64,000 nucleotides of DNA from Gammaproteobacteria bacterium (GCA_965243205.1 CBDEUK010000002.1:768001-832000); one strand, 5' to 3'; positions 1 through 64,000 are shown, counted from the stretch's first letter. Notes: generated by a model not told the origin, from the letters alone. Numbers and translations are program-made.

Positions 1-644
1 GACTCTTCAGTCGCTTCTAGCTTTTGCTCAGCCGCAGCTTGTTGATCTTCAGCGATGGCTTTTTTCACTTCTTCATCCAAACCTTCAAATAAATCTGGAT
101 TCATTTGGTCAAAGTCTTTTATCTCAGCTAAAGGCGGTAATTCGGAAAGCTTTTTTAAATTAAAGTAATCTAAAAATTCCTTCGTCGTCGCCAATAAGCT
201 CGGCTTACCAGGCACATCACGATGGCCAACAATTCGCACCCACTCACGTTCTTGTAAGGTTTTTACAATGTTAGAGCTGACAGCAACACCACGAATATCT
301 TCGATCTCGCTACGCGTGATTGGTTGGCGATAGGCAATAATGGCTAATGTTTCTAATAAAGCCCGAGAATATCTCTGAGGTTTTTCATCAAAAATACGAT
401 TAACCCAATCAGCGTATTTTTCTTGCACTTGCATACGAAAACCACTGGCCACTTCGACTAACTCAAAACCACGGTCTTGGTAATCTTGTTGTAATTCTTC
501 CAAAGTTTTACGAATAGCGCCTCTATCAGGCGGTTCAACATCTAATTCAAAAATCTTAGATAGATCAGAAATATTCATGGGTGAATCAGCCGCCATTAAT
601 ACGGCTTCAAGCGTATTTTTTAATTGTTGTTGTTCCATATCCAT
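1..644 (-). CDS. scpB: SMC-Scp complex subunit ScpB (3' end runs off window)
   Basis: Manual translation from ATG at 644: MDMEQQQLKNTLEAVLMAADSPM...ALLETLAIIAYRQPITRSEIEDIRGV...GHRDVPGKPSLLATTKEFLDYF. Lies directly downstream of scpA. Confidence 0.93.
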   Translation of the reverse strand, partial: MDMEQQQLKNTLEAVLMAADSPMNISDLSKIFELDVEPPDRGAIRKTLEELQQDYQDRGFELVEVASGFRMQVQEKYADWVNRIFDEKPQRYSRALLETLAIIAYRQPITRSEIEDIRGVAVSSNIVKTLQEREWVRIVGHRDVPGKPSLLATTKEFLDYFNLKKLSELPPLAEIKDFDQMNPDLFEGLDEEVKKAIAEDQQAAAEQKLEATEE

Positions 645-658
645 TATCTATATATTAA

Positions 659-1516
659 TTATGCTGCAGCCTTCACGTAGATCGGGCCATTAGTATCGTT
701 TTGTACCATTTCAATTAATGCCGATTTTAGTAGTTCTAAAATCGCTAATAGTGAAACGATAACTCCCGCTCTGCCCTCTTCAAATGTAAACAATTGAGTG
801 AAATCGATAAAATCATCGGAATCGACTTTTTCTAATACGATACTCATACGTTCACGTAACGATAACGGCTCACGGGTAATTAAATGGTGGGTATACATAT
901 CTGCACGATTTAGTACATCGGCAAAGGCTTTTAAAATGCTATCCAATTCGACAGTGGGTGGTTCTTGTTGAGATTTTCGATAGGGAAAATCGACAATCGC
1001 CGAAAAGACTTCACGATTCATGCGAGGTAATTCATCGATATCTTCAGCGGCCTGTTTGTAACGTTCATATTCTTGTAAACGTCTGACCAATTCAGCACGT
1101 GGATCATCTTCCTCTTCTTCTTCTACTGGACGTGGCAATAGTAAACGAGACTTAATTTCTGTCAGCATGGCCGCCATTAATAAGTATTCTCCAGCCAACT
1201 CCAATTGCATTTCTTCCATCAGCTCAATGTACTGCATATATTGCTGGGTAATTCGAGCAATCGGTATGTCCAAAATATCCAGATTTTGTCGTTTGATCAG
1301 GTACAACAATAAATCCAATGGCCCTTCGAAGGCCTCAAGGAATACTTCCAAAGCCTGTGGTGGAATGTATAAATCTTTTGGGACTTCGGTTATCGGCGAA
1401 CCTTGCACAATCGCAAAAGGCATTTCAGACTGTTCTGAGCCTGCATGAGATTCGTGTTCTGCTGTATCTATTTCAGCATCGGTATCTTCTGAGGATTCAA
1501 CATCTTCAGTATTCAA
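659..1516 (-). CDS. scpA: Segregation/condensation protein A
   Basis: FEGPLDLLLYLI, AGEYLLMAA and DPRAELVRRLQEYERYK motifs. Confidence 0.95.
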   Translation of the reverse strand: MNTEDVESSEDTDAEIDTAEHESHAGSEQSEMPFAIVQGSPITEVPKDLYIPPQALEVFLEAFEGPLDLLLYLIKRQNLDILDIPIARITQQYMQYIELMEEMQLELAGEYLLMAAMLTEIKSRLLLPRPVEEEEEDDPRAELVRRLQEYERYKQAAEDIDELPRMNREVFSAIVDFPYRKSQQEPPTVELDSILKAFADVLNRADMYTHHLITREPLSLRERMSIVLEKVDSDDFIDFTQLFTFEEGRAGVIVSLLAILELLKSALIEMVQNDTNGPIYVKAAA

Positions 1517-1639
1517 TATTCTTCACCAGCAATGTGTAAATTTAAGGAATGATTATTCTTATATATAGGGTTCTGCCGTAGCAGAATTAGGAGGCGAGTA
1601 TAACATGGAAGTGACTTGGTTTTCGTCGAAAAAATGATT

Positions 1640-2260
1640 TCAGAGCAACCAGGTCACATCACCTTTGCCTTGGCGAACGACTTCGATGGTATCGCCAACC
1701 ATATCTAATACGGTCGTTTCTTCAATGCCACCGTTGCCACCATCTAAGATCAAATCGACTTGATTGCCAATTTTTTCTTGGATCTCAAAGGGATCCGTTA
1801 ATGGTATGTCTTCTCCAGGTAATATTAAGCTGGTACTCAAAATTGGCTCACCAAATACGGACAAAAGCTCTAACGCAATTCGATTGGCTGGAACACGTAG
1901 GCCTATGGTTTTTTTAGACGGATGTTGCAGTCTTCTAGGTACATCACGACTGGCAACCATTAGAAAGGTATAAGGACCAGGCGTTAAAGATTTTACTAAG
2001 CGAAATGAGCTGTTTTCTAATTTGGCAAAATTACCTAAATCTTGCAGATTCTGGCAAACCAAGGTCATGTGGTGAGATTTATCCAAACGACGAATTTTAC
2101 GGATACGATCCACAGCATTTTTATCTTCCAAATGACAAGCCAAGGCATAGCAAGAATCCGTTGGATAGACAATTATCCCCCCTTTGTGCAAGGTAGCCGC
2201 AGCCTGATTCAACAAGCGTGCTTGCGGATTTTCAGGGTGTAATGTCAGTAACTTCGCCAT
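1640..2260 (-). CDS. yciO: YciO/Sua5/YrdC family threonylcarbamoyl-AMP synthase-like protein
   Basis: YPTDSCYAL, PGPYTF and TIGLRVP motifs; conserved position next to scpA. Confidence 0.9.
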   Translation of the reverse strand: MAKLLTLHPENPQARLLNQAAATLHKGGIIVYPTDSCYALACHLEDKNAVDRIRKIRRLDKSHHMTLVCQNLQDLGNFAKLENSSFRLVKSLTPGPYTFLMVASRDVPRRLQHPSKKTIGLRVPANRIALELLSVFGEPILSTSLILPGEDIPLTDPFEIQEKIGNQVDLILDGGNGGIEETTVLDMVGDTIEVVRQGKGDVTWLL

Positions 2261-2321
2261 TTGTTTTTAACTTCGTTTTTCCGTTATGATGCTGCTTTTG
2301 TATTCTTTTATAATAAAATCT

Positions 2322-2894
2322 ATGAAATTCTTATTTGACTTCTTTCCGCTGCTTGCGTTCTTTCTCGCCTTTTATATTCCTGAGGATCGTGAACAAGCCA
2401 TCTACATTGCGACTTATACATTAATCATTTCCAGTGTGATTCAGATCGTTCTTTATTGGCTATTGTTTCGAAAATTCGAAAAGATGCACCTTATCACATT
2501 TGTTGTCGTGCTGATATTTGGTGGGCTGACCATATACCTACAAGATGAAAATTTTATTAAATGGAAACCAACGATTGTTAATTGGTGTTTTTCCATTGCC
2601 TTATTCGCCAGTCATTTCATTGGTGACAAACCATTATTCCAACGCATGATCAATATGGCAGATGATAAAGTCACATTACCTAGACATGTCTGGCGCAATA
2701 TTAATATGAGTTGGGCAATCTTCTTTTTGTTCCTTGGCTTTGTAAACTTGTATGTTGCGTTTAATTACAGCACGGAATTTTGGGTGAACTTTAAAGCTTG
2801 GGGCATGACATTATTGAATTTCACTTTCTTAATCGGCATGGGTGTTTATATGTATAAATACCTTAAAGATGAACCAGAAACATCACAAGAATAA
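2322..2894 (+). CDS. yciB: Inner membrane septation protein A (YciB/IspZ)
   Basis: MKFLFDFFPL, FIKWKPTIVNW and WVNFK motifs; start moved to ATG 2322. Confidence 0.92.
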   Translation: MKFLFDFFPLLAFFLAFYIPEDREQAIYIATYTLIISSVIQIVLYWLLFRKFEKMHLITFVVVLIFGGLTIYLQDENFIKWKPTIVNWCFSIALFASHFIGDKPLFQRMINMADDKVTLPRHVWRNINMSWAIFFLFLGFVNLYVAFNYSTEFWVNFKAWGMTLLNFTFLIGMGVYMYKYLKDEPETSQE

Positions 2895-2915
2895 AAAGCA
2901 CAGGGGAACAACTCA

Positions 2916-3212
2916 ATGTATTATTTAATAATGGGTATCGATGTTGAAAACAGTTTAGAAAAACGCATGAGTGTACGTGCTGATCATATTGCACGATTAG
3001 ATTCTTTAAGAGATGAAGGCCGCTTGTTAACTGCAGGCCCTAACCCTGCAATCGATAATGAAGACCCAGGTCCAAACGGTTTTACTGGTAGCGTGATCAT
3101 TGCTGAATTTGAATCGTTAGACGCTGCGCAATCTTGGGCTGATGACGATCCTTATATTAAAGCTGGTGTCTATGACAACGTCATCGTAAAACCATATAAG
3201 AAAGTCTATTAA
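2916..3212 (+). CDS. yciI: YciI family protein
   Basis: [21 protein letters not shown] and DPY motifs. Confidence 0.92.
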
Positions 3213-3478
3213 TGGATAGAGTGGAAGCGATTCGTCAACGAATCACGGAATCCTTATCTCCATCAACACTAGAAATTACTGACGATTCACATCTACACAA
3301 AGGTCATGCTGGTGCAGCCAGTGGTGCAGGCCATTTTACGGTTAATGTCATTGCAGATGTATTTAAAGATAAATCACTTATTGAAAGACATCGCATGATT
3401 TACCAAGCCGTGAATGATTTAATGCGAACCGAAATTCATGCTTTGAGTATTCAAGCTAAAACTCCGGAAGAAGAATAA
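3212..3478 (+). CDS. bolA: BolA family protein
   Basis: DDSHLHKGH, RHRMIY and IHALSI motifs; TAATG coupling to yciI. Confidence 0.92.
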   Translation: MDRVEAIRQRITESLSPSTLEITDDSHLHKGHAGAASGAGHFTVNVIADVFKDKSLIERHRMIYQAVNDLMRTEIHALSIQAKTPEEE

Positions 3479-4290
3479 TCAAAGGTAATAAACCTTTTTT
3501 AAAATGGCCAGGCGGTAAATACCGTATCGTCTCGCGTATTTTAGAGCGTTTACAACCTGGTAAACGTTTAATAGAACCGTTTCTAGGTTCAGGCTCAGTT
3601 TTTTTAAATGCTGAGTATGATGAATATCTATTAGGTGATAGTAACCCTGATTTAATTAATTTATATCATCAGTTAACAACTGAACCAAATGAATTTATTC
3701 GTTATTGCAAACGTTTTTTTAATGATAAAAAAAACCAAGAAGATTGGTTTTATAAATATCGTAAAGATTTTAATCAATCGAATAAGCAACGTAGAAAAGC
3801 TGCTTTATTTTTATATTTAAATCGACATTGTTATAACGGTTTATGTCGGTACAACAGTCGAGGTGAATTTAACACACCTTTTGGACGATATAAAAAACCT
3901 TATTTCCCTGAAAAAGAAATGCAAAATTTCTTTGAGTATTCAACTAAAGCTAAATTTTTAAATGCAGATTTTTTTGAAACGATGTCACAGGCAAAAAAAG
4001 GTGATGTTATTTATTGTGACCCACCTTATGCGCCTTTAACCAACACGGCATACTTTACAGATTATCATGTAGGTGGTTTTAATTGGGATGATCAAATTGA
4101 ATTAGCAAAGCTAGCTGAGGCGTTGGCAAAAAAAAATATACCTGTTGTCATTTCTAACCATAATACAAAAGAAATTAAAAAATTATATAAAGAGAAAGGT
4201 GCAAAGATAATTTCGTTTGATGTACAAAGAAATATTAGTTGCAAGGGTAATAATAGAAAAAAAGTAAAAGAAATTCTTGCTGTTTTTTAA
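3478..4290 (+). CDS. dam: DNA adenine methyltransferase (Dam family); non-canonical ATC/ATA start
   Basis: Frame is open from 3460 to 4290 and reads (I)KGNKPFLKWPGGKY...IEPFLGSGSVFLN...YLNRHCYNGLCRYN...YCDPPY. The first ATG/GTG/TTG is at 3919, after the N-terminal motifs. Confidence 0.88.
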   Translation: MKGNKPFLKWPGGKYRIVSRILERLQPGKRLIEPFLGSGSVFLNAEYDEYLLGDSNPDLINLYHQLTTEPNEFIRYCKRFFNDKKNQEDWFYKYRKDFNQSNKQRRKAALFLYLNRHCYNGLCRYNSRGEFNTPFGRYKKPYFPEKEMQNFFEYSTKAKFLNADFFETMSQAKKGDVIYCDPPYAPLTNTAYFTDYHVGGFNWDDQIELAKLAEALAKKNIPVVISNHNTKEIKKLYKEKGAKIISFDVQRNISCKGNNRKKVKEILAVF

Positions 4291-4352
4291 AATAACCAGA
4301 CTGATTTTCAAAAAGTATTTTAACGATAGTTATCTCTTGATATATTCTAATA

Positions 4353-5180
4353 GTGGCTGCTAAATCAAATCTAATACAAGAAAAACACATCTTCACCAAT
4401 GAAAACCTAAAATCAGAGCTATGCTTTGAAGGCAACCATGGTGAAGTCGTACTTTTTAGCCATGGCAATATAAAAAATCATAATTCCAATGAAGATTCAG
4501 CGGCCGTTATACATCTGAATGCAAACCATACCATCTTAATGGTTGCTGATGGTCTTGGTGGACATGCAGAAGGCGCAAAAGCTTCAAAATATGTTGTCGA
4601 AACGTTGTGTGAAGACCTCACAAAAAATTCTTCTGCAAATATTCAGGAAACAATCAATCAATCATTAGAACGCAGTAATGAGTTGATTTGTCGTTGGAAA
4701 AATAATGCCGGAACTACGATTGCTATCGCGGAAATTTTAGATAACAAAATTAGAACCTATCATGCAGGTGATTCAGAAATACTAATTTGTGGTGCGAAAG
4801 GCAAAATCTGTTTAAGAACTACAGCACACTCACCGGTTGGTTATTCGATAGAATCAGGGCAACTGAGTGAAGAAGATGCCATGCTGCATCCTGATAGACA
4901 TTATATTTCTAACTATCTTGGCCATAGGACAATGCATATCTGTACAAGCCAGTTTAAAAAAATAAAACCACGTGACACATTAATCTTAGCCACCGATGGT
5001 TTATTCGATAATTTAACCAAATCTGAAGTTATTAATACCATTCGCACAGGGCAATTAAAAAACTCTGCTAGTCATTTGATTGAACAAGCGCACACTAAAA
5101 TGACTGACTTTGAAAACCACATCGTATCTAAACCCGATGATATGACATTTATATTATTTCGTCTGAGTCGTTCAACTTAA
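4353..5180 (+). CDS. PP2C/PrpC-family Ser/Thr protein phosphatase
   Basis: NEDS, VADGLGGH, GTT, HAGDS, LATDGLFD and DD motifs. Confidence 0.88.
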   Translation: MAAKSNLIQEKHIFTNENLKSELCFEGNHGEVVLFSHGNIKNHNSNEDSAAVIHLNANHTILMVADGLGGHAEGAKASKYVVETLCEDLTKNSSANIQETINQSLERSNELICRWKNNAGTTIAIAEILDNKIRTYHAGDSEILICGAKGKICLRTTAHSPVGYSIESGQLSEEDAMLHPDRHYISNYLGHRTMHICTSQFKKIKPRDTLILATDGLFDNLTKSEVINTIRTGQLKNSASHLIEQAHTKMTDFENHIVSKPDDMTFILFRLSRST

Positions 5181-5247
5181 AACTGCATAGTGCAATACGT
5201 GTTTATTTGTTACTCTTCGAAAAATATACAACAAATTATTTTTTAAA

Positions 5248-6375
5248 ATGGATACAACCGTAAAACTTGCAGAAGAATTAATTTCTAGACAGTCAGTAAC
5301 GCCTGAAGATGGTGGTTGCCAAAAACTATTAACCGAACGTTTAGAAAAAATCGGATTTAAAGCCGAACAAATTGACTTTGAAGATGTGAAAAATCTTTGG
5401 ATCACTCATGGTGAAGGACAACCTGTGTTTGCCTATTTAGGTCACACTGATGTGGTTCCAACAGGTCCGCTTGAAGAATGGGATTCAGATCCATTTACAC
5501 CAGAAATTCGTGATGGATATTTATACGGTCGTGGCGCTTGTGACATGAAAGGCAGTATCGCCTGTATCGTAACCGCACTCGAACGATTCATTCCTGAAAA
5601 CCCAAATCATGAAGGGACAATCGGTGTTTTATTAACCAGTGATGAAGAAGGCATTGCCATTAATGGCGTAAAACGTGTTATCGAAACGTTTGAGGAACAT
5701 GGTACTAAAATACAATGGTGTTTAGTCGGTGAACCATCTAGTGAAAAATCCATTGGCGACATCATTCGTCCAGGCCGACGCGGTTCTTTAAATGCTGTAC
5801 TTACGATTCATGGCATTCAAGGCCATGTTGCGTTTCCGGAAAAAGCACGAAACCCAATCCATCAAGCTAGCCAAGCCTTAACGGATTTATGTAATGAACA
5901 ATGGGATAATGGTAATGATTTTTTTCCGCCCACAGGTTTTCAAATTGTTAATCTGCAAGCTGGCACTGGCGCTGAAAATATCATTCCAGGCGCTTTAGAA
6001 GTCGGATTTAATTTTCGCTTTTGCACCGAAAGCACCGAAGAAGGTTTGAAACAACGTGTTTTAGAAATATTAGATAAGCATAATTTAGACTATGACATCC
6101 GCTGGCGCTTATCTGGTTATCCATTTTTAACGGAAGACGGTGAATTACTAGAAGCCGCCAAGTTTGCAGTAAAAACCATCACTGGAAATGATAGCACCCT
6201 ATCAACTGCAGGTGGCACGTCGGATGGTCGCTTTGTTGCACCCACAGGCGCAGAAGTCATAGAATTAGGCTTGGTCAATGAGACCATACATAAAATCAAT
6301 GAATGCGTTAAAGTCGATGATTTAATCACTCTGTCATCCATTTTTGAAACACTATTAAATAAACTATTTAAATAA
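5248..6375 (+). CDS. dapE: Succinyl-diaminopimelate desuccinylase
   Basis: [36 protein letters not shown] and TIHKINE motifs. Confidence 0.95.
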
Positions 6376-6386
6376 TAAGTCTTATC

Positions 6387-6923
6387 ATGAAAAAATTAGA
6401 AGAACTATTTGAAACACTCTTATTCAGCACTCGTTGGTTATTAGCACCTATCTATTTTGGTTTATCATTTGCTGTGTTAGCGCTTGGTATTAAATTCTTT
6501 CAAGAGATCATCCATGTCTTTAGTCATATCAATGAATTGAAAGAAACTGATTTAGTACTAACAACACTATCATTAATAGATATTACATTGGTTGGTAGTC
6601 TTATTGTGATGGTCATGTTCAGTGGCTATGAAAACTTCGTCTCTAAAATAGATGTAGATGCAGGTAACGATAAACTGGATTGGCTAGGTAAGCTTGATGC
6701 TAATACTTTAAAGTTAAAAGTAGCGGCCTCTATCGTTGCTATTTCATCCATTCATCTACTCAGAAAATACATGGAAATACCTTCCATCTATGAAGAACAT
6801 GAATTGGATATCGCACACAGCAAACTGATGTGGTACACCATAATTCATATGGCCTTTGTTGTATCTGCCCTAATGCTGGCATATCTGGATAAAATCGCTT
6901 TCGCCGCTCATCGCGACCATTAA
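6387..6923 (+). CDS. TIGR00645/YqhA family membrane protein
   Basis: [16 protein letters not shown] and [18 protein letters not shown] motifs. Confidence 0.88.
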
Positions 6924-6943
6924 AAAACGTTAACCTTCAGGGC

Positions 6944-6970
6944 TTAAGTTTTATTAAGCCCTGCCGATAG
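6944..6970 (+). promoter_or_regulatory. sigma28 (FliA)-type promoter, overlapping hairpin 6938-6963
   Basis: TTAAGTTT-N11-GCCGATAG versus consensus TAAAGTTT-N11-GCCGATAA. Confidence 0.7.
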
Positions 6971-6998
6971 CCTATTCACACTCGTATAACTAATAAAA

Positions 6999-7820
6999 GT
7001 GAATAACGCTATGATAAATAACCAAGAAGCAGAGCAGCTTATACAAAAATCATTATTAAATGGTGTCGATATTGGTGTTCTCATTACCAATGAAGAAGAC
7101 ACTATCGTCTGGGCAAACGATGCATTTTGCCAAATTTTAGATGTTTCCTATGGTTCTATCGACAGAACCTCCGCCATTTCTTTACTGGATTTAGATCCAT
7201 TCGGGCATAACAGCAGTCAGTTTCGTGTCAAAACCAAACGTGCTGACGATGAAGATATTTGGCTAACCTGTTTTCAAATCAGTGAATCTACTCAAGACGA
7301 TATGAAAGTCTTCATTCGATATTTTATCGATATCTCAGATCTACAACGTCGACAAAAAATGCGTCTCGCAGTAAGTTCAGGTTTTGAAGCATCAAGAATG
7401 GACCCAGAAACAGGTGTATTAAACCGTCGAACCATTATTCAAGAACTCAATACTGAAATTTCACGTAGTCGTCGTTATGAAAACCCATTAAGCGCTATTT
7501 TAATTCAGTACTCTACATCCAGTGCTCTGTCTGTTGAAAATGTAGAAACGAAAGAACAAGCCATTGCCAACGCCATTAACTCTGAATTACGTTGGGTCGA
7601 TATTATTGGCAGCTTAAGTAAAGGTTGTTTCTTAATTGTACTACCTGAATCCAGTGAGTCAGGTGCTGAACAAGCTTGGAATAAAATTTCTACAGCTCTA
7701 CAACCTTTCATCAATGAAAAACAATATCAGGTAAGTTATTCAGATTGGCAAAAAGATAATAATGCCGATGAATTTATTGCTCGCCTACAATCTGATTTAC
7801 AAATCTCAAAGGTGGCTTAA
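6999..7820 (+). CDS. PAS-like domain plus degenerate GGDEF-domain protein
   Basis: D-PETGVLNRR and RSRRYENPLS motifs; active-site motif replaced by SKGCF, while the RxxD I-site (RWVD) is retained. Confidence 0.75.
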   Translation: MNNAMINNQEAEQLIQKSLLNGVDIGVLITNEEDTIVWANDAFCQILDVSYGSIDRTSAISLLDLDPFGHNSSQFRVKTKRADDEDIWLTCFQISESTQDDMKVFIRYFIDISDLQRRQKMRLAVSSGFEASRMDPETGVLNRRTIIQELNTEISRSRRYENPLSAILIQYSTSSALSVENVETKEQAIANAINSELRWVDIIGSLSKGCFLIVLPESSESGAEQAWNKISTALQPFINEKQYQVSYSDWQKDNNADEFIARLQSDLQISKVA

Positions 7821-7831
7821 CCAGCCACCTT
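7809..7831. terminator. Hairpin between convergent genes
   Basis: AAGGTGGCT-N5-AGCCACCTT. Confidence 0.55.
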
Positions 7832-7850
7832 CATTTACAAATTCTCTAAA

Positions 7851-8576
7851 TTAAGCTCTATCTCTTTTATGAGTTGGCATTAAACTCATTAAGCCAACCA
7901 CCATCATCCAAAATGCTCCAGGTAATGGTACTGGGCTAGTAGCAGATGCACGTTCACCATAAATCGCTTGTATACCGGCTATATCATCATTTGATAAACC
8001 GGTCAGCGAACCATTAATAAACGCATCTAATATAGAGTCTTCTTCTTCAGAATGGCCTAATCCTAATGAGTGTCCAATTTCATGTAATGCAACAAGAAAA
8101 ATACTATAGGGTGTACCTGTATCAGCAAGGCTCCAGCTGCGAGCATCTCCATCTTGTTTATTTTCATTAATGTTAGCGTTAAACATGATATCGCCAATAC
8201 TTGGAAACCACGCATAGGCTAAACCATTATTACTAATACCTAGATCACCAGCAATTTTAATATCTGCTTGTTCTGGATCATTCGCTAATTCAAAATCGAT
8301 ATCTGCAACTGCTGACCATGCGCTGAATGCATTGGATATTTCAGTTTCATAACCATTTGGCATAAAGGTGGATAAATCGACCACATTCGATTGCACACAA
8401 CCTTGAGCACAGAATGCAGATGTAGTGAATCCGTAGGTAACTGTGCCGCCTGGATTCAGAAAACCTGGTTCGCCCCATTTTTGATTAGGGCCTATGACAA
8501 TTTCATAAGCATGAACGCTTGAGAAAAAAGAAAATAAAAGGATAAAAGATACTAAAAATTTATAAAAAGACTTCAT
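7851..8576 (-). CDS. Secreted matrixin (M10) zinc metalloprotease with VPLPA/PEP-CTERM-type sorting tail
   Basis: Signal peptide; HEIGHSLGLGHS metzincin motif; C-terminal VPLPG + hydrophobic helix + basic tail. Confidence 0.85.
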   Translation of the reverse strand: MKSFYKFLVSFILLFSFFSSVHAYEIVIGPNQKWGEPGFLNPGGTVTYGFTTSAFCAQGCVQSNVVDLSTFMPNGYETEISNAFSAWSAVADIDFELANDPEQADIKIAGDLGISNNGLAYAWFPSIGDIMFNANINENKQDGDARSWSLADTGTPYSIFLVALHEIGHSLGLGHSEEEDSILDAFINGSLTGLSNDDIAGIQAIYGERASATSPVPLPGAFWMMVVGLMSLMPTHKRDRA

Positions 8577-8633
8577 GACTACAGCTCCTAAAACGAGTAC
8601 ATATTATTTTTGGTATGCCCTACACTTTAGTAG

Positions 8634-8660
8634 TTAACGGCTGCATGTTTGATTTCTTGA
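8634..8660 (-). promoter_or_regulatory. sigma28-type promoter of the matrixin gene
   Basis: Minus strand TCAAGAAA-N11-GCCGTTAA. Confidence 0.55.
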
Positions 8661-8700
8661 ATAATTTATGTGAGTTGGTTGGCAACAGAATTTTGCTAAA

Positions 8701-8716
8701 CGTGAAGCTAATCACG
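8701..8716. promoter_or_regulatory. CRP-family-like operator
   Basis: CGTGA-N6-TCACG palindrome upstream of the matrixin gene. Confidence 0.4.
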
Positions 8717-8739
8717 TAAAAACCATTAAAGTTATAAAT

Positions 8740-8764
8740 AAAAAACCCCGCATTGCGCGGGATT
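8740..8764 (-). terminator. Rho-independent terminator of the FNT gene
   Basis: CCCGC/GCGGG stem with an A-run on the plus strand (U-tail on the minus strand). Confidence 0.6.
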
Positions 8765-8786
8765 AATATCAGACTATTTCTGAAAA

Positions 8787-9662
8787 TTATTCTTCAAATG
8801 GCTGTAAGTCTGTTCCATTCGATTCAGATTTACCTCGCAGGTAAATCACGTAGTAAGCAAACGCAATTAACCCTGCGCCCCCCACTATATTTCCTAAAGT
8901 AACTGGAATTACATTGTTCAAAAAACCGCTCATATCCAGTAAAGCAATCTGTTCTTCACTTAAAGAGCTTTTATATAAAATATCGGGATTTAATTTGGCT
9001 AAAATACCTAAAGGGATCATAAACATGTTTGCAATACAATGCTCAAAGCCCATCGCGACGAATGCTGAAATAGGCATAATGATCGCTAAGATTTTATCAG
9101 TCACTGAACGTGCGGCATACGTCATCCAACTCGCTAAACACACCAAAGCATTACAAAATACACCCAAGAAAAACCCCTCAACAAAAGTGTGATCAACTTT
9201 GTGTAATGCAATATTCATTGCAGTAACTCCCACTTGATAATGATGGCCTTCTAAATAACCAGATAGATACACAAACCATAAAGTAATCAACGCACCAATA
9301 GCGTTCCCCAAATATACCAATAACCAGTTACGTAGAATTTGCATAGTTGAGATCAAACTATTCGCCCAAGCCATGACAATTAAATTGTTACCTGTAAATA
9401 ATTCAGCACCAGCAATGACGACCAAAATAAATCCGAGTGAGAACGCAATACCACCCAACATCTTCGATGCACCCCAAGCCGTTGATGGTTCTGTCATCAC
9501 AACGGTGTAATACATCGCGCCAAAAGAAATAAACACACCAGCTAATATCGCTAACATCATCATTTTATTAAACGGCATCTTGGCCTTGGTAACCCCAATC
9601 GATTGTAATCTGTCTGCTACGTCGGCTGGTGAGTGTGGATCAAATTGATTGTATAAAGACAT
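8787..9662 (-). CDS. Formate/nitrite transporter (FNT) family channel
   Basis: AGAELFTGN, GNAIGA, CNALVC, FEHCIANM and VTLGNIVGG motifs. Confidence 0.92.
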   Translation of the reverse strand: MSLYNQFDPHSPADVADRLQSIGVTKAKMPFNKMMMLAILAGVFISFGAMYYTVVMTEPSTAWGASKMLGGIAFSLGFILVVIAGAELFTGNNLIVMAWANSLISTMQILRNWLLVYLGNAIGALITLWFVYLSGYLEGHHYQVGVTAMNIALHKVDHTFVEGFFLGVFCNALVCLASWMTYAARSVTDKILAIIMPISAFVAMGFEHCIANMFMIPLGILAKLNPDILYKSSLSEEQIALLDMSGFLNNVIPVTLGNIVGGAGLIAFAYYVIYLRGKSESNGTDLQPFEE

Positions 9663-9733
9663 AACTTACCTCTTAGATAATTTAATTAAGATGATGTGAA
9701 CATCTTTCTTCACCATCATAAGGAATAAGATAC

Positions 9734-9759
9734 AAAAACGGGGCTGTTGCAGCCCCGTT
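9734..9759 (-). terminator. Rho-independent terminator of aceA
   Basis: AACGGGGCTG-TTG-CAGCCCCGTT preceded by an A-run. Confidence 0.75.
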
Positions 9760-9786
9760 ACTAAAGGAGGGATTGAATAGTTCTTT

Positions 9787-11097
9787 TTAGAACTGTTCTT
9801 CTTCTGTAGAACCTTCTAATGCACGTACTGAAGACTGTCCACCTTGAATAACAGTAGTAACGTCATCAAAGTAACCTGCGCCAACTTCTTGTTGATGAGA
9901 TACGAAGGTGTAACCACGTTCGCGAGCTGCAAATTCTGGCTCTTGAACCATTTCGGTGTAGTGCTTCATACCTTCGCCACGAGCATAGTTGTATGCGAAG
10001 TCGAAAGTGCGATACCACATAGCATGGATACCCGCTAATGTAATGAATTGGAATTTATAACCAAGTGCTGACAAATCTTCTTGGAAAGAAGCGATTTGTT
10101 TGTCATCAAGGTTTTTCTTCCAGTTGAAAGAAGGTGAACAGTTATACGCTAATAATTGTCCTGGGCATTCTGCTTGAACAGCTTCAGCGAATTCACGTGC
10201 AAAACCAATATCAGGTGTACCTGTTTCACACCAAACTAAATCAGCATATGGAGCATAAGCAACACCACGGCTAATCGCTTGCTCTAAACCATTTTTCACA
10301 CGGTAGAAACCTTCATTAGTACGTTCGCCAGTTAAGAAAGGTTTGTCGTTATCATCAAAATCAGATGTCACTAAGTTAGCTGCTTCTGCATCGGTACGAG
10401 CAAGAACGATAGTAGGAACACCCATAACGTCAGACGCTAAACGAGCTGCGATTAATTTTTGAACCGCTTCTTGAGTAGGCACTAATACTTTACCACCCAT
10501 GTGACCACATTTTTTAACAGCCGCTAATTGATCTTCAAAGTGAGCACCAGCAGCACCGTTTTGAATCATGTTTTTCATTAATTCGTATGCATTTAAAACA
10601 CCACCAAAACCTGCTTCCGCATCCGCAACGATTGGTAAGAAATAATCGATTGCTTCATCTTCTGACATTTTGCCATCAGCAATATTTTTCCATTGGATTT
10701 CATCAGCACGTCTGAAAGTGTTATTAATACGACGAACCATAGTAGGTACTGAATCGTATGCATATAAAGATTGATCAGGATACATTGTCTCTGAAGTGTT
10801 ACCGTCAGCAGCTACCTGCCAACCAGATAAGTAAACAGCTTCTAAGCCTGCTTTCGCTTGTTGCATCGCTTGACCAGCAGTGATTGCACCGAATGCATTC
10901 ACATAACCTTTAGTCGCAGTACCATTCACTTTTTCCCAAAGTTTTTCAGCACCGTTTTTGGCTAGAGTATGTTCAGGTTGAACACTACCGCGAAGACGAA
11001 CCACATCTTCTGCTGAATAACCGCGTTTTACATTTGCCCAACGTGGGTTTTCCGCCCAATCTTTTTCCAGTTGTTTAACTTGATCTTCTCTTTTCAC
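9787..11097 (-). CDS. aceA: Isocitrate lyase
   Basis: Catalytic KKCGHMGGK motif, [17 protein letters not shown]; GTG start at 11097 preceded by GGAGG. Confidence 0.96.
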
Positions 11098-11311
11098 AGG
11101 GATGTCCTCCAGAGTTTGCAAGAGTGAGTTGTAATAAATCGTTTACGCCTTTGCTCAATATTTCCAGCCACATCAAAAGACTAGTTCAAATATCGGACAT
11201 GGCGCCCTTAAATTTAGGAGTGTGAAAAATAGTGAGATATCTACTATTTATCAAGCTAATTATGTTAATAATAAGTATTAATTAATTTAATAATAAAGCT
11301 ATAATTCAATT

Positions 11312-12241
11312 ATGGACCGCTTCTACTATAAACAAAATCGTATCAAGCAATTACGAGCTTTTTGCTCCACTGCACAATTGAAAAACATGTCCAAAGCAGC
11401 TGAGCAAATGTTCCTAAGTCAGCCCAGTATTTCTCTTTTAATTCAATCACTTGAGAAAGATATGGGGCATACGTTATTTACTCGTCAAGGACCAAAAATT
11501 CAACTCACTACTGAAGGCGAAACCTTATTTGAATTAGCCCTACCATTGGTTGAAGGACTGGAAACCTTGGGCGAAACCTTTGAAGAAAAGTGTAAAAATT
11601 TGATTACGGGGAAATTAAATATCGCAGCGGTTGAGGCAATTATTTTATATATCTTGCCAGATATTATTGAACGCTATAACGATTCCTTCCCAGATATTCA
11701 GATCAAACTCGATAACTGTTCGGCCGCTGTTGGAGTAGAAAAAGTTCGTAATGGTGAAGTTGATTTTGCGATTGGTTCAACGCTGAGCGTGCCGTCGGAC
11801 GTTGTTTACCTGCCGATTTATACCTTTAACCCTGTATTGATCACGCCAATTGGTCATCCGCTAATCCACAATAAACAAGTTCGAATGCATGATATCAGTA
11901 AATATGGCCTGATCTTATCGCCACAACATATGTCGACCTGGCAAATGGTGGATTTGGTATTTAAACAAAATCATGTGGATTACAAAGTAAACCTGGAAGC
12001 TGGCGGTTGGGAAGTTCTTAAAAAATACGTCGAACATGGGCTTGGTATCTCGATCGTCACCGATATTTGCTTATCTGGTGATGAAAAGCTCGAACGAATA
12101 CCACTCTCTGAATACTTCCCCAAACGAACCTATGGCCTATTCTTACGCAAAGGCAAAGTATTATCGCCTGCTGCCAGAGAATTCATACAATGTGTCGATG
12201 TTCAAGCTTTGGGTAAATTTCAGCAATTGGATGCTAACTGA
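11312..12241 (+). CDS. LysR-family transcriptional regulator, divergent from aceA
   Basis: LysR HTH (SKAAEQMFLSQPSISLLIQSLE) followed by a substrate-binding domain. Confidence 0.92.
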   Translation: MDRFYYKQNRIKQLRAFCSTAQLKNMSKAAEQMFLSQPSISLLIQSLEKDMGHTLFTRQGPKIQLTTEGETLFELALPLVEGLETLGETFEEKCKNLITGKLNIAAVEAIILYILPDIIERYNDSFPDIQIKLDNCSAAVGVEKVRNGEVDFAIGSTLSVPSDVVYLPIYTFNPVLITPIGHPLIHNKQVRMHDISKYGLILSPQHMSTWQMVDLVFKQNHVDYKVNLEAGGWEVLKKYVEHGLGISIVTDICLSGDEKLERIPLSEYFPKRTYGLFLRKGKVLSPAAREFIQCVDVQALGKFQQLDAN

Positions 12242-12243
12242 GC

Positions 12244-12300
12244 CTTGATATTCAGGCCAACCGCCTCCATAGTAGATATCAGATTGGCACAAAGCCTGCG
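12244..12300 (+). promoter_or_regulatory. Candidate sigma32 and sigma54 promoters of clpS-clpA
   Basis: CTTGATA-N14-CTCCAT (12244-12270); TTGGCAC-AAAGCC-TGC with GG-N10-GC spacing (12284-12299). Confidence 0.45.
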
Positions 12301-12376
12301 TTCAAAAAAAGAACTTGAAACAACACCTTACAAGGTATAATTATTAGCATTAGGTAGTAGAAATAAAGGTAGGGTC

Positions 12377-12703
12377 ATGTCTGGAGACAATGACAATCAA
12401 CATGATTATGAAGACGGTTTAGTCGTACAAGAAGACGAACCGAAACTTAAACAGCCTCCGCTGTATCGAGTCATTCTTTTGAATGATGATTACACTCCGA
12501 TGGATTTTGTTGTGTACATTTTGGAAACCTTTTTTTCCATGGACAGACAAAACGCAACACACGTAATGCTTGAAGTACATACCAAAGGTAAGGGCATCTG
12601 TGGCATGTTTCCATATGATGTTGCGGAAGCCAAAGTGTCTCAAGTCAATAGTTTCTCTCGCGAGAACCAACACCCATTGCTTTGTACAATGGAAAAAGAT
12701 TAG
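12377..12703 (+). CDS. clpS: ATP-dependent Clp protease adaptor ClpS
   Basis: [20 protein letters not shown] and HPLLCTME motifs. Confidence 0.96.
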
Positions 12704-12718
12704 AGGTAATTCATCACA

Positions 12719-15004
12719 ATGTTAGATAGAGAACTTGAACAAACTTTAAATGAAGCGTTTGCCCGAGCCAGAGATCAACGTCATGAATTCATTACCGTTG
12801 AACATTTATTATTCGCGTTATTAGAAAATTCATCTGCAGTTCAAGTTTTAAAATCCTGTGGTGCGGATATCAATATTTTACATACCGACTTAGAACAATT
12901 TATTGATTCAAACTCACCTAAGCTAGCTGACGATGATGATCGCGATACACAACCTACACTTGGTTTTCAACGAGTTTTACAACGCGCGGTTTTTCACGTG
13001 CAATCATCTGGTAAGAAAGAAGTCACTGGCGCAAATGTTTTGGTTGCTATCTTTGGCGAACGTGAGTCACATGCCGCTTTCTTTTTAAATCAACAAAACA
13101 TTGCGCGCTTAGATGTTGTGAATTTTATTTCACATGGTATTAGTAAAATCTTAGATGAAGATACCGCTGAACATGAAATTCAAACGGGTGAAACAACTGC
13201 TGCTGAAGCAGAAGAACAATCGACTAACCCTCTAGATAATTTCACTGTTAACTTAAATCAATTAGCAAAGAATGGAAAAATCGATCCACTTATTGGTCGA
13301 GAAACTGAATTAAAACGTACCATACAAATTTTATGTCGCCGTCGTAAAAATAATCCTTTGTATGTTGGTGAAGCTGGTGTTGGTAAAACCGCTATCGCAG
13401 AAGGCTTAGCCAAACAAATCGTTGATGGAGATGTACCTGAAGTTTTAAAAGATGCGACCATTTATTCATTAGACATGGGTGCTTTGTTAGCCGGCACTAA
13501 ATACCGTGGTGATTTTGAAAAACGTTTGAAAGCAATTATTAATCAATTACAAAAAACACCAGATGCAGTTTTATTCATCGACGAAATTCATACCATCATT
13601 GGTGCTGGTGCGGCTTCTGGTGGAGTAATGGATGCATCGAATTTAATTAAACCTGTTTTAGCTTCTGGCGATTTAAAGTGCATCGGCTCAACAACCTATC
13701 AAGAATTCCGTGGCATCTTTGAAAAAGATCGTGCCTTAGCCCGACGCTTTCAAAAGATCGATGTAAATGAACCCAGCATTGATGAAACAACCGCAATCTT
13801 ACAAGGCCTTAAATCACGCTTTGAAGAACATCATGATATTAAATATACGAATGAAGCTTTACGCGCTGCGGTTGAATTAACCGAACGTTATATTTCCGAT
13901 CGACATCTTCCTGATAAAGCCATCGACTTAATTGATGAAGCTGGTGCATCACAACGTCTATTGCCAGAAGACTTACGTAAAAAAGTGATTGATGTTGAAG
14001 ATATTGAGAACATTCTTGCTGTTATTGCACGCATACCACCAAAAACGGTTTCTACTTCAGATAAAGATGTCATGAAGAATTTAGAACGCAATTTAAAAAT
14101 GGTGGTATTCGGTCAAGACCAAGCTATTGAATCCATGGCAACGGCGATTAAGATGTCACGTTCTGGTTTAGGCGAACCTGAAAAACCAATTGCATCATTC
14201 TTATTTGCTGGCCCTACTGGTGTCGGTAAAACCGAAGTCTCTAGACAACTGGCTAAGATCATGGGCATCGAGTTGATTCGTTTTGACATGTCTGAATACA
14301 TGGAACGCCACACCGTTTCACGATTAATCGGTGCACCTCCTGGTTATGTCGGTTTTGATCAAGGTGGTTTATTAACCGACGCGATTAATAAAAATCCTCA
14401 CGCAGTTTTATTACTCGATGAAATTGAAAAAGCACACCCTGATGTTTTCAACTTGTTATTGCAAGTAATGGATCATGGTACGTTAACCGATTCCAATGGT
14501 CGCAAATCTGATTTCCGTAACGTTGTGATCATCATGACAACAAATGCGGGGGCGGATCAAATCAGTCGTGCATCAATTGGTTTTGCGCAACAAGATCACT
14601 CTGGTGATTCATCTGAAGTCATTAAACGAACCTTCAGCCCTGAATTCCGCAATCGTTTAGATGCCATTGTTAACTTTGGTCCGTTAGATGAACGCACTAT
14701 TACTTCCATTGTTGATAAATTCATTATCGAACTTGAAACTCAGTTACATGATAAAAATGTTGATATTGAAGTCGATGATGCCGCACGTAAATGGTTAGCT
14801 ATTCATGGCTATGATAAAATCATGGGTGCAAGACCAATGAGCAGGTTGATTCAAGATAAAATCAAACGTCCATTAGCTGAAGAACTATTATTTGGTAATT
14901 TAGAAAACGGCGGACATGTTTACGTTACTGTTGTGAATGATGAACTGAGCTTAGATGTTCTCGCTAAAACCGATAACGAATCAGAAGAAACTGTTAAACA
15001 ATAA
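12719..15004 (+). CDS. clpA: ATP-dependent Clp protease ATP-binding subunit ClpA
   Basis: Two AAA+ modules ([16 protein letters not shown]), IGF loop, directly downstream of clpS. Confidence 0.97.
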
Positions 15005-15024
15005 TAAGCCTGAATATTAAACAT

Positions 15025-15056
15025 AAAAAAAGCGGCGTTATTTACGCCGCTTTTTT
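15025..15056. terminator. Bidirectional Rho-independent terminator
   Basis: A7-GCGGCGT-TATTT-ACGCCGC-T6. Confidence 0.85.
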
Positions 15057-15091
15057 GTTAATAACTTAACTAAGTTAAGCTGAATACTTAA

Positions 15092-15847
15092 TTAGCTTTG
15101 CTTACGCGCTCTTGGTAATAATAAACCAATTGCAGAAGCAAATAACCAAACACCAGCAGGAATAGGCACTACTTGCGCGTTGAACGCTTCAACCCCTTCT
15201 TCGAAAGCTAATTCACCTAAACCATTGTTGAAGAATAATCCAAAAGTAATTGAATCAGTAATACCAGCTTGATCAGTGGTGAGAGACATTAGAATTCCAT
15301 ACGCACCTAAAACGCCATTAAATAACTCAAAGTCTAAGTGATTATGAATCAGACCTAAGCCATCAGCCTGTCCAAGAATATTTTCTAAACCGCCAGAAAA
15401 GCTAGCAAGATCAGTAGTCGTACTACCATCAATGACTGATACATCAGCAGGTCCTTGAACATCAGAAATAGAAATACTCGCTGAACCTACTGATTCAAAA
15501 GAATCTCCGTCCCAATATTGCAATGGTCCTAACACATTAAAACCGACGAATGTTCCAGGTGTAGCTGCACCAAATCCATTTTCTGCAAAAAATTCATCGC
15601 TATTAAAGCCAGGATCATCTGTTTCTGTAAATGGAGCTGCTTCAAGAAAATCCGCTTCAAATACAAAACCCTCAGCCGAAGGCTCAATTTCAATAGTGCC
15701 GCCAACAAACCCAAACTCTACATCACTGTGAACTTCAGTCGCATACACATTTGTAACACTCAAAAATCCAGAAATACTGATCGCAATCACTGATGACCAT
15801 TTTCTTGAATTTTCCCCTTTGAAATTCAATAAACTGTTTAAAAACAT
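15092..15847 (-). CDS. Secreted His-motif protein with VPLPA/PEP-CTERM-type tail; putative surface metal-binding protein
   Basis: Signal peptide; HSD, DDPGF, LQYWD, HNHLDF and GAY motifs; ends VPIPAGVWLFASAIGLLLPRARKQS. Confidence 0.75.
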   Translation of the reverse strand: MFLNSLLNFKGENSRKWSSVIAISISGFLSVTNVYATEVHSDVEFGFVGGTIEIEPSAEGFVFEADFLEAAPFTETDDPGFNSDEFFAENGFGAATPGTFVGFNVLGPLQYWDGDSFESVGSASISISDVQGPADVSVIDGSTTTDLASFSGGLENILGQADGLGLIHNHLDFELFNGVLGAYGILMSLTTDQAGITDSITFGLFFNNGLGELAFEEGVEAFNAQVVPIPAGVWLFASAIGLLLPRARKQS

Positions 15848-15943
15848 AATAACTAAAACCTCCCAATAACAATAATTTACATGCTTTTATTAAGATATCT
15901 TCATAGATTTTTTTGAGAAAACTACCCTGAAAATATATAATTT

Positions 15944-15983
15944 ATAACGTTATATCATAACAAATGTTATGTTATAACATTTC
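15944..15983. promoter_or_regulatory. Two overlapping Zur-like boxes in a divergent promoter
   Basis: CAAATGTTATGTTATAACATTTC (15961-15983) and ATAACGTTATATCATAACAAATG (15944-15966) versus gammaproteobacterial Zur consensus GAAATGTTATAWTATAACATTTC. Confidence 0.82.
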
Positions 15984-16037
15984 TAAGTTATATTAAATAC
16001 AATAAGCCCAATATTTTTTAAAAATCACATTTTTTAT

Positions 16038-18530
16038 TTGTTTCGTATGTCTATGGAAAACATAGTAAAAGCTGCTTCTGTTAATGGCGTTAGGTTGTTA
16101 TTGTGCTTTTGCACATTTAACAGCTTATATGCTCAAGATATGCGCGTTCCTAGAAAGCAACTGCCTGCGAAACCATCCATTGAAAATCAATCACTTAATC
16201 TAATTTCAATTCAATCCATGAATATCGAGACCGAATTACTCGCTGATTTTCTAAAAAGAGGTAATTTAGTAGCAGATGCTGGAGACGTTCAAAATAATTT
16301 AGTAGTGGATGACATTATTTTTTCAGATGAATATGACGATTCCGAAATCGATCCATCTTTGTATGAAGAAGAAAATCTCAAACAAGAACCTGTTGAAACG
16401 GTTCAACAAAATAATATAGAAACTGTAGAGACAGAGCCTGTAGAAACTGAAAACATCCTGGAAGTTGATGATGTTCTAGTAACAGGTGAAAAGGAAGGGT
16501 CTCCAGTCGAACCTATATCCACTTTAGAAGGCGATGAATTAACAAAAGAGCTTGGTTCCACATTGGGCGAAACCTTGCAAAACCAGGCAGGTGTACATAA
16601 TGCGACGTTTGGTCCTGGCGTTGGAATGCCTGTTATCAGAGGCATGACAGGTTCTAGAATTCAAATCCTGCAAGGATCAATGGGAAATTACGATGCATCC
16701 TCTGTCAGTCCTGATCATGCTGTCACTATAGAACCATTGCTTGCTAAAGAAATTAAAATTCTTCGAGGCCCAGATACTTTACGTTACAGTGGTAATGCAA
16801 TGGGCGGTGCCATTGATGTGAAAACCGCACGCATTCCAGATTGGTTTCCAGAAAATGGAATTGAAGCTGCGTATGAAACTCGCTATGACACAAATTCAGA
16901 ATTATTTGCAAACGTTTTTAAAATCGATGCTGGTAAAGGACCACTGGTTGTACACCTTGATGGTTACGAACGCAGTTCAAATAATATTGAAATCCCAGGC
17001 AATGCACTCAAAGAAGATGCTGTACTCGAGCAATTTGGCAACCTTGTTGAATTTGATAATACTAATGGAGAAGTACTTAACTCAGACACCGAAAGTACAG
17101 GCTATTCAATTGGCTCATCATTAGTTTTTGAAAAAGGCTTTATTGGAGCAGCGGTTAATATAATCGATAACAATTATGGAATACCGCCCGGTGGTATCCC
17201 ACCTCATAACGATGATCCAACAATAACTGAAGTAACACCCGAGAATCTACGCATTGATATGGAACAAACTCGTTGGGACGTTCATGCTGAAATTTATGAT
17301 GTGATACTAGGCATAGATAGTATCTCTTTTAAAGTAGCCAATATCGATTATGCACATGATGAAGTAGCCAGAGGTGTTCCAGTAACTTCTTTTAATAGTA
17401 AAGCCACTGAAGTACGTATGGAAATGGAATATTCATATAATGAGAATTGGAAAGGTAATGTCGGTTATCAATGGTCCGAACAAGATTGGACAGATCCTGA
17501 TTTTGGCGCAACAGGGACAGAATCCTTTCTTATACCTTCAGATATTATAAAGAACAGTTTCTTTTTTATTCAATCTGCTGATTTTGAAAAATTAAATATC
17601 AAAGCTGGATTTCGTCGTGAATCACAATTGATTCGATCGGATATAGAAAGCGCCGTCGTATTTAATAGTCCACCTGCCATTCCTATCCCACAAAAATATC
17701 ATCATAAATCTAATTCTGGTTCTATTGCGGCTCAATATAATTTTACCGAACAATTAAGTTTCAGAATGTCATTAACGAAATCTGAGCGGACACCCGCTGT
17801 TCAGGAACTGTTATCTCTGGGTCCGCATTTTGCGACTCGAACCTATGAAATATTTAACCTATTTTTAGTTAATGAAACTTCATCTAATATTGATCTCGGA
17901 CTAGCTTTCCAGAATAAACATCTAGATTTTGCTATTAATCTTTTTCATAACGATATAGAAAATTATATTTACTTAGAAAGGTTAAGCGGCGGTTTAGCTT
18001 TTTATGATATTGAGGCAAGACGACCTCAAGGAAACTGTGTTCAATTATCAGGTTGTTTACTCACGTATGGATATCAACAACAAGATGCCAATTTTTTTGG
18101 TTATGAAACAGAACTTAAGCTACGTGCTCCAAAACTTTACAACATTGAAACAGAATTTGGAATTTTTTCAGATTATGTGCGTGGTTTTTTCGATAAAGAT
18201 AATGCAGCAGGTGATGTACCACGTTTACCGCCAAGACGAGCAGGCTTATTTATGAATAACTCATGGCGCTCTTTTGATTTCAACATCCGTTGGACACATG
18301 GGTTTGCACAGCATCGTGCTGGATTAGAAGAAACAAAAACTGATAGTTATGAACGACTCGATCTTGGACTGAGTTTTAATAAGTTATTAAACCTCGGTAA
18401 TGAGATTATGTTTTTTCTTAAAGCGAAAAATTTAACCGATGCTGAAATCAGACATTCAACATCTTTTCTAAGAAATTTCACTCCTGAACCAGGCCGCTCA
18501 TTAGAACTCGGCTTGCGTTGGAGTTTTTAG
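16038..18530 (+). CDS. ZnuD-like TonB-dependent outer-membrane receptor
   Basis: Plug motifs FGPGVGMPVIRG, DASSVSPDHAV and ILRGPDTLRY; EL...GPH.AT motif; C-terminal PGRSLELGLRWSF. Exact start uncertain (16038, 16047 or 16053). Confidence 0.88.
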   Translation: MFRMSMENIVKAASVNGVRLLLCFCTFNSLYAQDMRVPRKQLPAKPSIENQSLNLISIQSMNIETELLADFLKRGNLVADAGDVQNNLVVDDIIFSDEYDDSEIDPSLYEEENLKQEPVETVQQNNIETVETEPVETENILEVDDVLVTGEKEGSPVEPISTLEGDELTKELGSTLGETLQNQAGVHNATFGPGVGMPVIRGMTGSRIQILQGSMGNYDASSVSPDHAVTIEPLLAKEIKILRGPDTLRYSGNAMGGAIDVKTARIPDWFPENGIEAAYETRYDTNSELFANVFKIDAGKGPLVVHLDGYERSSNNIEIPGNALKEDAVLEQFGNLVEFDNTNGEVLNSDTESTGYSIGSSLVFEKGFIGAAVNIIDNNYGIPPGGIPPHNDDPTITEVTPENLRIDMEQTRWDVHAEIYDVILGIDSISFKVANIDYAHDEVARGVPVTSFNSKATEVRMEMEYSYNENWKGNVGYQWSEQDWTDPDFGATGTESFLIPSDIIKNSFFFIQSADFEKLNIKAGFRRESQLIRSDIESAVVFNSPPAIPIPQKYHHKSNSGSIAAQYNFTEQLSFRMSLTKSERTPAVQELLSLGPHFATRTYEIFNLFLVNETSSNIDLGLAFQNKHLDFAINLFHNDIENYIYLERLSGGLAFYDIEARRPQGNCVQLSGCLLTYGYQQQDANFFGYETELKLRAPKLYNIETEFGIFSDYVRGFFDKDNAAGDVPRLPPRRAGLFMNNSWRSFDFNIRWTHGFAQHRAGLEETKTDSYERLDLGLSFNKLLNLGNEIMFFLKAKNLTDAEIRHSTSFLRNFTPEPGRSLELGLRWSF

Positions 18531-18573
18531 CAATTTTTTTATATTGATATTTATATTTGTAGGGGAAATACCA

Positions 18574-19425
18574 ATGTTACGTTTAATGGTTTTTTTATCT
18601 GGCTGCTTGTTCTCAATGACTACAATGGCCGTGCATCTGGATGTCGCAGTATCAAACGATGGCGGAAAAATAAAAACGGATTTTTGTCTAGCAGGTGGAC
18701 CTGCATGTGATCAGCTTCCAGTTCTAGACTTTCTAGGTATTCCACCCTTAACTGCACCTGTCGACTTAGAAACAGGCAAAAATATTTTTATATCAGATTT
18801 TGATGATTTTGAAGGTGGTCCAAATGGTGTTGATGATCCCGGTTTTATTTCTGGTGCTAACCAACTGCCTGCTACTACTAAACTCAGTTATACAGCCGTA
18901 GGTCAATTACAATATTGGGATCCTGCAACGGGTGAATGGGGTAATACAGTTCCAGGAACAACTCGCATAGAATTATTTGGTGGCACTGAAAGTTTGATCA
19001 TAACTGACCCTGTTATTTGCGGCGGTCTTCCATTTTGTATTATTGAACAAGCAACCAGCACTTTATTTTCTGAATCTGGTATCAGTGGTGCACCTGTATT
19101 AGCAGTTGGAGATACTGATGCAACAGGCCAACTTCATGTACACCTCGATTGGTTTATTGAAGATAGTAACGATAATCCTGGCGGTCCAAATGGTGCCTAT
19201 ATGGTTGAGATGCATATGACGGCTCCTGGACTTACTGACAGCGATCCATTTTTTGTAATGTTTGCTAAAGGATTAACTACAGAACAATTTGGTGAAGCAC
19301 TTGCCGATAGAATCGTAGCTCCAGAAACACAAGTTCCAATGCCTACCGTTTATATTTTTATTCTGATGCTTTTATTACCAATGATTGCTACAAAATATTT
19401 AAAACTAGGTAATGCTAAATATTAG
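18574..19425 (+). CDS. Secreted His-motif protein with VPxP-CTERM-type tail; paralogue of 15092-15847
   Basis: Signal peptide; HLD, DDPGF, LQYWD, HVHLDW and GAY motifs; ends VPMP + hydrophobic helix + basic residues; ATG 18574 follows AGGGGA. Confidence 0.72.
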   Translation: MLRLMVFLSGCLFSMTTMAVHLDVAVSNDGGKIKTDFCLAGGPACDQLPVLDFLGIPPLTAPVDLETGKNIFISDFDDFEGGPNGVDDPGFISGANQLPATTKLSYTAVGQLQYWDPATGEWGNTVPGTTRIELFGGTESLIITDPVICGGLPFCIIEQATSTLFSESGISGAPVLAVGDTDATGQLHVHLDWFIEDSNDNPGGPNGAYMVEMHMTAPGLTDSDPFFVMFAKGLTTEQFGEALADRIVAPETQVPMPTVYIFILMLLLPMIATKYLKLGNAKY

Positions 19426-19449
19426 ATTTATTAATTCTGAGTAACACCG

Positions 19450-19491
19450 TTGATAACTTTAGGTCGGGTTTTGCCCGACCATATTTATCAA
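19450..19491. repeat. REP-like palindrome or bidirectional terminator
   Basis: TAGGTCGGG-TTTTG-CCCGACC nested inside TTGATAA...TTATCAA, between convergent genes. Confidence 0.45.
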
Positions 19492-19527
19492 TTTAAACAA
19501 GCTTGCCATACACACCAATAAGTTTTA

Positions 19528-20316
19528 TTACGCTGCTTGTTCTTCTGACTTTTCTTCAGATGAATCGGAAGCTTCTTCATCACCCAAGATTTCATTCATA
19601 AGTTCATCTGCAATATCATCTGACTCTGCTTCTTCATTAGTAGAAGCATCATCTTCTGATATATCCACAACGTCGCCTTCTTCTTCAACTTCGCTTTCAT
19701 CAACGTTACTAACTTCAGCAGATTCTGCCTCTTCTGATGTTTCAGACTCTGCTGAATTATCAGATGAGTCACTTTCATCTGCATTTGTCATCATGTTGGT
19801 ATATTCACTCATAAGAACATCCATTTCTTCAGATGTCGATTTCAATTTAGTCTCTAAATTTTCTTTTTCTTCTGATAATGACTCGTTTTCTTTTTCTAAT
19901 CTTTCTTGAGCTTCTGTATCAACTAAACCTTCACCACTTTCTCTACCGAGCACCATTGCAGAATTAATTAAACCTGAGACCGAATCTCCTAGTGGGGTAA
20001 TATCATCAAGGCTTTGTGTACGTATCGCTTTAATCATGTCTTTAAAGAGTTGATTTTGCCCTTCGACTAAACCTTGTAAACCTTTTTTTATCGCTTCTGG
20101 ATCAGTTAATCCAGGTTGCAATATTATCTCAGCCATTTTCTTTTTGTTATCTTCGCCTTTTTCTTTTATGTCTTTAATTAAGGCATTAAGCGCTTTTACA
20201 GCTTTATTGTTCTTTCTTTTCAGAGCAAATAACAAACAAACATTCACAAACAGAAGAAAACCAATAATTTCTAAAGAAAGAATTAATAATGCAGGATTAT
20301 TCATATATTCAATCAT
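19528..20316 (-). CDS. Hypothetical membrane-anchored coiled-coil protein with a very acidic tail
   Basis: N-terminal TM helix, heptad region, D/E/S-rich C-terminus; ATGA overlap with the upstream vWA gene. Confidence 0.75.
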   Translation of the reverse strand: MIEYMNNPALLILSLEIIGFLLFVNVCLLFALKRKNNKAVKALNALIKDIKEKGEDNKKKMAEIILQPGLTDPEAIKKGLQGLVEGQNQLFKDMIKAIRTQSLDDITPLGDSVSGLINSAMVLGRESGEGLVDTEAQERLEKENESLSEEKENLETKLKSTSEEMDVLMSEYTNMMTNADESDSSDNSAESETSEEAESAEVSNVDESEVEEEGDVVDISEDDASTNEEAESDDIADELMNEILGDEEASDSSEEKSEEQAA

Positions 20317-22193
20317 AATATTTCCTCAGGATATACGTAGGCTGCTTCACGTACTTTTTTAAACCATCTCCAAGCTAAAAATAAAATAAGATATACAACA
20401 TTACCTATTGCAACAGGGATAACTATTTGCATCATGTTAGGAGACGCTGACTCTTCAACAATAACTTCTTGTTGTATAGGAGCTTCAGTTTCAGCCATTT
20501 CTATGAACTCACCTAATTTTATTTCAGGATGATTAATAACAACTTCTCTACCAGAAGGACTTATTGTTTTTAAACGAAGGTTAACAATACTTTGTCCAGC
20601 TTGATCGGGGGTATATTGGAATAACCAACCGCTTTCTATGTCTATTAGATCGATTGTTTGCTGTATATTTTTTTGATTAGTTATTTCAACTGTAAGGTTA
20701 GATTGTTCCAAATAAATTAATTCTGGAATTATCTTGATTAGAAATTCCCATGTAGGAAATATTTCTTCTTGGTTTTCAGTTTCATTCTCTTTTACAGAGC
20801 CTGATATAGCTGAAAGCATTTTTTTTGCGTCTTTTTTAGCTCCTTTTTCCTCTACAATTTCTTGCCATGAAACCTCGATAGGCGAAGCATGCGCAGTTAT
20901 AGGAAAACGTTTTTCACGGATAAAAGTTTCGCTTTCTATTTTTAGAACTAATTCTTGTTCACCAACTTGCCATTCAGTTCCATGTTGATAGGTAATCAAA
21001 CCTTCAGCGCTTGGTGAATCTAAAGGTTTAATATGTTGTTCGCCTGAAGCATATGTTGTTACCAGATTACTTTTAATTAATTTTAGAAAATCAGATCGTG
21101 TAATTTTTTCTCCTTTTTCCTCCATCCATACTTCTAATGAAGCCTCTTCACCATTTAACACCACACTTGGCAAATCAGATGTTTGTAATTTTAAATCCGT
21201 TACAATCATCGCACGGTTATCTGGATCTTCATCTGCAATTAATTGCCAAACACCCGCTTCAGGTTGTTTGATTGAAATTAAGTCATAACCTGTATCATTT
21301 TTCCATTTAAGATATTCAAAAGATGATGATTTATCATAAACAACACCTTGCGGTGAGATCAGTTGCGTCGGTTTCGAATCCGATTTACGAAAAACTAATA
21401 AGGTTAATTCTGAAATACTATTATCGACATTAACTTTATTACCTTCTAATGGAACAGTATCTTGAGGTGCAGATTGCTCAAACAAACTCATGAACGTTCT
21501 TTGTAATAAATCTGCATTATCAACTTGTTGATAATGTCCTTCTGTAGCAACAGCCAATTCTTTTAATAAACGATGATCTGCATTTTTAGATAAAGCAATA
21601 GTATGCACATTAACTTTCTGTTCTTGTAAAGAAGTAATGACACTATCTAGTATACGATCCCGTGATGCCATACTAACTAATGAGTTTTTATCTATATCAA
21701 CAATACCATCCGTTAAAAGAATAATAGAACGTTGACGATTGGTATCTTGAGTCCACTTCGTTTCTGCTGAAACTAATGCAGATTCAATATTGGTATAAAG
21801 ATCTCGTGATTGGTATCGATTACTATGCTGCTCAGCCATACGTTTCCATTCTTCAGAAACAGAATCAAACGGTACTAACTCTCGCACTGAAGTGCCAAAT
21901 AAATAAATACCAACCTTAGCATTTTCAGGAGCCATTCCTGATAACAGTCTGATGGCAGGTGAGCGCATATTAAGAGGATCGTTTTGTTTCATACTGCCCG
22001 AAACATCAACAAAAACTATAACTTCTGAATTAATCTTATCTTTAGGCTTGTCTGCTTTGGAGTTATTACTTTCAACTGGTAAACCCAATAAATCGTTGCC
22101 AATACCCATCATCTCTGGCTGCGCATGAGCACCCAAAGTGAATATCGCAAAGATAATCATTGCAACTAATTGATGTAATGAAAATTTATTCAT
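20313..22193 (-). CDS. Secreted/membrane-anchored vWA-domain protein (TIGR03503-like)
   Basis: MIDAS motif DVSGSM...T...LLTDG, signal peptide, C-terminal TM helix. Confidence 0.82.
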   Translation of the reverse strand: MNKFSLHQLVAMIIFAIFTLGAHAQPEMMGIGNDLLGLPVESNNSKADKPKDKINSEVIVFVDVSGSMKQNDPLNMRSPAIRLLSGMAPENAKVGIYLFGTSVRELVPFDSVSEEWKRMAEQHSNRYQSRDLYTNIESALVSAETKWTQDTNRQRSIILLTDGIVDIDKNSLVSMASRDRILDSVITSLQEQKVNVHTIALSKNADHRLLKELAVATEGHYQQVDNADLLQRTFMSLFEQSAPQDTVPLEGNKVNVDNSISELTLLVFRKSDSKPTQLISPQGVVYDKSSSFEYLKWKNDTGYDLISIKQPEAGVWQLIADEDPDNRAMIVTDLKLQTSDLPSVVLNGEEASLEVWMEEKGEKITRSDFLKLIKSNLVTTYASGEQHIKPLDSPSAEGLITYQHGTEWQVGEQELVLKIESETFIREKRFPITAHASPIEVSWQEIVEEKGAKKDAKKMLSAISGSVKENETENQEEIFPTWEFLIKIIPELIYLEQSNLTVEITNQKNIQQTIDLIDIESGWLFQYTPDQAGQSIVNLRLKTISPSGREVVINHPEIKLGEFIEMAETEAPIQQEVIVEESASPNMMQIVIPVAIGNVVYLILFLAWRWFKKVREAAYVYPEEIL

Positions 22194-22200
22194 TTAATAG

Positions 22201-22227
22201 TTATCGTAATTTATATGAATAACTTAA
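22201..22227 (-). promoter_or_regulatory. Candidate sigma28 promoter of the vWA operon
   Basis: Minus strand TTAAGTTA-N11-TACGATAA, 7 nt from the ATG. Confidence 0.4.
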
Positions 22228-22405
22228 ATAATTTAGCTTGTGAGGAGCTTTGATAAATAGAAATGGATTTCTAAAAAATGCCGAATATGATGCGATTAAT
22301 ATTAAGTAAATATGGAGTTCTAGCTAATTTAACAAATAATTATTCTTAGCTAACACAACTTATTGATATTAAAAAATAAATTCTATTTTTTTAGATTCTG
22401 AATAC

Positions 22406-23500
22406 TTACTTGAACAGTTTATTTTTGATGTTTCGTAATATGGGTGTGAAACGGTACTTAAGCAAATGAAATAAGTTTGGCTTAAATCCGTTACGAAATA
22501 CCTCGATATCAACATGATTTGCTCGAAGATCAGTCCAATATTTTAGGTATTCGTATTCATCCGCACAGGTAAAATATTCACTTATTGAATCGTCAGCAAA
22601 ACAATCTTCGAGCACTTTGTATAATAAAACAGTTCCTGGATTATGCTCCTTATATCGGTCGTCATAATCTGCGCGAAGTGGGTATACAACACCTTTCTCA
22701 ATTAAATGGAATTCAAAACTGATGGGAATACCTTGATATCGCATAAACCAAAGAACCACTTGTCCTTCTGGTCCATACACATCTGTTAAGCGAAAGATAA
22801 AATCTTTACCCCCAGGGAAAGATGATAAGTCCGTATTATTTTTTCTTTTCCAACTGTTTGAAGATACCGTACACATCTCATCCATGAAGTTATTATTACT
22901 CGATGTAAGAGTATGTTTCTCTATAGAGTATTCATCAGATTTTTTGAAACGATTATATTTTCGATTAATGCTTTTGCGATATTTTTTAGGGCGTGATTTA
23001 AAATAATCATCCCACTCACCAGTAGTTGGGATGACTGGCGTTATTAAATTTTCATCCATTCCAAATGAATGATTACTGTCTTGTGTAGCGATAGTATAAA
23101 AATGATTCTCATTAGGTATTTTACTAAAGCAACTAAGATCCGTAGTGATTGAGTCCATCATCAAATTATAAATATCTTTGCGTTTATTCTCAGTGAGCTC
23201 AGGTATAAACAGAACATCTATGAAGGGTGCATACCCATTTTCAATTAAACAAGTAGTCTTGAATGACACCCCACAGCAATTACGTTTAGTAATCATCAAT
23301 GGCGCAATAGCTAGGAGTTTTTCCTGCTCTCTAATACAGATTATATGTAGAGATTCGTCAACTGAGAAAATAGGCCACCAAACACTGAGCCATTTGTGGG
23401 TAAGAGGTAATGTTCTATTACCTAATTGATCGGTCAGTTCATTCCACTCATCTTCAAGTGTCAAGAACTCTTCAAACGTCTGAATAATTATTATGTCCAT
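22406..23500 (-). CDS. GNAT-family acetyltransferase, CelD/BcsL-like
   Basis: L..EWNEL, W...W, LLAIAPL, WDDYF, YD..Y...NPGTVL and EYLKYWT pattern. Confidence 0.78.
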   Translation of the reverse strand: MDIIIIQTFEEFLTLEDEWNELTDQLGNRTLPLTHKWLSVWWPIFSVDESLHIICIREQEKLLAIAPLMITKRNCCGVSFKTTCLIENGYAPFIDVLFIPELTENKRKDIYNLMMDSITTDLSCFSKIPNENHFYTIATQDSNHSFGMDENLITPVIPTTGEWDDYFKSRPKKYRKSINRKYNRFKKSDEYSIEKHTLTSSNNNFMDEMCTVSSNSWKRKNNTDLSSFPGGKDFIFRLTDVYGPEGQVVLWFMRYQGIPISFEFHLIEKGVVYPLRADYDDRYKEHNPGTVLLYKVLEDCFADDSISEYFTCADEYEYLKYWTDLRANHVDIEVFRNGFKPNLFHLLKYRFTPILRNIKNKLFK

Positions 23501-23656
23501 ACTAAATTGTTTCTTGTTAGTCAGGCGAAAGACATCACTTTATTTAATAGACTAACATCAGATACAGAAACTGGCAATCCTTCACAATAACTTATTTAAT
23601 AATAACGCTGTTTGAAGATTATGCTAGCTTAACGTAATTGGAGTTTAGTAAAAACT

Positions 23657-25000
23657 TTATAATTCTTTTATAAAAACCTTTGAATTTCTAGAATAATTAT
23701 AAAACTCTTGTTTTTCGATAGGTAATGATTCAAAACTTGATTCTTGAAAACCTTTCTCAATAAACCAATGTTCAGTTTGAGTTGTCAGTAAAAATAGTTG
23801 TTTGATGCCCTGCTCTTTTGCTTCGTCTTCGATTTGTTTAAGTAAAGAAGCGCCTTTTTGTTGCTGTTGATATTCAGGGTGAACAACTAAACACGCAAGT
23901 TCTGCAATATCATTAGCAAAACTATGTAAAGCAGTACAAGCAATCACTGCTCCATCACGAACCATTACAGTATAATCATTAATCTCTAATTCAAGATGTT
24001 CTTGTGAACGTTTAATTAACACACCATCATCTTGTAATGGATTGATTAACTCCAATATGCCAGGAATATCTTCTGAAGTTGCTTTACGAATTTCATCAAA
24101 CGGTGTTTGGCTAATTAAAGTACCAATACCATCTCGCGTAAATAATTCTTGTAACAAACTACCATCATTATTTTGATCAATTAAATGCACACGTTCAACA
24201 TTATGCTTACACGCTAAGATCGCATGTTCCAACTCTGCATATGGCGATTGATCTCTTTCACCTGAAGCAATCAAAATCTTTTCAGCTTGTGTTTGTGTTA
24301 ATTGCCTTAATAACTCGCCATCTTTATTTTGAATACCTTGATACGGAAAAATGAAACATAATTTTTGTGCCTTAAGTTCAATCGCTATTTGACTCGCAAT
24401 TTCTAGAGCACTGATATCAAATAACTCACCGGTAATTGAATAACCAACAGGTGGGATAATAACAATATCACCTTGATTGAATTGATTGGTAATTGCATCC
24501 ACATCAACGTTTCTAACATGGCCTGTGTAAAGTAAATCAGTACCTTCGATCACACCTGCTGGTTTAGCCGTTACATAATTTCCTGTAGAAGCTTGAATAC
24601 GTGCGCCTTCCATTGGTGAGTTAGGTAACTTCATGGAAAGTTTGGACATCAATTTTATTTGCAATGAACCAACGGCTTCTTGAATAAATTGTAAGGATTC
24701 AAAGTCAGTGACTCTTAAACCTTGAACGTAGTGTGATTCAATATTCTGTTCGGAGAGTTTCTTCTCAATTTGCGGTCGTGCGCCAAAGGTCAGAACCAAT
24801 TTAATGCCTAAACTGTTTAACAAGGCAATATCATGAATGGTCGAATCCAATTGTTCCGACTGCATAAGTTCACCTGAGAGATGGATCACCATCACACTGC
24901 CACGATGACTGTGAATATAAGGCGCAACACTGCGAAACCAAGTTACAAACTGTTCTTGGTCTAAAATACTATTTTGTGTTGTGTCAGTTTTATTCAACAT
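23657..25000 (-). CDS. argA: Amino-acid N-acetyltransferase (N-acetylglutamate synthase)
   Basis: WFRSVAPYI, GARPQI, ELFTRDGIGT, AELACL and YNYSRNSK motifs. Confidence 0.95.
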   Translation of the reverse strand: MLNKTDTTQNSILDQEQFVTWFRSVAPYIHSHRGSVMVIHLSGELMQSEQLDSTIHDIALLNSLGIKLVLTFGARPQIEKKLSEQNIESHYVQGLRVTDFESLQFIQEAVGSLQIKLMSKLSMKLPNSPMEGARIQASTGNYVTAKPAGVIEGTDLLYTGHVRNVDVDAITNQFNQGDIVIIPPVGYSITGELFDISALEIASQIAIELKAQKLCFIFPYQGIQNKDGELLRQLTQTQAEKILIASGERDQSPYAELEHAILACKHNVERVHLIDQNNDGSLLQELFTRDGIGTLISQTPFDEIRKATSEDIPGILELINPLQDDGVLIKRSQEHLELEINDYTVMVRDGAVIACTALHSFANDIAELACLVVHPEYQQQQKGASLLKQIEDEAKEQGIKQLFLLTTQTEHWFIEKGFQESSFESLPIEKQEFYNYSRNSKVFIKEL

Positions 25001-25006
25001 TAATTT

Positions 25007-26158
25007 TTACTCAATACATAAACGATGAATCAATTTATGAATGATTTCTGTCATCGGTTGTAATCGTTCGATGGGCACAAACTCATTGGCCTGATGTGCC
25101 ACATCAATATCGCCGGGGCCCATTATAATCGTTTCCATGCCCATTGCATTCAAATAAGGCCCTTCCGTTGCAAAAGCCACACTACTGGCTGAATTATCTG
25201 AAAGTTCTTCCGCCAGTTTTACTATTCTTGCATTATCTTCCGTATGCATCGCTGGCAGACCATCAAACAAATCTGCAAATTCAATTTTCAAACCCAAACC
25301 AGCAATCGCATTGCTTGCAGCTTTTCTAATTAACTGACGAGTCTCTGCTATTTCCATACCAGGCATTAAACGCACATCCAAACTTAACTCGCATTCAGCA
25401 CAGATACGGTTCGGATTATCCCCACCATGCAAACTACCTAAGTTCATCGTTGGGTAAGGCACAGCAAAACCAGGATTATGATACTGTTCTTGCAACTGAG
25501 TTCTTAAAGCCATTAATGCCGACATGACTTTATTCATACCTTCCAACGCATTATTGCCTAATTTTGGATTACTTGAATGCCCTGCTTTACCAATCAATTT
25601 GATGCCTTCCATCATCACACCTTTATGTGAATTGATCGGTTTTAATCCAGTCGGCTCACCGATTAATGCATGACGCCCAAGTTGTTTACCTGAATTCGCT
25701 AACGCCATTGCCCCTGACATGGTACTTTCTTCATCCGCTGTGCCTAAAAATATAATTGGTCTTTTTAGCTGCTTTTGATCAATTTGCGAGAGTACATCCA
25801 TCACCAATGGAAAAAAGATTTTCATATCAGTTGAACCCAGTCCAAATAACTTGCCATCTTTTTCCGTAAGCTTAAACGGATCTTGCTGCCACCGTTCTGC
25901 ATTAAAAGGCACAGTATCCGTATGACCAGAAAGTACTAAGCCACCCTCGCCTTGGCCAAAACATGCAATGACATTACTTTTATCTGGCTTACCATCAATC
26001 GGCATCTCTTCTACTTCTCCGCCTAAATCTTCTAACCAACCCGCTAAGAGGCTAGTCACACCCTGATTACTTTGATCAAATGCAGGGTCGACACTGCTCA
26101 CTGACGGCGTAGCAATCAATTGTCGAAAAGACTCCATCATTCCTGGATATTTCTGCAT
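25007..26158 (-). CDS. argE: Acetylornithine deacetylase
   Basis: LSGHTDTVP, GGDNPNRIC, TEGPY and GPGDIDVAHQ motifs; adjacent to argA. Confidence 0.94.
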   Translation of the reverse strand: MQKYPGMMESFRQLIATPSVSSVDPAFDQSNQGVTSLLAGWLEDLGGEVEEMPIDGKPDKSNVIACFGQGEGGLVLSGHTDTVPFNAERWQQDPFKLTEKDGKLFGLGSTDMKIFFPLVMDVLSQIDQKQLKRPIIFLGTADEESTMSGAMALANSGKQLGRHALIGEPTGLKPINSHKGVMMEGIKLIGKAGHSSNPKLGNNALEGMNKVMSALMALRTQLQEQYHNPGFAVPYPTMNLGSLHGGDNPNRICAECELSLDVRLMPGMEIAETRQLIRKAASNAIAGLGLKIEFADLFDGLPAMHTEDNARIVKLAEELSDNSASSVAFATEGPYLNAMGMETIIMGPGDIDVAHQANEFVPIERLQPMTEIIHKLIHRLCIE

Positions 26159-26258
26159 TTTTTATATGCCTATTTTGTAAAAGTTAGACTGAAAATTGTC
26201 ATTGACTGGTGTATTCTAACGCACCTTTATGGTTGCACTAAAATAAGAACTTATCGCT

Positions 26259-27938
26259 ATGACAGAAAAACTCAATAAATATTCATCTCGCATCACACAA
26301 CAGAAATCACAAGGTGCTTCACAAGCCATGCTATACGGTACTGGCATGACCGAAGCCGACATGGATAAAGCGCAAATCGGTATTTCCAGTGTTTGGTACG
26401 ATGGTAACACTTGTAACATGCATTTGAATGACTTGGCTGCCAAGGTCAAAGAAGGAGTAGCCGCTGCGGGCTTAGTGCCTATGCGCTTCAATACCATTGG
26501 AGTCAGTGATGGCATTTCCAATGGTACAGATGGTATGAGTTTTTCTTTGCAATCACGTGACATCATTGCTGATTCAATCGAAACCGTGATGTCAGCACAA
26601 TGGTATGACGGCAACATTTCCATTCCCGGTTGTGATAAAAACATGCCTGGCTGCATTATGGCGATGGGTCGTTTAAACCGACCTTCATTAATGATCTATG
26701 GTGGCACCATCAAACCTGGCCATCGTAACGAACAAAAGCTCGATATCATTTCAGCGTTCCAAGCCTATGGTGAATACATTGCCGATACTATTTCTGATGA
26801 TGAACGTTTAGATATCGTTAAAAAATCTTGCCCAGGCCCTGGTGCCTGTGGCGGTATGTACACTGCAAACACAATGGCATCTGCTATCGAAGCAATGGGT
26901 ATGTCATTGCCTTATTCTTCTTCTACGCCTGCGGTTGATCCAGGCAAGATAGATGAATGCATACATGCTGGCGCAGCGATGAAAAACTTATTAGAAAACG
27001 ATATCAAACCACGCGACATCATGACACGTGAGGCGTTTGAAAATGCAATGGTACTGATCACGATCTTAGGCGGTTCAACCAATGCAGTTTTACATTTAAT
27101 TGCAATGGCACGTGCAGTGGATGTGGAACTCACCATTGATGACTTCCAAACTGTTTCCGATAAAACACCATTCATTGCCGACTTAAAACCAAGTGGTAAA
27201 TATGTGATGGAAGATTTGCATAACGTCGGTGGTATTCCAGCCGTTATGAAATATCTTTTAGAGAATGGTTTGATTCATGGTGATTGCTTAACCGTGACAG
27301 GTAAAACCATTGCCGAAAACCTAAACGATGTACGAGATTTAAGCTATGGCCAAGAAATTATTCAACCGTTGAATAAACCGATTAAAGATTCAGGACATAT
27401 CAGAATTTTAAAAGGAAACTTTGCACCTGAAGGTTCTGTTGCCAAGATTACTGGTAAAGAAGGTTTAAACTTCCGCGGCCCTGCGAATGTTTTCGATTCT
27501 GAAGAAGACATGCTGGCTGCATTAGAACAGAATAAAATTAGCAAAGGTGAAGTCATTATCATTCGTTACGAAGGTCCTAAAGGTGGTCCAGGTATGCCTG
27601 AGATGTTAACGCCGACTTCTGCGGTTATAGGTGCAGGTTTAGGTAAAGATGTTGCAATGATAACGGATGGTCGTTTCTCAGGTGGCTCACATGGTTTTAT
27701 CATTGGTCACGTCACACCTGAAGCTCAAGAAGGTGGACCAATTGCTTTGGTAAAAGACGGTGACATCATTAATATCGATGCGAATAAAAATAGTATTGAT
27801 GTTGAAATCTCAGATGAAGAATTAGCACAACGTAAAGCTGAGTGGACAATGCCTGCTTACAAAGCCACACGCGGAACGTTGCATCGTTATATCAAAACAG
27901 TAAAGAATGCTTCGGAAGGTTGTGTGACTGACGAATAA
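26259..27938 (+). CDS. ilvD: Dihydroxy-acid dehydratase
   Basis: [32 protein letters not shown] and TDGRFSG motifs. Confidence 0.96.
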
Positions 27939-27966
27939 TTTTATTAATTTATATAAAGGAAATTAT

Positions 27967-28572
27967 ATGAAACATTTAATATCGGTTTTGTTTTTGAGTT
28001 TACTATGCTCGATCAGTTTTGCGAATGAAAACTATATTCTTGAAATTGATGGTAAGACTTTTGATATTGGTATCGACAAAGTAAAAACGATAAATATCAA
28101 TGGAGATGAACACTCTGTAAAACTGATGCAAAAAGCATTTATAGAATACAGCAGTGGTTTATTTAGCTTTACACATGATAAAGACTATCAACCAAACAAA
28201 ACTGATTTAGGCCAAGGTATCTACCAATCCGCTATGATGTCGGCACTTGGAACGGTCATCATTGTACAAGAATATACAAACATAAATCCTTCGACACTCA
28301 TAGACTTAATGTTACAAGAAGTGACTCGAGAAGAAGTTCAAATAGGCTATACATATAAAGAAGAACCAATCTCTCAAACAATCGATGGCAAAACTTTAAA
28401 CGGTAAACTAGCCATCACATCATCGAAAAATGAAGAATGGAAACGCGCAGTCTATGCTCATGGCAAAGACCAAGAAGGTATATTAATCATGACGATGATT
28501 GAAAAAGAAAATTACAATACTGAAACAAAAATCATTGATGAGTTTTGGAAGAACTTCCAAATTAAATTTTGA
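27967..28572 (+). CDS. Hypothetical exported protein
   Basis: Signal peptide ending SFA, AAGGA RBS, no recognised motif. Confidence 0.7.
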   Translation: MKHLISVLFLSLLCSISFANENYILEIDGKTFDIGIDKVKTININGDEHSVKLMQKAFIEYSSGLFSFTHDKDYQPNKTDLGQGIYQSAMMSALGTVIIVQEYTNINPSTLIDLMLQEVTREEVQIGYTYKEEPISQTIDGKTLNGKLAITSSKNEEWKRAVYAHGKDQEGILIMTMIEKENYNTETKIIDEFWKNFQIKF

Positions 28573-28678
28573 CTACGCAACACTTAACTCTATAAATCTT
28601 TCTAAAAAGATATGTCAGTATAATTTACTACTAATTAGTAAATTGCTCAAATTTAAAACACTCTGACACATTTGTATT

Positions 28679-28711
28679 AAAAAAATGCCGACCAATTATT
28701 TGGTCGGCATT
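28679..28711 (-). terminator. Rho-independent terminator of the T1SS/RTX operon
   Basis: AATGCCGACCAA-TTAT-TTGGTCGGCATT with an A-run on the plus strand. Confidence 0.82.
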
Positions 28712-28740
28712 CATTAGATAGTAACTAAATTAATATTAGT

Positions 28741-31700
28741 TTATTGCCAAGCAGCTGCAATAGCCGTATTAAGTTCATTTTGTTGTTGAACAGTTAATCC
28801 ATCAATCGATGCTGGCTCCGTTGTACTAATTGATGCCATAACAGAAACTAATTGATCTAATTGATTTAGTAACAATGTTTTACCATCTGATAGTTCAAAA
28901 GTCTCAACTTGATAGTTTGCATTTAACATCTGGTTACTTACTGTTAACTTATCTTCCGAACCAATCACACTGATCTCGAGGTTGTTTCCAATTTTTCTAA
29001 ACCATAAATCATTTGCTGAAATGCCCGATTGAAATGTAACTTTGTCTTGATTCCCAGCCGCTGCATCATAATCATAAATCGTGTCTTGACCAGAGCCTAA
29101 GCCAAAGTGATAAATATCATCTCCATAGCCTCCGCTCATATAGTCATTGCCAGCACCTCCGTCTAAAATGTCATTACCATTGTCTCCATACAACGAGTCA
29201 TTTCCATCTTCGCCAAACAAGGTGTCGTTATCATTGCGACCATAAAGATAATCATTACCATCGCCACCACGCAACACATCATTACCATCCTGGCCATACA
29301 CCCAGTCGTTACCACCACCTGCGTTGATAACATCCGATGTCGCATAACCCGTGATCGTTTCACCATTGCTCGTTCCAACCAACAAGGTCTCCTTGATCCA
29401 ATCCAACACCCACGTCGTGCCATCCGCAAAACGAAGTTCTTCAATACTGTAACGCTCATCACCATCATTGAGTAAATAGTTACTCAACGTTAATTTGTCC
29501 GAGGTACCAACCACACTCAAAACTAGATTATTTCCGGTACGACTCAACTGAATATCGGTCGGCGCAATACCAGCCCCAAACTCAACCACATCCAAGTTAC
29601 CAGCCGTTGGGTCATAATCCGATATCGTGTCTTGACCAGAGCCTAAGCCAAAGTGATAAATATCATCTCCATAGCCTCCGCCCATATAATCATTGCCAGC
29701 ACCTCCGTCTAAAATGTCATTACCATTGTCTCCATACAACGAGTCATTTCCATCTTCGCCAAACAAGGTGTCGTTATCATTGCGACCATAAAGATAATCA
29801 TTACCATCGCCACCACGCAACACATCATTACCATCCTGGCCATACACCCAGTCGTTACCACCACCTGCGTTGATAACATCCGATGTCGCATAGCCCGTGA
29901 TCGTTTCACCATTGCTCGTTCCAACCAACAAGGTCTCCTTGATCCAATCCAACACCCACGTCGTGCCATCCGCAAAGCGAAGCTCTTCAATACTGTAACG
30001 CTCATCACCATCATTCAATAAATAGTTACTCAACGTTAATTTGTCCGAGGTACCAACCACACTCAAAACTAGATTATTTCCGGTACGACTCAACTGAATA
30101 TCGGTCGGCGCAATACCAGCCCCAAACTCAACCACATCCAAGTTACCAACCGTTGGGTCATAATCCGATATCGTGTCTTGACCAGAGCCTAAGCCAAAGT
30201 GATAAACATCATCTCCATAGCCTCCGCCCATATAGTCATTGCCAGCTCCTCCGTCTAAAATGTCATTACCATTGTCTCCATACAAAGAGTCATTTCCATC
30301 TTCGCCAAACAAGGTGTCGTTATCATTGCGACCATAAAGATAGTCATTACCATCGCCACCACGCAACACATCATTACCATCCTGGCCATACACCCAGTCG
30401 TTACCACCACCTGCGTTGATAACATCCGATGTCGCATAGCCCGTGATCGTTTCACCATTGCTCGTTCCAACCAACAAGGTCTCCTTGATCCAATCCAATA
30501 CCCACGTCGTGCCATCCGCAAAGCGAAGCTCTTCAATACTGTAACGCTCATCACCATCATTCAATAAATAGTTACTCAACGTTAATTTGTCCGAGGTACC
30601 AACCACACTCAAAACTAGATTATTTCCGGTACGACTCAACTGAATATCGGTCGGCGCAATACCAGCCCCAAACTCAACCACATCCAAGTTACCAGCCGTT
30701 GGGTCATAATCCGATATCGTGTCTTGACCAGAGCCTAGGCCAAAGTGATAAACATCATCTCCATAGCCTCCGCCCATATAGTCATTGCCAGCACCTCCGT
30801 CTAAAATGTCATTACCATTGTCTCCATACAACGAGTCATTTCCATCTTCGCCAAACAAGGTGTCGTTGTCATTGCGACCATAAAGATAGTCATTGCCATC
30901 GCCACCACGCAACACATCATTACCATCCTGGCCATACACCCAGTCGTTACCACCACCTGCGTTGATAACATCATCACCATTTGTACCAGTAAAGGTTTCT
31001 GAAGTGACAGTACCATTAGTATCAGAAGAACTAGAGCCACTGTCGTCATTACTATTTGAACTACCTGCAGCGATCAGAGTATCAATTTCATTACGCCCCC
31101 ATATTTCAGATGGTGTAGATTCAAAATGAAATTCTTCTAGTTGGTATTTTGGGTCAGTTCCATTTGACCAAAAATAATATTCCAAAGTCAGTTGTGTATT
31201 GACATCCAATGTTAAAATTAAATTATATCCAGACTGCTGTGCTGAAATTTCTGAAGGTAAAATATCGCCTTTAAAAATGACTTTATCTAATTTATTAGTA
31301 CCGTTATCGTAAAGGTAAATAGAATCTTTCCCATAGTTACGACCGAAATAATAGATGTCGTTTCCATCACCTCCATATAACCGATCGTTCCCTGCTCCTC
31401 CATCAAGAATATCATTACCATTCTCACCAACGAGGTAATCATTGCCATCATCTCCATTTAACACATCATTACCTTCACCGCCATAGACTGTATCGTTACC
31501 TGAACCAGCATCTAATGTGTCATTGCCATCAAAGCCGTAAACAACATCATCACCAGCACCAGCATTTAAAGTATCATCACTGGCATATCCACCTAACCAA
31601 TCATTTCCATCAGTTGCTGAATTCAATGCAGCATCTAGTAGATAATTAGTATCCCAAATCGTATCAGGTGAAGATTCAAATTGGATTTGGTTTATGTATG

Positions 31701-34700
31701 AGCCATAGTAATTACCAGGATCATTTAGGCCATCGCGAGTGAAGAAGTTTTTGACGATGAGGCGATCTTCGCCAGTAGGACTGGAAACAACCAATGTTAA
31801 GTCATTTTGATTCGCACCATTACCATTCTCGCGTTTAATCGTAACATCAGAAGGTAAAATATCACCAATGAACTTAATAATATCCGTTTCTTCAGTGGCG
31901 CCATAAATACGGGTATTCTCTATTCGATCAGTGCCGTATCCTCGACCAAATAGATAAGTGTCATTTCCTCCCTCGCCACGAAGCGTATCATCGCCAGTAC
32001 CTCCATCGAGAATATCATTGCCATTACCACCACTTAACCAATCATCTCCAGCTTCTCCATAGATAGTATCATTTCCTTCACCACCCATAAGGCCGCCGCT
32101 ATGTCCATTAGTACGTCGGTATAATCCATCATCACCATCACCGCCATAAATCACATCATCTCCTGCATCACCAAAGATTCGATCAATACCAGAGCCACCA
32201 TAAATGGTGTCATTACCATCCCGACTATAAATATCATCATCGCCTGCATTACCAGAAATGCTATCATCAGAATCATAACCAGTAATACGATCATTATTGC
32301 TGGTACCAATCAATAACTGACTTTTAACCCACTCTGTTGTCCAAACAGTATTATCAGAAAAACGAATTTCTTCGATACGACGTTCAGGCGTATTACCATC
32401 ATTATTGAAATACCATTCAAGAGTTAATTTATCGGAAGTATTTTTGATTAGCAGTTCTAAGTGGATTCCATTACGAATTAATTGAACATCATCAGGCGAA
32501 ACATCACTTAAAAACTCTACTGCATCTACCTTATTGGTTAGGTCAGTACCGTAACCATTGTAGTTCATGACTCTGTCATGACCATAACCTCTACCAAAAC
32601 GATAAACATCATTTCCTTCGCCGCCAACAAGAGTATCGTTACCGGTTCCACCATCTAATATGTCATTACCTTCATCACCAACCAGATAATCATCACCAGC
32701 ATCACCAAACAGTTGGTCATTACCTTTATGTCCATAGAGGGAATCCTTACCGTCATTTCCGTGAACTATATCATTGCCACTTCGTGCATAGATATAGTCA
32801 TCACCAGCATTACCAGTAATCACATCATCCGTTAGATAACCCGTAATAGTATTATTGTTATCATCTCCAGTAAGTACAAATTGTTTAATATAATCGACAT
32901 CCCATATTTGACCATTGGCAAAACGAATTTCATCTACCGCTGAAGCCTCGTTAATATCTTCAGTTGTAAAATAAGCACTAACAATCAATTTATCTGTTGT
33001 ACCAATAATTTCTAACTCTAATGAATTGCCAACTCGAGAAATTGCAATGTCTTCTGGAGAAATGTCGTTATTAAATACAATGGCATCTTGTTTTATTGGT
33101 GAATAATCATAACTTGAAATGGTATCTATTCCATAACCTCGGCCAAATTTATAAATATCGTTTCCATAGCCACCGTCAAGCCTATCATTGCCTGCACCAC
33201 CGTCTAAAATATCATCCCCAAATCGTATGGAACCATTATCACCATGAAGATAGTCATCACCAGCGCCGCCAAACAGGATGTCATCGCCAGCATCTCCGTA
33301 AAGAGAATCATCTCCATCATTTCCATAGAGGATATCGTTTAGCTCACCGCCTTGAAGTCGATCTGTTTCAGCTTGCCCTAATATAATTTCATTTTCTAAT
33401 CCTAAGCCATTACGAAACTGAGGATCATTTATGTCAGTTCGGTTGAATACATTCATTTGAACTAGTAAAGATTCAAGAGCACTATTTCCTTCTGCTTCAT
33501 CAGCCCAACTTTTCAACTGCTCAAGGCCATTCCATCCATATTGGTGCAAAGTATTGCCAGCATAACGATTTAGCTCAATCAGATCGATATAAGCTAACAT
33601 TGCACTTGACTGTTTAAGATCAGACAGTAAGGTATTGAGTGTTGTGAAATCAAAATCGATTGTCCCTGTATCACTAATACCAAAATCAATTGCTTCCATG
33701 TATGGTTTTAGTCGAGTTTGAAATAGTAGGCCTGCATAAATAGACTCACGTAATTGAGCATAAGACCTTTCTATATTTACTTTCTGTGCTTCTGCATATA
33801 CTAAATCCGTTTCTTTCATATAAATAACATTACTGTCCACACGACCACTACTTGAACCAGTACCAACGCCTCTTCTAAATGTAGTTCTTCCTGTACTAGC
33901 CGACGTTACAAATCGTTCTGGCTCTCCATCTTGATTGTCATCTTCAATCTCAAAACTAAAATCAAAGAAGTTTTGATTATTAAACACTTCTAACATTTGA
34001 ATTTTTGCTAGTACTTCAACATCTCGTCTGTCTGGATAAGCGCCTACTCTAAGTGTTGAACCGTCATGAGTAACATCTCCAATTGTTAAATAACCTGTAG
34101 AGCCGTTACTTCCAGAACCACTGCTAGTTGGGGTAGTAAATTCAGCATCATCTTCTAGAATTGGATTAGAGATTACAAACTCGACATCCCATGTTTTTGC
34201 AGCTACATTAACAGTGCCTGTGGAGATTGCAGGTGTTTCTATAGTGGCATCATCGAGTCGATCTTTTAAAAGATAATAGCCAGACGTTAAAGCCCATTCA
34301 TGGATGATTTGATCTAATAAAGCTTCTTGGCCAGCTTTAGTTGTGATTTGAGAATATTGATTTAAAAGGCTAGTCAATTCAGAACTTAATGTTGCTGCTT
34401 GTCTTAAATCACGAACCGCACCTGAACCTTGCATATTCGGAAGGGCTTGATGAGATTCAGGTATAGCTAAAACATCTTGGAACTCACGATAAAAATTATT
34501 CGTTGCTAGATTCAAACTTGCAGCAGCACCCGTTTGTCCAGTACTACCATTGCTATAAGTAAATGTACCTTCAGCAATCGCAACATTTCCATGACCAACA
34601 TTAGTGTTTGCCTGGACACCGTCAGTACTTATACTCTCGACACCTAGTTGGTTTAGAGTAAATAATTCATTTGATTGACTGATACCGTCAGAATTTAAGT

Positions 34701-35682
34701 CTCTCCAAATTCTTAACTTACTAAAATCAACATCTCTAGAATCAACTAACCCATCAGAATTGCTATCCAAATCACTTAAAGCATCAAAACCATCTTTTGC
34801 AGTAGAACCATCAGATTTAATCGTATTGTCACCAAATAACTCAAGACCATTATCGATCATACCATTATTGTTTCTATCCATGACGACCATTCCATCATCT
34901 GGATGAATCCAACCTATAGCAGATTTAGTTCCATCTGCATCATGATCAAACAATACTGTTCCATCAGCTGGAATCGTCTCAATACCGTCTCCATCTAAGT
35001 CAAGAGTAAGAGGATCACTAGGTGGAATCCATTTCAGTGCCTCTTGAAAAAACTCGCCTACAGGTTTGAATATTTCATCAAAATATGGCGCAAAGTAACT
35101 ATCATTTAATAACCAATCAACAGCTAGACCTACACCAATAAAAACACCAAATGTCGCAATAAGCCCCCATGATGCTGGAATTAATGCTGCTGCGATTAAA
35201 CCAGTTAATGTTGAAAATGCTAATTTTCCAATTTCACTTGGGTCATCACCAAATAGCGCATCAAGAAATTGATATAAATCATATGCTGCTCCACCTGCCT
35301 CTTTAATAATTTTTCCTGCAGCACCATAAGCAGCACTCTCTGTTGCAAGTTGAAGTTGTCCATTTACAGCATCTATACGGTTTCTTAAGTATGTACGTAT
35401 CTGACCCAAATCACCTGCTTTATCAGTAAGGGTTCTTGCTTCAACACTATCAGATCCAAAATGTGTTTGTGCTTTATCAGCTATATCTAAACCTAGATTT
35501 TGAATATACTCTAAGTTTTGTTCTAATTTATTCAGGGTATGTAATGCTGTCTCAGAATCGGAGAGCCCATTTTCTAACGCAAAATCAAATGCATCTCCTA
35601 TAGTTTGATTAATTGTATTTTTTACAGCCGAAGCAAAAGTTTTAACATCATTTTGAAATGAATTTTGGTTTTGTCCTGACAT
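28741..35682 (-). CDS. Large RTX calcium-binding protein with FrpC/ApxIVA-type self-processing module
   Basis: Many GGxGxDxL nonapeptides; D223-P224-LTLDLDGDGIET...GWIHPDDG...D.NNNG.IDNG.ELFGD; C-terminal T1SS-type signal ending ...QLDQLVSVMAS...AAWQ. Confidence 0.92.
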   Translation of the reverse strand: MSGQNQNSFQNDVKTFASAVKNTINQTIGDAFDFALENGLSDSETALHTLNKLEQNLEYIQNLGLDIADKAQTHFGSDSVEARTLTDKAGDLGQIRTYLRNRIDAVNGQLQLATESAAYGAAGKIIKEAGGAAYDLYQFLDALFGDDPSEIGKLAFSTLTGLIAAALIPASWGLIATFGVFIGVGLAVDWLLNDSYFAPYFDEIFKPVGEFFQEALKWIPPSDPLTLDLDGDGIETIPADGTVLFDHDADGTKSAIGWIHPDDGMVVMDRNNNGMIDNGLELFGDNTIKSDGSTAKDGFDALSDLDSNSDGLVDSRDVDFSKLRIWRDLNSDGISQSNELFTLNQLGVESISTDGVQANTNVGHGNVAIAEGTFTYSNGSTGQTGAAASLNLATNNFYREFQDVLAIPESHQALPNMQGSGAVRDLRQAATLSSELTSLLNQYSQITTKAGQEALLDQIIHEWALTSGYYLLKDRLDDATIETPAISTGTVNVAAKTWDVEFVISNPILEDDAEFTTPTSSGSGSNGSTGYLTIGDVTHDGSTLRVGAYPDRRDVEVLAKIQMLEVFNNQNFFDFSFEIEDDNQDGEPERFVTSASTGRTTFRRGVGTGSSSGRVDSNVIYMKETDLVYAEAQKVNIERSYAQLRESIYAGLLFQTRLKPYMEAIDFGISDTGTIDFDFTTLNTLLSDLKQSSAMLAYIDLIELNRYAGNTLHQYGWNGLEQLKSWADEAEGNSALESLLVQMNVFNRTDINDPQFRNGLGLENEIILGQAETDRLQGGELNDILYGNDGDDSLYGDAGDDILFGGAGDDYLHGDNGSIRFGDDILDGGAGNDRLDGGYGNDIYKFGRGYGIDTISSYDYSPIKQDAIVFNNDISPEDIAISRVGNSLELEIIGTTDKLIVSAYFTTEDINEASAVDEIRFANGQIWDVDYIKQFVLTGDDNNNTITGYLTDDVITGNAGDDYIYARSGNDIVHGNDGKDSLYGHKGNDQLFGDAGDDYLVGDEGNDILDGGTGNDTLVGGEGNDVYRFGRGYGHDRVMNYNGYGTDLTNKVDAVEFLSDVSPDDVQLIRNGIHLELLIKNTSDKLTLEWYFNNDGNTPERRIEEIRFSDNTVWTTEWVKSQLLIGTSNNDRITGYDSDDSISGNAGDDDIYSRDGNDTIYGGSGIDRIFGDAGDDVIYGGDGDDGLYRRTNGHSGGLMGGEGNDTIYGEAGDDWLSGGNGNDILDGGTGDDTLRGEGGNDTYLFGRGYGTDRIENTRIYGATEETDIIKFIGDILPSDVTIKRENGNGANQNDLTLVVSSPTGEDRLIVKNFFTRDGLNDPGNYYGSYINQIQFESSPDTIWDTNYLLDAALNSATDGNDWLGGYASDDTLNAGAGDDVVYGFDGNDTLDAGSGNDTVYGGEGNDVLNGDDGNDYLVGENGNDILDGGAGNDRLYGGDGNDIYYFGRNYGKDSIYLYDNGTNKLDKVIFKGDILPSEISAQQSGYNLILTLDVNTQLTLEYYFWSNGTDPKYQLEEFHFESTPSEIWGRNEIDTLIAAGSSNSNDDSGSSSSDTNGTVTSETFTGTNGDDVINAGGGNDWVYGQDGNDVLRGGDGNDYLYGRNDNDTLFGEDGNDSLYGDNGNDILDGGAGNDYMGGGYGDDVYHFGLGSGQDTISDYDPTAGNLDVVEFGAGIAPTDIQLSRTGNNLVLSVVGTSDKLTLSNYLLNDGDERYSIEELRFADGTTWVLDWIKETLLVGTSNGETITGYATSDVINAGGGNDWVYGQDGNDVLRGGDGNDYLYGRNDNDTLFGEDGNDSLYGDNGNDILDGGAGNDYMGGGYGDDVYHFGLGSGQDTISDYDPTVGNLDVVEFGAGIAPTDIQLSRTGNNLVLSVVGTSDKLTLSNYLLNDGDERYSIEELRFADGTTWVLDWIKETLLVGTSNGETITGYATSDVINAGGGNDWVYGQDGNDVLRGGDGNDYLYGRNDNDTLFGEDGNDSLYGDNGNDILDGGAGNDYMGGGYGDDIYHFGLGSGQDTISDYDPTAGNLDVVEFGAGIAPTDIQLSRTGNNLVLSVVGTSDKLTLSNYLLNDGDERYSIEELRFADGTTWVLDWIKETLLVGTSNGETITGYATSDVINAGGGNDWVYGQDGNDVLRGGDGNDYLYGRNDNDTLFGEDGNDSLYGDNGNDILDGGAGNDYMSGGYGDDIYHFGLGSGQDTIYDYDAAAGNQDKVTFQSGISANDLWFRKIGNNLEISVIGSEDKLTVSNQMLNANYQVETFELSDGKTLLLNQLDQLVSVMASISTTEPASIDGLTVQQQNELNTAIAAAWQ
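29077..30972 (-). repeat. Intragenic tandem repeat, 546-bp (182-aa) unit, about 3.5 near-identical copies
   Basis: Identical shadow ORFs recur at 29163/29709/30255/30801 and 29607/30153/30699 (period 546). Repeat ends are approximate. Confidence 0.92.
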
Positions 35683-35699
35683 TTAAATCCTCCTACTAT

Positions 35700-36224
35700 T
35701 TAGTTAACTAATTTCTTAAAAAAATGGGATAAATAAAAAATACTTATTATGAACATAGTCCATGAACCCCAAGATAAAATTGCCATCCCAATTAAAGTCT
35801 CTGAAAACAACCTAATAAATATTCCTGGTTTTACATTTTGAATGTTCCCTGAATGCTCAAAGCCACCAACACAAGTAATAACCCCTAAAAAGAATAAAAC
35901 AAATAAAAGGATTACTACTTTAGTTGTATATGCATCGTAATTTATTATTTTTATATTTCTGAAAAACAAGAAAAGTATTAATACGCTACTCAAAGGTAAA
36001 AATAGCCATACAGCTCTGGCCTCATCATAATAATCTGATAAAAGTGGTGATCGATTCACCGCAGGAATTAATAAAGATAATTGATCACAAACACTACAAT
36101 TCGCCATATCTATTTCCATATAATTTATTAAGCAAGCAATAGTTAAAGTAATTAATGCCCAACTACCTAATACTATGTTAGAAAATCGTTCAGATTTCTT
36201 AGATATATATCTCTCATCATTCAC
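35700..36224 (-). CDS. Small 4-TM membrane protein; candidate immunity or accessory protein of the RTX
   Basis: 174 aa, four hydrophobic segments, very AT-rich, between hlyD and the RTX gene (17 bp gap to the RTX). Confidence 0.7.
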   Translation of the reverse strand: MNDERYISKKSERFSNIVLGSWALITLTIACLINYMEIDMANCSVCDQLSLLIPAVNRSPLLSDYYDEARAVWLFLPLSSVLILFLFFRNIKIINYDAYTTKVVILLFVLFFLGVITCVGGFEHSGNIQNVKPGIFIRLFSETLIGMAILSWGSWTMFIISIFYLSHFFKKLVN

Positions 36225-36266
36225 TTATATGTTACCCAGTATATTTTTATTTCTAGCATTATAATT

Positions 36267-37709
36267 TTATCGCTCACGAATACTCTCTTGCTTATATCTA
36301 AGAAGCGGACTCAAAAAATATTCAATCACTCTTCGCTTACCTGTTTTAATTTCAACATTCACACTCATACCAGGTGTTAAATTAACTAATTTATTATTGA
36401 CCTGCATTTTAGTTTTATGAATTAAAATTTTAGCCATATACACCAAGCCTAAATTCTCATCAGATATTGCATCATTAGATAAATTAATTACCTCAGCATC
36501 AATGGTTCCGTATTTTGTAAAATTGAAGGTATCTATTTTCACCTCAGCAACTTGTCCTTCCTCGATGAAACCAATGTCTTTATTAAGCACTAAAGCTTCT
36601 ACTTCCAATACAGATTGTTCAGGAACAATGAGCATCAACTCTTGAGCTGGCGTAACGACTCCACCTATAGTGTGAACTGCTAATTGTTGAACTGTTCCAT
36701 TGATTGGAGAATAAATAACTTGTTGATGATTTCTTTTATTGGCTTTTATCAACTCTTGTTCAATTGAAGAAATTTGAATAGAAGTTTCATTCAATTCTTG
36801 CAGATTCGTTTTTTGTACTTCTGCTTTTAATGTTTTTAATTGTGAATTTATTTCATTGATAGAAGCTATGATTTCTCTGTGCTGCGCTTTTAATGCTTGA
36901 AGATCTTGCTCTTGCTCTATTCTTTCCTGTTCTAAAGATAAAAATTGATCTCTAGCAACTAAATCTTTTTTCATAAGTTTCTTTAAAGAATCAACGCGTT
37001 CAGTAATCAACGGCAATGTTCGCTCTAATTTAATAACTGTCGCTTTGATACTTTGTTTCTCTGACTGCCGTTTTTCTAACTCATTCAATAATGTCTCTTT
37101 TCTATGATCGTATTCATTGATTTGTTCAACTAATAACTGATGTTGATTATTCACTTCATTTTTAGAAAAGGCTTGCTCGTTATTTTGGTTATGAGAATCA
37201 TAAACATCATTAAACTCAGACAAAGAATTCTGTAACCATTCATTACTTCTTGAATCGCCTGTATCAAGTATTTTTTGGAATTCTGTATTACGTGTTTTTT
37301 GTAAGCCTAACGAATAAAGTTGTTGTTCAAATCGTGTCGCATCTGCTTCTGTGGCTGTAGTATCTAAGGTAATTAATACATCGCCTTCTTGAACATACTG
37401 CCCCTCTTTAACATGGATAGTATTGATTTTGCCTATTTCTAATGGTTGAATTGTTTTTACACGATCACTTGGAATAATTTTTCCTGGCGCAACAGCGACC
37501 ACATCCAGTTTTCCGAAATATCCCCAAACCAAAGTTAATACAAATAACAACATAATCGTCCAGATAATGGCTCTTCCAATAGGCGATGGAGGCGTCTCCT
37601 GAATTTCAAGTACTGCTGGCATAAAAGCATAGGTGCTTCGTCTGATTTTCTCAGGGGTATCAAACCAATCAATCGGTTTGTTTAAAATTTTTGTCAACCA
37701 TTTGATCAT
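36267..37709 (-). CDS. hlyD: T1SS membrane fusion protein (HlyD family)
   Basis: F.PAVLEIQETP, SPINGTVQQL, NKDIGF and PGMSVNVEIKTGKRRVIEYFLSP motifs. Confidence 0.93.
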   Translation of the reverse strand: MIKWLTKILNKPIDWFDTPEKIRRSTYAFMPAVLEIQETPPSPIGRAIIWTIMLLFVLTLVWGYFGKLDVVAVAPGKIIPSDRVKTIQPLEIGKINTIHVKEGQYVQEGDVLITLDTTATEADATRFEQQLYSLGLQKTRNTEFQKILDTGDSRSNEWLQNSLSEFNDVYDSHNQNNEQAFSKNEVNNQHQLLVEQINEYDHRKETLLNELEKRQSEKQSIKATVIKLERTLPLITERVDSLKKLMKKDLVARDQFLSLEQERIEQEQDLQALKAQHREIIASINEINSQLKTLKAEVQKTNLQELNETSIQISSIEQELIKANKRNHQQVIYSPINGTVQQLAVHTIGGVVTPAQELMLIVPEQSVLEVEALVLNKDIGFIEEGQVAEVKIDTFNFTKYGTIDAEVINLSNDAISDENLGLVYMAKILIHKTKMQVNNKLVNLTPGMSVNVEIKTGKRRVIEYFLSPLLRYKQESIRER

Positions 37710-39859
37710 GCAACGGCTCCATTACCAACGGTTTGATGAAAATGCAGTTTTGCATACAATCCTTTATGTTTTATTAACCCTTCATGATTCCCTTGTTCGA
37801 TAATCTTTCCTTTATCCATGACAATAATTCGATCGGCATTTCTGACAGTGGATAGTCGATGCGCAATAATTAAAACCGTTCTATCTTGTGCTATCGCTTG
37901 CATGTTATTTTGAATAATGCGTTCAGACTCATAATCTAAAGCGCTGGTTGCTTCATCAAAGATCAAAATTCTTGGGTTAGTTAATAATGCCCTTGCAATT
38001 GCTATACGTTGTTTTTGGCCGCCTGATAAATTTTGTCCTTGTTCTTCAATACGTGTGTCATAACCTTCAGGCATTTCTAAAATGAAATCATGTGCACCTG
38101 CTAATTTTGCAGCGTGAATGACTTCTTCGATTGGAGTTCCAGGGTCTGTCAAGGCAATGTTGTCTTTCACCGAACGATTAAATAAAAAGTTATCCTGTAA
38201 TACGACACCAATTTGTCGTCGGAGCCATGCGGGCTGTATTAATGATAAATCAATACCATCAACTAATATTCGACCGTTTTCTGGAACATATAATCGTTGT
38301 ACGAGTTTTGTAAGTGTGCTCTTACCTGAACCAGAACGCCCAACAATGCCAACAACTTCACCTGCTTGTATCGCTAAATTAATATCAGACAATATCTGAG
38401 GTTGGTCGGGGCGATATCGAAAACTGATATGCTCAAACTGGATATGACCTTTGATATCAGGAAGGGTAGTTCGATTAGGATCGTGTCCAGCTTCAGGAGG
38501 TGAGTTTAATATGTCACCCAATCGTTCAATTGAAATACCTGCTTGCTGGAAATCTTGCCATAATTGAACTAATCGTAAAATTGGACCTGATACTCTTCCA
38601 GCAATCATATTAAATGCTATTAATTGACCTACACTAAGTTCACCTAAGATAACCAAGCGAGCACCAAACCAAAGAATTAATATGGTTACAACTTTATTAA
38701 TGAATTGTGCAACCTGAGAAGAAATGTTTCCTAAATTTTGACTTCTAAATGCCGATGACACGTAGCCCGCTAATTGTTCTTCCCATTTGCGCTGCATCTG
38801 TGGTTCAACTGACATTGATTTTAATGTCTCTGCGCCTGAAATAGATTCAACTAAAAAAGCTTGATTCTCTGCACCACGTTTGAACTTTTCATCTAAACGT
38901 TTTCTTAAGATAGGTGTAATAAAAGCTGATAATGCAACATAAAATGGAATTGAACCAAGCACAACCCAAAACAAGGTTGGGCTGTAGTAATACATGACAG
39001 CAAAAAAGATGACTGTGAAAAATAAATCAATAACTAAAGTTAACGCTGAACCTGTAATAAAATTACGAATAGTATCCAGTTCTCTTACTCTTGCTACAGT
39101 GGTGCCAACTTGTCGAGTCTGAAAATAACTAATCGGTAAGCTAATCAGATGTCGATATAAATTTGATCCTAACGTTACATCAACACGATTGGTTGTGTGT
39201 GAAAATAAATAAGTTCGAAGACCATTCAGAACAACATCAAAAATTGAAATTGCTAGCAACCCAATCGCTAGAACATCCAGTGTACTCAAACCTCGATGCA
39301 CTAAGACTTTATCAATGATCACTTGAAAAAATAGCGGTGTAATCAATGCAAACAATTGTATAAAGAAAGAAGCCAGCAAGACTTCTCCTAATAATTTTTT
39401 GTGTTTAAGAATGGCAGGGATAAACCAACTAATATCAAATTTTCCTGAAACACCAGGAATAATAGAACGCTTGGTTATTAAAATCAGATCACCTGACCAA
39501 CGTTCATTCAAACGTGTTACGGATATTTCTTCTGGTCGATTTTGAGTAGGATCTTGTATTAAGACTTTTTCTTTTTCAGCGTTATACTGAGCTAAAATAA
39601 AATAATTACCTTCATTATCTTTTGCTATTGCAGGAAAAGAAAATTCAGATAAATTGCTAGAGCTAGTATGAACCGATTTAGCTTTAAGCTTAAGATATTT
39701 TGCTGCGCGTAAAATTTCTGTATCAGAAAATAAGCGATCTAATTGCCCAAACTCATGTTGTAGAGCTGGAGAATCAGCCGCTAACTGATAATAACGAGCG
39801 ATTAATACGAGACAGACGCACCCTGTATCAATTTTATTATTTTGTACTTCATCAGGCAT
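37706..39859 (-). CDS. hlyB: T1SS ABC transporter (HlyB family) with C39-like domain
   Basis: WFIPAI.K, DKVLVHRG, GRSGSGKST, LSGGQKQR and FDEATSALD motifs; ATGA overlap with hlyD. Confidence 0.95.
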   Translation of the reverse strand: MPDEVQNNKIDTGCVCLVLIARYYQLAADSPALQHEFGQLDRLFSDTEILRAAKYLKLKAKSVHTSSSNLSEFSFPAIAKDNEGNYFILAQYNAEKEKVLIQDPTQNRPEEISVTRLNERWSGDLILITKRSIIPGVSGKFDISWFIPAILKHKKLLGEVLLASFFIQLFALITPLFFQVIIDKVLVHRGLSTLDVLAIGLLAISIFDVVLNGLRTYLFSHTTNRVDVTLGSNLYRHLISLPISYFQTRQVGTTVARVRELDTIRNFITGSALTLVIDLFFTVIFFAVMYYYSPTLFWVVLGSIPFYVALSAFITPILRKRLDEKFKRGAENQAFLVESISGAETLKSMSVEPQMQRKWEEQLAGYVSSAFRSQNLGNISSQVAQFINKVVTILILWFGARLVILGELSVGQLIAFNMIAGRVSGPILRLVQLWQDFQQAGISIERLGDILNSPPEAGHDPNRTTLPDIKGHIQFEHISFRYRPDQPQILSDINLAIQAGEVVGIVGRSGSGKSTLTKLVQRLYVPENGRILVDGIDLSLIQPAWLRRQIGVVLQDNFLFNRSVKDNIALTDPGTPIEEVIHAAKLAGAHDFILEMPEGYDTRIEEQGQNLSGGQKQRIAIARALLTNPRILIFDEATSALDYESERIIQNNMQAIAQDRTVLIIAHRLSTVRNADRIIVMDKGKIIEQGNHEGLIKHKGLYAKLHFHQTVGNGAVA

Positions 39860-39954
39860 TCGTGCCTATCCTTCCCATCTAACTAATTATTACTACTCAC
39901 TCTATATTGAGTGTTTTAAGGAAAGGAACTTAACATTAATTATGAAAAAAAAAA

Positions 39955-40018
39955 TCACCCATATGGGTGAATATAAATGAATGTTTTATGAATATTGTGT
40001 AGTAATCTTATAAGATTA
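39955..40018. promoter_or_regulatory. Two perfect 16-bp palindromes upstream of the T1SS operon
   Basis: TCACCCATATGGGTGA (39955-39970) and TAATCTTATAAGATTA (40003-40018). Confidence 0.5.
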
Positions 40019-40087
40019 TTATCTAAGCGAATGATTCCATTATGTTAAATAAAGTATCAAACGCAATAATATATTTTTAATTATTGA

Positions 40088-40699
40088 TTAACTTTTTAAA
40101 GATTTTTCGTATTTCTTGTAGTAACTCAAAACTTTTTTCACATAATTTTGAGTTTCTTTATACGGCGGAATTTTGTTTCCATATTTGATAACTGCATTTT
40201 CACCTGCGTTGTATGCAGCCAGTGCGAGTTGTAAATCGTTATCAAACATTTGTAACAAGTCACGAAAATAACGACTACCGCCATTAATATTTTCATGCGG
40301 GTTTTTACGATTTCCAACACCATAACGTTTCGCGGTTGCTGGCATTAATTGCATCATACCAACAGCACCTGCAGATGAGATCGCATGTGGATCGTATGCA
40401 GATTCTGCAGAGATGATCGCATGCAATAAACTTTTGGGAATGGCATATACCTTGGCGTAATGTTCAATGGTTGAAGAATATTTCTTTTGATTCTTTAAGA
40501 AATTTTTATAAGCAACACTGCCACGAGGTTTTTCAACCCATCCTTTCCATGTTTTAACTAATTGCTTATAACCTTTATGAGGTGGCTTGTCCGTTAAGGT
40601 CACACGGCCGTGTTTATCGACATAACGATAGATATCGGCTTGCACACTCTGCATGCCAATCATCAAAGTTATTAATGCTGATAAAACGAACACTCTCAT
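40088..40699 (-). CDS. Lytic transglycosylase (SLT domain) with DUF4124-like N-terminus
   Basis: AESAYDP, GAVGMMQLMP, AAYNAGE and PPYKETQNYV motifs. Confidence 0.9.
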   Translation of the reverse strand: MRVFVLSALITLMIGMQSVQADIYRYVDKHGRVTLTDKPPHKGYKQLVKTWKGWVEKPRGSVAYKNFLKNQKKYSSTIEHYAKVYAIPKSLLHAIISAESAYDPHAISSAGAVGMMQLMPATAKRYGVGNRKNPHENINGGSRYFRDLLQMFDNDLQLALAAYNAGENAVIKYGNKIPPYKETQNYVKKVLSYYKKYEKSLKS

Positions 40700-40750
40700 A
40701 AAATAAAACTCTGCTCAGTCCTAATTAACTTAATTTATCCTGAATAATGG

Positions 40751-41236
40751 CTAAATATATAACAAATAGGCAATTATTTGCAAAATAACCAGGCCATAAA
40801 GCCCGGCAAGTACATCATCTAACATAATGCCCAGACCACCTTTCACGCCTTTATCGATGCTTTTTATTGGCCAAGGCTTCCAAATATCAAAAATTCGAAA
40901 CAATACAAATCCAAGCAGGATCCATTCCCAACCTTTAGGAGCCATTAACATCGTTAGCCAGAATCCGATGAACTCATCCCAAACAATAGCTGGATGATCA
41001 TGCACTTGTAATGCATCCGCTGTTGCTTGGCATAAATAGATTCCGATCAAAAATCCAATCACCAATACTATGATATAAGGCAACAAAGCCAGATTTTGCA
41101 AGAATAGATAGGGTAAAATTGCGGCCACTGTCCCAAAAGTGCCTGGTGCTTTGGGAGCTAGGCCGCTACCAAAGCCCAATGATAGAAAATGCACTGGGTT
41201 CAGAAGTAACTTTACTGGGACTGGTTGAGAACTCAT
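40751..41236 (-). CDS. pgpA: Phosphatidylglycerophosphatase A
   Basis: GFGSGLAPKAPGTFGT, VWDEF, FRIFDIWKPWP and GIMLDD motifs. Confidence 0.95.
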   Translation of the reverse strand: MSSQPVPVKLLLNPVHFLSLGFGSGLAPKAPGTFGTVAAILPYLFLQNLALLPYIIVLVIGFLIGIYLCQATADALQVHDHPAIVWDEFIGFWLTMLMAPKGWEWILLGFVLFRIFDIWKPWPIKSIDKGVKGGLGIMLDDVLAGLYGLVILQIIAYLLYI

Positions 41237-41287
41237 GATGAATTATTCGTTATGACAATGACTATAGCTTTATCATAGAATTAAACG

Positions 41288-41671
41288 ATGATTGCGAAAA
41301 CATTTTTAATTATTGGGGCTATCAACGCCCTACTCTCAGTGGTTCTTGGTGCTTTTGCTGCGCACGGTTTAAAAAATAAATTGGATCAACACTATTTAAA
41401 TGTATTTCAAACAGGTGTTGAGTATCAATTCTACCATGCCTTGGGATTAATACTGATTGGGATCGTGTGTATGCAATGGTTACCCAATGGCTTTTTGAAA
41501 TCCTCTGGTTGGGTCATGTTATTTGGCATTGTGATATTTTCAGGCAGTCTTTATATATTAAGTATCACCCAAATCCGTTGGATGGGAGCTATTACACCTA
41601 TCGGTGGTTTATCATTCATAATAGCCTGGGCTTTATTTATTGTGGGAGTAATGAAAGCTCAAGCGGTTTGA
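41288..41671 (+). CDS. DUF423 (YgdD/TMEM256) membrane protein
   Basis: GAFAAHGL, YQFYHA, FSGSLY and GAITPIGG motifs. Confidence 0.9.
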   Translation: MIAKTFLIIGAINALLSVVLGAFAAHGLKNKLDQHYLNVFQTGVEYQFYHALGLILIGIVCMQWLPNGFLKSSGWVMLFGIVIFSGSLYILSITQIRWMGAITPIGGLSFIIAWALFIVGVMKAQAV

Positions 41672-42024
41672 TAAAAGAAAAAGTGATAAACCAAATATGC
41701 GACTGCAAACCAGATCGTAATCACAATGAATAAGCCTGTTATTTGAAACGCTTTACTCGGCTGTTCAGCTTCTAAAACATTTTCCTGTTCGTATTCTTGG
41801 ATTAAAACCTGAGGAATTATCCCGTACGCCAACTTTAATAAAAACGGAATTATAATCACATCGTCCAACCAACCCAGTACTGGAATAAAATCGGGTATGA
41901 GATCCACTGGACTGAGCAAATAAGCAATCGCCAGCAAAATAATGAGTTTTGCCAATAACGGGCAGCGTTGATCAAACACCGCTTTTCGCAATACCATTAG
42001 CTTATTTTTTATCTCACTTATCAT
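41659..42024 (-). CDS. YkvA/DUF1232 family membrane protein
   Basis: YLLSPVDLIPDFIPVLGWLDD motif. Confidence 0.9.
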   Translation of the reverse strand: MISEIKNKLMVLRKAVFDQRCPLLAKLIILLAIAYLLSPVDLIPDFIPVLGWLDDVIIIPFLLKLAYGIIPQVLIQEYEQENVLEAEQPSKAFQITGLFIVITIWFAVAYLVYHFFFYQTA

Positions 42025-42121
42025 GTGCTTTTTATCATTTACTGGCTTCAGAATGCCCTTAAGGATAATTCGATTATTTGGTATGATTTTATCCTAATTT
42101 TTCTAACATAAAAGATTCGAT

Positions 42122-42475
42122 ATGGCGCTACCTCCACTCGGCACAATTCTAAATAACGCCCCTTTGATCATTCAAGGTGCAAACCATTTATTAAAAATGC
42201 TGCGCGATAAAGACAAAGAGCCAGAACAAGAAACACCGCCAACGAATATCGATGATGTCGCTACAGAATTAAAAAAAATCAATGAACGTTTGAACAATGC
42301 AGATAAATCCGATATTCAACAAATTGAACTTATTGAAGCCTTAGCCAAACAAAACGAATCTTTAGCCAGTTCTATGCAAACATCTTTAAAGAAAACACAT
42401 TTTGCATCGACCCTTGCAATCATTGCTATCGTATTAGCCGCCATTAGTTTGGCAAAGGTATTTAATATCATTTAA
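42122..42475 (+). CDS. Hypothetical protein, coiled coil with C-terminal TM helix
   Basis: ORF with LIEALAKQNE coil and a hydrophobic tail. Confidence 0.65.
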   Translation: MALPPLGTILNNAPLIIQGANHLLKMLRDKDKEPEQETPPTNIDDVATELKKINERLNNADKSDIQQIELIEALAKQNESLASSMQTSLKKTHFASTLAIIAIVLAAISLAKVFNII

Positions 42476-42479
42476 TCCT

Positions 42480-42782
42480 ATGAAGCTTGTGTATACCAGT
42501 GACAACCTGATGATAGCAGGGCAAATTCAAGGCTTGCTTGAATCCAACCAAATCAATAGTTTTATGAAAAACGTTTCGCTCACAGGTGGTATTGGTGAAT
42601 TACCTGCTAACGAATGCTGGCCTGAAGTTTGGGTGCATAATGATAACGATGAAACTTCTGCGCTTGAATTGATACAAAGTTATTTAAAACAACAACCTTC
42701 AAATTCACCATGGCAATGTCAATGTGGTGAAACCATTGAAGGGCAATATACTGAATGCTGGAACTGTGGACATGCTGTTTAA
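42480..42782 (+). CDS. DUF2007-like protein with C-terminal zinc ribbon
   Basis: GELP..ECWPEVWV; WQCQCGE...CWNCG. Confidence 0.8.
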   Translation: MKLVYTSDNLMIAGQIQGLLESNQINSFMKNVSLTGGIGELPANECWPEVWVHNDNDETSALELIQSYLKQQPSNSPWQCQCGETIEGQYTECWNCGHAV

Positions 42783-44208
42783 CACAAAACTATTTTTAAT
42801 TACTTTAATATGCGTTTTATCTTTTGGTATCCATAGTAATGCTTTAGCCAATAACAAATTACCTACCGTCGTTCTAAACACACTCAAAAAACATAAACTG
42901 CCTGTGAATTCGATGAGTGTGTATATAAAAGAAATTAACAACGCCACTCCGTTAATTGATTATCAATCGAGTTCCTCACGTAATCCAGCATCAGTCATGA
43001 AGATGGTTACAACCTTAGCAGGCTTAGAAATTTTAGGCCCTGCGTATCATTGGGAAACTGACTTTTATTATGATGGTGTGTTATCGAATAACACTCTACA
43101 AGGAAATTTACGTATTAAAGGTGGTGCTGATCCATTTTTTACTCGAGAAAATTTTTGGCACTCATTATTCACATTACAATCAAAAGGTTTAAAACATATA
43201 AAAGGTCATTTAATCATTGACCGTAGTGCGATCGAACAAGAAAACGGCCATCCTGGTCAGTTTGATAAAAAACCGTATCGTGCTTATAACGCATTTCCAG
43301 ATGCAGCCTTATTAAACTTTACAGCACAACAGTTTATATTTTTACCGCAAGGTAATAATGTGAAAGTTTATTCCGATCCATCTTCATCAAATTTAGAAAT
43401 TCGTAATAAATTAAAATTAGTTAAAGGTAAATGTCGCGGCATTAGTCGTGCAGCAAAAATGAACGTAACTCATCAAGGTTTAAAAACCATTGCAGAGTTT
43501 ACTGGCAATTATCCTAAAAGTTGTGGTGAACGTGAATTATTACGTAGCGTGACCAACAATTCAGTTTATACCTATGGTGTATTCAAATCATTATGGGAAA
43601 ACATGGGTGGCACCATTGATGGCACAGTAAAACATGGCTTGATTGGAACGGATTTAGAATTAATTCATAAGCACCACTCATTACCTTTATCTGACATCAT
43701 TCAATACATTAATAAATTCAGTAACAATGTGATGGCAAGGCAATTGTTATTAACCATGGCTAAAGAAAAATTCGGTGAACCTGGCACCAAACAAAATGCC
43801 AAAATGGTAATCAATGATTGGTTAAAACAAAAAGGCATTAATCCAGCTAACATTATTATTGATAACGGAGCAGGCCTTTCACGTACTGCACGCTTCAATG
43901 CTATATCCTTATCCAAATTATTAGAACAAGCTTATAAAAGTCATCTACGCCCTGAATTCTTAAGTTCCTTACCCATCGCTGGCATTGATGGCACCATGAA
44001 AAAACGTTTTAAAAATACTATCCCTGCAGGAACCATGCGTATAAAAACAGGTTTACTTAATGACGTACGTTCTATGGCCGGTTATGTCACTACAAACAGC
44101 GGCAAAGAATACATCGTAGTATCCTTTCAGAATCACCCTGGTGTACAAAACTGGACTGGCACAGAAATACAAAATGTTTTATTGCATTGGTTGTATCATA
44201 ATCACTAA
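42772..44208 (+). CDS. dacB: D-Ala-D-Ala carboxypeptidase/endopeptidase (PBP4, S13)
   Basis: PASVMK (SxxK), SNN and KTG motifs; signal peptide from ATG 42772. Confidence 0.93.
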   Translation: MLFNTKLFLITLICVLSFGIHSNALANNKLPTVVLNTLKKHKLPVNSMSVYIKEINNATPLIDYQSSSSRNPASVMKMVTTLAGLEILGPAYHWETDFYYDGVLSNNTLQGNLRIKGGADPFFTRENFWHSLFTLQSKGLKHIKGHLIIDRSAIEQENGHPGQFDKKPYRAYNAFPDAALLNFTAQQFIFLPQGNNVKVYSDPSSSNLEIRNKLKLVKGKCRGISRAAKMNVTHQGLKTIAEFTGNYPKSCGERELLRSVTNNSVYTYGVFKSLWENMGGTIDGTVKHGLIGTDLELIHKHHSLPLSDIIQYINKFSNNVMARQLLLTMAKEKFGEPGTKQNAKMVINDWLKQKGINPANIIIDNGAGLSRTARFNAISLSKLLEQAYKSHLRPEFLSSLPIAGIDGTMKKRFKNTIPAGTMRIKTGLLNDVRSMAGYVTTNSGKEYIVVSFQNHPGVQNWTGTEIQNVLLHWLYHNH

Positions 44209-44252
44209 GAATTCGATCATATTGTTCATCAAAGTAAGGAAAGAAGAATACG

Positions 44253-44483
44253 ATGATAAAAATTTTTCCTACAGTACTAATTACCATTGGGGTTGCGGGA
44301 ATTATCTTTGCGTTACGAGCTTTGTTTGTGTGGGAACTTCCATTCATTGGAAGAAATGACATTCTCTATATAATTTCAATTAATGAAAATCAGTATTTAT
44401 TTTGGTTCATTGAATTATTTTATTTATTTGGTGGGATAGTATTTTTTCTACTAGGCTTAAAAGAATATAAAGATGAGTTCTAG
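44253..44483 (+). CDS. Small hypothetical membrane protein
   Basis: 76 aa, two hydrophobic segments, AGGAA RBS. Confidence 0.55.
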   Translation: MIKIFPTVLITIGVAGIIFALRALFVWELPFIGRNDILYIISINENQYLFWFIELFYLFGGIVFFLLGLKEYKDEF

Positions 44484-44496
44484 GAACATAGAATAT

Positions 44497-44556
44497 ACTC
44501 TAGCCAGTTATTCCAACCAACTGCTAACGCGCCCGGCTGAATTCAAACTTTATATG
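44497..44556 (+). mobile_element. Degenerate integron attC-like site
   Basis: CTCTAGC-CAGTT-ATTCCAACC...GGCTGAATT-CAAAC-TTTATAT, about 59 bp; L-box pairing is recognisable but both core triplets are altered (AAC>AGC, GTT>TTT). Confidence 0.5.
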
Positions 44557-44590
44557 TAGCAATTAATATCGAGCAGTCCAAATTAAAATA

Positions 44591-45130
44591 ATGAATACAA
44601 GAAATAAAACAAATAAAGTTATAGTAGAAAACTCACAGGTTTCTCATAGCATTATAGCTAAAATCTTTCATTGGGGTTTTATTGCTGTTTTCTTCTATGC
44701 ACTAACTAAGCAACTAGATGAGGTAGAGGAACTTGAAAATACCTCTTTGCTCTATTCAGAAATTATTTTTGCAACAATATTTTTATTATTATTATTTATC
44801 AGATATGTATATATGCGAATAAAAAGTACATCCGCACTCCCAAAAGATAGCTCTGCAATAGTAAAATTTATGGCAAAATTAGTACATACATGTATGTATA
44901 TTGCTTTGTCTATGATCGCTATTACCGGTCTTGGAATTGGCGCCTTGTATTGGTACGGTATTAAGAGTGGGGCTGTTATGAATGCTATGCTTTTATCACA
45001 TGAAATATTTGTTAATTCGAGTTTTATATTAATAGGTCTGCATATTTCAGCGGCTTTATACCATCGATTTTTAGGAGATGGTGTGTGGAATTCAATGGTG
45101 CCAATTTGGAAAGAAAAAAATAAGACATGA
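44591..45130 (+). CDS. Cytochrome b561/b-b6 domain membrane protein
   Basis: Four TM helices; His motifs FHW, VH and H..AALYH. Confidence 0.78.
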   Translation: MNTRNKTNKVIVENSQVSHSIIAKIFHWGFIAVFFYALTKQLDEVEELENTSLLYSEIIFATIFLLLLFIRYVYMRIKSTSALPKDSSAIVKFMAKLVHTCMYIALSMIAITGLGIGALYWYGIKSGAVMNAMLLSHEIFVNSSFILIGLHISAALYHRFLGDGVWNSMVPIWKEKNKT

Positions 45131-45202
45131 ACATATTTATAAATAATTTAATACACGCCAAGCTCATAATAATCAATATCAAGGCAATATTATTGCATTG
45201 CC

Positions 45203-45233
45203 ACCTAACAATTCCTTAATGATATCGTTAGAT
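45203..45233 (+). mobile_element. Internally deleted attC-like remnant
   Basis: ACCTAAC (RYYYAAC) and GTTAGAT (GTTRRRY) only 17 nt apart. Confidence 0.3.
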
Positions 45234-45275
45234 TAGTTTTTTTTAAGAATACCTAAGAGAAGAGTAACTCATGAC

Positions 45276-45950
45276 ATGAAATACTTTTTACCTATCATGT
45301 TATTATTTTCAAGTAATGTGTTATCTATTGAGAGTGTATGTTACGGAACAACATCAAAAGGCAGTCTAGAGAATGGGGTTAAGTTACCTCCAAAGGGAAA
45401 CAATTTTATCAGTTATAGTAATATGGCTGAAATATTAGGCCGAACATATGTCCATTCCGAAGTTAAAAAAATTATTATTGCTGCATATAAAGACTTAGAA
45501 ACATCACAACCTAATAAAGTTTTCAAATACGCTGAAACCGGTTCCAAAAGCGGTGGGCAATTTAAACCACACAAAACACATCAAAATGGTTTATCTGTTG
45601 ATTTCATGATACCAGTAATTAACTCAAAAGGCGAATCCGTTCATTTACCAACTCATGCACTCAATAAATTTGGTTATAACATTGAATTTGATAAAAATGG
45701 TAATTACGATGATTTAACCATTGATTATGAGGCTTTAGCTGCTCATATAACTGCTTTGCATAAACAATCTAAAAAGATAGGCTATAATTTGTGGCGTGTT
45801 ATTTTTGATCCTAAATTACAAGCAAATCTTTTTAAAACTAAATACGCAGATTATCTAAAAAATAATATACAATTTTCGAAAAAAAGATCATGGGTTAGGC
45901 ATGATGAACATTATCATGTTGATTTCTCCATTCCATGTAAGAAATTTTAG
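45276..45950 (+). CDS. Penicillin-insensitive murein endopeptidase (MepA-like, LAS family)
   Basis: Signal peptide; GSLENG, H.THQNGLSVD and RHDEHYHVDF motifs. Confidence 0.8.
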   Translation: MKYFLPIMLLFSSNVLSIESVCYGTTSKGSLENGVKLPPKGNNFISYSNMAEILGRTYVHSEVKKIIIAAYKDLETSQPNKVFKYAETGSKSGGQFKPHKTHQNGLSVDFMIPVINSKGESVHLPTHALNKFGYNIEFDKNGNYDDLTIDYEALAAHITALHKQSKKIGYNLWRVIFDPKLQANLFKTKYADYLKNNIQFSKKRSWVRHDEHYHVDFSIPCKKF

Positions 45951-46022
45951 AGTCAAGGTAACAATTTAATTACAATATATTCTAGCGTTGACTTCCTAAA
46001 CCTTCTCAGTAATGATCAACTT

Positions 46023-46076
46023 ATGAATATAGATTCTCTACGCACAAATTTTCGAATTATTACCATCATTCCATAG
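46023..46076 (+). CDS. Ile-rich leader peptide MNIDSLRTNFRIITIIP
   Basis: 17 codons ending ATT ATT ACC ATC ATT CCA TAG; overlaps attenuator stem 1. Confidence 0.7.
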   Translation: MNIDSLRTNFRIITIIP

Positions 46077-46133
46077 GAATGGTGGGTTTTGATACGTAAA
46101 TCATTTTCAAACCCGCCCAAGAGGCGGGTTTTT
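46063..46133 (+). promoter_or_regulatory. Transcription attenuator (pause 1:2, antiterminator 2:3, terminator 3:4)
   Basis: CCATCATTCC/GGAATGGTGG; GGTGGGTTTTGA/TCAAACCCGCC; AAACCCGCC-CAAGA-GGCGGGTTTTT. Confidence 0.78.
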
Positions 46134-46177
46134 ATTATCAGCTTCTTGGGCATTGAGTAATAGCCAAAGGAGGCAAT

Positions 46178-46705
46178 ATGAAAAAAATAGCAATATTCGG
46201 AAATACTGGAGGTGGTAAGTCTACATTGGCTAAACAATTAGCCGAAGTTACTGGGCTTCCACTCTACCCTTTAGATAAAATACAATACAAATTTGGTGGT
46301 GCAAAAGTATCAGACGATAAATATCTAAAAGCTCATGTTGAACTATTACGGCAAGAGAAATGGATCATCGATGGCTTTGGTAATATTACAACTGCATGGG
46401 AACGCTTTGGTGTTGCCGATACATTAATCTATATCGACTTACCTCTAATGACACATGCGCTATGGGTAACCAAGCGATTTTTTAAAGGCTTTATTGTTAA
46501 CCCTGAGGGTTGGCCTGATAAGAGTCCTTTATTTAAAAGTACATTGAATAGTTATCGAGTACTTTGGTTATGCCATCGCAAGCTCACACCTGCTTATCGA
46601 AAACTAGTAGCTGAATCTATGGAATCGAAAAATGTTTATCATTTAAAGTCGCCTGCTGACATACAGCAATTTTTAGATGATATACAATCAAAAAATATTT
46701 TATAA
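46178..46705 (+). CDS. P-loop kinase-like protein (adenylate kinase-like / FlaR family)
   Basis: GNTGGGKST, WIIDG and ADTLIYIDLP motifs; AAGGAGG RBS. Confidence 0.82.
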   Translation: MKKIAIFGNTGGGKSTLAKQLAEVTGLPLYPLDKIQYKFGGAKVSDDKYLKAHVELLRQEKWIIDGFGNITTAWERFGVADTLIYIDLPLMTHALWVTKRFFKGFIVNPEGWPDKSPLFKSTLNSYRVLWLCHRKLTPAYRKLVAESMESKNVYHLKSPADIQQFLDDIQSKNIL

Positions 46706-46741
46706 ATTAATACTTCAGATTTATTTTTAAATAATTGAATT

Positions 46742-47362
46742 ATGTTTAACAAAGAAAATCTTCATGCCAGTCTTTCAAAATTAGGTATTTCTAATCCAGG
46801 AGATATCTTTGAAAGGCTAGAAGCTGCTTACACAGACTCTACTAGGTTCTATCATAATGAAACTCATGTCAGTGAATGTTTGAAATACCTGTATGAATAT
46901 TCTTATCTCGCGAATAATATTACTGAAATTGAGATCGCTATTTGGTTTCACGATGCTATCTATGATACGCATCGTAATGATAATGAAGAATTGAGTGCTG
47001 CTTGGGCCAATGATTATCTCAATAATTTCGCTATAACGAATAACATTGTTAAAAATATATATGACATGATTATATGCACTAAGACACATGTTGCCGATAA
47101 TATAGATGCTCAACTAATGCTTGATATTGATCTCAGTGTTTTAGGCGCATCAAATGAAGTATTTGAATCTTACGATAAAAAAATTCGCAAAGAATATCAT
47201 TGGATTTCAGAACTCGACTATCGAAAAGGGAGGATAGAGGTTTTAGAATCATTTCTAAAACGAGAAAACATTTATCACACTTCAGAATTCTCAGAACGTT
47301 TTGATAAAAAAGCTCGAAATAATCTCTCACGTAAGATAAAGGAATTATCGTCTAGTAATTAA
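46742..47362 (+). CDS. HD-superfamily metal-dependent phosphohydrolase
   Basis: RFYHNETH, AIWFHDAIYD, NEE.SA, LDIDLSVLG and IRKEY motifs. Confidence 0.85.
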   Translation: MFNKENLHASLSKLGISNPGDIFERLEAAYTDSTRFYHNETHVSECLKYLYEYSYLANNITEIEIAIWFHDAIYDTHRNDNEELSAAWANDYLNNFAITNNIVKNIYDMIICTKTHVADNIDAQLMLDIDLSVLGASNEVFESYDKKIRKEYHWISELDYRKGRIEVLESFLKRENIYHTSEFSERFDKKARNNLSRKIKELSSSN

Positions 47363-47371
47363 ACAATAATT

Positions 47372-47403
47372 ATAGAGCGAGTTAACTAATTAACTCGCTC
47401 TAT
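47372..47403. terminator. Perfect 14-bp hairpin between convergent genes
   Basis: ATAGAGCGAGTTAA-CTAA-TTAACTCGCTCTAT. Confidence 0.7.
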
Positions 47404-47407
47404 GCTT

Positions 47408-48313
47408 TTATGAAACTACTAATTCACATCCATCTTCCGATGTATCTTGCCAACCTATTTCACTAGGCCACCGACCTAATAATTTCGGTAAATAATTAAT
47501 ATTGGGAGCATTATAACCTTGCATCAATTCATAGTGACCAAACGATAATGGCGTCCAATTAATTACATCAAAGATATGACTAACGATTCTCACTATAAAT
47601 TTATTAATCGGAATTTGCATAGTTGACTCAAGATGTTTTGTTTTTCTAAGCTCAGTTAAGTACTCAGCAATACTCATAACATCGTTGCCTCCTAACTCAA
47701 CAATGCTAGGTAATTCTTTTTGTGTATAAAACACAATGTTTGCTATCGCTTCACCTAAATCAGAAACTTGTAATGGAGCTACTAAACCATCTGACTTCAT
47801 CACAAACTGTATTGGCCATAACGCCACTCTTCTAAACCATTTTGCTCCAAAACCTCCTTTACCATCTAATAATGATGGTCTTACGATCACTGCATTTGCC
47901 CCACTAGCAAATATTGCCTGCTCACCTGCATACTTAGATTTAATAAAGCGACTGCCTGCTGTAGGCGATAAGCCTAAAGCTGAAACGTGGATAAGTTTGA
48001 TATTTAAACCCTTACACGCACTGGCCAAAGCAGAAACACTGTTAGTATGTACATCTGCATACGATTCATTTTTACGTTCTCTTAAAATACCTACACTATT
48101 CACCACCACATCAAAATTGCTCAAAATATTCTTCCATTTTGATGGTTCTAACATTTCGTGCATACGCACCGTTATTTCATTGCTTTTAATATTGGTTTTT
48201 TGTGTTCCGATGCTAACTTGAGCATTATTGCTTAAAAACTTAACCACTTGGTTACCGATAAATCCATTACCACCTAAGACTAAAGCTCTGATATTTCGAT
48301 TATTTTCATTCAT
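47408..48313 (-). CDS. NAD-dependent epimerase/atypical SDR (NDUFA9-like)
   Basis: GGNGFIG, VVNSVGIL, HVSALG, SK..GE and RPSL motifs. Confidence 0.85.
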   Translation of the reverse strand: MNENNRNIRALVLGGNGFIGNQVVKFLSNNAQVSIGTQKTNIKSNEITVRMHEMLEPSKWKNILSNFDVVVNSVGILRERKNESYADVHTNSVSALASACKGLNIKLIHVSALGLSPTAGSRFIKSKYAGEQAIFASGANAVIVRPSLLDGKGGFGAKWFRRVALWPIQFVMKSDGLVAPLQVSDLGEAIANIVFYTQKELPSIVELGGNDVMSIAEYLTELRKTKHLESTMQIPINKFIVRIVSHIFDVINWTPLSFGHYELMQGYNAPNINYLPKLLGRWPSEIGWQDTSEDGCELVVS

Positions 48314-48328
48314 TTTCTTTATTTCTTT

Positions 48329-48350
48329 AATTTCTGTATTGACAGAAATT
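48329..48350. promoter_or_regulatory. Palindromic operator covering a TTGACA -35 box (probable GbsR/MarR site)
   Basis: AATTTCTGT-ATTG-ACAGAAATT in the divergent intergenic region. Confidence 0.62.
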
Positions 48351-48400
48351 TATGATATAAGTGATAATATGTCAAGTTAGATAGATTAAAGAGTTATTTA

Positions 48401-48934
48401 ATGAGCGAAAAAATAGAATTAAGTGAACAAGGTAATCAGTTTGTTTTGCACTGGGGTGAAATGGGTTCCCGTTGGGGAATCAATCGTACAGTGTCACAGA
48501 TCCATGCTTTTTTGTATTACATCGGCCAGCCAGCCAATGCAGAACAAATCTCAGAAACTTTGCATGTTGCACGTTCGAATGTCAGTAATAGTTTAAAAGA
48601 ATTGCAAAATTGGAATTTGATTCATGTAACGCATGTAATGGGAGATAGACGAGATTATTTTGAAACATCTTTGGATGTATGGGCGTTATTTAGAACCATA
48701 ATCACTGAAAGAAAAACTCGTGAGTTTGATCCAACTGTAGATTTTCTTAAATCGTTTCTTAAACAAAACAATTTTAATAAAAATGACAAAGAAGCAAAAA
48801 AACGTGTCGAAGACATACTAGAGCTTATGGAAGCTTTATCTGTTTGGGGTGAAGAAATGTTAAACCTTAAACCAGAGACGCTGACTAAAATAATGAAATA
48901 TGGTACGAAAATTCAAAAATTACTGAGAACTTAA
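48401..48934 (+). CDS. GbsR/MarR-family transcriptional regulator
   Basis: FVLHWGEMGSRWGINRTV, ARSNVSNSLKELQ and GDRRDYF motifs. Confidence 0.9.
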   Translation: MSEKIELSEQGNQFVLHWGEMGSRWGINRTVSQIHAFLYYIGQPANAEQISETLHVARSNVSNSLKELQNWNLIHVTHVMGDRRDYFETSLDVWALFRTIITERKTREFDPTVDFLKSFLKQNNFNKNDKEAKKRVEDILELMEALSVWGEEMLNLKPETLTKIMKYGTKIQKLLRT

Positions 48935-48937
48935 ATT

Positions 48938-49345
48938 ATGGATGTTACCTACCCTTTAACTATTTATTACGACGCATCTTGTCCTATGTGTAAAACTGAA
49001 ATGGAAACCTTAAAAGAAACTGATACTGAAAATAAACTTATTCTAAAAGATTGTTCTGATAAAAATTTATCGGTACCAACAAGTTGCCCTGTTACGCGAG
49101 AAGAAATGATGGAACGTATACATGCAATTGATGCGAATGGTATTTGGATCAAAAGTGTGGATGTATTCGCTGTAGCTTATGATGCGAGTGGCTATAAAAC
49201 TATTTCTAAAATTTGGGCAAGCAAAACATTGAAACCAATACTTAGCAGAGCTTATCCATTCATTGCTGATAATAGAAAATGGCTTTCAAAAACACCATTA
49301 CCTTATTTTCTAAATCGAGTATTGAAATTCCTTTCTAAAAAATAA
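48938..49345 (+). CDS. DUF393/DCC thiol-disulfide oxidoreductase-like protein
   Basis: YYDASCPMC motif; Y..IADNR. Confidence 0.85.
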   Translation: MDVTYPLTIYYDASCPMCKTEMETLKETDTENKLILKDCSDKNLSVPTSCPVTREEMMERIHAIDANGIWIKSVDVFAVAYDASGYKTISKIWASKTLKPILSRAYPFIADNRKWLSKTPLPYFLNRVLKFLSKK

Positions 49346-49458
49346 AAAAATTATTTAAATTTTAATAATTCAATCTCACTTCTAAAAAGTAATTTTTGTT
49401 TACATTACTATATTTGCAATAATATCATTTAACTTTAACAAACTATTAAGTTACCTCA

Positions 49459-50082
49459 ATGGAAATAATTATACCCGCTATACTAATTATATCTCTCATA
49501 TATGGAATTTATCTAACGATCCGTAAGTTTCGTATTCGACATCGAGAAAAGAAGATTGACGAGTTTCAATTCCCTAAAAAAATTTCTGAAAAGGTTTTAG
49601 AAACCTATCCACATTTAACTGAGCCACAACTCAATAAAGTCATCAATGGTTTAAGAGAGTATTTTCATATTTGTAACATCGCTGGCAATCGTATGGTATC
49701 AATGCCATCTCAAGCAGTAGATATTGCATGGCATGAATATATTTTATTTACAAAACAATACGAAATATTTTGTAAAAAATCTTTAGGACGTTTTTTACAT
49801 CATACGCCTGCTGAAGCCATGCAATCGAAAACCAAAGCTCAAAAAGGAATTAAAACTGCTTGGAAAATTTCTTGTTTCAGAGAAAACATAGAATCTAAAT
49901 CTCCAACAAGGTTACCTTTGCTTTTTGCTATGGATGCAGAGTTAGATATTCCTGATGGTTTTAAATATTCACTCGATTGCAGTAAAGATAATAATTACTG
50001 TGCAAGTGGTATTGGATGCGGCTCAGGTTGTGGTGGTTGTAGCAGTGGTGATGGATGTGGCGGTGGTTGTGGTGGAGACTAA
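49459..50082 (+). CDS. Glycine-rich-domain (DUF1399-like) membrane-anchored protein with Cys/Gly tail
   Basis: MPSQAVDIAWHEYIL...Y..FC....GRFLHHTP; tail CGSGCGGCSSGDGCGGGCGGD. Confidence 0.75.
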   Translation: MEIIIPAILIISLIYGIYLTIRKFRIRHREKKIDEFQFPKKISEKVLETYPHLTEPQLNKVINGLREYFHICNIAGNRMVSMPSQAVDIAWHEYILFTKQYEIFCKKSLGRFLHHTPAEAMQSKTKAQKGIKTAWKISCFRENIESKSPTRLPLLFAMDAELDIPDGFKYSLDCSKDNNYCASGIGCGSGCGGCSSGDGCGGGCGGD

Positions 50083-50097
50083 TAACAACTGAACTTA

Positions 50098-50829
50098 TTA
50101 TTTACCATAACGCTCAAGTAACTTAAATTCCCATTCTCTCAATGCTACCAGAACACCGATATTAATACGTTTATCAATAGGCAGCTCACTGTCACGTTTT
50201 TGTAATTGGTGAAATTCATCTGATAAGGACTTCATACTTTCTAATAAAATAACTCGTGAATTTTCACTTACTAAGCCAGAAAAAAACATTCGAGGATTAT
50301 CAGTATGATCAAATCCGCCTTTTAAAAATTCACGTTCGATGTTTTTTTCATAAAATTTTTCAATAGGACCATGAGGAATCCAATGAAAGTTTTCAGCCAC
50401 ACGAAGTTTAATACGATTATTGGGTAACAAATCGATGATCTTAATTCGATCAAGTTTAGCTAGACTTTGAATTAACTCAGATTCCTCTACGGAATAATGT
50501 GAAATGATGTCCTGGAATGAAAGATGATTACGTACACAAACAGCAGCAAATAATAATTTTGTATCTGCTACCAACTCCTGCTCTTGTTCAACAGTCAAAT
50601 GAGATATTTTTTTACGTGAATCTTCGTACATATTAAAAAGATCACTCAGTTCCATTTCCAATAAACGACAAATTGCCTCCACTCGATCGATCGTAATGCG
50701 ATTAGCAGAAAACATGCGTTTTACATTGGCCTCGCTCATATCCAATCCAGTGGCAACTTCACCATAGGTCAATTTTTTCTCTTTCAAAGCCAGTTTTAAG
50801 GTGGCAATAAGCCTTTCTGTTCCTTCCAT
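50098..50829 (-). CDS. XRE/Cro-type HTH transcriptional regulator
   Basis: LK..LK...LTY..VA..L.MSE.NVKRMFS; LD....I.LLPNN; W.P.GPI. Confidence 0.85.
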   Translation of the reverse strand: MEGTERLIATLKLALKEKKLTYGEVATGLDMSEANVKRMFSANRITIDRVEAICRLLEMELSDLFNMYEDSRKKISHLTVEQEQELVADTKLLFAAVCVRNHLSFQDIISHYSVEESELIQSLAKLDRIKIIDLLPNNRIKLRVAENFHWIPHGPIEKFYEKNIEREFLKGGFDHTDNPRMFFSGLVSENSRVILLESMKSLSDEFHQLQKRDSELPIDKRINIGVLVALREWEFKLLERYGK

Positions 50830-50843
50830 ACTATCTATCTTAA

Positions 50844-50924
50844 ATCTATAAAGTATATTTTTATTATACTTTATAGATATTTAAATTCTACTTTTTATAT
50901 AAAAGTATCTTTATATTAACTTTT
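50844..50924. promoter_or_regulatory. Operator palindromes between the XRE gene and the pspA-like gene
   Basis: ATCTATAAAGTATA-N7-TATACTTTATAGAT (50844-50878) plus a weaker AAAAGTAT...AACTTTT copy (50901-50924). Confidence 0.65.
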
Positions 50925-50968
50925 AAACAATAGTTACTGGTACTTAAACCCAACATAGGAGAATAGCA

Positions 50969-51625
50969 ATGTCCCTTTTTAAACGATTAAGAACCAGTAT
51001 CTACGCTCAACTTGATGAAATGGTGGGCGAGATTGAAAACCATGATGCACTCATCAAAGCGGCTATCACTGAGCAAAAGAAGAAGTTGGTAGCAGCCAAA
51101 TTACAGTTGGATCGCATCAGAGCCAATGAATCGAAATTACAAAAACAAATTCATGAATTAGAAACGAAAGCCAATCAATGGTCTCAACGAGCCATTAAAG
51201 CTGCAGAGGATGATGAGCAACAAGCCTTAAGTTGTATGCAGCGACATGAAGAAGCATTAGCTCAGATTAGTCACTTAAAAGAATCAAAACAGTCCTATCA
51301 AAACACAGCACATAAGATGTCATCTGATATTAAAGCATGTGAAAGTGAACTCAAAATCATGATTCAAAAACACGACATGATGCGAGCTCGACAAAGTACC
51401 GTTGAAGCTAAAGCCGTGATTGTTGAAAATAATGAAAATACTTTAGAAGAATTGGCGACTAGTTTTGATCGATGGGAACTCAAGCTTGCACAAAATGAAA
51501 TTCATCTTGAAACAGTTGATCCAATTGATGATTTTGAACAAACCTACATTGAAGAAGAAAAACGTGATGAGTTAAAACATAAACTTAAAGAATTATTAGA
51601 AAAAAATAAAGGAGAAACATCATGA
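50969..51625 (+). CDS. PspA/IM30 family protein
   Basis: MSLFKRL amphipathic start, long coiled coils, W...A..A...D...A motif, FDRWE.K. Confidence 0.82.
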   Translation: MSLFKRLRTSIYAQLDEMVGEIENHDALIKAAITEQKKKLVAAKLQLDRIRANESKLQKQIHELETKANQWSQRAIKAAEDDEQQALSCMQRHEEALAQISHLKESKQSYQNTAHKMSSDIKACESELKIMIQKHDMMRARQSTVEAKAVIVENNENTLEELATSFDRWELKLAQNEIHLETVDPIDDFEQTYIEEEKRDELKHKLKELLEKNKGETS

Positions 51626-53028
51626 GTAGCTATCCAGGAACTATAGACTCAGATAATTTTCCTGAGCAAGAAACAAACTCACTAGATGCAGGAGTTGATT
51701 ATCAACACTCCTATACCAACAAATCTGTACAAGATGATAACTCAAAAAAGAATTGGACACTGAGTTTACCAAGTCTGTTACGTGGCATAGGTTCAATTGC
51801 CATTCTAGTTTCACTTTATACGTTTTTGATGAAAGGTTGGGAAGGCAGTAGCGATGTATTTCGTTATCTCATGTTACTTGGACATACTGGTGTCTTATCT
51901 GTTATCGCTTTTGCTAGCGCACGATACTTTAAAGAAGGCAAAGGGCCGCGCTTATTAATCATGCTGTCCTTAATATCTGCTGTGGTAAATTTCGCCATTC
52001 TTGGCGCATTTATTTTTTCTACTACAGCAGATATAAGTCAAATTATAATGCCAGACTATATCGTATGGAGTATGGATGGGTTTTATAACTCTATATTATT
52101 AAGCATTGTATCTATAGCGTTACTTCTACCAATCATAGGTTTTGGGTTCCGTATCCTTGCCAGAGGTATGAGTAGAGAGATGACATTGTTATTTTTAGTC
52201 AGCAATGCATGTTTATTAATCCCTGAACGCAGTCCTGAAATTATGGGTTTAATCGCTGTGGGGTTAGCTTTATTAACCACATTTTTCACTGGCCAATCTG
52301 CACGCAGTCGTATTGAAGCAAAAACATTTGAAGGTAAATTTGTTTTGTTTTTACAATTCTTACCGATCGTAGTGTTATTAGGTCGAAGTTTTTGGTTACA
52401 TTGGTTCTTTCATCAAGAATTAATATTTCTTGCTGCGATATCAACAAGTTTGTTTATTATTTTTCGACAAATTAGTTTGAGTATCACTCCAGGATATATT
52501 ATTCGAGGCCTGTTAGAATTTAGTTCGGCTATTTTATCCATAATAACTGGACTTATCTGTTTAGTGTATTTCATGGACGTTGGTTTAAATGAAGAAGTTG
52601 CATTTATAACAAGCGCATTTATTACTTCTGTTATGTGCTATGAAATTTCATTACGAACTAAGAAAATGAGTAACATTTATCATACGCTTGCAGTTGGTAT
52701 TATTAGTTGGAGTCTTGTCATTAGTTTAATGGAACATGGAACCAGTATCTCAATACTAGCGAATATTGCGACAGGTATTATGTTCCTAGTAATGAGCTAC
52801 AAAGACCAAAGAATATCGCTATTAATAGCTGGATTCATTTTATTAATGATCAGTATTCTTAAACAGAGTATTGAGTTAATGCAGTTTTTTGATTTTGGTT
52901 ATTGGTCGATTCTAGCAATCTCTGGCATTGTAGCAATTGTTTTAGGTTCAGCGCTTGAATCGAAAGGTAAGAATATACTCCAGTATTTAAGCCAACGAAA
53001 AAAAGCATACTCAAATTGGAGTTATTAA
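51622..53028 (+). CDS. Polytopic inner-membrane protein of unknown function
   Basis: About 13-14 hydrophobic segments; ATGA overlap with the pspA-like gene. Confidence 0.78.
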   Translation: MSSYPGTIDSDNFPEQETNSLDAGVDYQHSYTNKSVQDDNSKKNWTLSLPSLLRGIGSIAILVSLYTFLMKGWEGSSDVFRYLMLLGHTGVLSVIAFASARYFKEGKGPRLLIMLSLISAVVNFAILGAFIFSTTADISQIIMPDYIVWSMDGFYNSILLSIVSIALLLPIIGFGFRILARGMSREMTLLFLVSNACLLIPERSPEIMGLIAVGLALLTTFFTGQSARSRIEAKTFEGKFVLFLQFLPIVVLLGRSFWLHWFFHQELIFLAAISTSLFIIFRQISLSITPGYIIRGLLEFSSAILSIITGLICLVYFMDVGLNEEVAFITSAFITSVMCYEISLRTKKMSNIYHTLAVGIISWSLVISLMEHGTSISILANIATGIMFLVMSYKDQRISLLIAGFILLMISILKQSIELMQFFDFGYWSILAISGIVAIVLGSALESKGKNILQYLSQRKKAYSNWSY

Positions 53029-53042
53029 GATAATAATAAATC

Positions 53043-53067
53043 AACGCCCCTTGATTGGGGCGTTTTT
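53043..53067 (+). terminator. Rho-independent terminator
   Basis: AACGCCCC-TTGATT-GGGGCGTTTTT. Confidence 0.8.
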
Positions 53068-53069
53068 AT

Positions 53070-53456
53070 TTATAAGCTTTCTATTAACTGTTTTACTTTT
53101 GTTTCAATATAATCCCTAACTTCCGCAAACTCTTTTTCATCCATGTGTTTAGGATCGGGTATCTGCCAATCTTCTCGATGCATCGCATTAATCATAGGAC
53201 ATTCATCACCACAACCCATAGTGATTGCATATTCGTATTCAATACTAGGAATTTCATCTAATGACTTAGATTCATGCACACTTAAGTCATAACCAACTTC
53301 ACGCATGGATTGAATCGCTTTTGGATTGACAACACCTGAAGGTTTAGAACCACTACTAAAAGCTTTAATAACACCTTGTCCATGCATATTCGCATAGGCT
53401 TCTGCGATTTGGCTACGACAAGAGTTTTCGACACAGACAAATAAGACGTTTTTCAT
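53070..53456 (-). CDS. arsC: Arsenate reductase ArsC / LMW-PTP family
   Basis: CVENSCRSQIAE, MGCGDECP and WQIPDP motifs. Confidence 0.8.
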   Translation of the reverse strand: MKNVLFVCVENSCRSQIAEAYANMHGQGVIKAFSSGSKPSGVVNPKAIQSMREVGYDLSVHESKSLDEIPSIEYEYAITMGCGDECPMINAMHREDWQIPDPKHMDEKEFAEVRDYIETKVKQLIESL

Positions 53457-53468
53457 TTTTATAACTTA

Positions 53469-54938
53469 TTAAATAATTTTTTGATCAAGCAATAAATTCA
53501 CGGTGAAACGAACACCAAAACCAGTTGTATTCGTTGGAACATGTCCTAACCCACCTTTGTTTTCTCCACTCGATAAATCAACATGGATCCAAGGCGTGTC
53601 ATGTTTTACAAATCGTTGTAAGAACCTTGACGCCATAATGTGATCAGCATTACCTTCTAAAGCACATTGTTTTACATCTGCAATGTCACTTTTAATCCCT
53701 TCATCATAATCTTCATCAATAGGAAATGGCCATACACGTTCGCCACTATCACGTCCCGCCTGAATTAAAGTATGAATATAGTCGTCTTGATTAGTAAACA
53801 CACCACTATAAGCCGTACCCAAGGAATAGACACAAGCACCTGTCAATGTTGCATAGTCTATGATCAATCCTGGTTTAGTGTTTGAAGCCATCACTAAAGT
53901 GTCGGATAACACCATGCGTCCTTCAGCATCGGTATGTACCACTTCAATATTCGTTCCATCACAAGCAGTCACAACATCGTTCGGCTTATAGGCTTTAGGG
54001 CCGATATGATTCATGGCAACTGCAAGCCAACATTCCATTGGAAATTTCACATTAAGTTTAGACAAGGTTAAAAACGTACCTAATGCAACAGAACTGCCTT
54101 GCATATCTTCATGCATACCAAACATGTATTTTGCTGGCTTTAGATTCGTTCCTCCAGTGTCGTAACAGATTCCTTTACCAACTAAGATCACTTTTTTACC
54201 TTTTGGTTTAGTTGGTTGATACTTTAAACGAATAATACCTGCATCTGCGACAGGACTACCTTGAGCGACAGCTAAAAAGGCCCCTGCTTTTTTCTTTTTT
54301 AATTCAGGTATGCCGTAAAATTCAAGTTTGAATTTATTTTCTTTGGCAATCACTTTTACACGTTTTAAATATTCACCTGGTGTTAATACGTTAGGCGGTA
54401 ACATACTTAAATGACGCGCAATCTCATTACCTTCAGCTTCAGCTATAGTGCGTTTATAACCATGACGCACTGATAATCCGTATATCTTTGCCGATTTAAT
54501 CGACTTGTGATTCGACTTCTCTTTTTTATACTCAGGCATTTTCGCATTAGAAGTAGCGATAGCAGCAATTAATGCTTCTATTATTCTTTCCGCTTGTTCA
54601 TCATTAAAACCATAAGTACATAGTGCGATCGTAGAAGGTTTGAATTCTAAATGTGAGCTGAGTAACTTACGTGCTACGGTCAGTAATTCAAATTGACTGA
54701 TCGTTTCACTGATATTGGATTGTGTTAAATGGCTGTGTTTTGTATTCGGTAAATCCAATGTAACCACTTGTTGATTATCCGATTTAATATCAAGCTCTTT
54801 TCTACGCGCTTTAAGCGCTGTGTTATACGCAAAATCATTCGCTGTTTTATCTTGATTGATAACGACAATCCAATGCGCATAGCGGTCTACATTAGATTGA
54901 TTAGGAGATTGTTTTGTTTGTTGAATACTTAATGTCAT
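53469..54938 (-). CDS. Leucyl aminopeptidase family (M17)
   Basis: VGKGICYDTGG, M.EDM.G, HTDAEGR..L.D, ATLTG and W.H.D motifs. Confidence 0.9.
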   Translation of the reverse strand: MTLSIQQTKQSPNQSNVDRYAHWIVVINQDKTANDFAYNTALKARRKELDIKSDNQQVVTLDLPNTKHSHLTQSNISETISQFELLTVARKLLSSHLEFKPSTIALCTYGFNDEQAERIIEALIAAIATSNAKMPEYKKEKSNHKSIKSAKIYGLSVRHGYKRTIAEAEGNEIARHLSMLPPNVLTPGEYLKRVKVIAKENKFKLEFYGIPELKKKKAGAFLAVAQGSPVADAGIIRLKYQPTKPKGKKVILVGKGICYDTGGTNLKPAKYMFGMHEDMQGSSVALGTFLTLSKLNVKFPMECWLAVAMNHIGPKAYKPNDVVTACDGTNIEVVHTDAEGRMVLSDTLVMASNTKPGLIIDYATLTGACVYSLGTAYSGVFTNQDDYIHTLIQAGRDSGERVWPFPIDEDYDEGIKSDIADVKQCALEGNADHIMASRFLQRFVKHDTPWIHVDLSSGENKGGLGHVPTNTTGFGVRFTVNLLLDQKII

Positions 54939-54981
54939 GGCGGCTGTTAATTCCTGAACTATACTATTAATAATAAATACG

Positions 54982-54998
54982 TTGGCATCATTCGTGCA
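54982..54998 (+). promoter_or_regulatory. Candidate sigma54 promoter upstream of aceE
   Basis: TTGGCATCATTCGTGCA with GG-N10-GC spacing. Confidence 0.4.
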
Positions 54999-55097
54999 TT
55001 TTGGCTTAAGCGATTTTAATTCGGCTAAAGATTACAGCATTGTATTTTGTATCTTTAACTTTTTCATGCAGTTTATGTCATAGGCGAGTGGAACTAT

Positions 55098-57758
55098 ATG
55101 ACCGAGACAAAACACGATACGGATCCTCAAGAGACCAAAGAATGGCTTGAAGCTCTGGAATCAGTGATAGAAAACGATGGACTGGACCGTGCTCACTATA
55201 TTATTGAGTCATTGGTAAATAACGCACGTAAAGCTGGTGCATATCTGCCCTATTCTGCGAATACAGCTTATATCAATACCATTCCTCCACATAAAGAAGA
55301 ACCTTCTCCTGGTGATGCTGCGATTGAATGGCGAGTACGTTCTTACGTACGTTGGAATGCCATGGCAATGGTCGTTAAAGCCAATCGTATCAGTAGTGAA
55401 CTGGGTGGTCATATTGCCAGTTTTGCATCTTCCGCTACATTATATGATGTCGGCTTTAATCATTTTTTTCATGCACCTGATGAAAATCATGGTGGTGATT
55501 TGTTATACATACAAGGGCATTGCGCACCTGGTATCTATTCCAGAGCATTTTTAACTGGACGACTTAGCGAAGAACAACTCAATAATTTTCGTCAAGAAGT
55601 GGATGGTAATGGTTTAAGTTCCTATCCTCATCCTTGGCTCATGCCTGACTATTGGCAATTTCCTACCGTATCCATGGGGCTTGGGCCACTAATGGCCATC
55701 TATCAAGCTCGCTTCATGCGCTACTTACAACATCGAAACTTGATCGAAGAAAAAGGTAATCGAAAAGTTTGGGCATTCATGGGTGATGGAGAAATGGATG
55801 AACCAGAATCCCTAGGCGCAATTAGCCTAGCCGCAAGAGAAAACTTAGATAATTTAATTTTTGTCATTAACTGTAACTTGCAACGATTAGATGGCCCAGT
55901 TCGCGGTAATGGAAAAATTATTCAAGAATTAGAAGCCGTATTTCGTGGTGCAGGTTGGAACGTTATAAAAGTTGTTTGGGGTTCTTATTGGGATCCATTG
56001 CTAGCACGCGATACCAAAGGTTTATTACAAAAACGTATGGAAGAATGTGTGGATGGTGAATTCCAAGCGTATAAAGCCAAAGATGGCGCTTATGTCAGAG
56101 AACATTTTTTTGGTAAATATCCTGAACTGAAAGCCATGGTCGCCAATATGAGTGACGAAGACATCTGGCGTTTGAATCGTGGTGGTCATGATCCACATAA
56201 AGTCTATGCAGCTTACTCTGCCGCAATGAAACATACTGGCCAACCAACCGTTATATTAGTTAAAACCGTCAAAGGTTATGGGATGGGTGAAGCTGGTGAA
56301 GGACAAAACATCACTCATCAACAAAAGAAATTAGGTGAAGATTCGCTTAAACATTTTCGTGATCGTTTTAATATTCCAATTAGCGATGAAGAAATTAACG
56401 ACGCACCATTTTTTAAACCTGCTGATGACAGTGAAGAGATTCAGTACTTAAAGAAACAACGTGAAAAATTGGGTGGTTACTTTTTTAAAGAAAGAACACC
56501 TCCTACTCAGTTAGCGATCCCAGATATTTCTATCCATAATAAATTATTAGAAGGTACTGGTGAGAGAACCATCTCTACGACGATGGCGTTCGTTAGAATA
56601 CTTAATGCCTTAATCAAAGATAAAGCCATTGGTAAGCACATTGTTCCTATCGTGCCTGATGAAGCGAGAACTTTTGGTATGGAAGGCATGTTCCGTCAAT
56701 TAGGTATCTATTCTTCCATGGGTCAGTTGTACGAACCAATGGATTCTGATCAAGTGATGTATTATCGCGAAGAAAAGGATGGGCAGATATTAGAAGAAGG
56801 TATCAATGAAGCTGGTGCGTTTTCTTCTTGGATTGCTGCTGCTACTGCATATCGTAATCATCATATTCAGATGATCCCTTTTTATATCTATTACTCAATG
56901 TTCGGCTTTCAACGTATTGGCGACTTAGCATGGGCTGCGGGTGACATGCGGGCACGTGGCTTTTTATTAGGCGGAACGGCAGGTCGAACGACGTTAGCTG
57001 GCGAAGGTTTGCAACACCAAGATGGACATGGACATATTTTAGCTTCAACCATACCGAACTGTATTTCTTATGATCCTACATTTGCTTATGAGCTCGCAGT
57101 GATCATTCAAGATGGTTTAAAACGTATGTATGTAGACGAAGAAAGTGTGTTTTATTACATCGCAGTTATGAATGAAAACTACGAACACCCTGCTATGCCT
57201 GAAGGTTGTAAAGAAGGCATTATTAAAGGTATGTATCCGTTTAAACAAGGTGAAGCATCGGATAGAAAAGTTCAGTTACTTGGTAGCGGTACCATTTTGC
57301 GCGAAGTGATTGCCGCAGCTGAATTATTAAAACAAGATTTTGATGTAGATGCTGATATATGGAGTGTTACCAGTTTTAATGAATTACGCCGAGAAGGTTT
57401 GGATATAAATCGTCATAACTTATTGAATCCGAATCAAGAAGCAAAAACATCTTACGTAGAGCAATGTTTAGCGAATACTCAAGGACCTGTTATTGCTGCT
57501 ACGGATTATATGAAAATATACGCTGACCAAATACGAGAATTTATACCTAAAGATTATATTGTATTAGGAACAGACGGTTTTGGTCGCAGTGATACTCGTG
57601 AACAATTACGTAAACATTTTGAAGTAAATCGTTTTTATATTTGTATCGCTGCATTAAAAGCGTTAGTCGATGAAGGAACACTATCAAGTGATATCGTCGA
57701 TAAGGCTATTGCTCAATATGATATTGATCCGAATAAACCGAATCCTGCGATTAGTTAA
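55098..57758 (+). CDS. aceE: Pyruvate dehydrogenase E1 component (homodimeric)
   Basis: LGGHIASF, QFPTVSMGLGP, GDGEMDEPES and GEGLQHQDGH motifs. Confidence 0.97.
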   Translation: MTETKHDTDPQETKEWLEALESVIENDGLDRAHYIIESLVNNARKAGAYLPYSANTAYINTIPPHKEEPSPGDAAIEWRVRSYVRWNAMAMVVKANRISSELGGHIASFASSATLYDVGFNHFFHAPDENHGGDLLYIQGHCAPGIYSRAFLTGRLSEEQLNNFRQEVDGNGLSSYPHPWLMPDYWQFPTVSMGLGPLMAIYQARFMRYLQHRNLIEEKGNRKVWAFMGDGEMDEPESLGAISLAARENLDNLIFVINCNLQRLDGPVRGNGKIIQELEAVFRGAGWNVIKVVWGSYWDPLLARDTKGLLQKRMEECVDGEFQAYKAKDGAYVREHFFGKYPELKAMVANMSDEDIWRLNRGGHDPHKVYAAYSAAMKHTGQPTVILVKTVKGYGMGEAGEGQNITHQQKKLGEDSLKHFRDRFNIPISDEEINDAPFFKPADDSEEIQYLKKQREKLGGYFFKERTPPTQLAIPDISIHNKLLEGTGERTISTTMAFVRILNALIKDKAIGKHIVPIVPDEARTFGMEGMFRQLGIYSSMGQLYEPMDSDQVMYYREEKDGQILEEGINEAGAFSSWIAAATAYRNHHIQMIPFYIYYSMFGFQRIGDLAWAAGDMRARGFLLGGTAGRTTLAGEGLQHQDGHGHILASTIPNCISYDPTFAYELAVIIQDGLKRMYVDEESVFYYIAVMNENYEHPAMPEGCKEGIIKGMYPFKQGEASDRKVQLLGSGTILREVIAAAELLKQDFDVDADIWSVTSFNELRREGLDINRHNLLNPNQEAKTSYVEQCLANTQGPVIAATDYMKIYADQIREFIPKDYIVLGTDGFGRSDTREQLRKHFEVNRFYICIAALKALVDEGTLSSDIVDKAIAQYDIDPNKPNPAIS

Positions 57759-57760
57759 TC

Positions 57761-59359
57761 ATGAGTCAAAAAGAAATCTTACTTCCCGACATCGGTGACT
57801 TCGATACAGTTGAAGTGATAGAACTTGCTGTTGACGCAGGTGACCTAGTTGAAAAAGAATCTACTTTAATCACTTTAGAAAGTGATAAAGCTTCTATGGA
57901 TATTCCTTCACCTGTAGCCGGTAAAATTATTGAATTTAAGATTGCTGTCGGTGACATGGTTAGTAAAGATCAATTGATCGCAATTATTGATGAATCTGAT
58001 AGTCAAACATCTGAAACAGAAGTTGAAGCCGCATCTGTTGAAACAAAAGCAACAGAAGAAACAGCCACGGTATCTGAAACTTCTCAACAAGAAATCTTAC
58101 TACCTGATGTTGGTGATTTCGATTCGGTAGAAGTAATAGAACTTGCTTTTTCCGCTGGCGATACAATTGAAAAAGAAGCTACTTTGCTGACTTTAGAAAG
58201 TGATAAAGCTTCGATGGATATTCCATCACCTTATAGTGGTACTTTGCTTGAATTTAAAGTGAATGTTGGTGATATGGTCAGTAAAGATCAACTGATTGCG
58301 ATTATTGAAATACAAGATACAAATACAACTGAAAAGAAAATTGAATCAAAACCTGAGCCTGAACCAGTTGAAACTAAATCTATTGAACAGCAAGTTCCAC
58401 CAAAACCTCCTGAAACACCAAAAACAGCAGAAACTGTTGGCACCAGTCAATCATCAAAAGCCTATACAAGCCCATCTGTTCGACGTTTAGCCAGAGAACT
58501 TGGTGTTGATTTAGGTTTAGTTCGAGGAACTGGACGTAAAAACAGAATTTTAAAAGAAGATGTAAAAGCCTTTACTAAATCTGTGATGTCGAGCGATCGA
58601 GTCTTTGATAAAGGTAGCGGTTTTCAATTACCTGAAATACCACCTGTGGATTTTTCTAAATTCGGTGAAACCGAAAATAAACCACTAACCCGCCTCAAAC
58701 GCATCGCTGGACAAAACTTACATCGTAGTTGGATTACTGTTCCTCATGTTACTCAATTCGATGAAGCCGATATTACTGAGTTAGAAGCTTTTAGAAAATC
58801 CAAACTAAGTGAAGCCGAAAAAGAAGGCGCAAAATTGACCTTAGTAGCCTTTTTATTAAAAGCTGTTGTTGTGTCATTAATAAAATATCCAGAATTTAAT
58901 TCTTCATTAAGTCCTAATGGCGAAGAGTTAATTCTAAAAAAATATTTTAATATCGGCGTTGCTGTTAATACTGACGAAGGCTTAATGGTGCCAGTTGTTA
59001 AAGATGTTGATAAAAAAGGCTTATACGATCTTGCAAAAGAAATTAAAGAGCTTAGTGATAAAGCACGTACAAAATCATTAAAACCAGATCAAATGCAAGG
59101 TGGTTGTTTTACAATCTCTTCTCTAGGAGGCATTGGAGGTACATCTTTTACACCTATCGTTAACACGCCCGAAGTTGCCATATTAGGTATTTCACGTTCA
59201 GTCATGAAACCTGTTTATAAAGATGGTGAATTTATGCCACGTTTAATCATGCCTTTTTCTTTATCGTATGATCATAGAGTTATCGATGGTGTAGCAGGCG
59301 CAATGTTCACTCAATACCTCAGTAAGGTCTTAAGCGATATTCGACATATCTTATTATAG
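57761..59359 (+). CDS. aceF: Dihydrolipoamide acetyltransferase E2 (two lipoyl domains)
   Basis: LESDKASMDIPSP twice; SPSVRRLARELGV; DHRVIDG. Confidence 0.96.
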   Translation: MSQKEILLPDIGDFDTVEVIELAVDAGDLVEKESTLITLESDKASMDIPSPVAGKIIEFKIAVGDMVSKDQLIAIIDESDSQTSETEVEAASVETKATEETATVSETSQQEILLPDVGDFDSVEVIELAFSAGDTIEKEATLLTLESDKASMDIPSPYSGTLLEFKVNVGDMVSKDQLIAIIEIQDTNTTEKKIESKPEPEPVETKSIEQQVPPKPPETPKTAETVGTSQSSKAYTSPSVRRLARELGVDLGLVRGTGRKNRILKEDVKAFTKSVMSSDRVFDKGSGFQLPEIPPVDFSKFGETENKPLTRLKRIAGQNLHRSWITVPHVTQFDEADITELEAFRKSKLSEAEKEGAKLTLVAFLLKAVVVSLIKYPEFNSSLSPNGEELILKKYFNIGVAVNTDEGLMVPVVKDVDKKGLYDLAKEIKELSDKARTKSLKPDQMQGGCFTISSLGGIGGTSFTPIVNTPEVAILGISRSVMKPVYKDGEFMPRLIMPFSLSYDHRVIDGVAGAMFTQYLSKVLSDIRHILL

Positions 59360-59419
59360 CCATCCTATTACGCTATAAATCTTTGAAGCTTTTTCGGTTG
59401 TTCGGTATATTTTCATTAT

Positions 59420-59836
59420 ATGAATCTATCTCCTATCAAAGCTCGTTTCGCTATAAATGTCATAGAAAATTCTGCCAATAAGATTTTATTAATTAAACGT
59501 TATCCAGGAGCTAAGATGCAGCCTGAACGATGGGGTTTTCCTGCTGGACATATTGAAGAGGGTGAAACACCAGAACAATGTGCTGAACGTGAACGATTAG
59601 AAGAAATAGGCAAGGAACATGATGTGCGTTTAATCAAATATTTTGGTCCAGTGAGAGATACTTTTTATGGTGGAATTTATGAACTGTATTTATTTCATCA
59701 ACAATGGCTAAACGGAAACATTCATCTCAATCATGAACATACTGATTATGCATGGGTCGATCGTGATGAATACAAATCCTATCCTATTATGGATGGTATT
59801 GATGAGGATTTAATTTATTTAAATATTTGGCAATGA
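59420..59836 (+). CDS. NUDIX hydrolase
   Basis: GHIEEGETPEQCAERERLEEIG Nudix box. Confidence 0.88.
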   Translation: MNLSPIKARFAINVIENSANKILLIKRYPGAKMQPERWGFPAGHIEEGETPEQCAERERLEEIGKEHDVRLIKYFGPVRDTFYGGIYELYLFHQQWLNGNIHLNHEHTDYAWVDRDEYKSYPIMDGIDEDLIYLNIWQ

Positions 59837-59842
59837 TTGGGT

Positions 59843-60265
59843 TTAAAGTTCGTCAGTATTAAACTCTTTAATTTGTTCAATAAAATTACTCGCCAAATTC
59901 ACTTTATGATGCTCTTTAAAATTATGCAGGAATTGATTAAATTCTAAAATTCTATCAAAACGTGTTTCTTCCAGAGGTAATAACCGCATAGACCAGTGAG
60001 GGAAATTACGTTTAATTGAAAACTCTTCAAATAATAAAATAATCTTCTCATGCCGTTCATCATTTTTAATGATGGTATAGAGACTTTTTACTTTATTACT
60101 ATCTCCTTCAATCACTTGTATAAAAACACCAAGACCATAAAATAAAACACTGGTAATATCTCTGTCGTGATTGCTTTTACGGCATTTGATTGAGAACTCG
60201 AGTAACTCTGAATCCGTAAACTCATAATTGATTTCACTTAAATAGGCTAATCGAAAAGTATCCAT
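59843..60265 (-). CDS. Stand-alone BLUF-domain flavoprotein
   Basis: Y.S, N....IT..L, FIQVIEG, I..D.RH and R.FP.WSM motifs. Confidence 0.85.
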   Translation of the reverse strand: MDTFRLAYLSEINYEFTDSELLEFSIKCRKSNHDRDITSVLFYGLGVFIQVIEGDSNKVKSLYTIIKNDERHEKIILLFEEFSIKRNFPHWSMRLLPLEETRFDRILEFNQFLHNFKEHHKVNLASNFIEQIKEFNTDEL

Positions 60266-60337
60266 GTTTAACTATAAAAATCTTATCTTTATAACTAACT
60301 GACAAGTCTAAAACAAAAAGTTTCATACTCAAAATAT

Positions 60338-60802
60338 ATGCAGCATATAAAACACCTTATTTTTTTAACACTGATCACGTTTTCAACATTTAGTAGCGCT
60401 GAATTTCAAATTAAACAACTATGTGAGTCAGATTCAGAAATTGAAGCTAATACAGGTAGAAAACATAAATTTTATGCTGCCATGCTTGCTTTCAATAATG
60501 AACCTCCTCGTTGCCTTAGAAACAACCCTGTTGTTGATAATGCTACTACCTTAGAAGCTGAGTTATCTAATAATGCACAAACCAATGACATCATCGTAAC
60601 AATTGTATTAACTGAGGAAGGTAAGAAATTATTTTCTGATTACACTAATCAAAACACTGAGAGTGAAATAGCATTAGTCGTTGATGACAAGATACTAACC
60701 ATGCTTAATATAATCCAACCAATAAATGATGGCGTTATTCAAATTCATGGGCTTTGGTATGAAGATTCTATCCGCTTAAGTAATGCAATTAATTTAAAAT
60801 AA
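60338..60802 (+). CDS. Exported protein with SecDF P1 head-like domain
   Basis: Signal peptide; LTEEG...F..YT..N....IALVVDD.I.....I..PI..G.IQI. Confidence 0.68.
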   Translation: MQHIKHLIFLTLITFSTFSSAEFQIKQLCESDSEIEANTGRKHKFYAAMLAFNNEPPRCLRNNPVVDNATTLEAELSNNAQTNDIIVTIVLTEEGKKLFSDYTNQNTESEIALVVDDKILTMLNIIQPINDGVIQIHGLWYEDSIRLSNAINLK

Positions 60803-60805
60803 CGT

Positions 60806-61591
60806 ATGCCAATTAATTTGTTTACAAAACGTATCGGTAAAGATACTGAAACGACTTTAATCTTCTTGCATGGCTTATTTGGTAATCATCGAAATTTATT
60901 ACCAATAGCAAGAAAGTTTGAAAACCAATTTAATATCGTATTAACTGATTTACGCAATCATGGTCAATCACAGCATAATGATTTAATCGATTACGAATCA
61001 ATGTGTGATGATGTAAATCATCTTATTTCCAATACTCATCAACAACAAGCGATCATTATTGGTCATAGCATGGGTGGTAAAGTTGCTATGTTGCATGCTC
61101 TAAAATACCCCGAAACAACACAGGGTATTTTTATATTGGATATCGCGCCCGTGGATTATTCATTTGATTATCTTTCCGTGATTAAAAACTTACAGAATAT
61201 TGATTTGGCCAAGCTTGGCTCACGCGAACAAGCGGATACTGAATTAGCACTTCATTATAAAAACAAAGACTTCCGACAATTTTTATTACAAAACTTAATT
61301 AGAGTGAACAATCAATTCCAATGGAGATTGAATCTAAATGCAATAAAACAACATCACTCTAGTATTTGTCAGTTTCCAAAAAAGTCTTTTAAGGCCTATA
61401 CAAAACCAACGTATTTTTTGGCTGGTGAAGTATCAGACTATGTAACGAGTAAATATCAAAAACGAATCGAAGAGTTATTCCCGAATTATCTACTTCATCA
61501 TGAACCTAATGCAGGTCACTGGCTGCATGCTGAAAAACCAGAACGGGTTATCTCGCACCTACAGCAATTTTTAAATTCATTTGAACAATAA
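60806..61591 (+). CDS. Alpha/beta hydrolase (YbfF-like esterase)
   Basis: HGLFG, DLRNHG, GHSMGGK, DIAP and AGHWLHAEKP motifs. Confidence 0.9.
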   Translation: MPINLFTKRIGKDTETTLIFLHGLFGNHRNLLPIARKFENQFNIVLTDLRNHGQSQHNDLIDYESMCDDVNHLISNTHQQQAIIIGHSMGGKVAMLHALKYPETTQGIFILDIAPVDYSFDYLSVIKNLQNIDLAKLGSREQADTELALHYKNKDFRQFLLQNLIRVNNQFQWRLNLNAIKQHHSSICQFPKKSFKAYTKPTYFLAGEVSDYVTSKYQKRIEELFPNYLLHHEPNAGHWLHAEKPERVISHLQQFLNSFEQ

Positions 61592-61676
61592 AAAAACCTG
61601 CTTTCGCTTCACCCAAAAGAGCAATATCGCTACAATGCCGACCAATTTCCAATGAATAGATAAAAACTATAACCCC

Positions 61677-62894
61677 ATGAGCAAACAAAACATATCTAAA
61701 ATCGTCTTAGCCTATTCAGGTGGACTCGATACTTCTGTCATTCTCAAATGGCTACAAGAACAATACGACTGTGAAGTCGTCACATTTACCGCAGATATCG
61801 GTCAGGGAGAAGAAGTCGAACCAGCCCGAGCCAAAGCCGAAGCCCTTGGCGTAAAAGAAATTTATATTGAAGATCTGACCGAAGATTTTGTACGCAATTA
61901 TGTCTATCCAATGTTTCGCGCCAACACCATTTATGAAGGCGAATATTTACTCGGTACTTCCATTGCACGTCCTCTGATCGCTAGACGTTTAGTTGAGATT
62001 GCCGCTGAGACGGGTGCAGATGCCATATCACATGGCGCAACAGGTAAAGGCAACGACCAAGTTCGATTTGAATTAGGCGCTTACGCGTTAAATTCTGATA
62101 TCAAAGTCATCGCTCCTTGGCGCGAATGGGATTTGAATTCACGTGAAAAATTACTCAAATTCGCCGAAGATAACAGCATTCCTATCGAAGCCAAGCGTAA
62201 AGGTGGCTCCCCATACTCTATGGATGCCAATCTTCTACATATCTCATACGAAGGCGGCATCCTTGAAGATCCTTGGGCAGAACCTGAAGAATCGATGTGG
62301 CGCTGGACTACCTCTCCAGAAAATGCCCCTGATGAAGCTCAAGTTATTGAATTAACGTTTAAAAATGGTGATATCACGGCAATCGATGGCACTATGATGA
62401 CGCCAGCTCAAGTACTCGCAAAACTTAACCTCGTTGGTGGTAAGCATGGCATTGGGCGTTCCGATATCGTTGAAAACCGTTATGTAGGCATGAAATCCCG
62501 AGGTTGTTATGAAACGCCTGGCGGAACCATCATGTTGAAAGCACATCGAGCAATGGAATCTCTGACTCTAGACCGTGAAGTTGCTCATTTAAAAGATGAA
62601 TTAATGCCGCGTTATGCCAAATTAATCTATAACGGTTACTGGTGGAGCCCTGAACGCCTAATGCTACAAGCCGCAATCGATGATTCACAACGCACGGTTA
62701 ATGGGAACGTGAGACTCAAACTTTATAAAGGTTCGGTGTCAATAATCGGTCGACAATCTGACTCTCACAGCCTATTTAACGCCAACATAGCAACATTTGA
62801 AGACGATGCTGGAGCTTATGATCAGAGTGATGCAGAGGGTTTTATCAAGCTTAATGCCCTCAGGTTACGATTGAATAAAGATCCAGGTTATTAA
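61677..62894 (+). CDS. argG: Argininosuccinate synthase
   Basis: [23 protein letters not shown] and [10 protein letters not shown] motifs. Confidence 0.97.
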
Positions 62895-63105
62895 ACACTT
62901 ATAGGGCTAATTTTGTGAATATGTTTACATTATTAGCCCATTTCCTTGCTTGCTAAGACACCCACCTACTTCTAGTCTTATCACGATGGTCTAAGTTTTG
63001 CAGTTTTATTATTGCTCGCACAGCGAAATTTAAACCAGAAACTCGTATTTATTATAAGAATAGCCGAAAAGCTGATGAAGACGGTTTTTCGGAGTGGATT
63101 TATCG

Positions 63106-64000
63106 ATGGAAAAGCAAGTTAAAAGTCATTTGGACGATGACGATTTTGGTATAGAAAGTGCCAATTTTGACGTCACGTCTGAAAATATCGTTTTAAGTAA
63201 CGATGAGATTTACAAAAGCAATCATTCATTTGAGCAAGCGCCAACTGGTATCTGCATAAACTTGATTGGAGCTGTGTTATTGACCATATGGCTATGGCAA
63301 ACCGTTCCAGAATTCGTTTTGATCCCTTGGTTATTTTTCATAACGACCAATACATTTATTCATTTTTCGATAATTAATCAATATAGAAAATCGATAAATC
63401 GTTCCAGAGTTAAAAAAAGCTGGGCTTTTTATAATGGTTTTTTATTTAGTATCTATGCTATTGCCTGGGGTATTGGATATCACTTCATATTTCCTCATTT
63501 AGACTCTAACCAACAAATTTTTCTATACTATTTGTCTGGGATATATTTGCTGTCGTTAATTCCAGTTTTATCATCGACCCATAAAGCTTATCTATGTGTT
63601 ATCGTAGGTTTTGCCGTTCCATTATTAGCTTTAGCATTTGAATATTCAGAGTCTGATGCCTTTATAACAAGTGGCCTTATTTTATTCACTGGTATTGCCT
63701 TAGCTTTTATTTCTAAAAAATATCAAAATACGATTAACCAATCGTATTCGTTGGCAATGGATATCAAACACACCAGTGAAAAAATGCACCTTGAACATAT
63801 GGAGAAGTTCAGTCAAGCGTACAAAAAGAATATTACAAAACATAAAACTGAAACCAAACGTGTTATCGAAGAAAAAGATCATGTTGTTAAAACATTAACC
63901 AGTATTGGTGAAGCTATTTTAACCACAGATGCTAAAGGTAAGATTACCTATATCAACCCTGTAGCCGAGGTGTATCTCGGTTGGCAAAAACAACATGCCA
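63106..64000 (+). CDS. Membrane sensor with several TM helices followed by a PAS domain (truncated by the window; probable GGDEF/EAL protein or kinase)
   Basis: Open frame from ATG 63106 to the window end, ending TLTSIGEAILTTDAKGKITYINPVAEVYLGW. Not in the ORF track because it has no stop in the window. Confidence 0.8.
   Translation, partial: MEKQVKSHLDDDDFGIESANFDVTSENIVLSNDEIYKSNHSFEQAPTGICINLIGAVLLTIWLWQTVPEFVLIPWLFFITTNTFIHFSIINQYRKSINRSRVKKSWAFYNGFLFSIYAIAWGIGYHFIFPHLDSNQQIFLYYLSGIYLLSLIPVLSSTHKAYLCVIVGFAVPLLALAFEYSESDAFITSGLILFTGIALAFISKKYQNTINQSYSLAMDIKHTSEKMHLEHMEKFSQAYKKNITKHKTETKRVIEEKDHVVKTLTSIGEAILTTDAKGKITYINPVAEVYLGWQKQHA

Follow-up and report, generated by a model that had tools for sequence, protein, structure and literature searches.

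A locus in a gammaproteobacterial genome probably encodes a Zur-repressed zinc-acquisition module in which a ZnuD-like TonB-dependent receptor works with two zinc-capturing proteins, here called A and B. The locus lies in a window of 64,000 nucleotides, the whole stretch of DNA that was analyzed (Gammaproteobacteria bacterium, GCA_965243205.1, CBDEUK010000002.1:768001-832000), and the source genome of 2.79 Mb was scanned in full for the core of the Zur box. Our in silico analyses found the regulation signal, the paralogy of A and B, the signature of their family and, in Proteobacteria, a fixed pairing of that family with ZnuD-like receptors and zinc-starvation genes.

Layout and candidate regulation of the locus

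Gene A is divergent from the receptor gene, across an intergenic region of 190 bp, and gene B follows the receptor gene on the same strand. On this point the open reading frames agree with the original prediction. The features, counted from the first nucleotide of the window, are:

15026-15056, minus strand: terminator-like hairpin 3' of gene A, before the convergent clpA; 13-pair stem, 6 GC, T-run
15092-15847, minus strand: gene A, 251 aa; exported protein of an unnamed family, predicted beta-sandwich
15913-15941, plus strand: sigma-70-like promoter match TTGAGA-17-TATAAT, 11/12 hexamer positions (consensus match only)
15946-15964: weak second Zur-like box, 3 mismatches
15963-15981: perfect Zur palindrome, AATGTTATGTTATAACATT, 0 mismatches, in the intergenic region between gene A and the receptor gene
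16038-18530, plus strand: ZnuD-like TonB-dependent receptor, 830 aa; Plug and barrel
18544-19425, plus strand: gene B open reading frame; the database form, from ATG 18574, is 283 aa; predicted beta-sandwich
19462-19480, plus strand: terminator-like hairpin closing the receptor-B operon; 8-pair stem, 6 GC pairs

No terminator was found in the 43 bp between the receptor stop and the gene B start. The best sigma-70-like match points at the receptor gene and is directly upstream of the Zur boxes.

Two overlapping Zur boxes had been predicted in the intergenic region. One of them stands, as the palindrome without mismatches; the other, taken alone, is not above chance (shuffled sequences gave a mean of 1.37 matches per window). 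The 17-mer core of the palindrome occurs with 0-1 mismatch at only four loci across the whole genome. The other three front a ZigA (706 bits)-ZrgA pair, a pair of zur-like and COG0523 GTPase genes, and a gene for a 147-aa unknown protein. A copy with two mismatches fronts zur-znuACB; genome-wide, the 2-mismatch matches are at the level of a reversed-pattern control. The palindrome thus lies, in silico, in the promoter region of the locus and is common to canonical zinc-uptake genes of this genome. These results support putative control of the locus by Zur, as had been predicted. When zinc is scarce, Zur would come off the palindrome between the divergent genes, and the resulting derepression would lead to the importer, A and B being made together.

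Proteins A and B and their family

BLASTP aligns A with B at 29% identity over 226 columns (E=1e-10). As judged from this match, the translations and the alignment, A and B are paralogs and share the motifs that had been listed for them, in the same order. With residues of B given in the numbering of the 283-aa form, these are:

HxD: HSD, A40-42; HLD, B21-23
DDPGF: A77-81; B87-91
G.LQYWD: A107-113; B110-116
HxHLD(F/W): HNHLDF, A168-173; HVHLDW, B188-193
GAY: A181-183; B207-209
VPxP tail: VPIP, A227-230; VPMP, B254-257; then a hydrophobic helix and basic residues

The signal peptide of A is likely cleaved after VYA36, and its C-terminal end consists of VPIP, a transmembrane helix and RARK. The mature N-terminus of B is V-H-L-D, and B has four conserved Cys residues. 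Neither protein matched any family in Pfam and NCBIfam. AlphaFold2 gave models with a pLDDT of 88.1 for A and 88.5 for B. No close solved fold was found for either model, the top rows of the fold search being pilin or adhesin beta-sandwiches with matches at background level.

A profile search with the A/B family recovered 1,739 cluster representatives. The conserved signature is, in order, an N-terminal X-H-x-D, PGF, HxHxD and GAY. We counted the residues of the putative metal site over 182 domain instances, using the numbering of A. D42 is present in 177 and H168 in 178; H170 is present in 162, with Asp in 18 more, and D172 in 118, with Glu in 16 more. H40 is present in 138 and missing in 44, and the B-type proteins of Nitrosospira have Ser in place of the N-terminal His. 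The domain always comes directly after the signal peptide, and several A-type homologs have DHDHDH-type tracts at the mature N-terminus. His-rich tracts are likewise carried by ZnuA, ZinT and ZepA (PMC10957091). From these features, zinc would be the ligand of A and B, and the X-H-x-D at the mature N-terminus of the two proteins and their HxHxD strand probably make up the Zn(II) site, with the DDPGF loop nearby.

The domain is also found as the passenger of autotransporters, linked to dockerin or PKD domains, or with PEP-CTERM. In some relatives the tail is replaced by a Cys-containing module of about 75 aa, Kelch repeats, an autotransporter or a dockerin. A likeness to actinobacterial choice-of-anchor M domains, which had also been proposed, found no support. 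No NCBIfam match to that domain was found among 35 family members, A and B included (E<=1), or among 27 further members (E<=0.001), and the only choice-of-anchor matches were to U and X, in the C-terminal parts of two long proteins.

The predicted ending of VPxP, transmembrane helix and basic residues is present in both translations. This is the tail architecture of PEP-CTERM and VPLPA-CTERM exosortase substrates (TIGR02595, TIGR03370), and many homologs match these models (at E<=1, PEP_CTERM in 14/35 family members and VPLPA-CTERM in 13/35). The genome has three exosortase matches to PF09721 over the cut-off, and its VPLPA-CTERM repertoire comprises 7 matches over the cut-off and 24 at E<=1, compared with none over the cut-off in 14 control genomes. 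The tails of A and B differ from those of typical substrates in being degenerate (VPIP, VPMP). The A tail scores 11.4 bits against TIGR03370, below the cut-off of 25.35, and is not among the 24 matches in the genome, and no sorting-signal model matched the B tail. Export and surface display of A and B are plausible because of the exosortases and VPLPA-CTERM repertoire of the genome and because the domain elsewhere is an autotransporter passenger or linked to dockerin or PKD, which places it outside the cell. We infer a surface location for A and B, which would be exported by Sec, with their exosortase-type tails probably serving in processing or display.

Since the A tail matches the sorting models poorly and the B tail has no match, both proteins might instead be tethered to a membrane in the periplasm. 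They could then be zinc chaperones on the periplasmic side of the inner membrane, with their C-terminal helices as simple anchors, that pass zinc from the receptor to ZnuA in the manner of ZinT, ZrgA and AztD. Chaperones of this kind are commonly encoded in zinc-starvation clusters, and ZrgA is encoded in the same loci as the A/B family. We consider this unlikely, because the contexts of the domain elsewhere are extracellular, PEP-CTERM and VPLPA-CTERM tails occur in the homologs at the frequencies given above, and ZepA, whose tail is of this type, was found in the exoproteome (PMC10957091).

Pairing with a ZnuD-like receptor and the case for zinc

The description of the receptor as ZnuD-like was well founded. 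Like Neisseria ZnuD (NF038289), it has Plug and TonB-barrel domains (Pfam) and is encoded behind a Zur box, and the ZnuD model leads all others by about 246 bits (346.7, compared with 100 for the runner-up family). It differs in that its score is below the equivalog cut-off of 950, so we regard it as a relative of ZnuD rather than an equivalog, and in carrying an acidic N-terminal extension of about 115 residues (residues ~35-150) that is missing from its relatives. To our knowledge, dedicated partner proteins of ZnuD have not been described.

Relatives of B were found in 25 genomic loci, and a ZnuD-like receptor gene (35-58% identity to the receptor here) adjoins the B-type gene in all 25. 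A second paralog is present in 18 of these loci. A gamma-type Zur box occurs in 10 of the 25, compared with 0-1 in 20 shuffles, and no such box was found in the 13 betaproteobacterial loci. Within the flanks of the 25 loci, NCBIfam models confirmed ZepA in 9, ZigA in 8, ZrgA in 3 and Zur in 2. Among 400 other Pseudomonadota genomes, sampled independently across the phylum, there was one clear match (G185), where zur, two paralogs, a ZnuD-like receptor gene and a third paralog run on one strand. The pairing with the receptor spans two proteobacterial classes, the gamma- and betaproteobacteria. The distant members of the family are placed otherwise. Distant, Planctomycetota-like A-type members in 13 metagenome loci had no receptor or zinc gene within their flanks and followed DUF1559 (pseudopilin-like) genes instead. 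The expectation that homologs would be associated with metal-uptake loci thus held for the proteobacterial branch, where the 25 loci and G185 all have a ZnuD-like receptor, and failed for the distant members in the 13 metagenome loci. Together, the receptor adjacency in the 25 loci and G185, the paralogs, the Zur boxes and the presence of ZepA and ZigA make zinc capture for the receptor well supported by context. A and B would present the metal to the adjoining receptor.

Two of the 25 loci (L016 and L022) have a gene for a fused MFS/spermidine-synthase protein adjoining the receptor gene; L016 is from Methylotuvimicrobium buryatense 5G. NCBIfam calls ZnuD a zinc-piracy receptor. The fused gene could make a small molecule, and A and B might be co-receptors, comparable to TbpB or SusD, for a zinc-loaded ligand such as a zincophore or a foreign zinc protein rather than for free Zn(II). 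The fixed pairing with a TonB-dependent receptor and the piracy role in the name of ZnuD are in keeping with this. It nevertheless seems quite improbable to us, since a conserved His and Asp at a free N-terminus and His-rich tracts are typical of direct metal binding, and the window has no biosynthetic genes for such a ligand.

Several observations weigh against the zinc-acquisition module as a whole. The N-terminal His is missing in 44/182 domain instances, the tails are poor, the receptor is below the ZnuD cut-off, the betaproteobacterial loci lack the gamma-type box and the distant members lack a receptor. In addition, X-His at the amino terminus is also well known as a motif for Cu(II), and many hosts of the family are copper-dependent methane or ammonia oxidizers. 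It is conceivable, if rather doubtful, that A and B capture another metal, above all copper (or Ni or Co), and that the receptor is no more than ZnuD-like.

It is very improbable that A and B are surface proteins that bind no metal (zinc-independent replacements, adhesins or shields) and are merely co-regulated with the receptor, because the His and Asp residues are near-invariant, N-terminal His-rich tracts are present and receptor adjacency is strict across two proteobacterial classes, even though zinc-free paralogs are common in Zur regulons (PMC10957091), distant members adjoin pseudopilin-like genes and the best fold rows, with matches at background level, are pilin or adhesin beta-sandwiches.

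Zinc capture for the ZnuD-like receptor is thus the reading that we prefer for this locus. A wider reading is quite possible while falling short of probable. A and B may represent a large, unrecognized family of metal-capture domains with interchangeable anchors, whose proteobacterial members would pair obligatorily with ZnuD-type transporters as two-part zinc receptors. The site would again be the free mature N-terminus (X-H-x-D) and the HxHxD strand, and the anchors would be exosortase tails, autotransporters, dockerins or the Cys-containing C-terminal module. This would amount to a protein-based 'zincophore' system, separate from ZepA and in many cases active alongside it.

Significance and comparison with known systems

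The passage of zinc across the outer membrane of Gram-negative bacteria is poorly understood, although ZnuD-type receptors are known. Here, an unannotated family is wired directly to one receptor gene in gamma- and betaproteobacteria, where zepA, zigA, zrgA and zur are often close by. If the two-part receptor is real, it would be the genetic connection that has been lacking between a zinc exoprotein and an outer-membrane receptor. The locus offers a defined protein-receptor pair for the study of zinc hand-off, and M. buryatense 5G, which is genetically tractable, is one possible host for such work. Given the size of the family and the lack of a Pfam or NCBIfam model for it, a name would help in annotating many genomes from the environment, including those of methane and ammonia oxidizers, for which trace-metal supply matters.

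TbpB-TbpA and HasA-HasR are two-part TonB-dependent uptake systems in which, as proposed here, the gene for a TonB-dependent transporter adjoins that for a surface-bound or secreted binding protein, which feeds the transporter. They have no known sequence or fold kinship with A and B, and in our case the cargo would be a bare metal ion and the anchor of exosortase type, as opposed to a lipid or free secretion. Azurin-OprC is another two-part TonB-dependent system (cited in PMC10957091).

The idea of a zinc exoprotein is not new. ZepA (All3515; NF040463) of Anabaena sp. PCC 7120 is a PEP-CTERM exoprotein under repression by Zur. It binds zinc, at about 1.5 Zn, and mediates its uptake; the authors proposed a TonB-dependent partner and named the receptor as the open step (Sarasa-Buisan et al., PLoS Biol 2024; PMC10957091). 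The net effect of our module would parallel that proposal, as a two-part receptor similar to a hemophore or TbpB with its TonB-dependent transporter. Of the ZepA-type features, A and B carry a Zur box (in silico), a signal peptide and the VPxP-transmembrane-basic tail.

By the family model and the zinc-site motif, A and B fall outside the ZepA family itself. Neither matched NF040463 at E<=0.1 (membership cut-off, 75 bits), one of 35 family members did so (E=0.096), and the source genome had no match at E<=1. As a positive control, 6 of 10 other genomes contained true ZepA genes, with scores of 240-295 bits. In ZepA the zinc site lies within the first third of the mature chain and follows the pattern H-X2-9-H-[FY]-H (PMC10957091); it reads HGNHFH in six ZepA sequences and is absent here, A having no His between 41 and 167 and B none between 22 and 187. 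The hhalign match between the family and ZepA (probability 96%, E=3.6e-9) covers only 71 C-terminal columns, which comprise the last strands and the tail; with signal peptides and tails trimmed, the probability drops to 21.8% (E=1e-3) over 41 columns.

By these comparisons A and B appear to be cousins of ZepA in concept and not in sequence. Both have Zur control (putative for A and B), a Sec signal peptide, an exosortase-type tail, a beta-sandwich of about 250-280 aa and His-rich mature N-termini; both are rare and patchy in distribution and have COG0523 genes, TonB-dependent transporters and a Fur-family gene as neighbors; and for both the proposed role is extracellular zinc capture for an outer-membrane receptor. 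The A/B family differs in conserving X-H-x-D, PGF and HxHxD instead of the ZepA His motif and, in Proteobacteria, in having 2-3 paralogs and always adjoining one specific receptor.

Predicted zinc regulation of the A-receptor-B locus

The locus formed by A, a TonB-dependent receptor and B probably serves zinc uptake, a reading that is well supported by its regulation and gene context. A and B, the paralogous exported proteins on either side of the receptor, would capture zinc directly at an N-terminal His/Asp site, and the captured zinc would then pass to the adjacent ZnuD-like receptor. Capture at this site followed by hand-off is the best-supported inference and we consider it moderately probable. 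The features of the locus are as follows.

15056-15026: terminator-like hairpin after A
15092-15847, minus: gene A, 251 aa
15913-15941: best sigma-70-like match (TTGAGA-17-TATAAT), ending 5 bp ahead of the Zur boxes
15946-15964: weak second Zur-like copy, 3 mismatches, at chance level when taken alone
15963-15981: Zur-box palindrome AATGTTATGTTATAACATT, 0 mismatches, in the spacer between A and the receptor
16038-18530, plus: TonB-dependent receptor gene, 830 aa
18544 onward, plus: open reading frame of gene B; the database form starts at ATG 18574 and has 283 aa
19462-19480: terminator-like hairpin after B

The spacer between the divergent A and receptor genes is 190 bp and the gap from the receptor to B is 43 bp. 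A hairpin search of the locus found no plus-strand terminator-like hairpin between the receptor and B. The spacing, strands and hairpin positions point to a divergon, with A on one side and a receptor-B operon on the other. The original prediction described the flanking proteins as paralogs, and this is confirmed by BLASTP (E=1e-10, 29% identity); every motif that it listed as shared was found in both proteins and in identical order. Each carries a Sec-type signal peptide at its N-terminus, and at its C-terminus a VPxP motif leads into a hydrophobic helix and basic residues. Convergent with B on the minus strand (19528-22193) are genes for a 626-aa VWA-domain protein, with a TIGR03503 match below cut-off, and for a 262-aa strongly acidic protein rich in Ser, Glu and Asp. 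Farther along (28741-39859, minus) lies a 2,313-aa RTX-repeat protein with 16 HemolysinCabind and 6 HCBP_related stretches, followed on its 3' side by an HlyD-family gene and a C39-peptidase ABC exporter, which together make a type I secretion locus; three 101-aa open reading frames at 546-bp spacing within the RTX gene reflect its internal repeats.

Two overlapping Zur boxes had been proposed for the spacer. The palindrome at 15963-15981 stood up as a perfect match; the weaker copy, taken alone, is no better than chance. When the whole 2.79-Mb genome was searched, the 17-mer Zur core was found at 0-1 mismatch in only four loci. The second of these lies directly upstream of a ZigA gene (706 bits, over cut-off) with ZrgA next to it, the third directly upstream of a Zur-like gene with a COG0523 GTPase behind it, and the fourth directly upstream of a gene for a 147-aa protein of no family. 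Core matches with 2 mismatches, which across the genome are no more frequent than those of a reversed control pattern, include a copy preceding the zur-znuA-znuC-znuB operon. Because the palindrome fronts zinc genes elsewhere in the genome, it is probably the Zur box of this organism, and the A-receptor-B locus is a predicted member of the Zur regulon. The proposal of Zur control thus holds at the level of predicted regulon membership, given the palindrome shared with zigA-zrgA, the zur-like/COG0523 pair and, at 2 mismatches, zur-znuACB. The Zur-like gene ahead of the COG0523 GTPase (C2:127731-128125 in the source genome) is a second, short one; it scored 78 bits and has a double Zur box to itself. 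The strong box before the 147-aa protein gene (C2:134311-134332) is at a site where that gene diverges from formylmethanofuran dehydrogenase subunit A.

The receptor has Plug and barrel domains. As had been proposed, ZnuD, the zinc-piracy receptor, is by far its best NCBIfam model (346.7 bits, next family 100 bits), with a score well under the model cut-off of 950; the receptor is ZnuD-like and is not a ZnuD equivalog. Ahead of the plug is a long N-terminal extension, acidic and of low complexity (residues ~35-150, 16038-16500), and the 830 aa of the receptor compare with about 700-740 aa in most relatives.

An unnamed family with conserved His and Asp residues

Neither A nor B matched any Pfam or NCBIfam model at E<=0.1. 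Word-based searches added 24 relatives for A and 9 for B, and both types turned up on contigs of five shared lengths, which is consistent with a conserved pair. Out of 1.84 billion, a 35-sequence profile retrieved 1,739 cluster representatives with E<=0.001, of which 1,149 had <=1e-10 and 239 had <=1e-30. Conservation was counted over 182 domain instances from 178 proteins.

Conservation of family positions (A numbering; instances out of 182)
H40: 138
D42: 177
P79 / G80: 178 / 179
H168: 178
H170: 162, plus 18 Asp
D172: 118, plus 16 Glu
Y183: 178
S199: 179

H168, H170 and D172 occupy every second position of a predicted strand, so their side chains would face one side. The domain always starts directly after the signal peptide. 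In B-type and autotransporter-fused members, His-x-Asp comes after one hydrophobic residue at the predicted mature N-terminus, several A-type members have DHDHDH-like tracts there, and Nitrosospira B-types have Ser in place of the N-terminal His. Foldseek with A against the PDB gave no match at E<=0.001, by which no family is to be claimed or excluded. The nearest ESM Atlas clusters are unnamed ("hypothetical protein" or PEP-CTERM), with Planctomycetota the commonest source. The suggested resemblance to "choice-of-anchor M" domains was not borne out, as no such model matched A, B or the family members scanned.

Matches to sorting-tail models occur in many members: at E<=1, 14 of 35 matched PEP_CTERM and 13 matched VPLPA-CTERM. 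The source genome has three exosortase-family matches, and its seven VPLPA-CTERM matches over cut-off compare with none over cut-off in 14 control genomes. The tails proposed as exosortase-type show VPxP, helix and basic residues in both A and B. Against the models, the A tail scored only 11.4 bits (cut-off 25.35) and is absent from the 24 VPLPA-CTERM matches in the genome at E<=1, and the B tail had no match. When 30 further members were scanned, the N-terminal domain preceded autotransporter beta-domains with PATR repeats in 5, and dockerin, PKD, Kelch or PEP-CTERM modules in others, with no Pfam or NCBIfam model over the domain itself. B-types from Methylobacter and Nitrosomonas have, instead of the tail, a Cys-containing module of roughly 75 aa, and four Cys are kept in B-type proteins. 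The tails, exosortases, fused anchor modules and Cys favor an extracytoplasmic location, most likely surface or secreted, with interchangeable anchors. A main rival to zinc capture and hand-off is that A and B are periplasmic chaperones. The Cys-containing module of the Methylobacter and Nitrosomonas B-types (loci L019-L025, no PEP-CTERM tail) has a consensus of about LFxWAE..FPH..GYYARCY..C.G..G..F.TGG.FG, and in L021, L022 and L025 an open reading frame upstream of the receptor ends in the same module and looks like a third, degenerate paralog.

Genomic company of the family

We scanned one genome per species with a B-type alignment and obtained 25 loci, which are biased to B-type genes because of this query; a phylum sample and a metagenome scan that used distant A-type members as queries were added to offset the bias. 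Twelve loci, among them those of Methylotuvimicrobium and Methylobacter, are from Gammaproteobacteria or unclassified, and 13 are betaproteobacterial (Nitrosomonas, Nitrosospira, Nitrosovibrio, Methyloversatilis, Burkholderiales). A ZnuD-like receptor with 33-58% identity adjoins the B-type gene in all 25, one being cut by a contig end, and a second paralog occurs in 18. The gamma-type Zur core at <=2 mismatches was found in 10 of the 25, all within the gammaproteobacterial/unclassified group and mostly between divergent genes; 20 shuffles of all loci gave 0-1 matches. It was absent from all thirteen betaproteobacterial loci, where other conserved inverted repeats lie upstream of the A-like gene. 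They are possibly sites for a different kind of Fur-family regulator. The repeats in Nitrosospira/Nitrosovibrio promoter regions (L026, L029, L031, L034; Nitrosospira example TTGACA..TATTACATTATTGATAACGAGTTCTCA..) and in Methyloversatilis (L027, L028, L035; L035 example GATAATAGTAACGTATTATC) are both unlike the gamma box.

Within the flanks of the 25 loci, tblastn found ZepA in 9, ZigA-type COG0523 in 8, ZrgA in 3 and Zur in 2. NCBIfam scans place the genes of Methyloversatilis (L027) in the order ZepA, B-type, receptor, A-type, Fur-family regulator, and those of Nitrosospira (L034) in the order ZrgA with ABC genes, B-type, receptor, A-type, amoC, ZepA, ZigA. The ZepA model found true zepA genes in 6 of 10 family-holding genomes tested. 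Across 400 other Pseudomonadota genomes, the full-family profile gave one marginal match and one clear match (G185), where zur, two paralogs, the gene for a ZnuD-like receptor and one more paralog stand in a row. A fused MFS/spermidine-synthase gene, whose product could synthesize or transport a small molecule that binds metal, adjoins the receptor in Methylotuvimicrobium buryatense (L016:4016-6586) and Nitrosomonas halophila (L022:3070-4623). In the closest MAG relative (L011:9938-14007), genes for a RegA/RegB-type two-component system and for a copper-type TonB receptor come after the trio.

The metagenome scan gave 13 loci, in which tblastn found neither a ZnuD-like receptor nor a single one of the zinc genes. 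The pairing is therefore a feature of the proteobacterial branch and not of the whole family. The expected association of homologues with metal-uptake loci holds for this branch (25/25 with receptor, plus G185) but not for the metagenome loci. Tandem paralog pairs occur in 6 of the 13, and a DUF1559/prepilin-motif gene, of a kind typical of Planctomycetota, is just upstream of the family genes in 5 of 6 annotated loci. In L070, L071, L073, L074 and L076 this gene is followed by paralog 1 and then by paralog 2 with a PEP-CTERM tail. L073 also has a Fur-family gene two genes upstream, and in L072 MerC adjoins the family member. Two further main rivals are that A and B serve another metal or that they are non-metal surface proteins.

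Zinc capture compared with ZepA

A modelled complex of receptor residues 140-830, B residues 20-252 and zinc had a median score of 0.31 against a mark of 0.32, without controls, and speaks neither for nor against binding. The remaining main rival is that A and B are ligand co-receptors.

The closest known system to zinc capture and hand-off by A and B is ZepA (All3515) of Anabaena. Each ZepA monomer binds about 1.5 Zn and the protein supports uptake of the metal; the authors of that work propose, as yet unproven, that it delivers zinc to a Zur-regulated TonB-dependent transporter (PMC10957091). A and B would work like this proposed delivery role. Membership of A and B in ZepA was rejected, as the curated model misses them, and they are without the H-X2-9-H-[FY]-H motif of ZepA. 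Profile-profile comparison of the two families gave a probability of 96% over 71 columns with tails and 21.8% over 41 columns without them, so that the likeness is limited to the tail and the strands just before it; the C-terminal halves may have a very distant origin in common. A literature search found no paper combining ZnuD and PEP-CTERM. The kind of system is already published for ZepA, and A and B belong to another family, which is unannotated, far larger and paired with a fixed receptor; we therefore count them as a variant within that published kind of system.

Follow-up and report, generated by a model that had tools for sequence, protein, structure and literature searches.

The systems closest to the locus reported here are FrpC/FrpD of Neisseria meningitidis and ApxIVA of Actinobacillus pleuropneumoniae, with which it shares an RTX protein of a type I secretion system (T1SS), an N-terminal domain (N-domain), an Asp-Pro bond, a homologous self-processing module (SPM) and a small partner gene immediately upstream. 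The N-domain, at 223 amino acids, is shorter than those of FrpC (414) and ApxIVA (638), shows no sequence relationship to either and contains a hydrophobic hairpin; its partner is predicted to be a membrane protein with four transmembrane segments (4-TM), whereas FrpD is an outer-membrane lipoprotein, and, unlike in the FrpC and ApxIVA systems, hlyBD lie within the same operon. FrpC and ApxIVA are the only SPM proteins studied experimentally and their proposed role is covalent host-cell adhesion, according to the available part of PMC7078468. It has also been proposed that FrpC is an antibacterial effector exported by the T1SS and that FrpD confers immunity to it (PMC6759196, partial text). 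The same partial text describes Stenotrophomonas Smlt3024/Smlt3025, in which an X-T4SS effector is homologous to the N-domains of RTX proteins, and which shows that an RTX-type N-domain family can act as an antibacterial periplasmic effector with a cognate inhibitor (PMC6759196); that pair differs from the present one in N-domain family, in partner fold (theirs being FrpD-like) and in secretion system.

A second group of similar systems is formed by the pore-forming colicins A, B, S4 and R, which have a helical domain of about 200 amino acids with a late hydrophobic hairpin, as is predicted here; in colicins with Cai/Cbi-type immunity (PF01024/PF03857) an adjacent gene likewise encodes an inner-membrane protein with four TM segments and a length of about 175 amino acids. 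The domain is N-terminal here and C-terminal in colicins, receptor and translocation domains and a lysis gene are lacking here, T1SS export with self-cleavage is predicted instead, and the candidate immunity gene lies upstream on the same strand, in contrast to its downstream, opposite-strand position in the records examined for colicins B, S4, A and R. Pore-forming colicins have their immunity proteins in the cytoplasmic membrane, and depolarising toxin domains on secretion-specific carriers with membrane-located immunity proteins, as proposed here, are also found in TspA/TsaI (T7SS) and in VasX/TsiV2, Tse4 and Ssp6 (T6SS), as given in the available part of PMC9558359. Unlike these T7SS and T6SS toxins, the present protein appears to use an RTX/T1SS carrier and a Ca2+-triggered Asp-Pro self-cleavage module for release. 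Processing of MARTX toxins is InsP6- and CPD-dependent (cysteine-protease domain) and takes place inside eukaryotic cells. Like the protein described here, MARTX toxins are giant T1SS RTX proteins with internal effector release by self-processing, and RTX bacteriocins such as RzcA are giant T1SS RTX proteins acting as bacteriocins (PMC3034196, partial text). The mechanism of action of the latter remains to be characterised according to that review, and no immunity gene for RTX bacteriocins was met in the literature consulted.

Operon layout and the carrier protein

The window analysed is a stretch of 64,000 nucleotides from a Gammaproteobacteria bacterium (GCA_965243205.1 CBDEUK010000002.1:768001-832000), and all positions given are those of the window. 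Four ORFs were found on the minus strand in the order given in a preliminary description of the locus, namely hlyB, hlyD, a gene for a 174-amino-acid 4-TM protein and the RTX gene. The first encodes an hlyB-type T1SS ABC transporter of 717 amino acids with an N-terminal C39-like domain (37706-39859; TIGR01846, PF00664, PF00005 and PF03412), which scored 1079 bits against TIGR01846 (cut-off 725.55). The second overlaps it by 4 nt and encodes an hlyD-type T1SS periplasmic adaptor of 480 amino acids (36267-37709; TIGR01843, E 1e-124, and PF13437); the HlyB and HlyD models scored far over their cut-offs. The 4-TM ORF (35700-36224, GTG start), encoding the candidate immunity protein, ends 17 nt before the start codon of the RTX gene (28741-35682; PF00353 and PF06594), whose product is a T1SS substrate of 2313 amino acids. 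A terminator-like hairpin with a 13-bp stem and a T tail (28683-28712, minus strand), identified by consensus scan only, lies 29 nt past the RTX stop codon. Next to the locus, genes for an SLT transglycosylase and for PgpA are found at one end, and a gene for a dihydroxy-acid/6-phosphogluconate dehydratase at the other.

The four genes most likely form one type I secretion operon, the substrate of which is a carrier-plus-cargo protein. Neither hlyC nor tolC is present among the neighbours, also in line with the preliminary description; five OEP/TolC-family ORFs were found elsewhere in the source genome and none in the window, while HlyC acyltransferase (PF02794) gave no match in the source genome and likewise none in the control genomes.

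RTX nonapeptide repeats and the adjoining HlyB and HlyD genes identify the large protein as a T1SS substrate. Its body of RTX nonapeptide/HCBP_related repeats (29107-33324, minus strand; PF00353, PF06594 and motif scan) was found to contain 25 stretches matching PF00353 (E 2e-137), six matching PF06594 and 38 motifs of the G-x-G-x-D type spanning amino acids 787-2184, and four 546-bp tandem units lie within the repeat region (29051-30988). The repeats are preceded by a linker of 385 amino acids (33325-34479, minus strand), which also occurs in P0006, the one relative found for the N-domain (see below), the segment LPNMQGSG.VRDLR.AA being common to both when compared by eye.

Upstream of the linker lies the FrpC-type SPM (amino acids 224-401; 34480-35013, minus strand; PDB 6sjw/6sjx). 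Amino acids 222-401 aligned with the solved FrpC SPM (6sjx/6sjw chain 1-180) with an E-value of 2.4e-51, so that the homology, already claimed in the preliminary description, covers the whole module of about 177 residues and is far beyond chance. The Asp223-Pro224 scissile bond (35011-35016, minus strand), also at the position claimed, aligns with FrpC D414-P415 in PDB 6sjx and is followed by the sequence DPLTLDLDGDGIET. FrpC W451 and W519 have their counterparts in W258 and W326, and EF-hand-like Ca2+ loops at 269-281, 304-317 and 328-339 are conserved in the alignment with the FrpC SPM; the functional roles of the Trp and Ca2+-loop residues are those given in the available part of PMC7078468. 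Judged by its alignment, the SPM in the RTX protein is genuine.

The N-terminal domain and the 4-TM protein

The N-terminal cargo domain (amino acids 1-223; 35014-35682, minus strand), helical in appearance according to the preliminary description, is predicted to be all-helical in an AF2 model of low confidence (pLDDT 51, pTM 0.43) which consists of long helices and no compact ten-helix globule. The 35-residue uncharged stretch was computed to be exactly that claimed, amino acids 154-188 (35119-35223, minus strand), and forms a putative hydrophobic helical hairpin with a Pro-Ala-Ser turn, around which helices are predicted at 149-166 and 170-193. No receptor-binding or translocation domain was recognisable in the protein.

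When 1.84 billion representatives were searched with phmmer, the N-domain proved to be almost an orphan, its one relative being P0006, which has the same architecture of N-domain, Asp-Pro SPM and RTX repeats and is encoded in a Methylococcaceae MAG (L006). Conservation between the two is concentrated in amino acids 124-191, where 33 of 68 columns are invariant (compared to 21 of 123 in amino acids 1-123), and the hairpin is the best conserved block. Directly upstream of the P0006 RTX gene in L006, and likewise in L007, a metagenome contig, lies a gene for a homologue of the 4-TM protein; this homologue, of 189 amino acids, has 28% identity with the 174-amino-acid protein over 169 amino acids (E 1e-18). 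The adjacency of the two genes is kept in two distant genomes with otherwise different neighbourhoods, the L006 and L007 sequences being identical and the comparison covering two lineages only. Since hlyB (60% identity) and hlyD are on a different contig from the RTX/4-TM pair in the L006 genome, the 4-TM gene accompanies the cargo rather than the pump. These comparisons identify it as a genuine and conserved companion of this N-domain in particular, as opposed to the transporter.

The size of 174 amino acids and the four hydrophobic helices ascribed to the partner were both confirmed. It has four hydrophobic stretches and a K/R-rich N-terminal tail, and its hydropathy and charge pattern fits an inner-membrane protein with an N-in/C-in topology, which is also the topology of the 4-TM immunity proteins of the colicin A type. 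The AF2 model has four long helices and one short loop helix (pLDDT 47, low confidence), and no match to Pfam or NCBIfam families was obtained for the protein. A lipoprotein partner of the FrpD type, with a lipobox-bearing signal peptide and a soluble beta-rich fold, was considered and rejected, as four hydrophobic helices are present and no lipobox was seen by eye; the difference from frpDC noted in the preliminary description thus holds.

Co-folding of amino acids 1-223 with the 174-amino-acid protein, a check put forward in that description, gave a model in which the hairpin is placed among the TM helices of the partner. Two-row alignments made for this analysis were used as input. An ipSAE of 0.62 was obtained, compared to 0.02 for the best of three controls, and 58 of 80 solved complexes attained a value of 0.62, as did 2 of 110 mismatched pairs. 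Agreement between runs was at least 77% of contacts, and the partner pLDDT was at least 81. The predicted interface lies between the hairpin (amino acids 157-194) and partner residues in 4-23, 98-124 and 133-164, together with residue 62. The controls were unrelated natural proteins which are not stated to be membrane proteins, and generic hydrophobic packing may therefore inflate the contrast.

Comparison with colicins and their immunity proteins

In its general features, the N-domain is a predicted helical domain of about 200 amino acids with a hydrophobic hairpin near its C-terminal end, and the partner is a protein of about 175 amino acids with four TM helices, whose gene adjoins that of the candidate toxin. 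Up to an E-value of 10, the PF01024 HMM matched neither N-domain (that of the window or that of P0006) and PF03857 did not match the 174-amino-acid protein, and searches of the source genome with PF01024 and PF03857 gave 0 matches each. When a two-row N-domain profile was compared with colicin pore domains using hhalign, probabilities of 3% (2 templates), 38% (4 templates) and 23% (9 templates) were obtained; against the nine pore domains the score was 30.0, with 155 co-linear columns running through the hairpin. This score was above the maxima of 100 column shuffles (23.2) and of 100 block shuffles (23.3; mean 15.7, sd 2.4), above that of the reversed profile (18.9) and above those of 14 other SPM N-domains (9.1-21.1), while the N-domain sequence of the window alone scored 16.9, within the null range. 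The partner scored 26.4 (13%) against five A-type immunity proteins, and the best of 60 block shuffles scored 26.0. Both the 23-38% probability of the N-domain and the 13% of the partner are under any accepted homology threshold.

Among ESM Atlas look-alikes of the N-domain a PF01024 cluster was at rank 12 (0.87), and the top cluster for the partner (0.94) shared 203 of 256 features and carried PF03857 (Colicin_im) on 62% of its members; these scores are weak evidence, since the recognition values of 2014 (N-domain) and 1964 (partner) are below the mark of 2300 set by the tool. The fold comparison proposed in the preliminary description gave the helical character but no colicin match, Foldseek against the PDB returning 0 matches at E up to 0.001 with a model too poor for the purpose. 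Of the claimed likeness to colicins, the hhalign scores above the nulls and the ESM look-alikes thus stand in its favour, and the HMM and Foldseek matches failed to appear. Homology of the N-domain with colicins is no more than suggested by these comparisons, and 'colicin-like', where it is meant as homology, is only weakly supported.

Proposed function and alternatives

It is proposed, with a probability of roughly 55%, that the locus encodes a T1SS-delivered, Ca2+-released, colicin-like membrane toxin with a cognate 4-TM immunity protein. SPM homology, the T1SS context, conservation of the N-domain/4-TM pair and a predicted interface are shown by computation and speak for this; cleavage, toxicity, pore formation, immunity and the route of the fragment to the target inner membrane are steps that we infer. 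The RTX body and C-terminus would take the protein out via HlyB/HlyD and a TolC-family channel encoded elsewhere, and extracellular millimolar Ca2+ would fold the SPM, which would then cut Asp223-Pro224 and free the 223-residue N-domain, ending in a reactive aspartyl anhydride. The freed domain would be a helical membrane-inserting toxin with the hairpin (amino acids 154-188) and the preceding helix as its conserved core. It would act like a colicin pore-forming domain, to which it may be distantly akin, and its effect on neighbouring bacteria would be depolarisation of the inner membrane. The immunity protein would neutralise this toxin within the membrane, where its TM helices would pack against the hairpin. 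The combination of an RTX/SPM protein and a 4-TM gene suggests a new route for delivering a colicin-like weapon.

The close homology of the SPM to the FrpC module, and the tightly linked upstream partner gene common among SPM loci, would also suit clip-and-link adhesion of the FrpC/FrpD kind, in which the N-domain would be cross-linked via its aspartyl anhydride to host or producer surface proteins and the 4-TM protein would be a docking, retention or export-chaperone partner for the hydrophobic N-terminus rather than an immunity protein. This is considered unlikely, as a partner with four TM helices and a predicted N-in/C-in topology would sit in the inner membrane and be met by a T1SS-exported protein only on re-entering a cell, and what is conserved at the core of the N-domain is an uncharged hairpin of 35 residues and not a soluble surface for binding. 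An improbability of similar degree is attached to a cytolysin directed against eukaryotic grazers or hosts, where the hairpin domain would attack after Ca2+ release and the 4-TM protein would only guard the inner membrane of the producer against the nascent N-terminus before export. RTX proteins are classically cytolysins, the hairpin is out of the ribosome well ahead of the C-terminal secretion signal, and the fragment is without the recognisable outer-membrane receptor or translocation domain that an antibacterial toxin needs; however, the HlyC-type acyltransferase is missing from locus and genome (as it was from the control genomes), a single hairpin is present compared to the multi-helix hydrophobic domain of HlyA-type toxins, and the partner genes of other SPM N-domains encode N-terminal hydrophobic, signal-like segments, as in periplasmic immunity proteins of antibacterial effectors.

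Less probable again is another role for the N-domain, such as self-association or anchoring of the RTX body in the outer membrane of the producer until Ca2+ triggers its shedding, with an unrelated 4-TM ORF linked to it by chance. Against the missing family assignments and low-confidence fold models of both proteins, which would allow such a role, stand the adjacency of the same gene pair in two distant genomes with otherwise different neighbourhoods, a complex model which passes its controls, and the co-variation of the upstream-gene family with the N-domain family across Asp-Pro SPM loci.

If the toxin and immunity interpretation is extended to these other loci, the Asp-Pro SPM proteins could form a T1SS-based class of polymorphic toxins with a constant RTX/SPM carrier, interchangeable N-terminal cargo, Ca2+ release and a cognate upstream immunity gene, a tentative proposal to which somewhat less than even odds are given. 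The cargo would be a colicin-like pore former here; in other members it would be a class-3 lipase or belong to one of several unnamed families. Once freed, it would possibly be primed by its reactive anhydride to be captured covalently at the surface of the target. Such a class, if real, would also account for what FrpC/FrpD and ApxIVA do. Asp-Pro SPM proteins other than the present one were observed to have short, unrelated N-domains, one of which is a class-3 lipase (E 3.2e-6), and in 8 of the 12 loci examined an upstream ORF was tightly linked.

Operon and self-processing module

Four closely spaced ORFs occupy window positions 28741-39859 on the minus strand. A HlyB-type ABC transporter of 717 amino acids (37706-39859, minus strand; NCBIfam TIGR01846, 1079 bits) is followed, with a 4-nt overlap, by a HlyD-type type I secretion system (T1SS) adaptor of 480 amino acids (36267-37709, minus strand; NCBIfam TIGR01843, E 1e-124), then by an ORF of 174 amino acids with a GTG start (35700-36224, minus strand) which ends 17 nt before the start of a 2313-amino acid RTX ORF (28741-35682, minus strand; Pfam: 25 stretches of RTX nonapeptides, 6 HCBP_related domains). 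The locus is flanked by housekeeping genes, with SLT transglycosylase and PgpA genes on one side and a dihydroxy-acid/6-phosphogluconate dehydratase gene on the other. Neither hlyC nor tolC is present in the locus; five OEP-family ORFs were found elsewhere in the 2.79-Mb genome, all outside it. The RTX stop codon is followed on its 3' side by a terminator-like hairpin, while a promoter scan gave fewer sites (36) than shuffled sequence (46.1) and was uninformative. The preliminary description of the locus was correct in every particular that could be checked (ORF order, Asp223-Pro224, the uncharged residues 154-188, the lack of hlyC and tolC).

The interval from the dehydratase gene to the RTX terminator contains a 201-amino acid ORF without a Pfam match (27967-28572, plus strand). 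The RTX body contains four tandem 546-bp (182-amino acid) units of 91-100% identity at 29051-30988 (continuing to about 31230), at which contigs of the source runs break; they were missed by TRF because their period exceeds 500 and were found by a separate repeat search. G+C content rises to 0.46 at 29000-31000, within the RTX repeats, compared to about 0.32-0.36 in the flanks, with a strongly negative GC skew; repeats rich in Gly and Asp are expected to cause such a rise, which is by itself no evidence for foreign origin. The locus is present in four sequencing runs, all from one sample, and three further runs under the same species label are uninformative as to its presence or absence in other strains, since even the housekeeping flanks were uncovered at 85% likeness.

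Residues 222-401 of the RTX protein align end to end with the solved FrpC self-processing module (SPM) constructs 6sjx and 6sjw (E 2.4e-51), and the FrpC-type module proposed in the preliminary description is therefore real. D223-P224 is aligned to the scissile FrpC D414-P415, and the bond was confirmed by script, with DPLTLDLDGDG following. W258 and W326 are the counterparts of FrpC W451 and W519, and the acidic loops 269-281, 304-317 and 328-339 are those of the three EF-hand-like Ca2+ sites, the roles of these residues being taken from passages of PMC7078468. Excerpts of PMC12538545 describe SPM homologues of several species, all of which were cleaved in vitro, and state that any protein may be placed N-terminal to the module. 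The alignment and the in vitro cleavage of homologues together argue strongly that residues 1-223 (the N-domain, or cargo) would be released in a Ca2+-dependent manner. A pre-cleavage linker, FF..A..W.(P)..D-P, is common to the window protein (residues 203-223) and the SPM loci L024, L025 and L027, whose N-domains are otherwise unrelated; from its recurrence on unrelated N-domains, the variable cargo of the window protein probably ends near residue 200.

The N-terminal domain and its membrane partner

The N-domain had no match in Pfam, NCBIfam or the PDB. Residues 154-188 are exactly the longest uncharged stretch within the first 400 residues of the RTX protein, as determined by script. When 1.84 billion cluster representatives were searched exhaustively with phmmer, the N-domain had one relative besides itself (E 2e-4), a protein of 1327 amino acids (P0006) from a Methylococcaceae MAG locus (L006). 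Its architecture is that of the window protein, with an N-domain of about 241 amino acids, then Tyr-Asp-Pro-LTLDLDGDGIET, an SPM and RTX repeats, and PF26745 is precomputed on it. A profile search among longer proteins gave P0006 only, a search for family members among 41 related genomes gave the window's own genome as the sole match below E 0.01, and scans of genome contigs and of metagenomes each returned the same Methylococcaceae-type locus. Identities between the two N-domains, counted as invariant columns of their alignment, were 33/68 in residues 124-191 (the hairpin and the preceding helix), 21/123 in residues 1-123 and 3/32 in residues 192-223. AF2, run on this two-row alignment, placed seven helices in the N-domain, of which 149-166 and 170-193 form the hairpin, at a pLDDT of only 51; Foldseek with this low-confidence model gave no hit at E up to 0.001.

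The 174-amino acid partner likewise had no match in Pfam, NCBIfam or the PDB. A word-indexed search returned the protein itself only, its profile returned only an L006 ORF (P0007), and there is no second copy of the gene in the window's genome. The L006 ORF encodes 189 amino acids, lies directly upstream of the RTX gene and shares 28% identity with the window ORF across 169 residues (E 1e-18). This gene order recurs on a JGI metagenome contig (L007), which has the identical sequence and thus adds no independent lineage. In the L006 MAG the HlyB orthologue (60% identity) and hlyD are on a different contig, next to the gene for the alpha subunit of DNA polymerase III (Pfam DNA_pol3_alpha), and genes for an RND pump and a secreted protein come before the RTX locus. 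As hlyBD is elsewhere in this MAG and the 4-TM homologue is upstream of the RTX gene, the small membrane protein stays with the N-domain and not with the transporter; on this comparison of loci, the 4-TM gene is taken to be real and to belong to the cargo. A second multi-TM ORF of 176 amino acids (L006:8018-8548, plus strand; also in L007) is located 478 nt upstream of the 189-amino acid partner gene; it has no significant similarity to the partner (E 0.034) and no Pfam match, and may represent a second immunity gene or an orphan one.

Hydropathy, the distribution of charges and an AF2 model of low confidence all point to four TM helices in the partner. Lys and Arg are abundant in its N-tail and in the TM2-TM3 loop, and its first loop, which has two cysteines, is acidic, a pattern consistent with an N-in/C-in topology. 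The modelled complex of N-domain and partner scored 0.62 (runs 0.62, 0.69 and 0.62) compared to 0.02 for the best control, the controls not being stated to be membrane proteins, so that generic hydrophobic packing may add to the score. This mark is reached by 58/80 solved complexes and 2/110 mismatched pairs. The model was built from author-made two-row alignments; at least 77% of contacts agreed between runs, with a pLDDT of at least 81 for the partner and 50-54 for the N-domain. Confident contacts join N-domain residues 157-194 to partner residues within 4-23, 98-124 and 133-164, plus residue 62, and the hairpin is accordingly predicted to pack among TM1, TM3 and TM4; the predicted contacts include those of hairpin residues 175-186 with partner residues 15-23 and 150-157.

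Comparison with colicins and proposed function

The preliminary description had likened the N-domain to a colicin channel domain and the 4-TM protein to a colicin immunity protein. Neither protein was matched by the PF01024 or PF03857 HMMs, even at E up to 10. Colicin pore domains were taken from two genomes and seven plasmid records, excluding the truncated record L056, and hhalign of the N-domain against them gave probabilities of 3% (2 templates), 38% (4 templates) and 23% (9 templates). With 9 templates, 155 co-linear columns paired query 59-214 with template 47-206, spanning both hydrophobic hairpins, and scored 30.0. None of the controls came up to this score: the highest value was 23.2 among 100 column shuffles and 23.3 among 100 block shuffles (mean 15.7, sd 2.4), reversing the profile gave 18.9, and the N-domains of 14 other SPM proteins gave 9.1-21.1. 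On its own, the window sequence scored just 16.9. In the ESM Atlas a PF01024 cluster stood at rank 12 for the N-domain (0.87), and the top cluster for the partner (0.94; 203/256 features shared) carried PF03857 Colicin_im on 62% of its members, the recognition values of both lying below the tool's mark. The partner aligned to five A-type immunity proteins at 13% probability (score 26.4, shuffle maximum 26.0) and to E1-type proteins at 0.7%; the latter miss means little, because the known E1-type and A-type families fail to detect each other (0.5%). Weak signals from two proteins that are unrelated to each other thus lead to the two halves of one known pair, which is suggestive of distant homology to the colicin pore domain and immunity pair, at a chance of about one in three, and is good support for a colicin-like way of working. 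The preliminary reading of a T1SS-delivered, self-cleaving toxin is supported in part, through the SPM, the conserved gene pair and the predicted interface, its colicin homology being suggestive.

Work on SPM-bearing RTX proteins (FrpC, FrpA and ApxIVA) goes back more than twenty years, and they serve as tools for protein engineering (NeissLock), but what they do in nature is unsettled. In the mechanism favoured here, the RTX protein would be exported via HlyBD and a TolC-family channel, Ca2+ would drive folding of the RTX body and SPM, and D223-P224 would then be cleaved; export and Ca2+ folding follow from family membership, and cleavage from strong homology. The freed helical domain would insert its hairpin into a bacterial inner membrane and cause depolarisation, and sibling cells would be protected by the 4-TM protein through helix-helix binding to it. 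Insertion and neutralisation are inferred from the conserved gene pair, the modelled complex and the weak colicin signals. A receptor or translocation domain is not recognisable in the 223-residue fragment; speculatively, crossing of the target's outer membrane might be mediated by the RTX body or by the first 58 or so residues, which the colicin alignment leaves out, or else the aspartyl anhydride might tether the fragment to surface amines.

Clip-and-link adhesion is an alternative reading of the locus which we consider improbable. A cytolysin directed at eukaryotic cells, with the 4-TM protein as a self-protection factor, is equally improbable, and an unrelated role is given slightly lower odds than these two. 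Immunity proteins of pore-forming colicins are located in the cytoplasmic membrane, according to sections of PMC9558359, which also describe colicin-like depolarising domains delivered by T6SS and T7SS. Portions of PMC6759196 report neither cytotoxicity nor a virulence defect in infection studies of FrpC, and an antibacterial X-T4SS effector homologous to the N-domains of many RTX proteins.

No report of a colicin-type domain or membrane immunity protein on an SPM-RTX protein emerged from full-text searches of literature outside subscription journals. The antibacterial toxin reading would be new in combining an FrpC-type self-processing RTX carrier with a colicin-style membrane toxin/immunity pair, both kinds being known separately. 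If confirmed, T1SS export with Ca2+-triggered self-cleavage would join the known delivery routes of colicin-type pore formers. The locus offers a simple test case, with a short cargo, a predicted mode of action (a membrane hairpin) that is easily assayed, and a partner located where it would meet no toxin other than an antibacterial one that re-enters cells.

SPM loci elsewhere in the class

Of 401 sampled genomes of the class, 43, among them the window's own and one unpublished, had an SPM match at E up to 1e-10. At least 30 SPM loci were returned and the boundary motif was located in 23 of these (25 rows), where 15 rows (13 loci) start with Asp-Pro and 10 with Ser-, Thr-, Pro- or Ala-Pro inside giant proteins. 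The ten latter modules (L028, L030-L032, L034, L038, L040, L043, L046 and L048) are probably non-cleaving SPM relatives; at least eight have more than 126 upstream residues, and for seven of these the upstream part runs to 500 or more residues without closing before the edge of the locus.

Fourteen Asp-Pro N-domains with a bounding stop codon, counting that of the window, span 84-268 amino acids and are mutually diverse, a class-3 lipase (PF01764, E 3.2e-6) being among them. Upstream genes were examined for 12 N-domains, after dropping the window's own, that of the unpublished genome and one 5'-open case. A same-strand upstream ORF of at least 130 amino acids ends within 37 nt of the start in 8/12 (three with a one-base overlap), and the other four have no such ORF. 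Several of these partners start with a hydrophobic, signal-like segment, and in L022 a small gene lies between hlyD and the SPM gene, as in the window. In an all-against-all BLASTP, N-domain and upstream-gene identities were 38% and 28% for window-L006, 27% and 62% for L021a-L026a, 47% and 29% for L021b-L022, and 37% and 23% for L021b-L026b, with no upstream-gene match across N-domain families. Judged from these comparisons, co-varying N-domain and upstream-gene families are the signature of polymorphic toxin-immunity modules, in related genomes that are not independent samples. The window locus fits this broader effector-immunity logic for SPM proteins, until now hypothesised only, and its confirmation would support that logic for the modules in the 43 genomes.

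L025 (G656:C1:2426416-2429931) is an analogous, unrelated membrane-cargo/membrane-partner pair: its Asp-Pro SPM protein (3578-amino acid ORF) has a 221-amino acid N-domain (L025:2014-2676, minus strand) with a long Ala/Gly-rich hydrophobic stretch at about residues 89-127, and 16 nt upstream is the end of a 231-amino acid ORF that has two hydrophobic segments. Two loci, L021 (G454:C57) and L026 (G654:C18), each contain two tandem SPM genes with short open frames (403-508 amino acids) and an upstream ORF for each gene; one N-domain is a class-3 lipase (PF01764) and the other belongs to a family with a conserved 'GSQCS(T/M)W' motif.
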